A DNA stretch of 64,000 nucleotides from Cyanophora paradoxa CCMP329 (taxonomy: Eukaryota > Plantae > Glaucophyta). The position numbers and the translations under genes were made by a program. Within the stretch, counting starts at the first letter, position 1; every line of letters begins with the position of its first letter. Where the stretch lies: NCBI GenBank assembly GCA_004431415.1, contig QPMI01000010.1:62001-126000 (forward strand), in the 5' to 3' direction. Positions 1-64,000 of the stretch are shown in pieces. Below the pieces are notes generated by a model that did not search any database, was not told the DNA's origin, and worked only from the letters and a program-made list of their open reading frames with translations.

Positions 1-469
1 AACCCCCCTCAGGACAAGGGCGCCTACAGAGAGGACCGATGTATAAGCGAGGATGAGGTCGAAGCGGCTGAGCCTGAACTATAGCCCTCAATTTGGCAGG
101 AAGAAGCGCACTAAGAGAGCAAGGCCGACTAACCCCAGGGAGGGCCGGAAACCGGAGCCCGTGAGAGCCCGGGTGAAAACCGGCGGGCGCACAGCATCGC
201 CGGCCGCAGCCGGCGACCTGTGCTCCTCGGCCGAGAGATACCTCCTCCAGCTGGCGCGCGCGCGCGCGGAGTCCGCTGCGGCGGGGTTGGGAGGCCCGGG
301 CCGCCCGAGTGCTCAGAAGCACGTCGCCTCGCCAGGAATCCAAGCATCTGTGCGGCCGCGACGCCCACGGCCGCGACGCGGGCGTGCACTCACACGACCG
401 ACGATCATCTGCGCGGGCGCAGCGCAGGTCGCCGGCCCCATAGCCGCGGGCGGCCGATCGCTGCCGCAG

Positions 470-874
470 AGAAGTGCTTGGGCTGAACGAGAGAGCAGCT
501 GCTGAAGCCGCCGCTGGTGTCCGCTGGAGTAGCTCGCCGAACCGACCCACGGAGCGGATTCCTAACGGACGCGCGGCTAACCAGCTAGAGGAGGGCTAAA
601 GGCACCGCCGAGGCGATTCGCGGCAGCCGGAGAGGCGCCCAGCGGGCAGGAGCCCGCTACCTACTTTCTCTCCAGGTCGGGGTACGCGAATCCCCCCCAG
701 CAGGGCACCGCCCCGGGGCAGTACGGAGGCCGCGGTGGGGGTGGGGGTGGCCGCGGGGGGCGAGGCCGTGGAGGTGGCCAGGGCGGCCACGGGGGCCATG
801 CCCCGCGGGGCGGCCACGGGCACGGGTACGGCGGCAGCCAGCAGGATTACGGAGGACAGGGCTTCTACGAGTAG
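470..874 (+). CDS. Putative 3' exons of gag-like ORF with Gly/Arg/Tyr-rich tail
   Basis: Frame-2 segment reads ...SGYANPPQQGTAPGQYGGRGGGGGGRGGRGRGGGQGGHGG...YGGQGFYE* (TAG 872-874). A GT..CTAAC..CAG intron at 517-584 joins it in frame to EVLGLNERAAAEAAA. Located immediately 5' of pol. Confidence 0.5.
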
Positions 875-3524
875 TACTAGCAGTTGCCCTGCCTCGGACC
901 CGCGGTCCCGACGGCCGGGCTTGTCGCTGCCCCCAGCGACACGCCCCCGCCTCGCGCCGCCGGCTTTCCTGCTGTCTCGCTTAGACGCAGGCAGGGCCGT
1001 CGAGCTGCAGTTTTGTTTCCCCCTTGTAGACCTCATCAGCATCTCCCCTTATGCAGCCCTCCGGCGCTGCCCACGCGCTCCAACAGACGGGGGCCCGGAG
1101 CTAGACCGCCTGCGGGCACTTGTAAAGGCACATGGGCCGCAGCCCCCATACGACTTTGCACGTCACAAAGCCGCTTTCAGGGCGGGCCAGCTGCAAGAGG
1201 CAGCGGCCGAGTGGCGCCGTCGCTTCCGGGCAGCAGGCATTGAGGTACCGGCACGCGTGATGCTGTGGCTGGAGCAAGGCTTCAAAATTCCGCTGCTCCG
1301 CCCCGGCACCCCGGCAACCGCCCGCTGGGACCCGGCCAATGCGGCCACACCGGAGGACATACCGCCTTTCTGCGAGCGCAACCGCCCCTCGTGTTTCATT
1401 GAGGTCGACGGCGCGAGCGCGCGCGAGTTCATCGACCGCGACGTCCTCGAGGACGAGTCCATCGGGGTGATTGACGAAATACACCCCCCCATGTGGCCGC
1501 CGCCCGCGCATTACTCGGCGCTGCACGCGGTTCCCAAGAAGGGGGCGGATCGCTTCCGTCGGTGCCTAGATGCCCGGCGCATAAACGAGTTCATTCACCT
1601 CCGCCGTTTTCGGTATCAAACGCTTGATGACGTCCTCGCGATCATTCGGAGCCTTCGAGGCCTCGATCTGTACCTCCTCGCGTACGATCTGCGCAAGGGA
1701 TATTACCACATTGCCCTGGCGCGCATCACGGCCATCGTGCTGGTCTTTGCTTGGACCTTCCTGAATGGCATCACGCGCGTTTTCCGTTACAACGCCTTGC
1801 CCTTCGGCGTCGCGCTCGCGTGTTACGTGTTCACGAAAGTGATGCGGGCTTTCGCCAAGTATTGGGCTGCCTTGAAGGTCCTCCTGGGCACGTACCTCGA
1901 CGACGGCCTCTTCATCTGCCGCTCGTTAGAGGAGGCGCTTCTGGTGTCCGAACACCTTCGGTGGCTCGCCCCACTCCTGCGCCTCACCTTTTCGGATAAA
2001 GGACATGTCGATGCGCCGACCCGGCTGCTCATTTACCTCGGTCTCGGCATTGACGTCGGGCGCGGCGAGTGCTTCCTCCCGCCCAAGAAGCTCGATAAGC
2101 TCCTCGGCGTGCTTGTGCCTCTCGTGGGCAAGGCGGCGGCCCCCGCGCGAACCCTGCAGAGTATTGCAGGCTCGCTGAATGCAGCCCGGCATGCCGTCGT
2201 GGGTGCACGGCTCGTGGCTCGCCCGCTCACGAACGCGGTCGCTCAGGCGGAGACCCTTGGGTCCGGCAGCGCGGCAGTCGTCCCGCTGAATGCTCTGGCC
2301 CGCCGTGCAATCCGCTGGCTGGCAGAGTACCTGCCGCTTGCCCCCCCTGCGCCCCTTTGGCGACCCGAACAGGCGTATCGCTTGTTCACCGATGCGTCCG
2401 GTCTGGGTTACTGCGCGGCGCTCGATGCGCGCCCCTGCGCGTCCCCCGATTCGCTGGACGCCGCCCCCTGCCGCTCGATCTTTGGCACGTGGCCAGAGGA
2501 CATCCGGGGCGAAGATAACAGCTGGCGCGAACTGAGGGCCGTCGTGATTGCCGCCTCCGAGCTCTTTCCCCTCGTCCGCGGCTCGCACATCCTCGTGCGC
2601 TGCGATAATTCCTCGGCTGTGGCAGCCGCGGTTCGCGGAAGCCTGTCGGAAGGAATGATGGACCTCGCGTTGCGCCTTTTCGGCCTTTGTGCTCAAGCGG
2701 GCGTCACGCTTGATGTGCTGCATATCGCCGGCCGACGCAACGTCCTTGCGGACGCCGGCTCACGCACTCGCCGACCTACGCTGCACTCGGGCCTCGCGCG
2801 GCGCATTCGCCACTGGTGCGATGGGACCACCTGGCCGCACGTACACGTGGCATCGCGGCACGACGCCCCGTTTGACGGATCCGCACGCACCCCTGCGCTG
2901 TACACCGTCGATGCACGGCTGCGCTCGGAGTTCCTCGCCTGGCTCTGCACGCATGGCAGCGGCTCTGCCTGGTTGGTCCCGTACCTGCCCGGCACGTCCT
3001 CCTGGCTGGCGCTGCAGCTTGCAGCGTCCCAGCGAGGCTGGTTCCTGCAGGCGCTCCCTGCAGAGTGGCGCCTTCCGCGGGACTTGTTCTTTGCGGAGGG
3101 CACCGGGGGGGCCGGTGGGGTCGGGCTAGGAGCCTCCCCGTGGCCCCTGTACCTCTGCGTCGCGAGCGACGCTGACTGGGTGCTGGGCCGGCCGCAGGGC
3201 GCTTCTTCGCCCCGCACTTCGCCCCCCCACCCGTCCCCTTCGGCGGCTACTGGCCCTACGGCCCCGGCGGCTACTACCACGCAGCCCTCCCGGCGCCCGC
3301 GCCATCGCCGCCGCCGACCGGTCTCCGGACCATCGCCAGCCCAGGACGCAACCCTGGGACTGCCAGCGCCGGGCGTGCGGACCCAGGCTCCACCGTTGGC
3401 GCAGTCGCTGCCCCAACTGGGGCGCCAGCCAGCAGCGCTCCCGTCCCGCAGCCTCGAGCTCGACCCGTGGGCGCCGGCGGCGCAGCCGGTGCCCGCACGG
3501 CTCACGCCGCACGGCCGGAGCTGA
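735..3524 (+). CDS. Pol: reverse transcriptase + RNase H + degenerate methyltransferase-like tail
   Basis: RT motifs VPKKG..RRCLDAR, YDLRKGYYHI, LPFG, YLDD; RNase H motifs FTDASGLG, WRELRAV, RCDNSSAV, NVLADAGSR. Confidence 0.95.
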   Translation: MGVGVAAGGEAVEVARAATGAMPRGAATGTGTAAASRITEDRASTSSTSSCPASDPRSRRPGLSLPPATRPRLAPPAFLLSRLDAGRAVELQFCFPLVDLISISPYAALRRCPRAPTDGGPELDRLRALVKAHGPQPPYDFARHKAAFRAGQLQEAAAEWRRRFRAAGIEVPARVMLWLEQGFKIPLLRPGTPATARWDPANAATPEDIPPFCERNRPSCFIEVDGASAREFIDRDVLEDESIGVIDEIHPPMWPPPAHYSALHAVPKKGADRFRRCLDARRINEFIHLRRFRYQTLDDVLAIIRSLRGLDLYLLAYDLRKGYYHIALARITAIVLVFAWTFLNGITRVFRYNALPFGVALACYVFTKVMRAFAKYWAALKVLLGTYLDDGLFICRSLEEALLVSEHLRWLAPLLRLTFSDKGHVDAPTRLLIYLGLGIDVGRGECFLPPKKLDKLLGVLVPLVGKAAAPARTLQSIAGSLNAARHAVVGARLVARPLTNAVAQAETLGSGSAAVVPLNALARRAIRWLAEYLPLAPPAPLWRPEQAYRLFTDASGLGYCAALDARPCASPDSLDAAPCRSIFGTWPEDIRGEDNSWRELRAVVIAASELFPLVRGSHILVRCDNSSAVAAAVRGSLSEGMMDLALRLFGLCAQAGVTLDVLHIAGRRNVLADAGSRTRRPTLHSGLARRIRHWCDGTTWPHVHVASRHDAPFDGSARTPALYTVDARLRSEFLAWLCTHGSGSAWLVPYLPGTSSWLALQLAASQRGWFLQALPAEWRLPRDLFFAEGTGGAGGVGLGASPWPLYLCVASDADWVLGRPQGASSPRTSPPHPSPSAATGPTAPAATTTQPSRRPRHRRRRPVSGPSPAQDATLGLPAPGVRTQAPPLAQSLPQLGRQPAALPSRSLELDPWAPAAQPVPARLTPHGRS

Positions 3525-4582
3525 GCGCGCCCCCGCCACGGCCGCCCCCCTCACAGCGCGTCCGTTCGCTGCTGGCGAGTGCCCGGGCGACCCAGGCGGC
3601 CTCCATCCAGGGCACAACCCGTGCCAAGTACGACGTCTGGTGGGGCTGGTACCTGGCCTTCTGCGGGGGCGAGCTCGACCCTGTTGAGTCGGACTCGCTC
3701 CTTGCCTTTGCCGCCCACCTGGAGAGTGAGGGCAAGAAGGCAGCGTACCTTGCCAAGATCCTCTCGGGCATTCGTTGGCAGCTGGCGGCACGGGGCCTGG
3801 AGCCCCCGCCCCCCTCCACGACCCGCCTCTTCCTGCGTGGGGCCGCGCAGCGGAACCCGCAGACGACGCAGCAGGCTACCCCCCTCGAGTCGTCGATGCT
3901 CGATACCTGGCTGCGGTCTCCCGCCCTGGCGTCGAAGCCAGTGGCAGCGGCCCTAGCCGACGTGGCGATGGTATTGATCGGCATCGCCTGCCTGCTTCGG
4001 AGCGAGCAGGTCCTCCACCTCCGCCACTGCGACGTCGTCGCGCTCATCGGCACCCCGGGTTTCGATTTCTCCTTCCCGTGGGAGAAGACCAACCCTGGCG
4101 CCTTGAAGCCGGCACGTGTCGTGCGCGTCCTGGACCCGCCACCGCGGCCCCCCGGGCAGCCCCGCGGCCGCCTGTGGGACTTCGCCCCCGCCGTCCGGGC
4201 CTATCTGGCACGATTCCCGCCCGCGGTCCGGTTGTCCACCGACCTCCTCTTTCGCGGCGCGGACGGCCTCCCCGTGACGTATGATTACATCAACGGGCTC
4301 ATTAAGGAGGTGGCGGCCGCCTCAGGCGCTCAGGGCAGCTGGACGTCCCACACACTCCGCCGCACGGGTGCCACCCTGGCAGCCCTTGGCGGCGCCACGA
4401 CGCGCGAGCTCCGCGTCCTTGGCGGCTGGTCCCACCGCAGCACCACCGCCGAGCAGTATGTCGATGCCGCAGTGGTCCTCTCCGGCCGGGGCAGTGCCTA
4501 CATGACGGCCGGCGCCGGGCTGACCTTACCTCTCGCGATCGGCGCCGGCCGCGCCGCCAGCGCCGGCGCCCCGCGCCTGTGA
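3467..4582 (+). CDS. Tyrosine recombinase (frame open from 3176)
   Basis: Catalytic set R (CLLRSEQ), K (WEKTN), HxxR (SHTLRRTG), GGW, Y (AEQYV); N-terminal SAM-like TTRAKYDVWW. Confidence 0.95.
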   Translation: MGAGGAAGARTAHAARPELSAPPPRPPPSQRVRSLLASARATQAASIQGTTRAKYDVWWGWYLAFCGGELDPVESDSLLAFAAHLESEGKKAAYLAKILSGIRWQLAARGLEPPPPSTTRLFLRGAAQRNPQTTQQATPLESSMLDTWLRSPALASKPVAAALADVAMVLIGIACLLRSEQVLHLRHCDVVALIGTPGFDFSFPWEKTNPGALKPARVVRVLDPPPRPPGQPRGRLWDFAPAVRAYLARFPPAVRLSTDLLFRGADGLPVTYDYINGLIKEVAAASGAQGSWTSHTLRRTGATLAALGGATTRELRVLGGWSHRSTTAEQYVDAAVVLSGRGSAYMTAGAGLTLPLAIGAGRAASAGAPRL

Positions 4583-5128
4583 TCACGAGCTCGAGCCCGT
4601 AGCCACGGCCACCGGGCCACTGCAGCTGTATGTGCACGTACGCCACAGTACAGCATGCACATACGCACGTGATCATGATCGCAGTGTACATATAGGTGCT
4701 CGCGTAGCACTCGGGCCCGTGCCCGGCGCTAGCACTCGCGCTATAGATCTCTGGCCGCCGGGCTGACGGCGACTCGATCACGTCACATTTGAATTCTCGC
4801 TGCCCGAGGTGTATACGTAAACTTGGGTAGATCTAGCGATAGATAAATCACACGAGGCCCAGAGCCACTCGCTAGAGTCACTGAGTACTGGGCCGGTCAA
4901 GATCTCGCGCCCGAGCCGCACTCGAGCTCAGTGAAACGTATATTGCGTACGACTGCTAACTAAATACGTATACGTGCCCAACTACGCATAAATATCCATA
5001 CATATTAATATTCAGATCTAGAGTGCTATTGACTGGCCGCCTGGCATATATATACGTCTGCCAGACAATTTATGTCTATATATCTGTATACAGCGAGAGG
5101 TGTGATGCTGGCCCGGGTAACCTGCCTG

Positions 5129-5701
5129 GCCGGCCGGGCGGTACAGCGTACCTCCGGCTATCACCCATCATTGCTCAATTATTGTAGACGTATAGTATGC
5201 TTCTTGAGTGCGCGCCAGGAGGGCCGACCAGCCCCGGCCGGGAAACATGCAGTGAGGGAACGGTCACCCCGTTTCTTCCCTCCTGCCCCGTGCCGGAAAA
5301 AGATCTGGTCGCTTTTCCCTCCTGGCCGCGCAGCGGCACACCGGGGCGATGAGATACTCGCCCCGGGGGCTCGCCTATGCTGAGCCTGATCACGAGGCGT
5401 CGTCCTCTCTTTTCTCCCCCGCGCCATTCCCGTGGATCGTGCACGTGCGCGCACGCGCGCCGTGACGTCGATCCCGTGAGTGAAAGCGATAGGCGCAAAT
5501 GTTATTGTGTCAACCAATGAGGCCGCACGAGTGAGCGCCCGGCGGCGCTGGCGCATGCCAGCGCTCGGCAATGACAAGCCGGAGTTTGCCAAGTAATATT
5601 AGCGCTCGCTCGCGGCGGCCGACGCGGCCGTGGATAGATATACGGCAGTGCCCTAAGGGAGGCGGCGCGCGAGCCCGGCAGCTGGCGCGCAGAAGGAGAG
5701 A
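5129..5701 (+). repeat. Split direct repeat B1
   Basis: Appears identical to 6291-6863 (offset 1162); the ORF track gives identical translations for both copies. Confidence 0.95.
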
Positions 5702-6290
5702 TAATAGATTACGCTGCAAAGCGTGATCAGTTTCTCTCCGCCGGAGCGCGCTGCCGGGGCCGCGCCCTTACCTCCGGGGTACAGCCTGCGCACGGCCGCC
5801 CACAGTACCCCCACTTTCTTTTCGGCTTCGCGTTAGTTGCAGCTTCGCGGCCCGCCCGCCTCTCCCGGAACTTCGGAAGCCACGATCGCGATTAACTGGC
5901 CTGGAGCACCGGCAGGTGCCGGGCTATTTTTCCGAATTTTTTTTCAACGTTAACCCAACGATACGGTCTAGCGATAAGAATTAATCGGGGGAGGGGACCC
6001 GGAAACTCACGGCCGCAGGTCGGTTCTGGAAATTAATCGGTCTGGATGCTTGGATCCAGGGCCCACCCCCCCCTCGTTTTCCGTTGCTAAGTAGGGCACG
6101 GGGGAGAGAAGCTTTTTCATCAATGGGTGCGGGCGGCACGCTGGAGGGGCGTGCGCTCTGTTCTGCCTTGGGCGCACCCGGTCGGGGGCGGGGAAACCGT
6201 CATGCCCCCGATCCCTTTCTATTTTCGCTGGGACGAACAGGCGGAGGGGCCGTTCGTTTCCACCGTTTTTACGGCCCCACATTCCTATGT

Positions 6291-6863
6291 GCCGGCCGGG
6301 CGGTACAGCGTACCTCCGGCTATCACCCATCATTGCTCAATTATTGTAGACGTATAGTATGCTTCTTGAGTGCGCGCCAGGAGGGCCGACCAGCCCCGGC
6401 CGGGAAACATGCAGTGAGGGAACGGTCACCCCGTTTCTTCCCTCCTGCCCCGTGCCGGAAAAAGATCTGGTCGCTTTTCCCTCCTGGCCGCGCAGCGGCA
6501 CACCGGGGCGATGAGATACTCGCCCCGGGGGCTCGCCTATGCTGAGCCTGATCACGAGGCGTCGTCCTCTCTTTTCTCCCCCGCGCCATTCCCGTGGATC
6601 GTGCACGTGCGCGCACGCGCGCCGTGACGTCGATCCCGTGAGTGAAAGCGATAGGCGCAAATGTTATTGTGTCAACCAATGAGGCCGCACGAGTGAGCGC
6701 CCGGCGGCGCTGGCGCATGCCAGCGCTCGGCAATGACAAGCCGGAGTTTGCCAAGTAATATTAGCGCTCGCTCGCGGCGGCCGACGCGGCCGTGGATAGA
6801 TATACGGCAGTGCCCTAAGGGAGGCGGCGCGCGAGCCCGGCAGCTGGCGCGCAGAAGGAGAGA
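6291..6863 (+). repeat. Split direct repeat B2 (3' terminus of retrotransposon)
   Basis: Copy of 5129-5701; similarity ends at ...agaaggagaga. Confidence 0.95.
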
Positions 6864-7336
6864 CTGACTTTGACTGACAGTGACTGAACCCAGCTCTACT
6901 AAGTATTCGAGACATGCCAGGCTGAAGAAATTAAATTAAAACCGTTGAACCGCCCGCGCTAACGAGGCTAACGGCGTCTGACACCTGCCAAGCCTGACGC
7001 GTTGAACCGCCCGCGCTAACGAGGCTAACGGCGACTGGGTCGACGTCAGGGGCCCAGGGCCCGGGCTGGATCCCGGAGCCTGACTGAACCGGGCCAGCAG
7101 TGCCCACTGCCCACTGCCCAGCACTACTCACGTACGGGTACCGTAGTACCGCGGCCGGTAGGCGGCGGTAGCCTTACTACTAAGTTACTAGGTATAGCCC
7201 GCGCCTAGTAGACTAGTAGTGTGACGTCAGTGACGTCACCTCTGTGACACGTACGTGACACGTACTACTGGAGTTACAGTGGAGTACGGTACTTAGTACA
7301 TGGTACCCGGTAAGGTTCGGGTCCGTTACCGCCGAC

Positions 7337-7817
7337 TTACCGGCCAAAAAAGGATCAAAACGCAGTTTAACGCACAGTGGCGTCGCACACACCTTAAAAA
7401 GAACGTTGACGTTGAAAACAGGCTTTTTCAGTCAAAGGAAAAAAACGCGTACGGCTTGTTGCAATTGGCCGCTAAACGGTACTGTGACGTCGACTGGTCC
7501 CGCTTTAAAATTTGTCCGGCGGATCGAAAGGCAGATCGCCATTGGTTTGAACTCCGCCGGATGAGCTCGCGATCGCGATCGGGTCTTGACTCTTGCAGTG
7601 AATCGGTCCATCGGCCCGTTACCGGCCGAAAAAGGATGAAATTATAAAAACATTAATTGAAAAGCACACACAAAAAAGGACGTCAAAACGGACTTTTTCT
7701 CAGTAAAAGGAAAAAATACGCGTCCGGCTTGTTGGCCCGGCCGCTGAACGGTACTGGTCCCGGTTTGTCCGGCGGATCGAAAGGCAGATCGCCATTGGTT
7801 TTCAACTCCGCCGGATG
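7337..7817. repeat. Imperfect tandem duplication of a ~200-280-bp unit
   Basis: ttaccggcc(a/g)aaaaaggat at ~7337 and ~7619; tttgtccggcggatcgaaaggcagatcgccattggttt at ~7511 and ~7764. Confidence 0.75.
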
Positions 7818-7864
7818 CATATGAGCTTGGGGTTGTCAACTCCGGGATCCGCCGGATGAGCTAT

Positions 7865-8120
7865 TACCGCGCCACAATTACCGTGTATAAACTATAATCA
7901 ACGCGCCACAATTTACCGCGTTCGAATTCTACAATTTCTGCGCCGGTATATATAATTATAAGCGCTTCATGATGAGCGCGGTACGTATACCAAATTACCG
8001 CGCTAGCGCTTTCATCAAATCGCCCAAGAAAAGTGTTAGCAAATTAATTTTTAAAAGGCAATTAATTACTGCGCTACCACATTAATTACCACGTTCTAAA
8101 ACTTTTGAGCGCGGTAATTA
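7865..8120. mobile_element. Degenerate copy of 'attaccgcg'-motif MITE family
   Basis: Similar in reverse orientation to 27830-28073; repeated attaccgcg motifs. Confidence 0.55.
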
Positions 8121-8220
8121 AATATAATATGGTGACATGTGACATATGCATGCTGCCGGGATCGAAGAGTTTTCCGAATTCGAAGCTGAAGCCTGATCGA
8201 AGTTACTGTAGTCTGTAGAA

Positions 8221-8624
8221 TAGGTTTACCGTACCGACAATGGTCCGACATGTCGAAGCTCCGACATTCGGTTCGACATTTCGAATGTCGGTGGTACGAT
8301 GTCGGCGAGGGTGACCGAATGACCGGAAATATTAATATAAATAATGCATTTCAATGCATTTCTCGCCCCCTCCATGCCGTCGCCGGCCCGTCGGGCGCCC
8401 GTCGCTCACCTAGAACCCACGCGTGGGGAATAACTTGCTTAGAATAACTTCCTGCAGCGCCAGAAGCCTTAATTTATAATTTAAGGCGCATTCTGCTGGC
8501 GGAGATGACCCCTACCCCCCCCCCCCCCCCTCTGTCGGATCGCACCGATATCCAACCGACGTCCATTCGACAATGTCAATGTCGGAAGGTGGGTGACCGA
8601 CAGTTCCGACATACGGTAGCCCTA
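8221..8624. mobile_element. Non-autonomous hAT-like MITE
   Basis: TIRs TAGGTTTACCGTA / TACGGTAGCCCTA (11/13 match); 8-bp TSD CTGTAGAA at 8213-8220 and 8625-8632; subterminal tccgaca/tgtcgg motifs. Confidence 0.88.
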
Positions 8625-8645
8625 CTGTAGAATCAGTGTAGAATC

Positions 8646-8884
8646 ACTGTAGTTCCACAAAGTTAGGCGTCGCTTTTCATAGCCTTAGACGTTTGCCCAC
8701 CCATCATGATAGACGTTAACGTTCACAAAGATATATCGATAGACGAGCTGCTGGTCGCTCCATACAAGCGTTACTATGGTATACCCCCTTTAGGGACAGT
8801 TAGACGGGGATTAAGTTAGACGAATGGGTGAACTCGTCTATCCGCGCCTATCATTGTGTACGCCTAACTTTGTGGATCCACAGT
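8646..8884. mobile_element. MITE with ~25-bp TIRs (possibly Tc1/mariner-type)
   Basis: actgtagttccacaaagttaggcgt ... acgcctaactttgtggatccacagt. Confidence 0.75.
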
Positions 8885-9495
8885 AGTTCAAGTTACAAGC
8901 TATCAGCAATTTGCAAACGTTCAACGGTTCACGATCGCGATTCAATTGTAATCCCTCGTCACCGAAACGAATTTTTAATTTTCGAATTCGAAGATTCTAG
9001 ATCCTAGGATCCCCCGCCGGCACCGCGCGGCTTGGGGCCTCGACTCCGGCGAGCTCGCGCTCGCGATCGCCCGACTCGGCGAGTCGACGTCGTCTGACTC
9101 GCCTAGCTCCCAGGATCCGGAGTCCCAGCAGACTTGGAGCTCTTTCCAAGATAGCCGCAGCAGACTTCAAAAGCGGTCAACGCAAGAGCGGCTTCCAGTC
9201 CAAAGTTCCCAATTGCAAGTTCCAGAGCAGCCGCACTTTAGCTTCAAGGCTTGTGCTTGCAGCCTTCGACTCGCTTCAGGTTCGTGGTAATATAAAAGCG
9301 CAAGCCTCAGATCCTAGATCTAGAGAAGCAGAGGGCCCGGGATTCACGACCAGGCAACGTTAACGCCGCGCGCGGCCGGCACGCGCGTATACTTACGCTC
9401 AAACTATAGCTAGCTATAGCTAGCGCTATAGTAACGCAAACATTAACGCTTTCGTGCTTTCTCAGGAAGCAAAAGTTCAAGTCTCGATCGACATC

Positions 9496-11085
9496 ATGGG
9501 CACTGGTGCGCGAGTCGAATCAGCATTCTTCGTCAGCGCATACTTATATATTGCGTGCACGCGCACGCGCACGATCAAAATAAATCAGTCTACTCCTGCT
9601 ACTACAATTCCGGCTGCTCAGGCGGCGTGATCCCGTCCGGAGAGGGCCAAGTCCTGCATCAGTACCTTGCGGAGAATCATTGCAAGGCGCTCGGAGCCAA
9701 GTCCTACGTCGACTACGTCTCGAATAATTGCTACGAACTTCCGCAGCCCGCAGTGCTCCCCAAGTTGGGCGACAAGTTCACCATCCAAGAGGTGCGTGCA
9801 CGTGCGGGCTCGCTCGCATCTATCTATGCGCTATAGCTGATTAAATATTATAGTTTCCGGAATTCCGCTCTGATCATGATGGCATGATATATATATCGAT
9901 CGATATCGCGACCTGACCGTTGGAACTCGGAATCCGAATTCTGCCGCAGAACGCCTCTGGCAAGTGCCTGTACTTCGATGAGACCCAGAAGGACGCGTGG
10001 GGAGACTGGGCCCTCAAAGCCGCCACCTGCGACCCCAAGGCCGGTGCGCAATATGTTTTTATCGCGATTGGCTTCATGAATCTGTGTATGCGGATGCTGC
10101 TGTTATATTAACATTTGTCTTCGCACCATGGCCAGCCAACCTCGAGGCCAAATTCCTGTGGACGTACAACGACCTCACAGGCGCCGACGGCGACAACCTC
10201 GAGTCTCAGGGCTGGCACGGCATCGGCAACAGCAATCGCATCCCCGACCTGCCGAACTTCTGCAGCAGCAACTGCGGCGGCATGTGGCCGAGTGGGCATC
10301 TCATTCGCGGCTGGCACACGCAGACCAACGATCCCGATGGCCGCGTCAAGTGAGCCAGCTCATACTATTATTTAAAATTAAACTATATATAGTTTCAAGT
10401 TTGTGTGGGAGAGACTACGCGTCACGGCGTACGCGTACACATACGGCGTACACCCCCCGGACCCTCCCTTAAGCTTAAAGATCTAGACCATCGCATGCGC
10501 ACCTCGTTCATATGCATGGCCAGCAATATCAATTTATATATTAATGTTTTTACGCGTGCGTGAAGGTGGGTGGAGGACTCCAGCCTTGTGCCAGTGACGG
10601 ACGGCGGCGTGGCGGTCAAGATCAGCACGACGGACGTCAGCAACGCGGCGGGCTTCTGGCACTACAACAGCGGCGCGCAGCAGATCGAGGCGCGCAACGC
10701 AGACGGGACCTCGAGCCAGGTCTTCACCGTCCGCGTCCGCCTCCTCGACGATGCGGCCCAGGCCGTCGACGTCGAGGACGACGACGCTGTCGATTTCGTG
10801 CGCACGCATGCTTAACTGCTCAATTGGCGCCGCTTAACGCATGCTTAATATTAATCGCTTAATTTCGTGCGCACGCATGCTTAATGCTTAACGACGCCGT
10901 CGATTTCGCACGACGCCGCTTGCAGATTGCTTAATTGAGCGGCTCACGGCTCATAGAATTTAATTTCGCTTGAGCTCACGCTGGCCCTTTTCCCCGCGCA
11001 GGCTGAAGAGGAGGCGGAGGCGGATGCGCAGGAGGCCGTCCTCATCGAGGCCTTCGCCGCCGACGAGTGCCTCCCCGTTGCGTGA
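9496..11085 (+). CDS. Multi-exon protein (~280 aa) with ricin-B/beta-trefoil-like segment and acidic tail
   Basis: GT-AG exons join to MGTVYSCYYNSGC...FTIQENASGKCLYFD...ALKAATCDP...KFLW...DECLPVA*; SGKCL..C..W resembles ricin-B repeats. Confidence 0.6.
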
Positions 11086-11411
11086 TCATCGGATAATGCC
11101 GTGGTGAGACGGGCGCCTCGGACCGGAGGCCCTGAGGGGCTCATGATCAATCGCCGAGTCGTGGCCCCCGGCGCCGGCCACCTATAGCTAGGATATCACG
11201 TTGAAGCCCACGTCGAGCTCGTGGCCTGTCAGGATCATTCAATGATTTGCCCGGCCCGCTCCTATCGATGTCCGCGCGACGTTTTGTAATTTGTGGTTGC
11301 AATCTTATCGATTATGATCAAGATTTCAAATCCATATCAACCATTCGAATCTCTAGAGGGGGCATGCGCAGGGCAGCTCCGGGCGGGTCCGGACGAAGCA
11401 CGGGATGGGCG

Positions 11412-14400
11412 TCATTGCTGGAGGGGCGGCCGTGGAGGCGGGGGCGGGGGCGGGCGCCGCGCGAACACGGCCCGGACGGCTGCCCCCGCCTCCCACTCGC
11501 CGTCGTCTTCGAGCGCGAACCGCACCGCGACCTCGGGGCGCAGGCCGGCGCAGAGGGCCTGGGCAGGGGCACGAAGGACCGTCAAGGCTCAGCTTGAGCT
11601 CAGGCTTAAGGAAGGGCAGGTGGGCCGGATCTTGATTATACAAGCTTAAGTGTGCCCAGCTTAAGCTTATATTAGGCCCGCGCAGAGGGCCTTATTAGCG
11701 CCGCGGTCGCGCGCGGTCATCGTTGACGTTAACGTTAACGTTAACGTTGGCCAAGGGAGGGGGAGCTCGAGGGGCAGGAAGGTTTTATATATAATTAGCT
11801 ACCTCGTAGGGGCGGACGGGCACCACGCAGGGGCCCGCCCCGAAGTGGCTGACGTCGCACTCCAGGTGGAGTACCCCTAGGGAGGGGAGCGCCGCGACCG
11901 CCTGGGCGACGGCCTCGTCGAGCGGGCGCTCGTGCGTGACCGATAGGAACAGCTCGGCGAGGGCCCGCCGCGCGCCGTCGCTCTCGAGGAGCGCGACTGC
12001 GTCCTCGGGGCTCTCGTCTGCACAAACGTTAAGTTAACGAAACGACAGCGATCATGAGTGATCACGAGTGAGCAACAGAGCTAGGACTCCTAGGCCTTGA
12101 GGTCTGCGCATGTGCCCGATCCAAAGACTTATATATGTCATTAAAGCCCTTATATATGGACTGATGTCATTAAAGCCCTTATATATGGACTGATGTCATT
12201 AAAGCCCTTATATATGGACTGATGTCCTAGTCTGTTGCTAGGGCTCGCAGGCCTAGGGCAGGCCTAGGGACTAGAGCAAATTCGGACTCGCAGGCCTAGG
12301 GCAGGGCATGCGCATGCGCAGGCCAGGGCCGGGCGGGGCCGGGCGGGGCGTAGTTTAAGCGAGCGACGGACTACTAGAACAGTTCGACGGCCGCGGACTA
12401 GTTCGTATACGTAGGCCATGCCGGATTAAAACATTCGGGCTGCAGCTGGCCATGGCAGGCCTATCGTATGGCAGGGCAGGGCGGGGCGGGGCGGGGCAGC
12501 TGCAGGGCGGGGTTTGGTTCGCGTGCACGTACGTATGAAGCGCAGCCCGAGCCTCTCCAGGCGTGGCAGGCTCGAGATGGCCTCGGCCAGGGCGCGCGCG
12601 AAGTCCCTGTTCCGGGAGGGCATGACGCGAATTCGAAGGAACGCCTCGCGCAGGCCCGGCAGGCTTCCGAAGGCCCGCCGCACGGCCGAGGGCGAGTTCT
12701 CCTCTGCGCGAAGCTGCGAGATGCATATATATGATATATATGATCATGATCGATGCACACATGTACATGCCAGCGCGCACCCGCGGCCGGGACCTCTAGC
12801 TATAGCTATAGATCTCGCGTGCAGGCTTCTATAGCTAGAGGACGAGGCTGGAGGGGAGAAAGGCATGCGCAGTGGAGATGTACGCTTATATACAGCTAGT
12901 CCTTCTCCGCGGCCGCACCCGGCCCGCAGCGGCTTGATTGACTCTAATTTATAGATGCGAGGCTTTAATAATGTCATAAGGGCTTTAATGACATCAGTCC
13001 ATATATAAGGGCTTTAATGACATATATAAGTTTTTGGATCGGGCACATGCGCAGACCTCAAGGCCTAGGAGGCCTAGGTAGAGAGGCTGAACGGTGGACT
13101 CTAATTCCATAAGGGCGAGGCTTTAAAATCACATAAGGGCTTTAATGACATATATAAGTCTTCGGATCGGGCGCATGTACAGACCTCGAGGGGGCGGATG
13201 GACTCGAGGCGCGGCATGCGGCCGAGGGCGACGAGGCCGCCGTCGGAGATCTTGACGCCCAAGTCGTGCGGGTGCACGGGGTGGTCCGCGCGCGCCCGCG
13301 CCGCGTCCTTGGACCTGCGTTGCGCGCCGTTTAAGCGATTATTATAAGGCCGAATGTGAATGATATATATCGATGCAGGCTTAAATTAAACCTAGCGTCG
13401 TCGCGATCGATGCAAATGCGAATAAAAACATCTGTAATTTGAAGTTACTGCAACGCACTCGCACGTCGCCATCAGCACAGCCAGCAGGCTTAAGCTTAAG
13501 CTTAGGCCCAGGGCCTAGCGTCTTCAATGCAAATGCAAACAAAAACATCTATTATATCAAGCTTAAGTTCGTATTACGGATACGCACTCGCACGTCGCCA
13601 TCAGCACAGCCAGCTTGATGACGAACTCGATGGACTGGAGGCTCTGGCCCGCGGGTCCATCGGCGAGCGCTACGACGCCGTCGCTGACATCCGGAGCCCC
13701 GAACGTCGAGAATATCACGGCGAGCTGCTGGAGATGCGCGAGGGGGGCGAAGGCCGCCAGGACCGCCTCGTCGCGCGCGAGCAGCCGGACGGACCGCAGG
13801 AGCGGGCACGCCCCAGCGATGGCCTCCGCTGCCTCTGGCTGGGCGCCCTTGTCGTAGACTCCGAAGAACAGGGAGAGGGAGCGCAGCTGGGCGAAGGGGG
13901 CGAGGGCGGCACGGAGATCGGCGGGGGCAGGCCACGGTCGCGTCTTGGAGCGCATCTCCTCGAGCCCCTCGCCAAATGTCACGCCGAACTCTTTGAACAG
14001 CCCGCTGTTGAAGCTGACGCTCAGGCTCTCCAGGGAGCTGCTCGCCGCTCCCTCGGCTGGCTGCAGCGCCGACAAGACTCCGAGCAGGTAGGAGCGAAGG
14101 AAGTCCTTGTCGACTTGTCTGGCAGCTATGATAGCGAGCTCCCGATCGTCGACGTCGTCGGAGATGTCTTGCATGTCCCTCATCAGCTCGATGGACACCT
14201 CGCGCGGCTGAGACGGGCCGCTGTGGCTGCGCGCGATGGCGCGCAGAAGGCCGCACGCCGCTTCTACCCTGCGTCGGTGGATCTGGTGCGCTGCAGCCAC
14301 GCTCCTCCCGTCGTTTCGGTCGAACGCGACGAGCCGCGAGAGCTCCGGCCTGAGCGAGACGCTGGCGCCCGCGCTGAGCCGCAGCCTCCGCCTCTCGAAG

Positions 14401-17400
14401 AGCGCCGAAAGTACGTCGTACGCGCTCTCGTCGCCCTGCTCGCTGGCCTCGTGCGCCGCTGCTCGGGACATGTCCACGTCCGCCGCCTTGATCCGCAGCT
14501 CGAAGCTCGCCCACTCCATCTCCTCCACCACCCGCCGCCACCGCCTGCGCCCAACGTTAGCTACGATCGCGAAGAGCAGCGCGACAGGCCGGAAGAGAGG
14601 CGGACCCGCAGACGCGGCGCAGGGGCCAGCTCGCCCGCGGGCCGAGCGCCTTGAAGACGCCGCTGAGAACGGCGTCCGGCACGTCGTCGAACGCCCCGGG
14701 CCCGTGCTGCTCCGAGGGCGAGGATCCGGGCGGGGCCGCGGCCTTCGACTTCTTGAAGCTGAGCTTGGACTCGTAGTACGCGATCACCTTCATGGCGTCC
14801 TCCTGCGCAAGCGAAGGTCCCATCATTAAAATACGTTAACGCTGATTAAATGATGGCGCCAACGTCGAAGCTAAGAATCAAATGATGGCGCCAACGTTAA
14901 CGCTAATCAAATGATGGCGCCAACGTCGAAGCTAAGAATCAAATGAAGGCATGGCGCCAACTTGAACGCCAATCAAATGATCATGATGGCGCCAACGTTA
15001 ACGCCGCACCTCAGCCACGTCGCGGGAGGCCATCGTCGCTCTGGCGACGGAGCCGTCCGGGTGGCGGCGGCTGACGACGAGGTAGACGCCGCCGTCGGCG
15101 CCCTTCCGCGCCGTGAGGACCTCCGCGAGGCTCGACTGCTTCAGAAGCTCCTGCGCGCGCGCGTCGGTGCCGGCGAGTTAGCTCAGCTCAGCCCCCACAG
15201 CGGTCTGAAGCGATCGCGAAGTGGGCGCTCGCGTGTAAACTAAATGCGCACCGGGTCAGTTGCCGCTCCGTCGAACGTCCCTTTGGGCGTAGACGCCCGA
15301 AAGTGGAGCCTGGACTCGTAGTACGCGACCACTTTCAGCGGGTCCTCCTGCGTGCACGGACCCTCTGGATAAGCAAACGGCGACGCGGAAGCGTCCGCGT
15401 GTGGCTCAGCAGGCCAGTCTAATCTCCTAGAGATTAGACGAATTAGATAGAGATAAATTAGCTAGAAACAGTTAGAAACAGCTAGGTCCTCGCCTTGAAA
15501 CAGTTAGAAACAGCTAGAAACAGCTAGGGTCCTCCTGCGCGCAGGCCTTAGGAAAAGGTAACGGCGACGCGGGAGCTTTTAGATCTGCGTGTGGCTGTAC
15601 ATGTGCACCTGCGCCACGTCGCGGGAGGACATGCTGATCCTGCGGACGGAGCCGTCCGGCTGCTCGTAGCTGACGACGAGGTCGATGCCGCCCTCCGGGC
15701 TCGAGCCCCGCTGGGCCGTGAAGATCTGCACGACCCTCGACTGCTTCGGAGGCTTCGGATCCTGCTGCGCCTGAATACGTATACGTAAGCCCATACATAA
15801 GCCCATACATTGGGTGTACATGTAGTCCCCGCACCTCTTCAGCTTGCGTATGCATGTCGTCGGATTCGCCAAGGCTCGGCGCTTGCGGCTCCGAGGGCTG
15901 CTTTGGAGGCTTCGAGTCGTAAGACCACACATCAGTTGCGAGCGGCGCTCGCGACCGGGTGTGGTTCCTCGGGCCCGCACCTCTTCGGCTTGCATGTCGT
16001 CGGATTCTTCAAGACCTGCAGCTGGTCCTTGCGGCTCCGGCTCTGGATCCGGAGGCGCGGACGGAGCCGACGCCGACGCCGGAGGCTGCGCCCGCGACTG
16101 TATATTACGTAAGCCCATACATTAGCCAAGTTATATTAGTTATCCCAAGTTATATTTCAATTTTACTTAATTAAAAAGCAAAATACAGAAGCCCAAACAT
16201 TGGGTGCAGTTCCCGCACCTCTTCAGCTTGCTTATGCATCTCGTCGGATTCTTCAAGGCCTGGTGCTTGCGGCTCCGGCTCCGGCTCCGGCTCCGGAGGC
16301 GCGGACGGAGCCGATGCTGCCGTCTTCGACTTCTTGAAGCTGAGCCTGGACTCGTAGAACGCGATCAATTTTAAGGGGTCCTCCTGCGCGGACGCCTCGC
16401 GATCAGAAAACGGCGCCAAGAGCTCGCGGAGAGATAGCCTAAGGTCGCTTAGGTGTGGCGGTAGAGTTAAGACTCTGCCCTGTCGGGCAAGACCCAAGAG
16501 CCCAATTTTGAGCAGAGCCGCACCTTAGCGACGTCACGGGAGGCCATTGCCGCCCAGCCGACCGAGCCGTCCGGGTGGCGCCGCTTGACGACGAGCCCGG
16601 CGCCGCCGCCCTCCGAGCCGTCCCGCGCAGTGAGGATCTCCGCGATCGTCGACCGCTTCAGAAGCTCCTGCGCTCACGATCAGTCTCTTCGCTTGTACCC
16701 GTGAAGAAGTCTATGGCGGATTCCCGCACCTGGTCCTCTCGGCTCAACGGGTCGGTCTGGCTCGCGATGGAGACGCGTACGCGCCGGCTGCTTGACTCGG
16801 CGGCTCCAGCGTGGGCTGCGTGGGCTGCGCACTCGCCGCCCCGAGCCGCGCCGCGCGCGGGCTTCCCGCCGGCCCGCGCCCCGCCCTCGCCGATCGGGTC
16901 GCCCGCCGCCGACGTCCTTCCCGCCGCTGCACGTTGGCTGGCCGCGTCGGCTGCGCCCTCGCCGCCCCTAGCCTCGCGGAGCGCCGGCTTCCCGCCGGCC
17001 CGCGCCCCGCCTTCGCCGATCGGGTCGCCCGCCGCCGACGTCCTTCCCGCCGCTGCACGTTGGCTGGCCGCGTCGGCTGCGCCCTCGCCGGCCCGAGCCA
17101 CGCGGAGCGCCGGCTTCCCGCCGGCCCGCGCCCCGCCTTCGCCGATCGGGTCGCCCGCCGCCGACGTCCCTCCCGCCGCTGCACGTTGGCTGACCGCGTC
17201 GGCTGCGCTCGGGGCGGCGCGGAGCGCGGGCTTCCCGCCGGCCCGCGCCCCACCCTCGCCGATCGGGTCGCCCGCCGCCGCCGCCCCTCCCTCCGTCCGA
17301 CCCTCCGGCCCCTCTGGCCCCGCCACGCTGCTCCCCCGCTCGTACGACTCGCTCAGCTGCGTCCGCCGTCAAGCAAGTCGCGCCGCCGCGCCTCCAGCTA

Positions 17401-18173
17401 CAAAGAAATTGCAAGGCTCTCACCTGGCCCACGTTCGCAACTTGCGCAGCATTCGGTTTGGCCGCCGCGCCCGCCCCCGCAGCCACCACCGCCGCCGTCG
17501 CCGGCGCTGCCGTCGCCGCCTCCGCCGCCGCTGCCGTCGCTGCTGGCGCCGCCGGTAGCTGCGGGCTTGCCGAAGGGGCCTGCGCGGCCGCGGCCGTCGC
17601 CGCCGCCGCCGCCGGTAGCTGCGAGCTTGCCGAAGCGGCCTGCGCGGCCGCGGCCGTCGTCGCCGCCGCCGCCGGTAGCGGCGAGCTTGTCGAGGCGGCC
17701 TGCGCGGCCGCGGCCGCGGCCGCCTGGGCGCGGGCCCTCGCCTTGAGCGAGCGGAGGCCGCCGCCGGCACCAGCGGCCGCGGCGGCGGCGGGCGGCGCGG
17801 CGGGGGCGGAGAGCGCGGCGGGGAGATTGGGGGCGGTGCGGAAGGCGCCGAACTGCACGGCGGGCGGGTCGGAGGCTGGTGGCAGCGCAGGCGCTGTCGG
17901 TGCCGGCGCCGAGGCCGGGACCGGGCTGGGGGCGACCGGAGCGGGCGTGATCCCCTCGCCGCGCTGCTGCGCAATCGCGTCCGCCGCTGGTACGCCACTG
18001 GCCGCGCCCGCATCTGTTGCGGCCCCGCGAATCCGCTTGTTACTTCGGCTGGCATCGAGCTCGCCCACCGCCCTCTCCCCGCGACCCCTCTGCGCGGAAA
18101 CGACGATAAGCGATGCGAATGAGCAATCGCGCATGCTCGCGTATCGCGCCTGAGCCTCTCCGCCGGGAAACAT
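11412..18173 (-). CDS. Chimeric gene: low-complexity N-terminus + 3 chromo-shadow-like domains + F-box + LRR-like region
   Basis: Three repeats ending EDPLKLIAFYESRLSF / EDPLKVVAYYESRLHF / EDAMKVIAYYESKLSF; F-box FDDVPDAVLSGVFKALGPRASWPLRRVCGRWRRVV; LRR-like LRSLSL, CPLLRSVRL, LPRLERLGL; paralog at 54080-56273. Confidence 0.75.
12083..13078. repeat. Intronic inverted repeat pair (~100 bp) including 29-bp tandem units
   Basis: 12083-12200 is the reverse complement of ~12975-13078 (cctaggccttgaggtctgcgcatgtgcccgatccaaa..cttatatatgtcattaaagccc). Confidence 0.85.
14848..15005. repeat. Intronic minisatellite, ~30-bp unit
   Basis: About 5 copies of aaatgatggcgccaacgt(cgaag/taacg)cta. Confidence 0.85.
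16850..17280 (-). repeat. Coding tandem repeat, ~126-bp (42-aa) unit, ~3.5 copies
   Basis: AAAGRTSAAGDPIGEGGARAGGKPALR..GEGAADAASQR repeated. Confidence 0.9.
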
Positions 18174-18450
18174 TGTCGACTCCAGCTGCAGGTCCAGGTG
18201 CAACCTCGCGATCCAACCCTACAGCCGGCGGAGACGCGCGGAAACCTTATGTAGCTAGCAGCGTGCTCGTGGTTCGCGGCCCATCGACCGCCGACTTTCA
18301 GGTGTCGGGAATGGGCTGCCGCTGCGAAGAAAGGAAGCGCAGGGTCCCGCGGAATGTCGATCGCGAGTGCTCTGCGACAACTGCGGTCTCCTGGAAGGCA
18401 GCCGGCGCGGCGCTGGGCTGTATACGTCTATCGTTGGGAGACAGCTGCAG

Positions 18451-18950
18451 GAATTCGCATACCCGGCAAGTCATGCCGCGGCATTGCCGCCGCTTGCCGC
18501 GCATAGGCGCTCTTGTTAGCGTCGCTGACGGCGTCGCAGACCCAGGAGGGTGGGTTCGGCCCGCCGGCTGGTGTTTCTGGCAGCTCACTCGCCCCGCCGC
18601 CCTCGCAGCGCGCGCGGAGCCGGAGATGCGCGACCAAGCGACCGGCCGCTCGTAGACGTAAGTGGCGGGCCCGCGGCGCGCGTGGCGGCAGTCAAGAACC
18701 CCGAGGACGATGCCGAGGCCCACGCGGCTTTCGCGGAGGGCGAGCGGCTCTTCTACGCCGAGCGGCTCGAGGAGGCGCTCGCGTTCTTCGCGCGCGTGCC
18801 ACACGGACACAGGCGCTACGTTGGTGCGCAGTGCTCTCCGCATCGTGCAGCACTTCCGGTCCGCGCCGAGCCCACGCCTGACGCCCGCCGCCGTGCCCGC
18901 AGACGCACTCTGGTACCAGGCGTGCACGTACGTGGGATTCCGGCGGGACG
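18451..18950 (+). pseudogene. Truncated, degenerate duplicate of the 5' part of the TPR-GT41 gene
   Basis: High similarity to 56372-56995 (EAHAAFAEGERLFYAERLEEALAFFARVPHGHRR; ADALWYQACTYVGFRRD); internal deletion and no downstream exons. Confidence 0.8.
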
Positions 18951-19678
18951 ATCTCCCCGCCTGACGGCCCGCGGCCGCGACTGCGCCGAAGCCCCCACCT
19001 GACGCCCCCGGTTCGCCCCCGCCCCCTCTGCTCTCTCGAGCTCGGGCGCCCCGCGCGCCCCTCCGTGTGCCGCGGGGCCCGTCCGTGGCTGAGCAGCGGG
19101 CGCGCGCCGGCGCTCACAGGCTAAACCGAGCCTCGAAGGGAGAACGACTAGCGCGAAAAGCTTTCAAACGCGCCTCCGCCGCCGATCACGGTGCCACTCG
19201 CTGCGCGCCCCTCGCCATTCGCTCCGCGTTTTCCGTACCCCTTGCTCCGCCCAGCTCGCTGTACCCCCGCAGACTCGCGCGATGTTCCCCTCCCAACGCC
19301 CTTCTCGTTCCTCTCCGCGCCCCTGTACCCCCTGCCCCCTTTCCCCCCCTCCCAACGCCCCTCTCGCTTCTTTTCGGGAGGTTTCGGAAGTCTGAAGTGT
19401 ACTGTCAAGGCGAGGAGTTGTAATTAATCAAGAAATACGAACGTCTACTAGCTGATGTACCAACGAAATACTATGATTACGAGTGAGCAGGCATTAATAT
19501 TGAGTTACTAGTTATGGCGCTTATCGAGCATCGAATCGGGGGCGACCTATTGAAAGTGAAGATAAGCTACAGGAATAGGAATTTGAAGGAGGTGCTAGCG
19601 CTAGCAGGCGGGGCCCCCGCGCTAGGGGCCCCGCCCCATTCTTTCTTTCACTCAGTCAGCTTGAGCCACGATATCGAA

Positions 19679-20908
19679 TCACGTGGCGGAAACCGCGGGC
19701 TCTGTTTCTATGGCAAGCACGGATATCGCCGGGCGCTCGGCCCGCCGGGCCTCCTCCTCCTCCTCCCCCCCCTTCGTTCGCTCCGCCCCGACCTCGGCGG
19801 CGGCGGCCGCCGCGGCGGCCGCCGCCACCCGCGCCGCCCGCACATCGCTGAGTGAGGGGGCACCGCCGCCTCAGCAAAGGAAAAGGCGGAGGGAGAAGGA
19901 AGGAAGGAAAGCGCACCGGGCCCGGAAAGGGGATCGGCACATGGGGCAGAGGCGGCTGTACGGCGCCTCCGGGACCTGCAGCCCGGCGGGGGGCAGCCTC
20001 CTGAGGCAGGGGAGGCACAGGACGTGCCTGGGGGTACGATGAGACGCGTAGGAAGGGGAGGGGGGTACGGCTCGCACCCGCAGGGGAGGAGGGAGGCGGG
20101 GCGGCTCTCGGGTACGCTGTAGAGCTCGAAGCAGATGGGGCACGTGACGGCGGGGTCGATCTCGCCCCTCTCCGGCACGGGGGTACTCAAAATCGGCGTC
20201 CGGGGCGCCGCTACGGCGAGGGGGGGAGGCCGCTCCGGAGGGTACGTGTCCTCGCACTCCTCGGGTACGACGAACTCAGGCTCGAACTGGTACTCGATTC
20301 GGTCGAGGTCGAAGGAGTCTCGCTCTGGTACGAGTTGCCCGTCGTACCTGCGCGGACAAATTAGCGCCGGGTACCGAGAAAAGGGCGGGGGGTACGAACA
20401 CGACGACATCCAGCGCGTCGAAGTCGTCCTGCGGGGTACGGCGTCAGGGGACGGTACGCCCGGGGTAGGCGGTGGTCGAAGGACCTCGGGGGGTATGCTG
20501 GGGATCGGCCGGCGCCCGCGGGCGATGCTTCGCCGCGGGCTGCGGTGGACGGAGCGGCGCCGAGCGAACAGGAGGCGTCGCCGGCAGAGCCAGGCCAATA
20601 CAGCGAGAATGACGAATATGACGATCATGACCTGAAGCAGCGCATCCGCATCCGGTCAGAGCCCGGGCGCGCAACCGGGCCGGGCGGGCGCCCTGTACGG
20701 TCGCAAGCACGCACGCACCCCGATGATCGTGCTCTGAACTATCATCCCCCGGGTAACGGCGTCCTGCAGGAGAACCCGCCCTGCCCAACGTGCCGTCAAG
20801 ATGACGTTCGCACCGCTGGAGCGCCCGGGCGCAGCGGGTCGGCAGCGCGGACACATGCGCCCGTACCTCCGGCCACCCGGGGCGAAGGGGACGACTCCGG
20901 CGAGCCAT
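19679..20908 (-). CDS. Single-pass membrane RING-HC E3 ligase
   Basis: TM VMIVIFVILAVLAWLC followed by RRR; spliced RING CPICFELY...LLPCG|HVLCLPCL...CPMCR; start uncertain. Confidence 0.8.
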
Positions 20909-21482
20909 GTTCCGGGCAAGGAGATGCTTGATGATTGTGGACTAACTCCAGCATGGCCGCACGGCCGCCCGGCGCGGCCTAGCTGCTCGTGGAGGATCAG
21001 ACCAGCAGCGACCGGACCGGCGGGACCCCTGCAACGCACCGGGATCTCCAAAGCAGTCAGAGCGCTGCGCCGGTGCCCTCCTACATGCAAGCTCAGAGCA
21101 TGAACCGCCCAGAGGTTTGGGGGTGGGGGGGTCGGAGCCTCGGCCGGGAGCCTCTGGGCATGGGTACACGCACGATGCAGGCCTTCGCCACCGTCACACC
21201 GGCGACCGCGGCTCAGCTGCAGCCGATCACACTCGAGCTTGGGAATGTGTATCGGGCGTGCCCGCTTCGACCGACAGCATCGCGCCGCCGACACGCGGAT
21301 CGGTGCTTGCGATTGAGGCCGGGCTGGCTCCACGGACGCACAATCTCCTGGTGCGTGAGGAGGCCTGCCGCGCAGCATGGTACGATCCCGCACGCCCGCC
21401 TCGCGCGGCGCGAGTTGTAAGAATCTGATCCGAGGCCCTAGGCGCGGCGCGCGCTGCAGTCGAGGCGGCACAGAGGCCCGCT

Positions 21483-23851
21483 ATGCCTCCAGATACGCTC
21501 GAACAGGTGCGTACGCGGCCACTCCCCTCGCAGCCCTGGCCGCGGGTCGCACGACTTTCGGGATCCCGGAGTCCAGATTCGAGTGCGGCGCACCTCGAGC
21601 TCACGCGCGGCCGCGTGCAGAACAACAGGACGATCGCCTTCTTCGGCGACGAGGGATTCGATCGCATCCGCAGCGCCTTCGTCGTCGTCGTCGGGCTCGG
21701 CGGGGTCGGCAGCCACTCGGTCCGCCCCCGCCTCGCCTCGGCACCAGCGCCCCGCGCCTCTCTCCGACGCCCGACGCCGCGGCAGGCGCTCATGCTCGCG
21801 CGTTCGGGGGTAGAACGCCTCCGCCTCGTCGATTTCGACACCGTGACGCAGGCGGGCGGCGGGCCCGGGCCTCAAGCTAATGATAAGATCTAATTTAGCT
21901 CAAGATCAAAAGCTTGCCCGCAGATTCGAACCTTGAGCTTAAGCTCGCCCGCTGACCGCTCGCTCGCTCCCCGCAGAGCTCCCTCAACCGGCACGCCTGC
22001 GCCACCCGCGCCGACCTTGGCCGGCCCAAGGCCGAGGCGCGCCGTACCCCCCGCGGCTCGTCCCCCCCCCCCAAGTTTGATCGGCGTACCCCTGCAGGTC
22101 ATGCGGGACTTCATCGCTGCGTTCGCACCCGAGGCAGAGATCGAAGCCTTCTCGGGGATGGTGCCGTACCCCTCCTCCCTGCCTTCCCCGCCTCGAATTC
22201 TTTCCGGCCGCGGGGTACGCTGACTCCGATTTCGGTCCGGCCGCAGTTCACGCCAGAGACGGTGGATGCGGTCCTCGGGGGGCGGCCCGACTACGTCGTG
22301 GGTGAGGGCGCCGTGCCCCCCTTCGAGCTTCCATCCCCCCTTGCCTCCGAGCGCGCGTACCCCCCATGCAGACAACATCGACAACAAGGCGACGAAGCTC
22401 CTTCTGCTCAAGAGCTGCGTGGAGCGCGGTATCCCCGTAGTCTCCAGGTGCGGGGCGGGGACAGCTGCAGGCAGGGGTACGTCTTCTCAGCTTCGTTCGC
22501 AGCATGGGGGCCGGGGGACAGGCGGACCCGACGCGCGTGCGGATAGGCGACATCGTCGACGCCCGGGGCCCCCTCGTGCGCTGTACCCCCGTTCGTGGCG
22601 CCGCGCCCCCTCCTCGCTCGTTAATTCCGTACCGCCCGACAGGCCATGAACATCCGGAAGGGCCTGAGGAAGATGGGGGTCGAGGGCGGCTTCAAGAGTG
22701 CGCTGTACCCCCCCCCCGCCGGGAGCTGGTCGGGGTACGGGGGCGCTGGCCGTTGACCCGTCTTTCGCCGCAGCGGTTTTCTGCTCTGAGCCGCCGCGCG
22801 CGCGTCTCATCCGCGCCCCGCGCCCGGGCGAGGGAGAAGGGGAGGGGGAGGAGCAGGGTCCCGAGACGGCTCCGTCGGGATCCGAACCCGCGGCCGCGGC
22901 GGACCCGTACAAGTTCCGAGTCGGCATCCTACCCGTCGTCGGCTTCATGCCAGCGGTCCGTAACCCTCCCTTCTCTCCGGTACCCCCCTCCCTCTCATTT
23001 CTGTACCCCCTCAGATCTTCGGGAACGCCTGCGCAAGCGTGGTGTTGACTGACCTCGGGGGCGTACCCCTGGACCCCGCCCCTGTCGAGCGCGGCCGCCG
23101 CGACCGTGCGCCCCGCCCTGTACCCCCATACCCACCCTCTCTCCCCCCCTCTAATCTCAATAACAGTGTACGCCCGGTCTCTGGAGAGGCTCGAGAAGGC
23201 GGGGCTCGTCGCCCCCGGATCCTCTACCCCCTACACGGCGTGCGTTTGAATCTCGTACCCCCGCCTCACCCTCTCCTCCCGACGATGCGCTGCCGCAGGC
23301 GCCGCCTACCCGCCGCGGACCCCGCCCCCGGGAGCTCCATCCCGCCCCCGCACGCCGACATCGACGGTATACCCCCCTCCGCCCCTCTTCCTCGGTTACA
23401 GTACCCCCGACCTTCGTAACCCCGTACCCCCCACCCCCAGACGTGGAGTACATGGTGGAGCAGATCTGGGGCGGTCGCTCCGCCGTCTCCGGTCCGCCGT
23501 ACTCCCCCCCCCCCCCCCCCCTAGACTCCTTCACCCCCAACCGCGAGCCGCGCCGCGCAGGGACGACGTCGCGGCTGTCCCTGTGCCGGTGGGACGCCCG
23601 GCGGCCCTTCGGCCCCCGCAACTGCGTCCTGCTCTCCCGCCCCGAAGCCAAGCGCCACGAGGCCGCAGGCGCGCGCGCTCCTATATATATCCACGTCCTC
23701 TTCTCCTTGTCTGACCGTACCCCTCGCAGCCTCCCCTGGGGACCTGTACGCCCCGGACTTCGCGGCGGGAGTGGAGGCGCGGCTCGCGCGGGCCGAGGAC
23801 CGCGGCTTCTCCCTCGCCTTCCCCAACGAGGCCGCCTACGCCGACCCGTAG
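21483..23851 (+). CDS. tcdA: tRNA threonylcarbamoyladenosine dehydratase (TcdA/TCD1-2, ThiF family)
   Basis: FFGDEGFDRIRSAFVVVVGLGGVGSH, LRLVDFD, SSLNRHACAT, NIDNKATK, SMGAGGQADPTRVRIGDI, FRVGILPVVGFMPAIFG. Confidence 0.92.
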
Positions 23852-24840
23852 CTATATCAATCATTCAAATTTGTTTTGGTGAACTACCGGCCACAGTCTC
23901 TAGACACCAGCTGCAGCACTGCCGGGCTGCCCAGGGGGGCACAGAGACAAAGAAACAAAATAACTAAGACAAGAGCACGAAGAACGACAAGGGGGGGGGG
24001 GGGGGGGGGGGGGGGGGAACGCTCTTGCAATGGGTTTGCACGGGTGCCGCAGTGCTGCGCGTAGAAGTCACACACACGGCGTCTACGTATACGTAGTCTC
24101 GTAACAAAAGGTCTCTCCACACGTGCAAGCTGCAGTCATTATCGCGAGCTTGCATCGGCATGCGCAGCATCAGAAAATTTTAACAAGGGGAGGGCGGTGC
24201 ACATGTGCACGTGCTGATCGCGCGCGAGCCTGGTCCATTTTCACACCGGCACGACACACCCTCCATTTTCCTGGTCAGCTGCAGATGCGCCTCGACACAC
24301 CGGCGCCTCGATCTCGACGTCGGCGCCTCAGTGCGCCGGCCTCGAGCTCATGCGCATGCGCACCTCAGGCCTCTCGTCCCCCAACTGTAATATTATATAT
24401 ATTGCAATGCGAAACCACACTGTGACATGATACACGATTATGATTACCGTCTATAGCTACTACTAGGCTAGTTCAAGCTACTTTATATATAGCTAGGCGC
24501 CCGGCCCGCGGCCGGCGAAGGGCACAATTGCGACGTTTTTGAACTACGATATATATATATATAGCTAGCTATAGTCGAATACCGTAGCATGCGCATATGT
24601 ACATGTACACATGCGTATATACAGTAGTCGACACAAACATGCGCTATATACAGGTAAACTATGATACGCGTACGATCGCGCGAGTCGGCGACAATTAACA
24701 GTTGCGGTACTGGCCGCTGATCGAGCTATAGTATAAGAACAAGTACTACGGTACGCAAACGTAGCCATCCATATGCATGCCGCGCCGTCGACGTCGATCA
24801 TCCGGTGAACGGATAGACGAATTCGAAACGACTACGGTAT

Positions 24841-26258
24841 CTAAGAGCAGTAAGTGCGGTATGTTCCGTAGTAGCTATCGTAGCGTTGCGTGCAGGTGGG
24901 TGTATAAGTCGACGTCTTCGATGCTGCTGCCGCGGCCGCCCTGCGCATGCGTACATGTACGCATTAATTTAATTTCATATACACATGCAAGGCTCAGTGA
25001 TGGCCACCATGCACTAGGGAAAAGGGGCACTTTTCCACAATGGTAAAAAGATCGGGGAGCAGCTTATTTACCCATGTGAGCAGTGTTTTTTACCAAGGGG
25101 GCGTCCCATATATTTCGCAGGGGAATTTTCGGTAAAAGGGTCCTTAGTTTTGGCGTTTTTCCGGTAAATGGGAGGTGTCGAAACGAATTACGCACGAAAG
25201 GATTACGGCGACGATAATGATGACAACAGCAGCCGTCAAGAACATCAGGACGATAGAGGCGATGCCGAAGCCCTTGGCAGTCGGATTCCGCTTCACGCAG
25301 ATGAACGCCCAACCGCCGCTGCGAATGCCGGCGCCGCGTTTTGATTAACAAACATATGCATTGCAATCGCGATCGAATACGTATACGTATACGTATACGT
25401 ATCATAGTATACAGCGCTGTACTAGTGGCCATATGCACGGGCCCGACGGGCCTTGAGATTGCAATTAGAACATGCTTATGGATATGCCATGATGCCGCAT
25501 CGATATCATGGCATTGCGTACCACCAGATGGGCCACACGAACCACCCTTGCAAAGTTGAATTCGATCGCCACGGCGCAATGGCACGCGTACGATTAGTAT
25601 TCGAAGAATAAGATATTCCGTTGCATTATGCATACGTATGCATACGCGTATTTAACTTCTCTAGTTAGCATACCGAGCACGAAGATAACAATGGACGCAG
25701 CCGTCGAGCAGGCTTTTTGACTGTCTTCCTCCGCCGCCGTTTGATTGATGATTACCTGTAGGAATTCGAAGTTAGTACACGGTTAACGGCTGTTGTAAGT
25801 TGCAATTTGTAGCTCAAGAGTACGTATACGTATACACGTACGTTTTGCGTGTTGGACCCGGCTGCTCCGGGAGCGCCTACGCCTCCTTGCACGGGCATGG
25901 CCATAGCAGGCATCACAGCGTTTCCGTAAACAACCTGGGGGCGTCCGACAGTCAACATTTACAATTTCTCTCTCAGCCAACTCGGCGATCGCACCCCAGG
26001 AGGCGAGTCGTACGGGCCCTTGGGGTTGGCGTTCTGGCTCGGACCCGCTGCAGCGGTAGTTCCGCTGGAGGGTCCCGAAAACCCGACCCCGGCCAGCATC
26101 GGGGGAGCGTAGCCTGTAGCTGGTGGAGAGTACACCTGATTTTGCATATTCTGCATCTGCTGCGCATGCAGCTGCTGCATCTGTTGCATTTGCAGCTGTT
26201 GCTGCATCTGCAGCGCATTCATCTGTGCGGATTCCGCTGTTGGGTAAATCGTCGCCAT
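24841..26258 (-). CDS. Small membrane protein with Gln/Pro-rich N-terminus and C-terminal hydrophobic helices
   Basis: Exons MATIYP..QMQQQ.., VVYGNAVMP.., ASIVIFVLG, WFVWPIWW, GWAFICVKRNPTAKGFGIASIVLMFLTAAVVIIIVAVIL, ..YRTYCS*. Confidence 0.7.
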
Positions 26259-26559
26259 GATTTCAGAGTGGATCTAGCGCTAGCCTAGGCCTGCAGCTGG
26301 CTGGATGATGGTACGGTGCACGTGGCAACGACGGTCACGTATACGTATACCTATACGAACACGTATACGTATACGAACGCGTATACGGACACGCGGATTT
26401 TCAAGTTCAAGAAGCCGCAGCCGCGCAGCCGCAGCCTGCTGCAACTTGGCAACCGTTTGAACAGCTACAAATGCACTGCGGCAAACTATAAATAGCAAGC
26501 TGCCGCGTCGCTTAATTATAAGCCTTACCGTCGGTATACGTACGACTCGGTAGGACTCC

Positions 26560-27060
26560 CACCGTAGGAGTAGGAGGGACTCGGACTCGGGACTCGAGTC
26601 CGGACTCGGCCGCGGAGTCGCGAGTCGGGACCGGACTCGGGAGTCGGGAGTCGGGACTCGGGAGTCGGGAGTCGGGACCGTCGGGCTCGGGATCCCGGAC
26701 TCCGGCCCGCGGGACTCCCGGATCGGAGTCCCGGAGTCCCTAATATGACTCCCTATGCGCTACTACTGACTCCCTAGATCCCTGCCGGGCCAGTGCCCGG
26801 AGTGCCGGCGCCGGAGAGTCCCTGCTGGGGGCCGCCGCCGGCCGGGGGGGGTCCCTGGCAGTGGCTGGCACTGATCATGACGACAGTGACTCAGTGACTC
26901 CCTGCGCCAGAGAGGCCGGGGTCGGGGTCCCGACTCGGGGAGACGCCGGGGCCGGGCCGGGACTCCCCGACTCAGCGAGTCGGGACTCGGGAGTCGGGAG
27001 TCGGGACCCCGGGCCCGACTCCGCGAGTCGACGGCGACTCGACTCGACTCTCGGCGACGG
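26560..27060. repeat. Low-complexity (cgggagt/cgggact)n GAGTC/GACTC array
   Basis: Dozens of gagtc/gactc units in both orientations. Confidence 0.8.
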
Positions 27061-27829
27061 CCGCGAGGCCGTGCTGCACTCACGAGGCCGCGTGTTTCGA
27101 CGTCGACCCGGACGTTGACGTCGAACCCGAATTTGGCTGAGAATCATGCATATATGAATGCGCTCAAGTTTTTGAATGCATGTTTCGACCCGGACGTCGA
27201 CCCCGAATATGGCTGAGAATGCGTCCCCAAATTAATTAGAAATAGAATGCGCATGCGTTTTTACGCTTCCGCGCATGCGTTTTTACGCTTCTGTTATGTC
27301 GTTCTGTTATGACGGCAAAAAACGCATTAAATTGGGGGCGCATTAATATCATGCGTGCACTATATTCTTATCATAGTATGTCACCGCGGTAATTAAGCAT
27401 TACAAAGTGGTACCGGTACGTATACCAAGTTCGTGGTACTACCGTTTCACTGAGTCAACTTGGCAAGTATGATCATGATCATGACTCATGAGCGCATTCG
27501 GCATTCGGCATGAGCAATCGAATCAGCACTCTTGGATGAATCACAAATTTATAATTGATCAATCGAAAAAATTAAACGCAAACTCTTCCGGGTCTTTAGA
27601 TTTGATTGCCGTAAATTGCCGAGATAAAATGTTGCGGGGGGTAGAACAATGTTTCTAACGCCGCCATAACGTCTTGCCTCGGCAATTTATCGACTCCGCA
27701 ATTCCGGCTTTTCAATTTGGCGGATTCGAATTCGGCAATTTAAGAACGCGGCAATTTTTACGCCAGTGATGGCGTCTGCAGCTGACGGACCGGCGTCGGT
27801 CCGGCCACCACTCATGACTACCGTAGAGT

Positions 27830-28073
27830 CGTAGACGACTTATATACCGCGCTGACTTCACTACCGCGCTACCATATTACCGCGCTCAAAATTTTTATAA
27901 CGCGGTAATTGGGTAGCGCGGTAATAGTCTTTTGCTTAGGATTGCTAGCAGTTTTGTATGGGCCGTACCCCAATTTGATGAAAACGCGCTAATTCGGTAC
28001 GGCGCTAAAGCGCCTACTGGCGCAAAATTTTTAGAACGCGGTAATATGTGGCGCGGTATTTAAGTCGTCTACG
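27830..28073. mobile_element. MITE with ~22-bp TIRs
   Basis: cgtagacgacttatataccgcgc ... gcgcggtatttaagtcgtctacg; related sequence at 7865-8120 and ~30060-30180. Confidence 0.75.
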
Positions 28074-30525
28074 CCGAGTCACTGAGTCATGACTCATGAC
28101 TCATGACTCATGAGTCACACGCTGATCATGAGTCATGACTCATGACCCCTGTCGCATCATCGACTCGCATGTCGGGACGGTCCGAGTGACGTGACCGATG
28201 ACGCCATATATATGCATCCGATGATTGATCCGATGATATATAATGGGATTTCCGAAGCAAAATAAACCACTTAATGGACCAGATGCGGCGGCCGCCGCCG
28301 CGGCGCGGCGCTGCGGAGCCTGCGGGATGCCTCTGCTTTCGAATTTGCAATTGAAATTGTGGATTCATATCGATTTTCATGGTCCAGGATCTGCAGCCGC
28401 GTCACGCAGCTTTCATTGTTCTTGCGATTCACACCAACGTGACTCCGCGTGCGTGCGTCGACGTCACGGTCTACATCCCCCCCCCCCCCGAGTCCACAGC
28501 AAAATTAATTTAATTTTAAGACGCACTAGTTCTGTGCCGCCCGCACATTCATATGTACGCTATGAGCCTATGAGGCTATGACCAAGTGACCCAGCTACCT
28601 ATTCCGGATTGCCAGAACTTGAGAATTCGAAGCCTGAATTCGAATCCAGATTCGAAGGCCAAATTTTGGCCTGGCTTGGCTTGAGTTGGGGCCAAAATTT
28701 TACGTGGCCCATGAATCGGCCATGATATACATGTACATAATGGGCCGATTCACGGTATGCTTAGGTACATATCACATGTACAGTGTACAAGCTGCATGAA
28801 GCTCACTGAGTCATGATCACTGATCAGCTCTCTCGAGCTCTCTGCAGCTGGCCAGCGGTCCAGCCCAAGCCGGTGCAGCCCTGCCAGCTGGCCCGGGGCT
28901 GGCCGCCATGGCCAGCTTCCATCCAAAAATTGGCCGGCCAGCTGGCCATGGGGGCCAGCCTCCAGCAAGGCTGAGCTAGCCCAGTAGGAGCTGAAAACTT
29001 GGCCCATAGCCGCTGAGCCATGGCCAGGCCAGCCCACTGTGCTGCCCACTGCCACAGGCTCGGCGGCTGGCCACTGGGCCAGCCGACCGTCGGACCAGCC
29101 GCATGCGGTGCCATGCGCACGTCACGGTGCCACGGTGTACATTGGCACTGCGGCAGTCACTAGCTGCAGTGTGTATGCACACCGTTACAGCCCACGTTGT
29201 ACCAGTACATGTTCTATCGTATATAGATTCATTGTATGAATATTAATTCCGAAACTTTTTCAAGTTTTGAAAACGGTGTCTTGCCAAATCTACTAAGTTC
29301 AAAAAGTTGATTATATATAAACGTTCCGGAGGGGACGCCATCGATATCGATATCGGCGTCTTTTTCTACTGACACTAGTACTCAGTGACTTGCCCCTCTA
29401 TCTTAGGCTCAGCGACCGAGGGACGTAGTTCAGCCCGGTGTCTTACGGCCCAAGTTACGGGAGGCCTTTCGAATTCGAATTCGGACTCCGATCCTGGGAC
29501 ACCCCCCCTTTTTTTGCAAAAGTGGACGTCGCATTGATACACCACGGCACATGTATCAATGTTCTACGTGACGTGCCCTTCCGACCGGTCCGACGGTCAA
29601 CTATCTAGCCGAAGGTGCTAGCTAGGTGCCGGCCATGGGTCGCTCAATATATATGGGAGGTTCGCCTGAGTGGGGGAGCCATGGCCATGGTTTTCGGTGA
29701 TAGCCGTAACCAGACCCGCGCGCCCACCCCTTGATCAACTCCTCCATCCCTCATGAGCCCTGGTCCTGGGGCACCCCCCCTGCCAGGCTGGCCATGGCTG
29801 GCAGACCGCCACTTTCGAAGACCGCCGGTCTTCGAATCCTTCCTCTAGGGATTTGATCCGGGTCCTTGCACCTCCGGATCTGGATTTCAGAGCTGCGCGC
29901 GCATGCGGCTCGAGCTGGAACTTCCTTGAAGCGCTAGCCCCTGGCTCGAGCTGGCTTGAGTCCGGATTCCGAGCTCGAGGCTCCGGATCCGGCCTTGAGC
30001 ACTCAAGCCGCAGCCGCTCATAATCAGGCCCTGAGGCTACCGTGTAACACTTAATCACTGCACCACAAATTACTGCGCTACCAATTGCAAATTACTGCGT
30101 TCCATCGGCCTCGAAAATGTGTACATGTTCTTTGTTAGCAAAGGGGGGTAATACTGCGCAACCAAATTACTGCGTTATACAAATAAAACTTGAAATTAAA
30201 TTGGTCGACGTCGGCAATTGGTTTGAGACGTTGATAAAACTTGAAAACGGCAATTGCGCGTTAACGTTCACGATACGAAACATTTGATTTCTAGTTCTAC
30301 AGTAGTCACACTGCCACAGTCTCACAGATCTATACTAGTACTCAGTGTTACTAACAGTGGCACAGGCTTGTACATGTGAATCACTGAGTCAGTAGTGATC
30401 ATCATGGCATGGGTCACAGCTGTACCGTATATATCCGTATATAAACATGTACATGTCCGACGGTCTACTGACTTCGCAATTGCCGCAGTGCACGCGCATG
30501 CGCGCAGCTGCAAAGCACGAAATCC

Positions 30526-31307
30526 ATGGCGAGGGAAGGATATTGCATACGAGTTGCAAGAGACATCGAACGCATTCTTGGGGCGATTCGATTCCCATTC
30601 TGGCTGTTGCGCCTCTTCTTTAACGTTGAAAACATTGTTCTCCGTCCCGTGTTTGCCGTCCTTGCAAAGGCCTTCACCCATCTGCCTAAAGTAGGATCTC
30701 GCCGATCTCGAGTGCGTCGTGGCGCTCGCGATCGTCCGAATTTAAATTTCACGTACTGCTGGCGTATATATATATATACACACGTATTTATGCATATGTA
30801 CATGTATGCTCTTACTTATTCGTGTCTGCGCTTCATTCCAGGTCGCCCCGCTTGATGACCACTGGGGTGTGAACGTTGTGAAGAGTCTCCCGCGCGTACG
30901 CGTCGACGCCTGCGCATGCGTCTCGGCCGCGGCGGCCGCACCGTCCACGTCGGAAATTTCGAGTTCGAATTCGGTGCACGTACATGCACCGACGGCTGCA
31001 GCTTCGGATGCAGCGCTGGCGGGCAGCTGCTGCATCTGTCTAGAAGACTTCCAGGATGGCGAGGATCTCGTCCAAACGCCCTGCGGCCATCTGTTCCATC
31101 CGCCGTGCATTGAAGGGTGCGCCATGATTACACATGAACACGCATTTCTGTGAAGCCCATTATTTCCTGCGCATGCGCCACGGAACGTCGGACATGTGCA
31201 GCTGGCTTGTTTCAAACCATGGAGACTGCCCTATGTGCAAGTTCCACATCGTCGTCTTGGTACCTATAGGATCCGTAGCGCCGGTGTCTGCAGCTGAATC
31301 CATCTAG
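30526..31307 (+). CDS. RING-H2 E3 ligase (ATL-like), 3 exons
   Basis: CCICLEDFQDGEDLVQTPCGHLFHPPCIEG|WLVSNHGDCPMCK; hydrophobic N-terminal exon. Confidence 0.85.
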
Positions 31308-31407
31308 ATCCAGATCTAATATATATGAGCATATATTTGTCTAGGAAAGTGTCATGCTTGCGAAAAACGCCATACCAATCCAGAAGAAATTCTAGCGGGG
31401 CACAGTG

Positions 31408-31854
31408 AGCGATTGGCGCAGAAGCGAGCACGTCTGGAGTGCATTCTAGATCAGGCGAGATCGAGGATAATTTAACTTCCACGCAAAAGCCGCTCTATGC
31501 AAAAGTCGGCGCTCTCCGGGGCCGCGCCCCGGCCCCCTCTTCAGCCCTCTACAGCGCAAGGCAGCTCAAGGCGGGTGACAGCGCAAGGCAGCTCAAGGCC
31601 CGCCCAGGCCCCCCCGCTCCCCCCAACTGCCCTTCCCGGGACTCGAACGCTGGGGCAATAAGACACCGGCCGGGCGCACTGCTAGCTCGGCTAACGCGCC
31701 GCGAAACTGGCCGGTTCCTCTTCGAATTCGTGTGGCCCTAGCTGCTGGAAAATCGCGTACTGCATCCGCGCGATAGTGAACATCAATTATGTATTAATTA
31801 TATATAAGAGGCATCCTATCGCATACTAAACGCTTCACTTCTGCGCCAATCGCT
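31408..31854. mobile_element. Putative MITE with 17-bp perfect inverted repeat enclosing a tRNA-like A/B-box segment
   Basis: agcgattggcgcagaag (31408-31424) / cttctgcgccaatcgct (31838-31854). Confidence 0.55.
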
Positions 31855-33078
31855 TCTCCCAAGTTTATTAAGCGAAATCGTCCAGAATGTCTTGGTTGCG
31901 CATGCAGGAGGGTGGCCGATGTCGGGGGGGCCCGCGCCGGGGTACTACGGTACCGACGTGACGGTCACCGGGTGGATCCCGGACTTGGATGTTTCGATGG
32001 ACCGGAGGCAGGGCCGGTGCACGTAATTAGCGCTTCGGAAGTCGACGTCAGATAAGGAACGGGGGGGGGGGGGGGGGGGGGGGGGGGGGCGGGGGGGGGG
32101 GGGGATCTGGACTGTCTACGTTTACGTACATTTACGTATACGTATACATGATCATCTGCACAGCGCTAGAAATTGCAAGCTAGCTGCAGGCATCCGACTC
32201 GGCGAGTAGTTATAATTAAGTGGACTGCGGAGTAGACTGCTCTCGAGTCGGCTCCCGCCCTGGCTAAGGCTAGCTGCAAGAGAAAACCTGTCAGTGATTC
32301 AGGAAACACATAAGTATAATGCAGTTTAATAAAGCTTAGCAGCCTGCCAGCAGGGCTCGAGGGCACCTTAAAATCGCCATGGCTCGTCGCCGTCAATGTT
32401 AACGTTTATATACGTAGTTTCCCAGCTATCGCCATCTACGCCATCTACAGCGAAAGAACGTCGAAAATTTACATGCAGAAATGAATTCCAATTACGCGAT
32501 CTTGAATTCGAGGCGGGGGCGAGGCTAGCTTCATGATCAACCGTTGAACCGACGTCGACTGCCCGGACAGTTTTTCGGCCGCCCGCTGGCTAGCTATAGC
32601 AGCTGCAGCTGCAGCTATTAAGTACTTTAAATTTCGATTCGCCGGTCGCGAGTCGAATTCCCTCGCCCTCGAGCTCTTCCCTCCACCCCTTCCCCCCTCC
32701 CCTCGGCCCTCCGGATCCCCTTCACCCCCCCCCCTCCCCCACCCCCCCCTTCTCGACGTCCATCCTTTCCTACGTATACTATGATACGAGGCTCCTCCCT
32801 TGCCTTCTCCAGATCGATATGCCCCCCCCCCAGTTCTCTTCATTTTATTTTTTCAAGGCTCCGGATCCTGAGTGTTAACGTTCTCTCTCTTCTCTCTTTT
32901 TTCAAGGCTTTCTGGCTTTCTGTCTCAGTGAGTTCGCCCGAAACTTCGACCGTCGGACCGCCGCGGTCCGAAGCTCAAGTGCGCATGTGACCTTAGCTTC
33001 GCGATCGCTGTCAAAAGTCTCGAAGATAACCGCGCGCCGCGGTGCGCACGTGCACGCCAGATATCGATATCGCGATCG

Positions 33079-36000
33079 ATGGAGGAGTTCGAGACGTACC
33101 TCTCCCGCACGCAGAACATCAAGGACGTGCTGCAGAACTACCCGCCGGGACCACAGATTCTCCGTGCGCATCCGCCGTCGACGTCCGCGCAGTTTCGAAA
33201 ATCGTCGAGCCGACCACATTCCGACGCACATTCCGTCGCGCCGTCCGCGCGCAGGAGAGGTCCTGCAAAACGCAGCTGACGCCGGCGCCTCGTAATCGAT
33301 TTGCCTCATCTCGAGTCTGATTCTCACTAACTCCCGACCCGCCGTCAGCATCGCGTCGTTTGTGGTGGACCTGCGCTCGAATCATCCGACGGAGGGCCTC
33401 GTCGACACGGGTGGCGGTCGGCTTGGCGCGCGCCGCGTCACCGCACTGCAGCGCGCGCCAGCCCTGCTGGCCTACAACGACCGGCCGTTCACCAAAGAAG
33501 ACTTTGAGAGCCTGAGAAGCCTGGGTGCGAGCAAGAAGGCGCAGAATGCGTCGAAAATCGGACAGTGGGGCTACGGGTTCACAAGGTGCGGTTCTAATAT
33601 GCATTCCTTGAGATCTGATCATGATATTGTTTTTTCGATTGTACATGTCATGTCGCGTCAACTGACCTGCAATGCAGCATTTACCATCTGACGGACCTTC
33701 CCGGTATCTGTCTCCGACTTATTTTCTAGCTTGCAATTGCGCCCGGCCTCGCGCGCGCCGTGCACGTGTACGTGCCCGGCCCGCTCATAGGAATTCGCAA
33801 TCGCAGGCCTCGTCTCTTCGGGTCATTTCGTCCTCTTCGACCCGCACGCGCCGAGCGGCGGCATCCGCTTCCCGCTCGGGGTGCGCGCACCCCCGATCCC
33901 CTGCGTTATTCTGCAGGCCCCATCGCGCTCTTAATTTATATATTCTGCAGGCGCTCGACCCTGATGCGGAAAAGCCGATCACGTTTGCGGCGGAGTACGC
34001 GGGTCAGCTCGCTCCGTACGCGGTGCAGCTCGAGGGGGGGACGGGGTGCACCCCGGCTGCAGCGGCGGAGTTTGGTGGGACGCTCTTCCGCTTCCCCCTC
34101 CGTGGCGGGGGCGGGGGGCCAGCGCTGGCGGGGGCGCGCGTAAGGAGCTGTTTCGCATGTCGCAGACGGCCCCGGACGGACCTCGACGGGCCGAAAACGG
34201 CGCGACCTTTTGGACATCCCGCTAGTTCGCGAGCTTTAACAATGGATGGAATTTGAATTTTGAACACGGCCGTGTCACGGCGGCTATCAGCCGGCTGAGT
34301 TCGAGTTCGAGCTGGCTAGACCAAATTCTATATCCCCCCCAAGCCATCTCCCCCCCCTTCCAAGCCACGGCCAGCTGCAGCTAGATTGCGGCCAGCCACG
34401 GACTTGCGCGGGAAAAGCAAAAGCGCTTATAGCTTAGCGTTCGGCGATCGAGATGCCGCTCTCTGTGCTGTCTGCCAAGGTCGGCTCAGCGTTCGGTTCC
34501 ATTAGAGCGTGGCTGGGCGGCGCCAGCGATGGCAGGCCGCGGCACGGCCAGATTGGCGGCAGCACCTGCGGCAGCCAGGACGACCTCGGCGAGGACGTGA
34601 ATCCAGACGACTGTGGCGACGCAGCTTTGAGCGAGCAAGTCGTTCAGCCTGCGCATGCAGCGCCAGCTGCGCATGCGACGGCCGCGGTCGCGCTGGCGCC
34701 TCCCGCGGCGGAGCCGGCGGGCGGGAGCGACTCCCCACAAGTCTCGCCAGTACGCTCAGAGCTCGAGCAGAGCCCCGGCAGCGGCTGCTGTGAGACGCCA
34801 GGGACGCCTTTGGGGGGGGGTACGCCTGTACAGCCGTGTACGCCGCCTGTCGCAGCTGCCTCATCAGCGACCCCCGTGTACACGCCTGATCGCCCGCGTC
34901 GCAAGCGGGTAGTAGCTGCGCCCTCGCAATCGCAGCCTTCGCATGATCAGCCGGCCACGCCTCCACGCACGCAGCCGCCGGCGGCAGCGGCCTCGCCAGC
35001 GACCCCCGTGGACATGCCTAAGCGCGTGAGTCGCAAGCGGGCAGCGGCGGCGACCTCCCAGCCTTCGCCCGCGGCGGCACCGAGCGAGCAATATGAGGAT
35101 CCCTTCGTTGCCATGGAGCGGTATATGGACGATCCCTCTGTCGCGCCGTCGCCTGCCAGCTCAGCCGCGAAGAAGCCAGCCCCGAAGAAGCCCGCCACGT
35201 CCACCAAGCAGCAGTGCAAGCGGCGCAAGTGCGATGTCGAGATGACGGGCGAGGAGGAAGATCGATTCACCCCCTGGGACAAGCCCGGGCGGCACCGCTT
35301 TCGCATCGAGGAGGAGGACGCCGCACTCTATCGGAGGCTCACCGGCTGCAAGCGGGTTTCCGATGCGGTTCGCATGGCGTCCAAGCTCCTTGAAGCGATC
35401 GAGTACCTTCAGCAGCGTGTGCGCGCGCCGTTTCACGCCGCCGTGCGCTTCGCCCGCAGCTTGCCTCGCTGATTCGGGCCGCAGGATGTCCTAGACAAGG
35501 GTCTAACTGGCGCGGAGCTCGCCAATCAACTGAAGGCGAAAGTCGACGTGTTCCTCCGTGCACCGGCGCAGCGTGAGGAGCTCCAACAGAAGTGCAGCTC
35601 CCTGGAGCGGGAGCTCCCTGATCTGCGGTGGGCCAACAGGGAGAAGCAGCGGCAGATCGCTCAACGGGAGGAGAAGATCGCTCAGCTGGAGAAGGAGATG
35701 ATGCAGCTCAACGCCAGTCTGGTGAGCCCGCCGGCCGCCGCGCCGCCCGCGCCGCCGGCGCCCGCAATGCGCTGCTGACGGCGGTCCCTCCGGCGCCCGC
35801 AGAGAGCGACTCGGGTCAAAAACCTCGAAGAGGAGTGCGAGGAGCTGCAGAACCAGAACGCTGCGCTGCAGACGAAGGTGGATGACCTGGAAAACAAGGT
35901 CCGCGATTGCCCACACGCGTGCGTGCGCCCGCTGGCGCGTAACGCGGCGCGGCGCAGGTCTCAAGGATGAAGAGGAATTGGGACTTGGAGTTGGAGCGTG

Positions 36001-39000
36001 AGGCGAAGGTGTGGCGGAAGGAGGAGCGCATGTACATAAAGGAGGTGGAGGAGCTGGAGGCCGTTATCGAGTATCTCTACATGAGGGACGTGCTCATGCG
36101 GGAACCCCGGGGGCCTAGGGTCGCAGGGTGGGTCGCCGCGGTCCAGCAGCTACACGCTGCTGTGCCGCCGGAGACGTCGCCTTTCGAGGCGCCCGCCATC
36201 GGGCGTCGGACTGCAACCGGATGCACTCGACGCTTGCGCACCTCGCGTTCTGGGCGCGCGTCGACAACACGAACGCGCCCGGCCGTTGGAGCTGCGAGGT
36301 CATCGAGTCCTACATGGGCCTCCTTCGGCGCCTGCGACACACCGTCACGTCTCTCGGTGGCGGGTGGAACAAGGACCTCGACATGCTCAAGCAGATCATG
36401 ACGCACCAGCGGCGGCGCCTGGCGCTGTGGATGCGGAACATGACGGAGGCGAGCGCCGGCGGGAAGGACGCTGCCCACGCCGAGTACGACGCGCCCGTCG
36501 CCGCCAAGGCCTGGCCAGATGGGCCCTTCATCCCCCGACCTGCGGCCCGTCCCCACCGGTCAGCGGCTATGCAGGGCGAAGGGGCGGCGGCGGCGCCGCC
36601 GGGGGCGAGGAGGTGGCAGCGGTGCCCCTGCCTGCGGACGAGGAGGAGATCGACGAGGATATTGAGCTGCAGGAGGGGGATCCGGTGCCGGAGGACGAGG
36701 TGCCCGAGGAGAGCGGGGACGAGGAGGAGGAGGAGGAGGAGACCGCCGAGTACGACGCCGAGGCAGAGGAGGAGGCGGAGGAGGAGATGGAGGCGGAGGA
36801 TGAGGGCGCCAACATGCTCGATTTCGATGATAGGGCCCTAGCAGAGGTTCTAGCAGACGATCTAGCGGAGGGGGAAATAGACGAAATGGATTTGGACCAG
36901 ACATAGCGCACCTTGTAACCTAGATAGTGCGATTCTCAGTAGCAGCTTCACGACTTTGCCCTCTTGCGCGCCGCCACCGCGGCCGCGAGCTGTGCCGCGC
37001 GATCCTTCCTGCTGCAGGATTAGGCGAGCAAGTAGCCGAGCGGGGGGCGAGGGGGAGGGGGCGCACTTGGGGACCGAGGCGGATGCGGCGGGGGCAGGTA
37101 GGGCGGCAGCGGCCGGTGGGGCAGCAGCAGCAGGGGCCGACAGGGCGGCGACCGGCGGGGCGGGGGCGGGCGGGGCGGCGGCGGCGGCGGCCGGCAGGGC
37201 GGCGGCGGCGGGGCCGGCGGGGCGGCGACGGCGGGGCCGGCAGGGCGGCGGCGGCGGGGGCCGGCAGGGCGGCGGCGGCAGGTTCTGAAGGGGCTGCTTC
37301 GGGGACAGGCGGCGCCTTGGCGACGGTGTTGGCGCCGGCGCGGCACCGGCGCGGGCGCTTCACGGGGACAGCCGCGAGGGGCCCCGCGAGGCTGGCGATG
37401 CGCTCGCCGTCGGGGCCGTACTCGTAGCTCGGAAGCTCGAGCGTGACGTGCCCACCTTTCCTGCCCGAGCGCTTCGTGGCCACGATCCGACCGGGACCTG
37501 CCGCGCCCAAGGAGCAGAGCTTCGTAAGCGAGCGGCGCGGCGAGGGCGGGCCGGGCGCACGCTCGTCGAACTGGACGACGTCATGGGAGCCCGTGTGGCG
37601 CGGCACGATTAAGCCGCCGTACGCCTTCTCGACGGTGACGGTCTGCATCTCGCTGTGCTTCCGGATCGCCTTCCCGTCCGCGTCCCGCTTGCAGACGCGC
37701 TTGGACGCTTGCGCCACGCCGGAGGGACCGAGAACAGCTGCAAAGAGGTCGGAAAAAGAACAGCGAGCGGGAAAAAGGAAGCGGCTTCCACCAGCAGCGG
37801 TCTCGCGGTCCGGAAGCTCGATAACGAAGCGATTCGCCGCCGGCAGCTTGTCAACCGGGATCGGCTGGCCCGTCTTCGGGTCGATGGGCGTGGCGACGTG
37901 CGCGACCTGCGCCACGATGTTCTCCTGCGATGCGCACCGTTAGAGGATAGGAAAAAGAACTTCGAACGAGTCATAAGAGCCGCAGACCAACATTGCCGGC
38001 CCGGCCACCGGGATCTTGACGTTGACAAGCTGCGTCCCGGTCTTCCGGCGCTTGAGGGCGTTCGCGGCGGCGTCCTGAAGGTAGCCAATCGCCTCCACGC
38101 GCTCCTCCGGCCTCGACAGCGGCCGGAGGAAGCACGCCATCTTCTTCTTCGCCACTCGCTTGAGCCTCGCGTTGAAGGCGAGGGCGACGTCGAACTGGAA
38201 GGAGCCGTCGCCCGGGAACGTCATGATTTGCTTACAGACGTAGATGTGGGGATCGGCGTGGTTGAGGGCTTTGTACTCGTCCGCGGCCACCACCTTCGCG
38301 GGTGCGTGAACCTGCGCGCACGGGCATCGGACGCTGGAACGGGGCGCGGGCGCGGCGGGCGGACCGTCACGTTCGAGTAGTAGATGAGGTGGTTTGCGAT
38401 GGCCACGGCTGCCTGCTCCCCGTCTGCCTTGATGATCACGCTGCCGAGCCCGCAGTCCTTCACATCGGAGTCCTCCGGGCGCACGAAGCGCCGAAGGATG
38501 ACGCCGTTGACGGAGTAGTTGAAGTCGCCGCGCTTCGCCTTCGTCTGTGTTGGGAACTCGCCCTCGACTCGCGCCAAAATCGTTTCACCTGGGCGCGGGA
38601 AATGGAAGGGCTTCGGGCGAACGACGCTGAGTTCTGGACACAGCTGGGTGTCTGAGCTAACTGAACAGATGACGAAGTCGCCAAGGCGAACGTGGTAGGC
38701 GCGGCCGCTGGTGTCCAGGCAGCGGACCGTTGCCGCGGGGTGCTCGCCCTTGAGGATGTCGAGGTCAGGGAGCTTGGGCTCCTTCGCCTTGCGCGCCTGC
38801 TGAGTGATCTTGTTGACACGCTTCATGTTGCCCTTGCCGGCCCACGAGCTGCTGCTGTCGGGTCGCTTGCCGTGCCAGCGGTGCCGACGTCGGGCCTCGT
38901 CGAAGCCGTCATCCCAGAGGCTGGGTTCCTTTCGCTTTGACTGCTTCATGCACGGCGGCGTGCAGGAATGCTCGCGCTCGGGCGTGCGCGATGGCGGGAA

Positions 39001-42000
39001 GCTAGCTAGTCCGGCCTAGCCGAGGGAAGCTGACTAGCAAGCCGGCCTGCTGACCGTTACTGTGACCGTTGTGGCCGCGTGTGTACGCCACTGTGTACGA
39101 GGCCAAGTTCGAGCTCAAGTTTGCGCTGGGCTAATTTCATTGGCGGAAGAAGTTAACAATGGGCGGGGCGTGACGCAAACTCCGTTCAGTTTGAAACGGC
39201 GGGCGGGAGCATCGGCACGCACTCGGAGATCAGCGACCGAGCTCTGACGGGGGAGTACCTTCTGCAGCTGCTGGAGGCGTTCGAGCAGGCGGCGCCCGAG
39301 CTGCTCCTTTTCCTCCCGTCCCTCGCCCGCATCGAGACGTACGTCTGGCGCGACGGCGAGGCGCGGCCCGCCCGGCGCTTCTTCTGCACGGCGGACAGCA
39401 GCGCTAGCCCCGAGGCCCGCTCGGCGTTCTGGCCGTCGCACCCGCCTAAGGAGGACTGGGTGAAGGCCGCCCGCTGCAGCTTCGGCCTGCAAATCAGCTG
39501 GCAGCACTTTCGAGGAGAGGTGCATACGGAGAACTGGAAAGTGGCGAGCCGTTTCGGCGGAGGCGACTACGCCTATTTCCAGTCACCCGAGCTTGCCGGC
39601 AGCAAGCAGCGCTTCGTACCCTACAGCGCAGTCGCAATCGGTGCGCTCTGTACATGTTCAAATACGTATGCGAACACGATTTCGACCTTTCTTAATTTTT
39701 GAGTCATCATAAACCGACTCGCGATCACCGTGCAGGGGATCGGCGGGAGAGGGGCCGCGGCCGCGTGTTCTGCTTCCTTCCGGTGGGCGACCTGCCGACG
39801 GGCGACGCGGTACACGTGCACGGCTTCTTCGCGCTGTCTACAAATCGTCGCGACATCGTCTGGGGCGGCGATCTTACCGTGCGCTCTGCTTTAGTCTGCC
39901 TGTAATTACCTTAAGCAAGCTTGATGTGTGGTCTGTGCAAGCAGGACGACGCGGCGAACAAGCGGCGCTGGAACGAGTACATGTTCGAGGACTGCGTCGG
40001 CCTCTGCCGCGCCGACCTCGTCGAGCTCCTTGCGGCCGAGGCGCGGGCTGCGGGCTCTTAGCTTGTCTCTTTATATATCTTCTCTGAATTCTCAGCATTT
40101 ATGAATTAATATTCGAATTCGTCGTTTTTTGCAGACCACGAGCTGGGCGGCCATCGCCGCGCGCAGCTTCTTCCGTGCGGTCATTGGCCTGCCCGTGCTC
40201 CCTGCCGCAGACGGGACGTGGCGGAAGGCGGCGGAGGCTCTGCAGGCCAGCGGACCCGGCGGAGTGGTGAAGGGGACGGCGCTGTGGGACTACCTGGCCG
40301 CCAGCGGCCTGCCCCTCGTCGACCTGCCGCAGCACGTGCTCGATGGCTTCTGCGCTGCGGGTGCCGCCATCCGCGTGGCGTCTGCGGACGACGTGGCGAA
40401 GCACATCTCTTCGCTGAAGTCGACGGGCACGGGCCCGAAGCCCTCGCCACAAGCTGCGGCGGAGCTCCTCGAGTATTTCGCGCAGCATGCGAAGACGCTG
40501 GTGACGAAGGAGCTGGTGGGCGCTCTGTGGCTCCCAATCGAAGGCCGCGGCGACGTTCGTCTTCTGGAGGGAAGCGGGGCGGCAGGGGGGCCTGTCTATC
40601 TGCTGCGCCGGGCGGGCGGCGCGGCGTCGCTCGATGTTAAGTTGGCCCTCCAGCTATTCCCGCAGCTTGCTCCTTCGCTGGTCGACAGCGAGCTGTCAGC
40701 TGTAGTTGTGTCGTGGCTCGATTCTAACTTCGTCAGTGCTGGCGCCGCCAACGTCCGCCACTTGTCAACCGAGTGGCTCGCCGATCTGCTGCCGATGTCT
40801 CCCATGGCGGCACTTCACGGGCAGCAGACTGCCCTGGGCAAGCAGGCGCCGCCAGCTGCGTGGTTCAATCTGTTCTGGCGTTTCGTTGCTCTGGATCTCG
40901 GCACCGACTTGCGCAAGGCTGGTACCTGGCCTCTCGTGCAGCGCTCAGACGGCAGCTTCGTTGCTTTGTCGCCCAGTCGAATCCAGTTTATCGACTCTGA
41001 CCTCTCAGCGTATTCCAGCGCGGCAGAGATTCTTTCTTCGCTCGGGGTCTCCATCGTTTCTACGGCCGCCCCGCAGGCGCACGATCTCGTCGCTCCATAC
41101 TGCTCCTCTGTGAATGCCTCCAACGTTGCGAGGGCGCTGGGGGAGGCCGCGGCGTCGTCGGCGCCCCAAGCGGGGCTCGCGGCCGCCGTCGCGCAGCTCC
41201 CACCAAAGCAGCGTCTGCTGTTGCGCGACTTGTTCGCAGCTCTACTTCGAGCCGGCGCCGTAGGAGACGGGGGCGTTGCAGTCAACCTGATCCGCCCCCT
41301 GCCTCTGCTTGCTACGTACGGTTCGAATCAGAAATTCATGGCGGCGTCGGCAGGTGCGAAGCTGGCACCGGAGGGCCTGAAGAGACTCGTCAATGGAGAG
41401 AGCTTCATTCGGGAGCAGGATCTGGCGGGCTTCCTCACCGTGCAGCGGGCGTCGTTCGGCGAGTACGTTCACGAGCATCTTCTCCCTTGCATGGCGGCCG
41501 GTGCGGCCGACGAGGTGCACAAGGCTTGCATCGAGCTTCTCGAGCACCTTCCTAATCTCCCGCCCGACATTCGCTCCACACTTTCGAATGCACCAATTAT
41601 CACTGTCAAATCAGGTGCTTTTGCTGGCCATGGGCCTCTAATATTTATATTATTCAATTATATGATTAGAGCTCTTCTCATATTTTAAATTATGCGCGTG
41701 CAGGCTCGAAGCTCGTCGCGCCAAGCCAGCTGTATGACCCTGAAGTTGCCGACCTGCGAGCATTGCTGGGCGAGAGCCACTTCCCGGCCGGCATGTACGC
41801 CGACCGAGCCGTCCTCGCCCTGCTCCGCGAGTGGCTCGACCTCCGTCGCGTCCTCTCCGCCGAGGATGCCGTGGAGATCGCCCGGAGCGTCGAGCAGGCG
41901 GCCCAGCAGGCGGCTCCGTCGGGCAAAAAGAAGAAGAAGGGCGGCATCTTCGGCCTCTTCTCGTCGGACAACAAGGCGCTGCAGGCTGCGGTCGGCAAAG

Positions 42001-45000
42001 CACGCGCGCTTCTGGCGTACCTGGTCAAGCACTCGGACGACATCCAGTGGGATCTCACGCAGCTGCGCGACATCCGATTTCTCCCGCCGAAGGAGAGGCC
42101 CTCGTCGCTCCCCGCCGGAGCGCCGTGGCGCGGGCCGCCGCAGTCGTGGGCGCTAGCTTCGCCAGCCGAGTCGCGGCCGTTCTCGCAGGCGCCCTTCTGC
42201 AGCGCAAGCAAGGTACCGGTCGACACGGGCATTGAACTGACGCCGGCGATTGTTGAGCGACTCGGCTGGGCGGCGGGGAAGGGAGAGCTGGCGTGGTCGC
42301 AGCTTGTCGCGATCCGCGAGGCACATGGTGAAGGCAAATTGCGCCCCGGCAATGTTGCGAGCCTGCTCGGCCCTGTCTACGAGGCGCTCAACGACGACGT
42401 GCGAGGAACGAGCTCGAAGCTCACAGAGGAGGCGTTCATCTGGTCGGGCTCCGACTTCCTCCCTGCGTCGCTCTTCGCCATCGCCGGCCTCCACAACCTG
42501 GACGCGACCCCCTTTCTCCTTCTACTCCCGCCGTCCATTGCAACGCACTCCAACCTCGTTTCGGCGGCGGGCGTTCGCGCGTCGTGGAGCATGTCCGATT
42601 ACGTCGGCGTGCTGGCCGCGGCGCACAGCCAGTCGCAGGGCACCGCCTTCTCCACGGACGAGATCCAGCTCTTTGCGTCGATCCTGTCCATGGTGCAGGC
42701 GCACGGAGGCGCAGAAGCGTTTGCCGGCACCGCTCTGTTTGTGCCTGGAGTGGACAGCCGCCTGCACCCTCCCTCGGCGTGCCTTTTCAACGACAGCCCG
42801 TCCAACTCGGTCATGTGGAACCAGCTTCAGGCCGCGGGCACGGGCGACTACGTGATGCTGCACGAGCTGCTGCCGCGGCCGGTGGCCGCCCTCTGCGGCG
42901 TGCGGATGCTCTCCGAGTACGTCTTCAGCGCGTCGATCGTGGAGGAGGAGCCGTTTGAGATCCGCGAGCCGCCCGCTGCCCGCATCACCGGCATCGTCGG
43001 CGCATACGGGTGCGGCTGGTTTATTTTAAATTTGTGTATTCTTTAGACTTCGCTCATGCTCATTATCTCGTCGCAGCCACGAGACTGTGCCCATTCGAGA
43101 GTTGTTGCAGAATGCAGGCATGAAATTTCTTGAGCTGCACATGCACTCGTGACTGATCGCGATCATGGCAATATTAATGCGCATCAGATGACGCCGGGGC
43201 GACGACGATGTCGATCTGCTATGATCAGGCTACGTTTAATGAGGACGCGGAGACCTTGCTCGGGCCAAACATGCGCTTCCAACAGGGCGAGGTGCGCATA
43301 CACCGCGGCCTTACGCTGCGTTTGATATATCGATTGCATTACCCTTTCTTGACTGATTTCGAAACTTCACCGTCCCTTCGCTATCACAGGCACTCTGTGC
43401 GTACAACGACTCGACGTTCAGAGACAGGGACTTTACTGGCATCGTGCGCCTCGGCATGGGCAGCAAGCAGGGCGACGAGGGAAAGATCGGGCGCTTCGGC
43501 GAGGGCTTCTCGAGCGGTGCGCGCATATGCATTCACTCTAGATCTGCAGCTTCGCCATTCACTCGTATGCATTTAATTATCGGGCTGACACACGATGGAC
43601 TGCAGTGTATGCGTACACCGACACGCCGATTCTCGTGAGTGGAGGCTACGCTGTTGTCATGGACCCGACCGAGAAGCACCTGCCGAAGGATGTCAGCGGC
43701 CGCCCGCGTACAGCAGCCCGTTTCTCTCTGCTTCGTCAGGCCGGCGCTGGTGCCCGAGCAACAATTGCTCACACGTGTCCCAACCAATTCGAGCCGTTCC
43801 GTGGTCTCTTTCGATGCGAACCAGCTTCCGGAAAGTCATACAGCGGCACTCTTTTCCGCTTCCCTCTGCGCACCAACCGCTCGGTACGCATTGGAATTTT
43901 ATTTATTTGGAACAATATTAATGCCACGAAAAATTACCTGAGCTAATTATAATGTATGCTTGTTCCCCCGCCTTTCCAGGTCGAGCACACGGGCGGTATC
44001 ATTTCGAAGGAGGTGTACAGCGAGCAGAAAATGCTGCGCATTCTCTCGGACGTGGTCAAATCGGCCCCGTCGCTGCTGCTCTTTGTTCAGAGCGTCAACG
44101 TGCTCGACATATGGCACCGGCCCGCTGCAAACAAGCCCCCGCTGCTTCTGGCTCGGGCGACCCGCAGCGGCGATGTCGACGCGGTCCGGTTGCCTGCTGA
44201 GCGTCTGCCCGGCGCCACGGTTGACCTCAGCGGCACCATCGTAATTTCCGTCGAGGTCTTCGCGGATGGGCAGCGGCTGCTCGGGATCAAGGCCGGCACA
44301 ACGCAGAGCACTTGGCGCGTGCGCTCGCGGCTGGACATGGCCGGCCACCACCGGTTCTTCGAGCGGATGAAGGTGGAGCAGGCCCAGCGCGTCAACACGG
44401 GCACTGTTCGCCAGCCCAAGTACACTCCCTGGGCAGGCGTCGCTGCATGCGTTTCACAGGTGCCTTGCATTAATTTGATGACATTCAACGCTTCAGCGTC
44501 TCAATGACAGAGTAGCAGGCTGCAGGTAACGAGCGCGTCGAAGGGGAGCTGTACTCCTTCCTCCCGACGGGCGTGAAGACCGGCCTCCCGGTGCACATCA
44601 ACGGCGTCTTCACGCTCACCTCCAGCCGCCACGGTCTAGTCTCCGGCGAGGATTTCGCGCACACTGTCGAGGGTCGCTGGAACAAGTTCGTGCTCGAGGA
44701 CATAATCGGTGAGCACTTTAATAATTTCTCAGCTCCTGCAATGCATATATATGCAGCAGCATTTAATTTTATTCTTGTCAGGCCCGCTCTACGCCGAGGT
44801 GCTCGAGGACTGCGCGGGGGCGCTCTCTCCCGCCGACCTGTACGCGTCGCTCTGGCCGCCCCGTGAGGCGGACGTCGACGCCCTCTGGCACCCCCTCGCC
44901 GACCGCTGCCTGAGCGAGGCGGTCCGCCGCCGCCGCGTCGTGCTCGCCTCGGACGGGGCGATGCACTCTGCCTCGGAGCTCGCGTTCGCGACCGGCCCCC

Positions 45001-48000
45001 AGTGCAACGAGCTCACCCTGGCATCGCTGCACGCGTGGGCGCCTTTCAACTCTCCAATGTCTTCCACCACAACGGGCGCCGCCCTGGCTCTCCCGCCCTC
45101 CGTCCCCGCTGTCATCCGCGCCCTTGCCGCCAAGCAGTCCGGTGTGCTCGTCGGCACTGTTCCTGCCAGCGTCGCGTCAAGCCTGGCGACGTGCAGCGCT
45201 GGGAGCGACGTGCGGTTCATCACGGTGGAGGTCGTGCGCAGGGCTCTGCAACAGGCGCCGGCGCCGCTTCTCTCCGCCGCAGCGGACGTGCGTGAGGTGC
45301 TTCTGCATTGCCTGGAGCCGCCAGGGTCACCAGTGCCGACCGGAAAAGATCTCGACGGCATCCTCGCCTTGCCCACTTGCGACGGCGCCATCTCTCGCCT
45401 GCGCATCGGCAATGCATCTGGTGGCGCTCGCGCACCAGCTCCGCTCTTCATCAGCCACGTACACCATCGTCAGCTGCTTCCGGGGCTCGAGCGCCGCTTT
45501 CTCGACGTCGATCCGTCCACACCTCTGGGCATGCGACTGGCAGAGGTCGCGCGAGGGCTGCAAGCCGTGCAAATAAATGTGGCCGTCCTCTCCGTTGAAG
45601 CTCTCTGCGATGCGTTCGGATCCGGAGGGCTGCTGCCGAACGAGGACGTCATCGACAAGAAGCAGCTTCTGCCACCGCTCAGTGCCGCCTGGATGCAGGC
45701 TGTGTGGGAATATTCACGCGAGTGCAACTCTACTCTATTGCTTGAGCGATGGCCGCTGCTACCGGTCCTTGGCGACAGCCTCGTGCGACTTCCTGCACTG
45801 CCAGCTTCAGCAGTCTTCGCGGGCAGCGGTCGGCTTCCGACCGACGTTTGTGCGAGTCTTCAGCGGGTGGGCGTGCTCTGCGTTGACGACGGTCCAGCGG
45901 GCATCGCCAGTTTCGCGGCTCTTACCAACTTCGTGCATCCTGGCGCGTGGCAGGGCGTCATCATGATCAGAGCGCTGCAGGGCGTTGCCGTCCGCAGTGG
46001 CACATCGATCGTGCAGCTTGCCGCGAGGGCTCCAGATGCAGACGTTGTGGCTTTCCGGGACTTCGTTGCTGCATCGGCGGGTCGTCACCTGTCGGAGGAC
46101 GACCAGCAGCTGCTCCGGCCTCTCCCACTGTTCGAGTCGTTGGAGTTCGGCACACGCATAGCGCCTGGCGATCAGGGCGTCGCCATCGCCCCGGACGCCC
46201 AGGGCTTCCCGATTAAGCTGGGCGCCGACCGCCTCTTCAAGCGATCCTCGCGCGATGTCGTGTACCTTCTGGAGGCGCTCGGCGTGCAGTCGCTCACCTT
46301 CTGCGACTACGTGCAGCGGAACGTCGTCGGCGACGTGCTCGGGCAGCTCACTGCCGTCCAGGACGCCGTGATGCTGGCCGTGCTCGACCAGCTCCCGTCG
46401 CTGTCTCAGATGGAGCGCGGCCGCGTCATCTCTTCCGTCCGCACGCTCAGCTTCGTCGCATGTGGCCACGAGGGCGGCAGGCGCGCGGCTCCAGCGGAGC
46501 TAGTCGATCCGCGCGACTCCGACGCGTGCAAGCTCCTGCCCGAAGGTGGGCCGTTTCCTTTCGGCGTTTATGCGAAGGAAGAAAGGCTTGCGGTGCTTCG
46601 CGAGATGGGCCTTCGGAGCCATCTCAGCTCCGACGAGGTCGTCAGTATCGCTCGTTCTGTCGCGGAAAGCGGACGAAGCTCCGTTGGTCGCGCTTCGCTT
46701 CTGCTCAAGTACATCCACATGCACAAGCACTCGTTGGGATTCTCCGACGAGCTTCGAAACGAGCTGGCCTCCATCTCGTGGCTGCCTTTCCTCGCGCGCC
46801 CCGCATCATTCCCCAGAGAGCTACCATGGCACGGGGCCGGCGACTCTGGATCCGACGGAGCACGGCTGGCGGCCCCGAAAGACGCGTTCCCGCGCAGCTG
46901 TGAGAAGCTCGTTTCGGCGACGCGTCCTCTCGTCGATGCAGGTCTGAACATCGTGGCGGGACCCATTGCGGAGCTCTTCGGGTGGACCGTACGCGTTGAC
47001 GTCGACGCTCTCGCTGCTGAGATCAACGCTCTCCGGCAAGCCGTGTCAAGTCAGCCTGCGGAGTGCGAGCTGTCGTCCGAGGCTGTCACTGCGCTCGAGG
47101 AGAAGACGCGGGAGATCTACGGCTGCTTGGCCAGGATGGACGGTCCCGAGCTCGAGAAACTTGCGAAAGGCTGGTTGGAAGGAGAGCAGCCGTGGTACTG
47201 GACAGGCGTCTCGTTTCTTCCCTCGTCGCGCCTCCAGACTGTGAGCACGAAGGAGCAAGAACAAGATGCGATGGCCTCATTCAGCGTGCCGCCTGTCCTT
47301 CACTGTGTGCCGCTTCACGAATCTATTCGTCTCAAGGCCCTCTTCACCGCCCTCAAAGTGCAAGAATTCGAAAAGTACAGCCGGGAGGCGGTGGTGGAGG
47401 CGCTGCGCGAGAAGCAGGCGTCGACTGGCGAGCGTCCTCTCTCCGAAGCCGAACTACGCGGCGTCTGCGCTGCTCTGCACTTCGTCTGCAAGTGCAAGCC
47501 GGAGGACAACGCCGATCTCGCCGACCTGCGCCTGCCGGCCGGCAACGGCGTGCTGCGGCCGGCGTCGGAGCTGCTCGAGGCTGACATGGACTGGCGCCAG
47601 CTCACCATCGAGCTTGAGAAGGTGTTCATGAGCGGCTAATTGCACTCGCACTTCGCTAGAACGCCTGCAAGAGCATTGATCTCGATCTTGCAGGTGGTGC
47701 ACCGAAAACAGGTGCTAATATATTTTATATTCCGCGCTCGCAGCTTCCTGCCCGTGCCGGGGGAGACGGGCCTGCCCGTCCACGTGAACGCTGCCTTCGA
47801 GCTCGCGTCGAACCGGCGGGACCTGCAGACGGGCCAGAACGCCGCCACGCAGGCCGCCGAGCTCTCGCCCCTCAACGCCCTGTACGTCAACGTGGTGCTC
47901 CCGCAGGCCTACGCGCGCTTCGTCGAGGAGGTGGTCGCCCTGAAGGATGTCCACGCCGTCCTCCAGAGCTGGCCGGGCTACCACTTCTCCACGCGGGAGA

Positions 48001-51000
48001 GGTGCGCATGCTTGCTGCCGTGGTGCTTTCTCGCTCGCCCGCGCTGATCCGGTCCGCGCCTGCAGGTACATGCCGTTGCAGCGGAAGACGCTGCAGTTGC
48101 TGTTCGACCGGCCCGTCCTGCCCCGCTACGCGGCCGGCGGCGGTAGCACCCGGGGCGAGTCCCGCGATCGCGAGTTCATCAAGGCCAGCGAAAGTCTGTT
48201 CTGGAAGCCCGCCGCGGAGCCGGCGCCGGCGCCGCCCGCCTCATCCTCGCCTTACGGATCCGGATCGGCCCTGGCTTCGTCGGCGTCGTCGTGGGCGTCC
48301 GATCGCGACGCCCGCGCGCGCGTTCTCGACGCCGTGCGCCCCGTGATGGACTGCCTGACGGCCGTGGGTGTGCTCCTCGTGGAGGACCTGCAGCACGCCG
48401 GCCGCCCGTACTCGATCGCCTCGCTCTTCGAGGACGCCAAGTGCGCCGTCAGGTGGCTCGCCGCCGAGGGCGTCCGCGCACGCCTGCGCGAGGAGCCAAT
48501 GTCGACGGCGGCCCAGCAGTACCTCCAGCGCGTCGACTTCAGGGAGCGGCTGGCCGTGCTGGCCTTCTGCCTCTCGGACCTGCGCGGCGAAGTCGCCCCG
48601 GCGCAGCGCGAGCAGCTCGTCGGATGCCCGCTCGTGTTTCTGGAGGGCGGCCGCGTGGAGAAGCTGCAGGCGCAGGCATTGGGCTCCACGGGGCATCTCG
48701 TCGTCCCCGCGAAGCAGCTACCCCTCTTCTCCGCACAGCAGCGCGCGAACTTCGTCAGCGACGCCCTGCGCACGCTCCACACAAGAGAGCTCGACCTTCT
48801 CGTCGCTTGCAACCTCAACGTTCGCTGTCTCACATTCGCCGCCCTCGTCGACCTGCTCAAGCAGCCCGGGACGCCCTTCGCCGGCCACCGGGGGCGGGAC
48901 GTGCCCATGTCGGCTTCGACCGATGTGTGGCCCGGCGCGCTCTGGGACTTCGTGTTTCCCGAGGCTTCGAATTCGAGGCGCACTGGCGCAGCGCTGACCG
49001 CTCGCTCCCTCCTTGATTCGCTGAAGGATTGGCCGGTGCGATAAATATTCGAGGTCGACGTCCACTTCATTAATTTCTCGAGGTCCACTATCGATTGCAG
49101 GTCATTCCAACCGACGACAAGCACCTCTTCCGGCCCTCCTCGCCGTCGGTCGTGCTCCGCTCCTGCGATCCTCGAGTGAAAGGCGCCCTTCTCAAGCTGG
49201 GCGTCCGCACGGCCGAGCCTACCTGGTTGGCGAGGTACGACGCCGTGGGAGCAGCATGGCAGCAGATGCAGGATCCGGAGGGACAGACCTTCCTCCCCTC
49301 GCCCGCCGCCATCAACGTCCTGCACGCCATCGGGGAGAGCTCCCGCCGCCAGGGCATGGCGGCCGCCCGACTCTGCGGCTCGGCCGGCCTCGACGCACGC
49401 GAGCGCCAAAACCTGCTCTCCGTCCTCTCCACGAGCATCGCCAGCGCTAGCGAGGAGAACGGGCGACTCGACGCGTGCCGCCTCCTGGGGGCCCTCCCCC
49501 TCTTCGGTGCACCCGCCCGGCCCCCCAAGCGCTAGCCCTTCCCCGAGGCTGAACCTGATCATGATCATGACACGCCTGTATGCGCAGAGCTGGCGTTCCA
49601 GCACGGAATCTTTGTCGCCCTCCACCACTCGCAGCTGCCCGACAGCGACGTCGTTGCGTTGGTGCAAAGCGTTGGCACTGAGGCGCTGCACACGCCGTCG
49701 CAGCGATTCGTGTCGCTGCCGCGCCACCTCGCCGACATGAAGTGCCACGAGGAGATGCAGAGTCGAAACTACCGCGCCCCGACGATTGCTGACGTGCTCG
49801 GCATCTCGCGCGTCGAGCTGGCGCCGTTCGTCGTGCAACACTTGCTGCCAAAGTTTTCACACTGGAACAGCGCGCTACGCGAGACCGTGATGCTCGCCCT
49901 GCTCGACGTCATAAGGGGCGGGGTGGCCGCGGTCGCGAAGCCGATCACCCAGCAGCTCAAGTCACAATCCTGCGTGCGGACGTCGGGTGGGCGGTGGGTC
50001 GCCCCTTCTGAAGCGCTCATCCCGCACGTTGTCCTCTTCAGTAGGGTAACCCAATCGCGAAATTAAATTAAACCCCTTCTCATAGGGCGAAATTTAGACT
50101 GCTTTATAATTATTTTGACGCCCGCCAAGGTGTACGAGGGCCAAGACATCTTCCCCGCACCCCGCTTTCTCGAGCAGGAGCGCTGGCTCGCCCTCGCCGA
50201 GCTCGGAGTGGCGCACTCCGAGCGCGCCCCCGCGTCGCTCCTCCGCTGCGCCCGCGAGGTCGCCCGCCAGTGGTCGGCCCTGGGCGCCGTGGAGGGCGAG
50301 GCGGCAAACAGGGTCGCGGCCCGCGCCAAGCTCGTGCTGGAGGCGCTCTCGGCGGCGCTCATCACGGCGGGCCCGGCGCTTGCGCACAGGGGCGAGGGCC
50401 CCGCCTCCCTTGAATTTCTGAACGAGTTCGGCTCGATCGCGTTCGTGCGGCCCGTGTTGCACGCGGACCTCGCGTCCAGCATGGGCCGCCGCGTCGCCGA
50501 CGCCGCGCCGCCCATCCGCTCCGCCGTACCCCTCTCCGCCTGCACCCTCCTCCATGTCATGCACGAGGCGCGCCCCTCGGGCCTTTAAATTCATCTCCTT
50601 CTGATTGCGTGACCGGAGCGCAGCGCTCGCCCGACCGGTGGTTCGTCTTCACGCAGCGGCCCCTCCTCGCCCTCGACGCCCTCTTCCGCCCCGAGGCGCG
50701 TTTGAAAATTTGAAAATTTAAATTTGAACGCTGACGTCGACCGCGCGCCAGGTCCTCGACGCCCTCGGCGTCTGGCGGAGCGCATCGGACTCGGCCCCGC
50801 TCGAGCCCGTGCTTCGGCACCTGCAGCGCCTCTTTGGCGCCGCCGGCGGCGCCAGCGAGGCCGGCGCGTGGCTACGAGCGGGGGGATACGCCGTCCAGGA
50901 CGTCGAGACGGTACTACGCCCGCTGTTTTTCATTCGCACGCTGTTAGCTGCACTCCTATATTGGAAACGGGGTAGGGCCCCCGTTTCCTGTCACTTACAA

Positions 51001-52782
51001 AATGACGAGTCTGCTCATCTCCCGATCCGGCTCCGATCCGGCGAGCACCCAGCTAGCTCGACCTACCCCGTTTCCAACCGGCGGCCGGCCCAGTCAGAGG
51101 CTCAGAGCCCGAGCAGAGGCCGCCGCGTGCCTGTTAATTCATGGCGCAGATCGCGGTGGAGTGCCTGCGGTACCTGCACGCCAAGTGCGGCTACGGCGCC
51201 GAGCGCGTCTCCCTCGAGCTCCTCCAGCGGCGGGACCGCGTGACGGCGGCGCTGGCCCCGCTCGCCGTCGTGCCGGCGCGGCTGCGGGGCGGCGGGCGCG
51301 GCCTCGTCCCCTGGGGCTCCCTCATCTACGACGAGGCCGAGGACGAAGACGCCGAGGACTTCATTGCCGTGCGCCCTTATTACTTATGAGCTTCGATCAT
51401 TATATTATAATGCTAGCTATTTACCACAACCTACTTTATAAGACCTCCAATCAACAATACTTTTTGTGTGAACTCTCCGAGCTCTCGCGAGCTCTCCGAG
51501 CTCTCATATAGGCGTTTCTCCATTCAATTTATCCCATCCCGGCCCCTCGAATTTAAACGTACGCGTATAAATATATTCGCGAGCTCTTTACGTTTTCGTG
51601 CGCATGCGCAGGTCCCCCGCGCGTTCCGACCCTTCAAGGAGCTCCTCCTCGCCCTCGGCGTGCCCCTGCCCGACAACCTCGGTGCGAATCAATATATTGA
51701 TATTCTTTGTCTACCAATTTCGCACCTCTTTCGAATTCGAGTTCGAGTTCGAATATGCGCTAAGTCCCGGCGCGCGCAGCCGAGCGGATCCGGATCACGG
51801 CGCCGAGCCACGAGCGGCTGCTGCGGACGGGGGCGCTCCGCAAGCTGCGGCTCGCGAACCACGGGGACCCCGAGAAGCTGCGCGACTCCCTCGCCGACGT
51901 CCACTACGAGGTCGAGAAGAAGTGCGCTATATACTTATAAAGCTACACACGTGTTTCTAATGTTAATAAATATCAATCTTACGATTCGTTATTGTCCCCC
52001 TGTGCACGTGATGTATTTATAATATCACGTACACACGTTTCTGATTATAATGTCACGTCCACTATGAGGTACACACGTTTCTAATTATAATATCAATCTT
52101 TCGATACGTAATGTTAAATTATATTAATTAATAGTCTCCTTGTGAAGTATCTCTGATCATGACGTTTTAATTTGTGGCCGGATGCAGGCCTGTGCGGGCG
52201 CACCGCTTCGTGCTCTCGGACCTCCCCTACTTCGAGATGGCGCTGCGCCCCGCCGCCGGCTGGCCGGCCGGCTCCCCGGAGGCCCCGCTCGCCGTCCCCG
52301 ACTGGACCCACCGCGCCTTCTGCGCCTTCCTCTACTACATGCACGCTCTCTTCCTCATTTAATTTCGTACCCGTTTCGTTTTAGAGTCTGATGGGATGTC
52401 AGGTACACGTGCACGCTGCCCGGGGCGCGGCGGGGACCCCCCCCGGAGGCGCCGGAGGGGGGCCTGGGCTGCTGGCCCGAGGGGGCCCTCTCCCCAGACG
52501 AGGCGGTGGAGCTGCTAGAGGCCGCCGAGCGCTGCGGCATCGCCCACCTCCGAGAGGCGAGCTCGAGCGATCTCGCGGCTCGCCGATCCAGTGCGCCCCG
52601 CCGCTGACTCGGCGGGTTGCCGGCCTCAGAGCGTGGAGAAGTACGTCGTGGACCTGCGGATGGTGACCCCCGCGACGGTCGGGGCCCTGCGGGAGGCCGC
52701 GGAGGCGTACAGTGCGGACCAGCTGCGGGCTCAATGCGAGCGCGCCGCGCAGGAGTTCGCTCGGCAGCCCACCGCCTCGTGA
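33079..52782 (+). CDS. Giant multi-exon sacsin-like protein (GHKL/HSP90-like sacsin repeat regions) with C-terminal BTB/POZ domain
   Basis: Repeat 1: EVLQNAADAGAS, YNDRPFTKEDF, KIGQWGYGF, GTLFRFPLR, LPTGDAVHVHGFFALSTNRR; repeat 2: ELLQNADDAGA, KIGRFGEGFS, GTLFRFPLR, TGLPVHINGVF; partial repeat 3: TGLPVHVNAAFELASNRR; BTB ADVHYEV..VRAHRFVLSDLPYF..AFLYYMYT..VELLEAAERCGI. Confidence 0.88.
34453..36906 (+). CDS. Nested gene 1: Pro/Ala-rich N-terminus, basic patch, long coiled coil, acidic Glu/Asp tail (two apparent frameshifts)
   Basis: ORFs 34453-35472, 35548-35778, 35967-36401, 36128-36841, 36286-36906 linked by GT-AG introns or frameshifts; heptad-rich LEEECEELQNQNAALQTKVDDLENK. Confidence 0.7.
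36920..38949 (-). CDS. Nested gene 2: BAH-domain-like protein with basic N-terminus and Ala/Pro tail
   Basis: YHVRLGDFV..ILARVE..RRFVRPEDS..HLIYYSN|VHAPAKVVAADEY..HIYVCK follows the BAH motif order. Confidence 0.7.
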
Positions 52783-53459
52783 TCGTGTGTATTTATACAC
52801 GTATACATATGATCATGAGCCGGTGTGCGGGGTCGGTTTATAATTAAATTTTGGCGTCGCTCGGCCCGGCGGCTTGTACATCTGTGACTCAGTAATAATC
52901 TCGCGATATCTCATTTCTCTGGCTAAAGCTTCGCGTCCAGGGAGTGAGCCAAGGCCTGCCAGGCTGCAGCTGTGGGGGCCGGAGCTTACATTATTAGGAG
53001 TAGAATTAGAGTACATAATTAGGTGGGGGCGGGGGAGGGGAGGGGGTAAGAAGGGGGGATTCAATTGCAATATGGAGTAGATTGATACATAATAAGTAGC
53101 TAAATCTAATCGCAAATTCGACGGGAAAGAGCTAGGGGGCCTACAGACGCAGCGGGCGGGATACACGGGAAGGAGAAGGGGTGTGATGGGAGAGGGGAAG
53201 AGGGGGGGGGACAGGGGGGGGGACAGGGGGGGGCTGAGGGGGCGGGGGCGGCAGGGGTAGGGATAAAGGGGGTTGAAGGAGGATGGGTGGTGGAGGTAGA
53301 GGGGGGTCAAAGGGGGGTGGGGTTGGGGATAGAGGGGGATGCATATGGGTGGGGGAAGTATAGAGAGGGGTTGAAGGGGGCTGGGGCTGGGATAGAAAAA
53401 AGTGGAGGGGGGGGGAGGGAAGGGGGTAGGGAATTCGAAGCCTGGGGCACGAGCGGCCC

Positions 53460-53800
53460 CTAAGAGGCCGACGGGCGCCCCGCGAACATGCCCGCGATGA
53501 AGGCCTTCGCCCTGGCGAACAGCACGCGCGAACAGGGACGCGCTCCATCCAGGCTCCAGGCCCCGGAGGATCTGGCGGACCGGTCGGGCGGGGCGGGGCG
53601 CGCGGGGGCGGGGGCGAGGGCGGGGGCGGGCACCTTGCAGCGTCGGATGGAGGCGGACGCGACGGACTGGGGAGCACGGAACGGACTTCGAGCACATCTG
53701 GAGGCGGCCTCCTCCGGGTCGAACCCGAGGGCCGCCGGCACGGCGCAGGAGCTGCCGGGGAGCGCCCCGGCCCGCCCAACTCGACGGGCGCCGAGGGCGG
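53460..53800 (-). pseudogene. Possible 3' remnant of another F-box/LRR paralog
   Basis: QILRGLEPG and FIAGMFAGRPSAS* resemble the terminal exon VLAGLRPEV..FRAIFGGRPSPS of the neighbouring gene; frames broken. Confidence 0.35.
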
Positions 53801-54079
53801 CGGGTAGGGGAAGCCCTCGGGCCTGCGGCGGGGCGTCGGAGGGGGCGGCGCGGGCGGAGGCGCGGGCGGGGGCGCGGGCGGACCAGCCCTCCGGACCAGC
53901 CCTCCGGGAGACGGATGGCTAGGAAGAGGGGGAGAGGGAGGGGTATGCAAGGGTGGAGAATGGGGATAGGGGGGGGATGGGGCTAAGCGGGGGGCGGGGA
54001 GGGGCAGGGCCCGGGGGGGGGGGGGGGGGGGGGGAGACGAGGGATGGGAGGACTAAGAGGAATGCAAGAGCGAACGAGG

Positions 54080-56273
54080 TCACGCCCTCCACGGCGCCGA
54101 CGGGGACGGGGACGGGCGCCCCCCGAAGATGGCCCGGAAGGATTCGCCCACCTTCCCCTCCCAGTGGTACCGGCGGCCCAAGTCGACATGCAGGGCGACC
54201 TCGGGGCGGAGGCCGGCGAGGACCTGACGAAGGCGGATCCCGGACGCTTGAGCGCGACGGCCAGCGGCCGCGGGCGCCACGGGCGGGGCGGGCACCTCGT
54301 AGGGGCGGAGATAGGTTGGGTCGACGTCGATGTCGCGGGGGGAGATGCGGCAGTCCAAGTGGAGAGACTCGAGGGAGGGGAGGGCCAGGATCGACTCCGC
54401 CACGGCCCCGTTGAGCAGTCGGTCATATCGAATTCGCAGGGTAAGATCCACGAGGGCGCGCCGCACGCCGTCGCTCGAGAGGAGCGCGGCGGTGAGCTCG
54501 GGCGGCGGCAAGCCTGCGGGACGGAAGATAGTGAGCGATCCGCATTGTTATGCACGCGTACGCGGACGTTCGCGGTCGCTTCGCTTACTGTTGAACTCGA
54601 TGCCGAGCCTGGACAGGCGGGGTAGGCCGGAGATCGCCTCGGCCAGGGCGCGCAGAAAGGCGGAGTCTTTCGCGTCGTCGCCACTCCGTTCGATATGAAA
54701 CAGCGCGTCGCGCAGGCCCGCGATGCGGCCGAGGGCCACGACGGCTGCGGGCGAGTGCTTGTCCGCATCGAGCTGTGAGGGGATCCGATCAGTAGAGCTC
54801 GCCCACTGATCCCCCCAAAAGGCGAGAAAGGCAGCTGCAGTGGAGAGGCACGGCTAGTGCTAGGGCTCGAGCTCTCCAATCTCGTCCGGCATTGCGTTTC
54901 TCCCGCGCAAGCATGCACCCGCGGCCGCGCGCGCGCGCACCCGCAGCGGTCTGATGGACTCTAGCTTCGGCATACGGCTGAGGGCAAGGAGGCCGTCGTC
55001 GGGACTTGTCCAGACGTGCCTAAGGGAAATTAAAAACCTGGACAATGTAAGGCAGGCATGCATGCATACGCACTCGTACCGATCCTCCTCGGTGACGAAT
55101 GCGATGGAGCGAAGGCTCTTGCCGGCGGCGCCGTCGGCCAGGGCCGCCAGTCCGCCGGTGATAAGCTGAAACACGGCCGAGGTGGAAATCAAGACGATCT
55201 GCTGGAGATGCGCCAGGGGCGCGAGGGCCGTCAGGACTCCGGTTGCTGATTCACTCTTCGAACGAAGTCGGATAGACTGCAGGAGGGGACAGGCATCCGC
55301 GATGGCTGCTGTTCTCTGCTGATCGAAGCCTTTGTCGGGAGAACCAGATGTAAGAGAGAGGGACCGCAGCTTGCTGAAAGGGGCAAGGGCGGCCCGCAGC
55401 TCGGCGGCGGCCGGCCACTGGAGGAAGGTGGCAGGGGCCGCCTTTCGACCCGTCGCCGAACTGCAGCTGAAGCTGACGCTGATGCTCTCCAGATCTAGAG
55501 CGCTCGCCGCCCCCTCCGGCGGCCGCAGCGCCCGCAGCGCTTCAAGCAGGTAGTTCGACAAGAAGCCGCGGCCAACTTGCTCCCAGAGCTCGAGGTATCT
55601 GTAGGGCGATGAAGTCCGACCGCTAAAGTATTCACCGATGGACGGGCGCCGAATTTCCGTGGGTGCATCGTACGCGTTGGAGAGGTGCAGCAGCTCGATG
55701 GACACCTCCCGCGGCTGGGCCGAGCCGCTGTGGCTGCGGACGATGGCACGGAGAAGGCCGCACGCCGCCTCTACTCTGCGCCGGTGGAGATGCTCCGCAT
55801 CGCTTTCGTAGTCCAGTCCTAAGAGCCGCGAGAGCTCGGGCCTGAGCGACACGCTCGCGCCCGCGCTGAGCCGCAGCTTTCTCGTCTCGAAGAGCGCCGA
55901 TATGGCTCGGTACACGTTCTCGTCACCCTCCTTGCTCGCCTCTTCCGAAGATTGGCCGGCGCCGCGGGTCACTTCAAGATATCGATCGACTTCGACATCG
56001 ACGTCCGCGGCCCTGATCCGCAGCTCGAAGCTCGCCCACTCCGTCTCCTCCACCACCCGCCGCCACCGCCTCCGCTTCGACGTTAGCTACGAAGCGCGCG
56101 CGGCGCAGTGCAGGAGACGCGAACCTGGACACGCGGCGCAGGCGCCAGCCCTCTTGCGGCCCGAGCGCCTTGAACACGTCGCCCAGAACAGCGTCCGGCA
56201 GCACATCGAACGCTCCCGCAGCTGCTGGCGGCTCTTCGACGCGGGCCCGCTTCTCCGGGCGCCCGCCTGACAT
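54080..56273 (-). CDS. F-box/LRR-like protein
   Basis: MSGGRPEKRAR..AFDVLPDAVLGDVFKALGPQEGWRLRRVS|RWRRVVEETEWASFELR; LRR-like LRSLSL, CPLLQSIRL, LPRLSRLGI, LPSLESLHL. Confidence 0.85.
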
Positions 56274-56393
56274 TGCGCGGGGATCACTGCCGCACTTCAA
56301 AATGCGCTCTCCGCGCCCACAACGCGCTCAAGCCCGCTCTTTAAAAGCACGTCGGACAAGCGGCCGCTTTCGAATTCGCATACCCGGCAAGTC

Positions 56394-59300
56394 ATGCCGC
56401 GCCTCGGGCAGGCGGTGCTGGCGCTCCTGCTATCGTCGCTGACGGCATCTGCGTTCGTGGCAGACGCTCCGGACCCAGGGGGGTGCGTTGGGCCCGCCTG
56501 CTGGTGTTTCTGCCAGCTCACTCACGCCCCGCCACCCTCGCAGCGCGCGCAGAGGCGGCAATGTACTGATGAATGATAGACCGCTCGTGGACGTGAGCGG
56601 CGGGCCCGCGGCGGGCCTGGCGGCAGTCGAGAGCCCCGAGGACGTTGCGCTGCGGGACTTCCTCGCGGAGATCGGCGCCGGCGGGGCGCAGACGCACTTC
56701 AGCCCAGCGCGTACGCATGAGCCTGATCCGCCACCTCCGCCCGCGGCGCTCTCCGATGAGCCCGAGGCCCACGCGGCTTTCGCGGAGGGCGAGCGGCTCT
56801 TCTACGCCGAGCGGCTCGAGGAGGCGCTCGCGTTCTTCGCGCGCGTGCCCCACGGACACAGGCGATACGTCGGTTCGCAGCACTCCCCGCATCGCGCAGC
56901 TGGGGGCCCGCTCCGAAGCTCAGGCCCATGCCCGCCGCCGTGCTCGCAGACGCACTCTGGTACCAGGCGTGCACGTACGTGGGATTCCGGCGGGACGAAG
57001 AAGCCATCCGGGCGCTGGAGGCGTACGAGGCCGTCTCCCCGGGCAACCACCGCGTTCTCTACGCCCTCGGGCAGGTTCGCGCGGCGCTGGCTAGCTACAG
57101 CCATCCCTGCCTCAGACCCCGTCTGCGGCTGATCCGCGGGCGCCTCTTCCGCAGGCGAAGCTGAGGAAGAACGACTGGCGCGGGTCTCGGGAGGCATTCC
57201 AACGCGCGTCCGCGCTCGACCCGAACTCGATCGAGTACCTCTTCTGGCTGGGTGCGGGGCCGCCCCCCCTAAGCTATCCGAGTAATCTCCGATCCTGCCG
57301 GCTCGGATGTCAACGGTTCCGCCCCGTGCAGGGTACACGCAGGAAGAGCGTGACAAAGCGACCACTCTGCGCCGCGTGATCGAGCGGGACCCGCGCAGCA
57401 ACTACGCCCAGGCGCGCCCGCCCCCTGTCTGATCTGATCTGAGCGCCTTGCCTTTGATCTGATCTGAGCGCCTTCGCCCCCCCCCCCTCAGCTCTCCTGG
57501 GGACACGTCGTCGCCGTGGGCTCCTCGCGCTGCGAGTGGCGCTCCTGGGAGGGCGACGTCGCGAACCTTCAGGTACCCCCCTCCCCTTTTCCCCCCAGGT
57601 CGATTATTTGGCGCCGCTTCCTGACCTGTGCCCCCGCAGGACGCGATCGAGGCCTGGTTCGACCGGCCCGTTGATCCCGCTACCCCCATGGGTTCGCCCC
57701 CCCTCCCCTCCCTCCCCCCCCCTCTTCACTCCACCCCTCCCCCATTCCCTCCAATCCTTGAACTTTACCACTGGCCCCTCAGCCCCCTGCGTACCCCTCT
57801 GGACCCTCTACCTCCCCCTCAAGGTCCCCGTTCCCATCCCCTGCCCCCCTACCATCATGTAACGTACCCCCAGAACTGGGTACGGACCGAGGTCGCATCC
57901 AAGACCTCCCACACCATGCTCCAGGTCCCGTACCCCCCGCTTCCCGGAAAGGATGCGAATTGATCCCCGCACAGCACGTCGAGGCGGCCGGCCTGCAGCC
58001 CCTACCCCCCCTCTTCTCGCCCCTGAACCCCCCGGCCGGCGCCCGCCTCAAGGTAACCCCCCAACCCCCTCTTCTTCCCCGCGCCTTTTCGATCCCTTAC
58101 CCCCCGCAGATCGCGTACATGTTCGCTTACGTGGGGAACCACGTGACCGCCATGTTCATCCAATCCGCCGTGACATCCCACGACCGCTCCCGGTACCCCC
58201 CCCCCATCCCCGCGAACCCGTACCCCCTCTCTTCCTTACGGGAGCGCAGCTTCGAGGTGTTCGTGTACGCCCTCCACTCGGACCCGGGTACACTCGCACA
58301 CAGCGTTATCTCCTCCAAGGTGCGCACAGGAGCTGGTCTTCTGCTAAATTCTCTTCCTACACTCTCGTCTGCTATAATCTCTCCTCTTCCGCCCCGACCT
58401 GACCTCGGCCTGGTCTTGTGCTGGGATCTCTAGACTCTAGATAATCTCCCTTTACTCTCGCCTGCTCTAGGCTTTCCTCTTTCGCCCCGATTTCAGGTTC
58501 AGCTTTCTAGATCTAGACGTTCCTATACTTTCGTCTTTTATCATCTTCATGCCATAATCTCTACATGCCATAGCAGTTGGTCTTCCGCCATAATCTCTAG
58601 ACTCTCCTTCGTCGTCCTAATCTCTAGACTCTCCTAGAATACTTTCGCCTGCTATCGTCCTTCCTCTTCCACCCCGGCCTCACCCCGGCCCCAGGTGGAG
58701 CACTACGAGGACGTCTCGCGGGCGCACTGGGCGGACGTGGCGCGCCGCATCAACGCGGCGGGCACGCACGTCCTCTTCTACCTCGACCCCTTCATCCTCG
58801 GCGACAAGGCGCGCCTAGCTTGAGCCTTCTTTTGCCGCTTAAGCTTGCTTATTTCCAAGATGCTTGAGCCAAGATGCTTAGATCTCTGCGCGCCTAGTTT
58901 TCGCTTTAGCCTCGACCCCTTCATCCTCGAGCTTTGGCCACTTTCGCTTCTTCTTCGCCCCCCGAAGCTCGAGCTCGAGCTGAGCCTTTTGGCTTCTCAG
59001 CTTCTTTTGCCGAGCTCAAACGCAAATGCTTGGGCTGCTTCGATTCTCGAGCCCCTCCGCTCTGAGCTCCTAGCTCCCAAATTGCTCAGCTCTTTGGTCC
59101 GAGCTCTAAGCTCCCGCTCGGCCCCCAAAGGAGCTAGGGGGACGCTTGAGACCAGGCTTGGGCTGCGGGCTGCTCATTTCTTCTGTCAGCTTAAGCCCCC
59201 ACAGTGCTTAGTCCCAAGTGCTTAACCCCAGCTTGAGGCCCTCCATTCCATCCCCCGCTCAAAGCCGCGTACGCAGGCCGAGGTGGTCGCCATGCGCCCC

Positions 59301-61239
59301 GCCCCCGTCTGCATCCAGGTACCCCCCCCTCCTCCCCCTGGATACCTCTGTACCCCTGCCCTCCCTCCCTCCGCTTCTGACGGTACCCCTCTCGCCAGTA
59401 CTTCGGGATCGCGGGCACGACTGGCGCCCCGTACGTCGATTACGTCCTCGCCGACCGCGTCTCCGTCACGCCCCAGGCGCGCGTACCCCCCTTCGGTTCC
59501 ATTCCTCCCCCCTACATCTAAAAACGAGTGCCCCCCCGGCAGCTCTCCCCCCTGATGACGGAGCGCGTCCTCCTCCTCCCCGACCCCTACCTCTACCTCA
59601 TCTCCAGGTACCCGTACCCCCGTCGCTCTTTCCCCCCGCCTCTCTAGACTCTGCGAAGACTCTTTCATCGAACTCTGCGTAGACTCTTTCTGCCCCGCCC
59701 TCCTGCCGCCTGCCCTCTTCCCGCCCTCCCACCGACCGCCCTCCTCCTTCCCACCGCCCGCGGCAGCCACCCGGAGACCACTCGACGCCGCATAGACTCT
59801 TTCAGCCCCGCCCACCGCCCTCCTCCCTCCTCCTTCCCACCGCCCGCCGCCCGCCACAGCCACCCAAAGAACATTAGACGCCGCGTGTACTGTTTCTGAC
59901 CGTTTGGACTCCGGTCCGCCCGGCACAGCCACCCAAAGAACGTTAGACGCCGCTTAGGCTGTTTCTGACCGCCCCCCTCCTCCCTCCCTCCCTCCCTCGC
60001 AGCCACCCCGAGAACGCGGCGGCGGGCGCGATGCCGGCGCTGGACTTCCTGAGGCGCGCCGACTTCGGCCTGCCCGACGACGCCGTCGTCGCCGCCGCCT
60101 TCCACCAGCAGTTCAAGGTCCGTTAGATTGTCCAGAGTCGAGGCCAAGATTATAATTAGCTTAATACTGCAAGAAGTCTAAGCTTTAGTTGAGCCGCCGC
60201 CTTCCACCAGCAGTTCAAGGTCCGCTCTCAAGAGTTAAATCTGCGAGAAGACGAAGTTTGTGTATCTAGACTGCTTAACGGCTCAAGGTCCGCTCTCGAG
60301 GGTCTCGAGGTTCGCCGTCTAAGACTGCAATCATGTCTTGACACTAAGCATAACCTGCATTCTGCATTGCATTTTAGCGAGTCGAAGCGGTTATGCAATT
60401 CGAAGTCTCCGGTGTCAGAGCCTAAGATCGATCTATCGTGCGGTCTGAGCCGCCCTGAATTAACCCTGTGGCCTCAGGTGAACCCGACGATCTTCCGGGT
60501 GTGGACGAACGCGCTGCGGCGGTGCCCGCGGGCCCTGCTATGGATCTACGAGCGGGACGGCGCCGCCGGCATCCGGCGCGAGGCCGACGCGGCGGGGGTC
60601 GGCGCCGCGCGCGTCCGCGGCTCGGGCAACGTCGCGCACCCGCTGGGCCACCTCAGCCGCCTCGCGCTGGCCGACCTGTTTCTGGACACGCCCGTCTACA
60701 ACGCGCACACGACGCTCGTGGACGCGATGTGGGCCGGTACCCCCGCCGTCGCGGTCGCGGGCGAGCACATGGCGAGCCGCGTCGCCGCCGCGGCCCTGCG
60801 GGCCGCCACCGCCCGCCCGGGCGAGCCGGGCGCGGCCCCGGGCTCCGGCGAGGGGACGGGGAGGGGGTACGTGGCGCCTGGCGACCGAGGCGTCCCTCAA
60901 GGGGTACGAGGACACGGCGGTCCGGTGGATGTGCGGCGGCGCGGGGCGCGAGCCGCCGGCGGGGGTCGGCGGCGAGGCGCCGGCGCCGCACCCTCGGACG
61001 GCAGGCCGCGGCCGGTCCCGCCGGGGGCCGAGCGGCTCGCGGCGCTGCGGGAGCGGCTCCTAGGAGCCCGGGCGCGGTCGGCGCTCTTCGACACGGCGGG
61101 CTGGACGCGTGCCGTGGAGAGGATGGCTGAGGCGGCGTGGGACGCCTACGAGGCCGGAGAGGGCGCGGCCCACTTCCAGGTCGCCCCCGCCCCCGCCCTC
61201 GCCGGCCCCGCCGCCGACCCCGCCGGCCCGCCCGGCTAG
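56394..61239 (+). CDS. TPR-containing O-GlcNAc-transferase-like glycosyltransferase (GT41) with apparent signal peptide
   Basis: KIAYMFAYVGNHVT, HDRS..FEVFVYAL, RPAPVCIQ..GTTGAPYVDYVLAD, AFHQQFKVNP, LADLFLDTPVYNAHTTLVDAMWAGTP, MASRVAA. Confidence 0.88.
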
Positions 61240-61780
61240 CTAGCTAGTTGTGGCCAGCTTTCCGCGGCCGCGCGCGGCCGCGGCCGCCCCCCTCTCGATT
61301 CCTCTCCGCTCCATCCCTCCGCGTTCCATTCTCTCTTTTCCTTCATTACTTGATTGAAATTTAATCTGTGCTGACTTCTTATATTAATAAGAGCGCGATA
61401 TCGACACCGATAATCGGCATCGAGGCACTGGCGCAGTGGCTCATGATATCGATCATGATCGATTTCAGTCACTGAGTAGCTGCAGCTGTAGGCAGTAAAT
61501 TAAATTAAACGTGGCGCAACTATAGCTAGCTATAGTAGCTATATATAGCCTAGTAGCATGCGCAACTAGGCCTCCTCCTAGGCCTCGCGCGTACGTATAC
61601 GGGCGCCGCAGCTGCAGCGTCGCAGCCACTGGGCCAGGCCGGATCCCGGTCGGAGTCTACATCAGCCGCTAGAGCTGAGCGCCGGCGCCGGCGCCGCGGC
61701 GCGATCAAATCTGGCCCCAGTGGAGCTCGAGTTGCGTGCACCCCTCCGCACTTCCTTCCCCCCAGACCTTTTTTTCTCCG

Positions 61781-64000
61781 ATGTGGGCGAGGTCCCTGGG
61801 CCGCCTGGTGGGCCGCCTCGCTCGCGTGTGCCTCGCCTGCGCTCATCGGCGATCAGGTTGGCGCGGGACAGCGGTCGGTCAGCGGCATCTCGGCGAAGCA
61901 ATGGCGGCTCGGTGCGCCGTGCCGTCCGGCGGGAAGCGCGCTCTTTTCGCGACGCCTCTCGCAGGCCTCGTGTTTCCTGAGAACGCCCGGCGGCCGGAGC
62001 CGCGGCTAGTGCCGTCGAAGGCGAGAGCGGGCGATGGCGTGACGCCCGCGGCGGCCGGCAGCGCACAGGCGGCCGCTGCTTCGGCAACGAGCGTAGAGCC
62101 CGGGACGATCGCGGCGCCTCCCAAGGAGCCGCGGGTCCTCACCGTGTACTCGACGAAGCAGCGCGCGGTGCGCTGCCCGCTGCAGCCGCCAGCGCGTGCC
62201 GCAAAGCTAACGGGAATCGACGCGCAGTGCGAACTGACGGAGGAGGACGCGGGAAAGATCTTCAGGATACGGGACTACAAGAAGGCGTTTCCCGAGGGCA
62301 TCGCCGGCAAGGTTGATTTCGAGGTGCGGGCGGGCGGCAGGCGGCGGGCGGCGGGCGCCTTGCGGCCCGCAGCGGCGCCTGAGCTGTCTGCGCAGAACGA
62401 ATCCGACCTTGGCATCATGCACCGGCGGGAGGCGATCGAGATCTTTGACGCGTTGCGCGAGGTGGACAAGGAGGTCCGGGCCGGCAAGCCTTCGAGCAAG
62501 CCCGGGTTCTGCCTGAGTGCGTTCGCCTGAGCGACGCCTAGAGCGCCTGCCCGCATCGCCGCGCAGCGCTCACGCGCCCCGCCGCGCTCAGCCGGCTCGC
62601 GCGGGATGGGTAAGAGCTACATCCTGAACAGTGTGGTCCAGGCCGCTTCCGACCTGGGCTGGTTCGTCATCTTCATCCCGGAGGGTGCGCGGCCCCCGGC
62701 GCGTTCTCCCGTTTCCGGTCCCCGCCGGATTCGAACCCGCCCTCGCAGTGTTCAAGCTTACGGAGGGGCGGTACGCCATGCAGCACTCACCCACCCGCGA
62801 GGGCCTCTGGGACATTCCCGAGATCTCCCAGGCAGGCCCCGCCCCCTTCTTCCATCCCTTCGCTCCGCGTACCCCCCTGACCTCCCCCGTCCCAAAAAAA
62901 AGATGTTCCTGAAGGGTATCGAGGCCCGGAACAAGGAGCTCCTTTCCAAGACGAAGCGTACCCTGGAGTGGCCCTACGGAGACATTGAAGACAACCTGCT
63001 GGGGTACACCCGCCTCGGCATCGAGGAGGTCGAGGTCCGCGCAGAGCGATACCCCCCTCCGCCGTACCCCGGACCCGTTCCGACTCTGCCCCCAGGCCGC
63101 GCCCGAGGCCCTCTTGTTCCTCCTGGACGAGATTAGGGCCCTCAAGGAGTGCGTACCCCCGCAGCCGTTGCCTTTTTTCCCGAATTGACGTACCCCCCGC
63201 GCACCTGCAGTGTCCCCGTCCTGCTCGCCATCGACCAGTACAACGCTTTCTACGCGATGTGCAAGGGGTACATGGACGAGGCACGCGCCATTCCTCCCCC
63301 CCTCCATTTCAGTCCGTACCCCCTTGACCCGCGTGAGGGCAGGAGGGGAAGCACCTCCCCCCCCACATCTTCACGTGCTTCCGTCCCTTCGTTCGCTTCC
63401 CGGACGCCTCCATCGTGCGCCCCCGCCCCGCCCGGCTCGGCGGGCCCGCAATCCATTCCAGATCTCCAAGGCTTAGCGCAGCCTGGCCTGACCCCGCTCG
63501 CTTTGATGCGCAGAAGCAGGGCATGATGATCATCGCGACCTCCGAGGGCTGGATGGTGCGCGGCTCGCTTTTATCTATCGAGAAGCGGGCAGAGATGGGA
63601 GGGGCGGTGCTAGAAAAAAAGGAGCTGGGCGGGCAGGAGTCGGCGTGTGAGGGCAGGCCGTCGGCTCGACGCGCCCCGAGCGATTTCGATTCGCATTAGA
63701 ATCAGATTCGAGTTCGCCCCGTCCGACGCACGCCCCGCCGCCGATAAGTCTAAGAAGATCCAGGCACGAGGGGCTAAGAAAAGAAAAAGGCTGGAAGCGC
63801 CGATGATCAGTGAGTCACAACAGTTCGATAGACTGACTAACTGACTAGTGTTTCTGGTCCGGGCAGCAAGTTTTCATTTCGATTTCCATTGACTGGCGCC
63901 GCCCTGCTCCCGGACGCAGTGGCACAAGTCGCAGACGATCCGGGAGGCCCTCCTCGACTCGCCCCTCGCCCGCGAGGTTACGACCCTCACCCGCACCGAG
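61781..64000 (+). CDS. DAP3: Mitochondrial ribosomal protein mS29 (DAP3), probably runs off window
   Basis: Arg-rich presequence; P-loop GSRGMGKSYIL, LGWFVIFIPE, LWDIPEISQ, VPVLLAIDQYNAFY. Confidence 0.85.

Follow-up and report, generated by a model that had tools for sequence, protein, structure and literature searches.

An internally deleted copy of a RAG1/Transib-like DNA transposon in an exon of a sacsin-like gene of Cyanophora paradoxa

The 5-kb segment that interrupts a sacsin-like gene in the 64,000-nucleotide stretch of Cyanophora paradoxa DNA analysed here (the window) is one copy of a RAG1/Transib-like DNA transposon of this species and has suffered an internal deletion (Table 1). 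It is best explained, with a probability of roughly 0.7, as a Ds-like, non-autonomous element that arose by deletion from a young cut-and-paste transposon, that disrupts its host gene and whose splice signals belong to its terminal motifs. The sequence would be read best as recording an ordinary gene-disrupting insertion with a hypothetical Introner-like potential, and the host gene has most likely been knocked out.

The extent of the element is defined by public DNA contigs, which branch at both ends of a repeated sequence spanning 34139-39197/8. Depth within the insert (1141-1945) is about 16-28 times that of the flanks (66-73), which bears out an earlier, sequence-only reading of this DNA as a recent mobile element in a sacsin exon. 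The multi-copy contig begins at 34139 and the right-hand DNA contig stops at 39197, and RNA contigs from other copies match up to 39198. The right end that we propose, 39198, lies one base beyond the end of the DNA contig. Short-read contigs cross both junctions without differences, and only two substitutions separate contigs and insert across 5 kb, GC tracts excluded. Different C. paradoxa contigs carry ten models of the transposase and eight of gene A, and four contigs bear models of both, 2-3 gene ids apart; the junctions of other copies were not found in the window or among metagenome and viral contigs. The conserved GTLFRFPLR motif does end at 34103, as previously noted, but the contig branch points displace the boundaries formerly set at 34104 and 39195, and the GGCGGG microhomology said to lie at the junctions does not mark them. 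Because positions 34104-34138 are on a single-copy flank contig, GGGGGPALAGA is not part of the element. Nor would splicing add the 14 residues once supposed, and the T of FPLR-T is encoded by the last bases of the element.

Table 1. Features of the transposon copy and its surroundings (positions in the window)
Feature	Position	Strand	Remarks
Host sacsin-like gene, 5' part	33079..34138	+	Frame open across six exons; introns 57-103 nt
GC-rich single-copy stretch (GGGGGPALAGA)	34104..34138	+	On unique flank contig, depth 66
Candidate GC donor GCGCGC	34134..34139	+	Target bases plus first base of element; phase 0, in frame with acceptor at 39189
Target duplication GCG, left copy	34136..34138	+	Alternative: GCG at 34134-34136 plus two extra bases, 34137-34138
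Transposon copy, internally deleted, non-autonomous	34139..39198	+	5060 bp; contig depth and branch points, transposase match, ends
Left end, CGT-N6-CTG	34139..34150	+	GT at position 2 forms candidate donor GTAAGG at 34140
Gene A, disordered N-terminus and coiled coil	34453..36205	+	Product of about 430-450 aa; RNA shows splicing of three introns; 3' end lost to deletion
Segment between two matched arms at internal deletion junction	36206..36220	.	15 nt, filler-like
RAG1-like transposase, C-terminal remnant	36221..36906	+	aa 756-944 of annotated 944-aa protein: H757, H762, E784, acidic tail
Gene B and spliced transcript	36241..38949	-	Seven introns seen in RNA; 3' part antisense over transposase tail
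Right end, CGT-N6-CTG	39187..39198	-	Plus-strand CTG block is CAG 39187-39189, proposed acceptor, 9 nt from end
Target duplication GCG, right copy	39199..39201	+	
Host sacsin-like gene, 3' part	39199..52400	+	Open exon chain can be built, introns 46-243 nt; far end approximate

The element starts with CGT and finishes with ACG, and its ends share the motif CGT-N6-CTG (identity 7/12 and 9/20), so that terminal repeats, previously reported as absent, are present in degenerate form. They place a GT at the second position and a CAG 9 nt from the end in both orientations of the element. At this one site, GCG is the sole perfect duplication longer than 1 bp; a 5-bp reading (GCGCG/GCGGG) contains one mismatch. 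The terminal hairpin proposed from the sequence folds no better than shuffled controls (z +0.3 to +0.6). A Helitron2/Helentron or Replitron (HUH) origin was rejected on account of this folding result, the duplication and the RAG1-like DDE transposase.

The insert had been thought to lack a transposase, whereas positions 36221-36903 encode the C-terminal fifth of a RAG1-like enzyme from which both catalytic aspartates are missing. Positions 36221-36553 match aa 756-866 of P0012, a full-length C. paradoxa sibling, at 100%, and other copies have one extra G behind 36600, which puts the transposase tail in frame. P0012 itself possesses a D, D, E triad, a CxxC and an HxxxxH motif in the order expected of a RAG1-like core. 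Its zinc ligands are C535/C538 (CxxC) and H757/H762 (HxxxxH), its E784 aligns with E962 of RAG1, and its catalytic aspartates are presumably those in LAGDGT and VTGDYKF, to judge from the order of the motifs and their likeness to those of RAG1. Language-model features in the Atlas point to RAG1 with a score of 0.94 (183/256 in common), and the best three matches in a structure comparison by VIA-align, based on a low-confidence model (pLDDT 37), are all RAG1 (Z 9.4, rmsd 4.1, 147 aligned). Foldseek ranks RAG first at a non-significant E of 0.02, and the sequence match to RAG1 932-973 is weak (E 0.08). Pfam and PDB sequence searches with the entire transposase core and an Atlas shape search returned no match. 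Outside C. paradoxa, neither a word search nor a HMMER search with the 126-aa remnant yielded a close relative; a candidate relative, P0010, was dismissed as a repeat artefact.

Instead of the two genes originally recognised, the insert contains parts of three, and at least 2688 letters of other copies are absent from it. No 8-mer of the 15-nt segment at the deletion junction occurs elsewhere within this copy. The pieces of gene B, searched one by one, matched nothing in Pfam or the Atlas and nothing credible in the PDB, RAG2-like proteins included. A putative BAH similarity of this gene drew no profile match, and its single-sequence structure model was too poor to use (pLDDT 31). The genes of the element are spliced in three RNA runs, and all ten introns proven by RNA measure 53-372 nt.

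On this reading, a full copy comprises the gene for the coiled-coil protein, one for a RAG1/Transib-like DDE transposase and, convergent with these, a partner gene whose spliced RNA also runs antisense over the transposase. A transposase probably recognised the degenerate CGT-N6-CTG ends and inserted the element into a sacsin-like gene that was intact, within one of its exons. Loss of the internal part could have preceded the jump, with subsequent mobilisation in trans, or followed it, through interrupted gap repair that left filler DNA behind. GT and CAG would be by-products of the terminal motif, and the in-frame splice option at the sacsin locus would be a locus-specific accident of a two-base change at the junction.

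The sacsin-like identity of the host gene is upheld by Pfam SACS matches on both sides of the insert (E 1.5e-13 upstream, 5e-4 downstream). Apart from the insertion, its frame is open, its introns measure about 46-250 nt, and its model includes GC donors. The empty site rebuilt with a 3-bp duplication is out of frame; since the gene is otherwise intact, an additional event at the junction must be assumed. The possibility that this frameshift reflects a short, old intron at the empty site was rejected, as inspection found no donor-acceptor pair of plausible length that keeps both FPLR and SEIS.

A splice between the proposed sites would be in frame at this locus, but in-frame removal by splice sites of the element's own does not, on the best model of the ends, hold as a property of the family. 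Joining GTAAGG at 34140 to the CAG ending at 39189, both in phase 0, would indeed open the frame into SIGTHSEIS. However, when the duplication is 3 bp long, the donor and acceptor carried by the element leave behind 1+9+3 = 13 nt and therefore cause a frameshift, so that the frame would not be kept in typical copies. Splicing from the sacsin gene would be in frame only because the junction has two extra bases, or if the duplication provided a GC donor. As the same two motifs occur at both ends, GT and CAG at the sacsin locus are explained as blocks of the terminal repeat; the ends resemble splice sites but are probably just terminal repeats. The expected knock-out is in keeping with a stop at 34254 that is reached by read-through into the element and with many nearer acceptors, among them nine YAG sites within 300 nt of the donor at 34140, that compete in this short-intron genome.

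It is nevertheless conceivable, if unlikely, that the same transposon is spliced from the sacsin transcript often enough to behave as a newly gained intron of 5 kb, with the CAG at 39189 as acceptor and either GC at 34134 or GT at 34140 as donor. Both donors are in phase 0 and in frame, and the two extra bases at the junction may have been kept since they bring the GT route into frame. GCGCGC equals the commonest local donor, GTGCGC, at 5/6 bases, and GC donors are used in the host model; GTAAGG, by contrast, scores low (1.1 vs 6.9 for local donors, with a matrix hand-built from 27 donors). Introners with a donor from the duplication or with added codons are known (10.1101/2022.06.06.494994). 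The undamaged state of the remaining host gene would suit a functional intron but is equally expected from a very recent insertion. Against this reading, the element would have 14 times the length of any intron proven here, and it carries a sense-strand gene in addition to the nearer acceptors. The 34139/39190 joint is absent among the joints listed for three RNA runs, and no contig of these runs covers a distal downstream exon (39500-39690), with the weakly expressed host at a depth of 1-3. This weak test used RNA contigs matched at 88% likeness, with tables swollen by GC-rich look-alikes and with 105 joints and 842 loose ends beyond the rows listed. RNA contigs from other copies of the element cross the donor unspliced.

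More doubtful still is a general version of this idea, in which the degenerate terminal repeat doubles as a set of splice signals in both orientations and some exonic insertions, that in the sacsin-like gene included, are removed in frame as multi-kb introns with transcribed genes. Here, CGT would complete a GT or GC donor from the 3-bp duplication, with CAG 9 nt from the end. Introns of this size contrast with the roughly 50-250 nt otherwise seen in this genome.

We consider it improbable that the family is designed in an Introner-like manner, either through duplications of 5 bp as in Transib (a remnant of 1+9+5 = 15 nt, which keeps the frame whichever way the element lies, with one mismatch here) or through GT/GC-starting targets that supply the donor and leave 9 nt. 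Canonical Transib and RAG do produce 5-bp duplications (PMC1131882), and a 5-bp duplication would leave the empty site in frame, but its one mismatch is hard to reconcile with so young a duplication, given that 5 kb contain two substitutions when GC tracts are set aside. X+CGT resembles the local donor consensus, and GT or GC begins about 12-18% of exonic 3-mers; yet one in-frame choice among two donors is expected by chance two-thirds of the time, and the splice remnant of the plus orientation contains TGA in one phase. Removal of 34104-39195 does yield FPLRT and an 11-aa spacing as in repeat 2, which would suit a novel cargo element that lacks a transposase and ends at 34104/39195, an old intron harbouring nested genes, or an assembly error; these readings are made highly improbable by the limits of the shared sequence, the transposase remnant and the contigs spanning both junctions.

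The preferred reading, a deletion derivative of a cut-and-paste transposon, has parallels in several known systems. The Transib superfamily comprises Nozomi/Hopper-related elements and internally deleted derivatives, and 3-bp duplications have been reported for two of its members, Hayabusa and Transib-6 (PMC1131882; bioRxiv 10.64898/2026.08.26.747230). The Cyanophora element shares with it the RAG1-like DDE motif order, a long, internally deleted, non-autonomous copy and such a 3-bp duplication. It differs in its CGT-N6-CTG ends (7/12), as opposed to CAC-starting, RSS-like heptamer-spacer-nonamer repeats, in a duplication that, at the one site available, is perfect only at 3 bp rather than 5 bp, and in its glaucophyte host, at least two extra genes and the lack of close sequence relatives found outside C. 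paradoxa. ProtoRAG and AanRAGL likewise combine a RAG1-like transposase with a second gene, convergent as in ProtoRAG, and a RAG1-like transposon is known from an alga, Aureococcus (PMC9435367). Unlike these, the Cyanophora element has a partner gene without a RAG2-like match, an added upstream coiled-coil gene, no bipartite CAC repeats and a 3-bp instead of a 5-bp duplication.

Introners resemble the insert as multi-copy, recent transposons in exons with a possible acceptor near the end and a possible donor that is carried along or derived from the duplication; their defining trait is that numerous copies serve as spliced introns, most of which are short and non-autonomous, and those of Aureococcus add 12 nt (10.1101/2022.06.06.494994; PMC12130899). 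In contrast, the Cyanophora copy is 5 kb long with transcribed genes of its own, its own donor leads to a frameshift by default, and its splice sites are candidates only. A further parallel is offered by the Ds and dSpm insertions of maize, cut-and-paste deletion derivatives that are spliced from exons by means of fortuitous signals at their ends (for Ds, see the work cited in PMC3443670), dSpm having C...G ends and 3-bp duplications. The Cyanophora copy is likewise a deletion derivative with splice-like ends, dSpm-like C...G termini and a 3-bp duplication, although its transposase belongs to another superfamily and splicing, demonstrated in maize, is hypothetical here.

A literature search returned no publication joining Cyanophora, RAG1 and transposon, and, if the preferred reading is right, the insert is one more member of an apparently undescribed RAG1-like transposon family of a glaucophyte. 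Its unusual ends, 3-bp duplication and extra genes would therefore be informative about the range of ends and staggers that the RAG1 fold can accommodate. If splicing were demonstrated, it would represent a protein-coding, multi-kb Introner of RAG ancestry, and the birth of an intron in a genome of short introns could be tested directly. Finally, 3-bp scars containing C or G are abundant in the window; the C...G ends and 3-bp duplication fit these scars, making the element a candidate for hairpin-excision assays.

The sacsin-like gene, recognised by a Pfam SACS domain on both sides of the insert, is interrupted by a multi-copy, near-identical transposon whose limits we located by comparing positions 33700-39690 with contigs from one DNA and three RNA runs. 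At the left junction, a high-depth DNA contig starts at 34139 and RNA contigs from other copies lose their match at 34139 and 34138; at the right junction, the high-depth DNA contig stops at 39197, and RNA contigs from all three runs match through 39198 before entering foreign flank. Contig depth is 66 and 73 in the flanks versus 1141-1945 in the element, a ratio of 16-28 that does not equal copy number. This high depth agrees with 10 transposase and 8 gene A models, each on different contigs, among the EukProt models of Cyanophora paradoxa that the insert's proteins match, and the element is therefore multi-copy. Given these contig start and end points and the depth, it spans 34139-39198, to within one base, and 34104-34138 is single-copy, so that the ends proposed in the sequence-only reading (34103-39195) had to be revised. 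Misassembly is ruled out, because unique flank contigs span both junctions with zero differences. The one DNA run contained no empty allele splitting the flank contigs at the junctions. Depth relative to the flank is 25-28x at the element ends and gene B and 16-18x at gene A and the transposase tail, and this unevenness suggests further deletion derivatives. In EukProt model P0013, the start of gene A is fused to the transposase.

Between 36205 and 36221, at least 1424 plus 1264 letters of other copies are absent from this copy, and the deletion junction holds 15 unmatched bases. The adjoining segment, 36221-36553, is identical to residues 756-866 of P0012, a full-length sibling transposase model (tig00000137_g8141, 944 aa), and the acidic tail comes next. 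P0012 contains LAGDGT, VTGDYKF, CPHC, DDALHG, HSTLAH and SCEVIES, arranged as in the RAG1 core. The first four presumably represent RAG1 core motifs; for the last two, an alignment with mouse RAG1 932-973 puts E784 opposite the catalytic E962 (E 0.08, weak if taken alone). RAG1 clusters were recovered at 0.94 with language-model features, 183 of 256 being in common, and RAG1 made up the top 3 among 48,161 chains in a structure comparison (Z 9.4, rmsd 4.1, 147 residues) based on a low-confidence model (pLDDT 37). Since both aspartates fall within the deletion, the copy studied here is non-autonomous.

The RAG1-like transposase found in sibling copies probably inserted the element by a cut-and-paste mechanism, with disruption of the host gene as the likely outcome, and the internal deletion would stem from interrupted gap repair. 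In its mode of action, the element resembles Transib/RAG1-type transposons, but it departs from the canonical form in its terminal repeats and duplication length. It ends in CGT...ACG (34139-39198 reading), with 7 of the first 12 bases symmetric (CGT-N6-CTG), and among flanking duplications of more than one base GCG alone is perfect; for Transib, 3-bp duplications have been reported as exceptions. The element is not ProtoRAG and, on present evidence, falls outside the definition of an Introner.

Genes A and B are both transcribed: RNA reveals three introns for gene A, while the minus strand has seven, of which the last ones lie antisense over the transposase. As GT-AG introns are removed in these runs, the runs represent RNA. 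The antisense RNA over the transposase tail is a possible built-in silencer; one 372-nt minus-strand intron covers the acidic tail. Outward of 39198, in other copies, contigs from three RNA runs contain spliced gene B sequence and reach 787-1840 letters into foreign flank, which suggests that at least one copy has its gene B transcribed from beyond the element. A search for a BAH domain in gene B, with spliced models taken exon by exon, did not confirm one. On four other contigs, gene A lies 2-3 gene ids away from the transposase, so that full copies may hold one additional gene between the two. Longer copies (tig00021244, tig00000829, tig00021137, tig00000249) have 1-2 gene models in this interval.

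Features of the element, its host gene and the surrounding window
Feature	Position	Strand	Description
Gene A	34453-36205		Coiled coil
Gene B	start 38949	minus	
Gene B antisense RNA	36241-37066	minus	Spliced RNA extending through transposase tail
Third sacsin repeat	47620-47750		Apparent start at LPVPGETGLPVHVN motif; preceding ATPase-like part absent; model requires 3-nt micro-exon, structure uncertain
Reverse transcriptase ORF	735-3524		929 aa; Pfam RVT_1, E 8e-9
Inverted repeat	12081-13191		~100 bp, 98%; 793-nt spacer; tandem units inside; MITE or foldback-like element
Direct repeat	5129-5428 and 6291-6590		Identical copies of ≥300 nt, offset by 1162 nt
Paralogous gene segments	13200-14460/54700-55950 and 18706-18851/56755-56900		~38-41 kb apart; 72-92% identity

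The proposal that the element supplies its own splice sites rested on local facts that we can confirm: GTLFRFPLR ends at 34103, GTAAGG begins at 34140, CAG ends at 39189, and joining this donor and acceptor gives an open frame into SIGTHSEIS. The host parts are likewise open, with six exons (216 aa without a stop) upstream and an exon chain constructible to ~52400 downstream (introns of 46-243 nt). With the corrected ends, GT falls at element base 2 and CAG 9 nt from the end, a placement that initially suggests design more strongly than the original boundaries did. It recurs on the opposite strand, however, because GT and CAG are nothing more than parts of the terminal motif, namely its CGT and CTG blocks. 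After an ordinary insertion, splicing with the element's own donor-acceptor pair would leave 1 + 9 + 3 = 13 nt and shift the frame, whereas a donor from a duplication starting with GT or GC would leave 9 nt, in frame; such X+CGT donors are close to the local consensus GTGCGC, and 12-18% of exonic 3-mers qualify. One of the two routes is in frame two-thirds of the time by chance, which thus provides no evidence of selection. At the sacsin locus, the frame is kept with either donor, GCGCGC (34134) or GTAAGG (34140), because the site exceeds the in-frame empty-allele prediction by two bases. If a 3-bp duplication at 34136-38 is assumed, the reconstructed empty site is frameshifted although the rest of the gene is intact. 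The simplest explanation for the extra bases is insertion at an in-frame GCG codon combined with slippage by 2 bases within the GC run; the alternative is a 5-bp duplication with one mismatch.

Removal of the element from host mRNA appears unlikely, with a probability of roughly one in eight. Efficient splicing is disfavoured by the shortness of all proven introns (53-372 nt), the presence of nine YAG sites in the 300 nt next to the donor, a stop at 34254 met by read-through from the host, and the transcribed sense-strand gene inside the element. In other copies, unspliced RNA contigs (depth 3 and 102) run through the left end. Among the joints listed for the contigs of the three RNA runs, none connects 34133 or 34139 with 39190; none of these runs yielded an RNA contig at 39500-39690, which is mostly exon, and upstream host bins reached depths of 1-3 in two. 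These RNA observations are weak evidence against splicing, as contigs lose rare forms and the listed joints are a subset. The locus contributes the corrected ends, a 3-bp duplication and a frame calculation by which the intron idea becomes simply testable.

Excision may proceed via flank hairpins. The window contains 60 motifs of the form X-C-rc(X)-G-X and 436 of the form X-rc(X)-X, versus ~4 and ~34 in shuffled sequences, an excess of ~13-14x that is by far strongest at 3-base X. The X-C-rc(X)-G-X class implies some element that has C...G ends and makes 3-bp duplications, and the RAG1-like family of the insert fits as a source. CACTA elements would also fit these ends and duplications. The scar-like motifs extend over 4753-61985, are mostly intergenic and resemble hairpin-excision scars; the density of the 9-nt class is 12.5 per kb in host introns, 3.2 in exons and 1.6 in the element.
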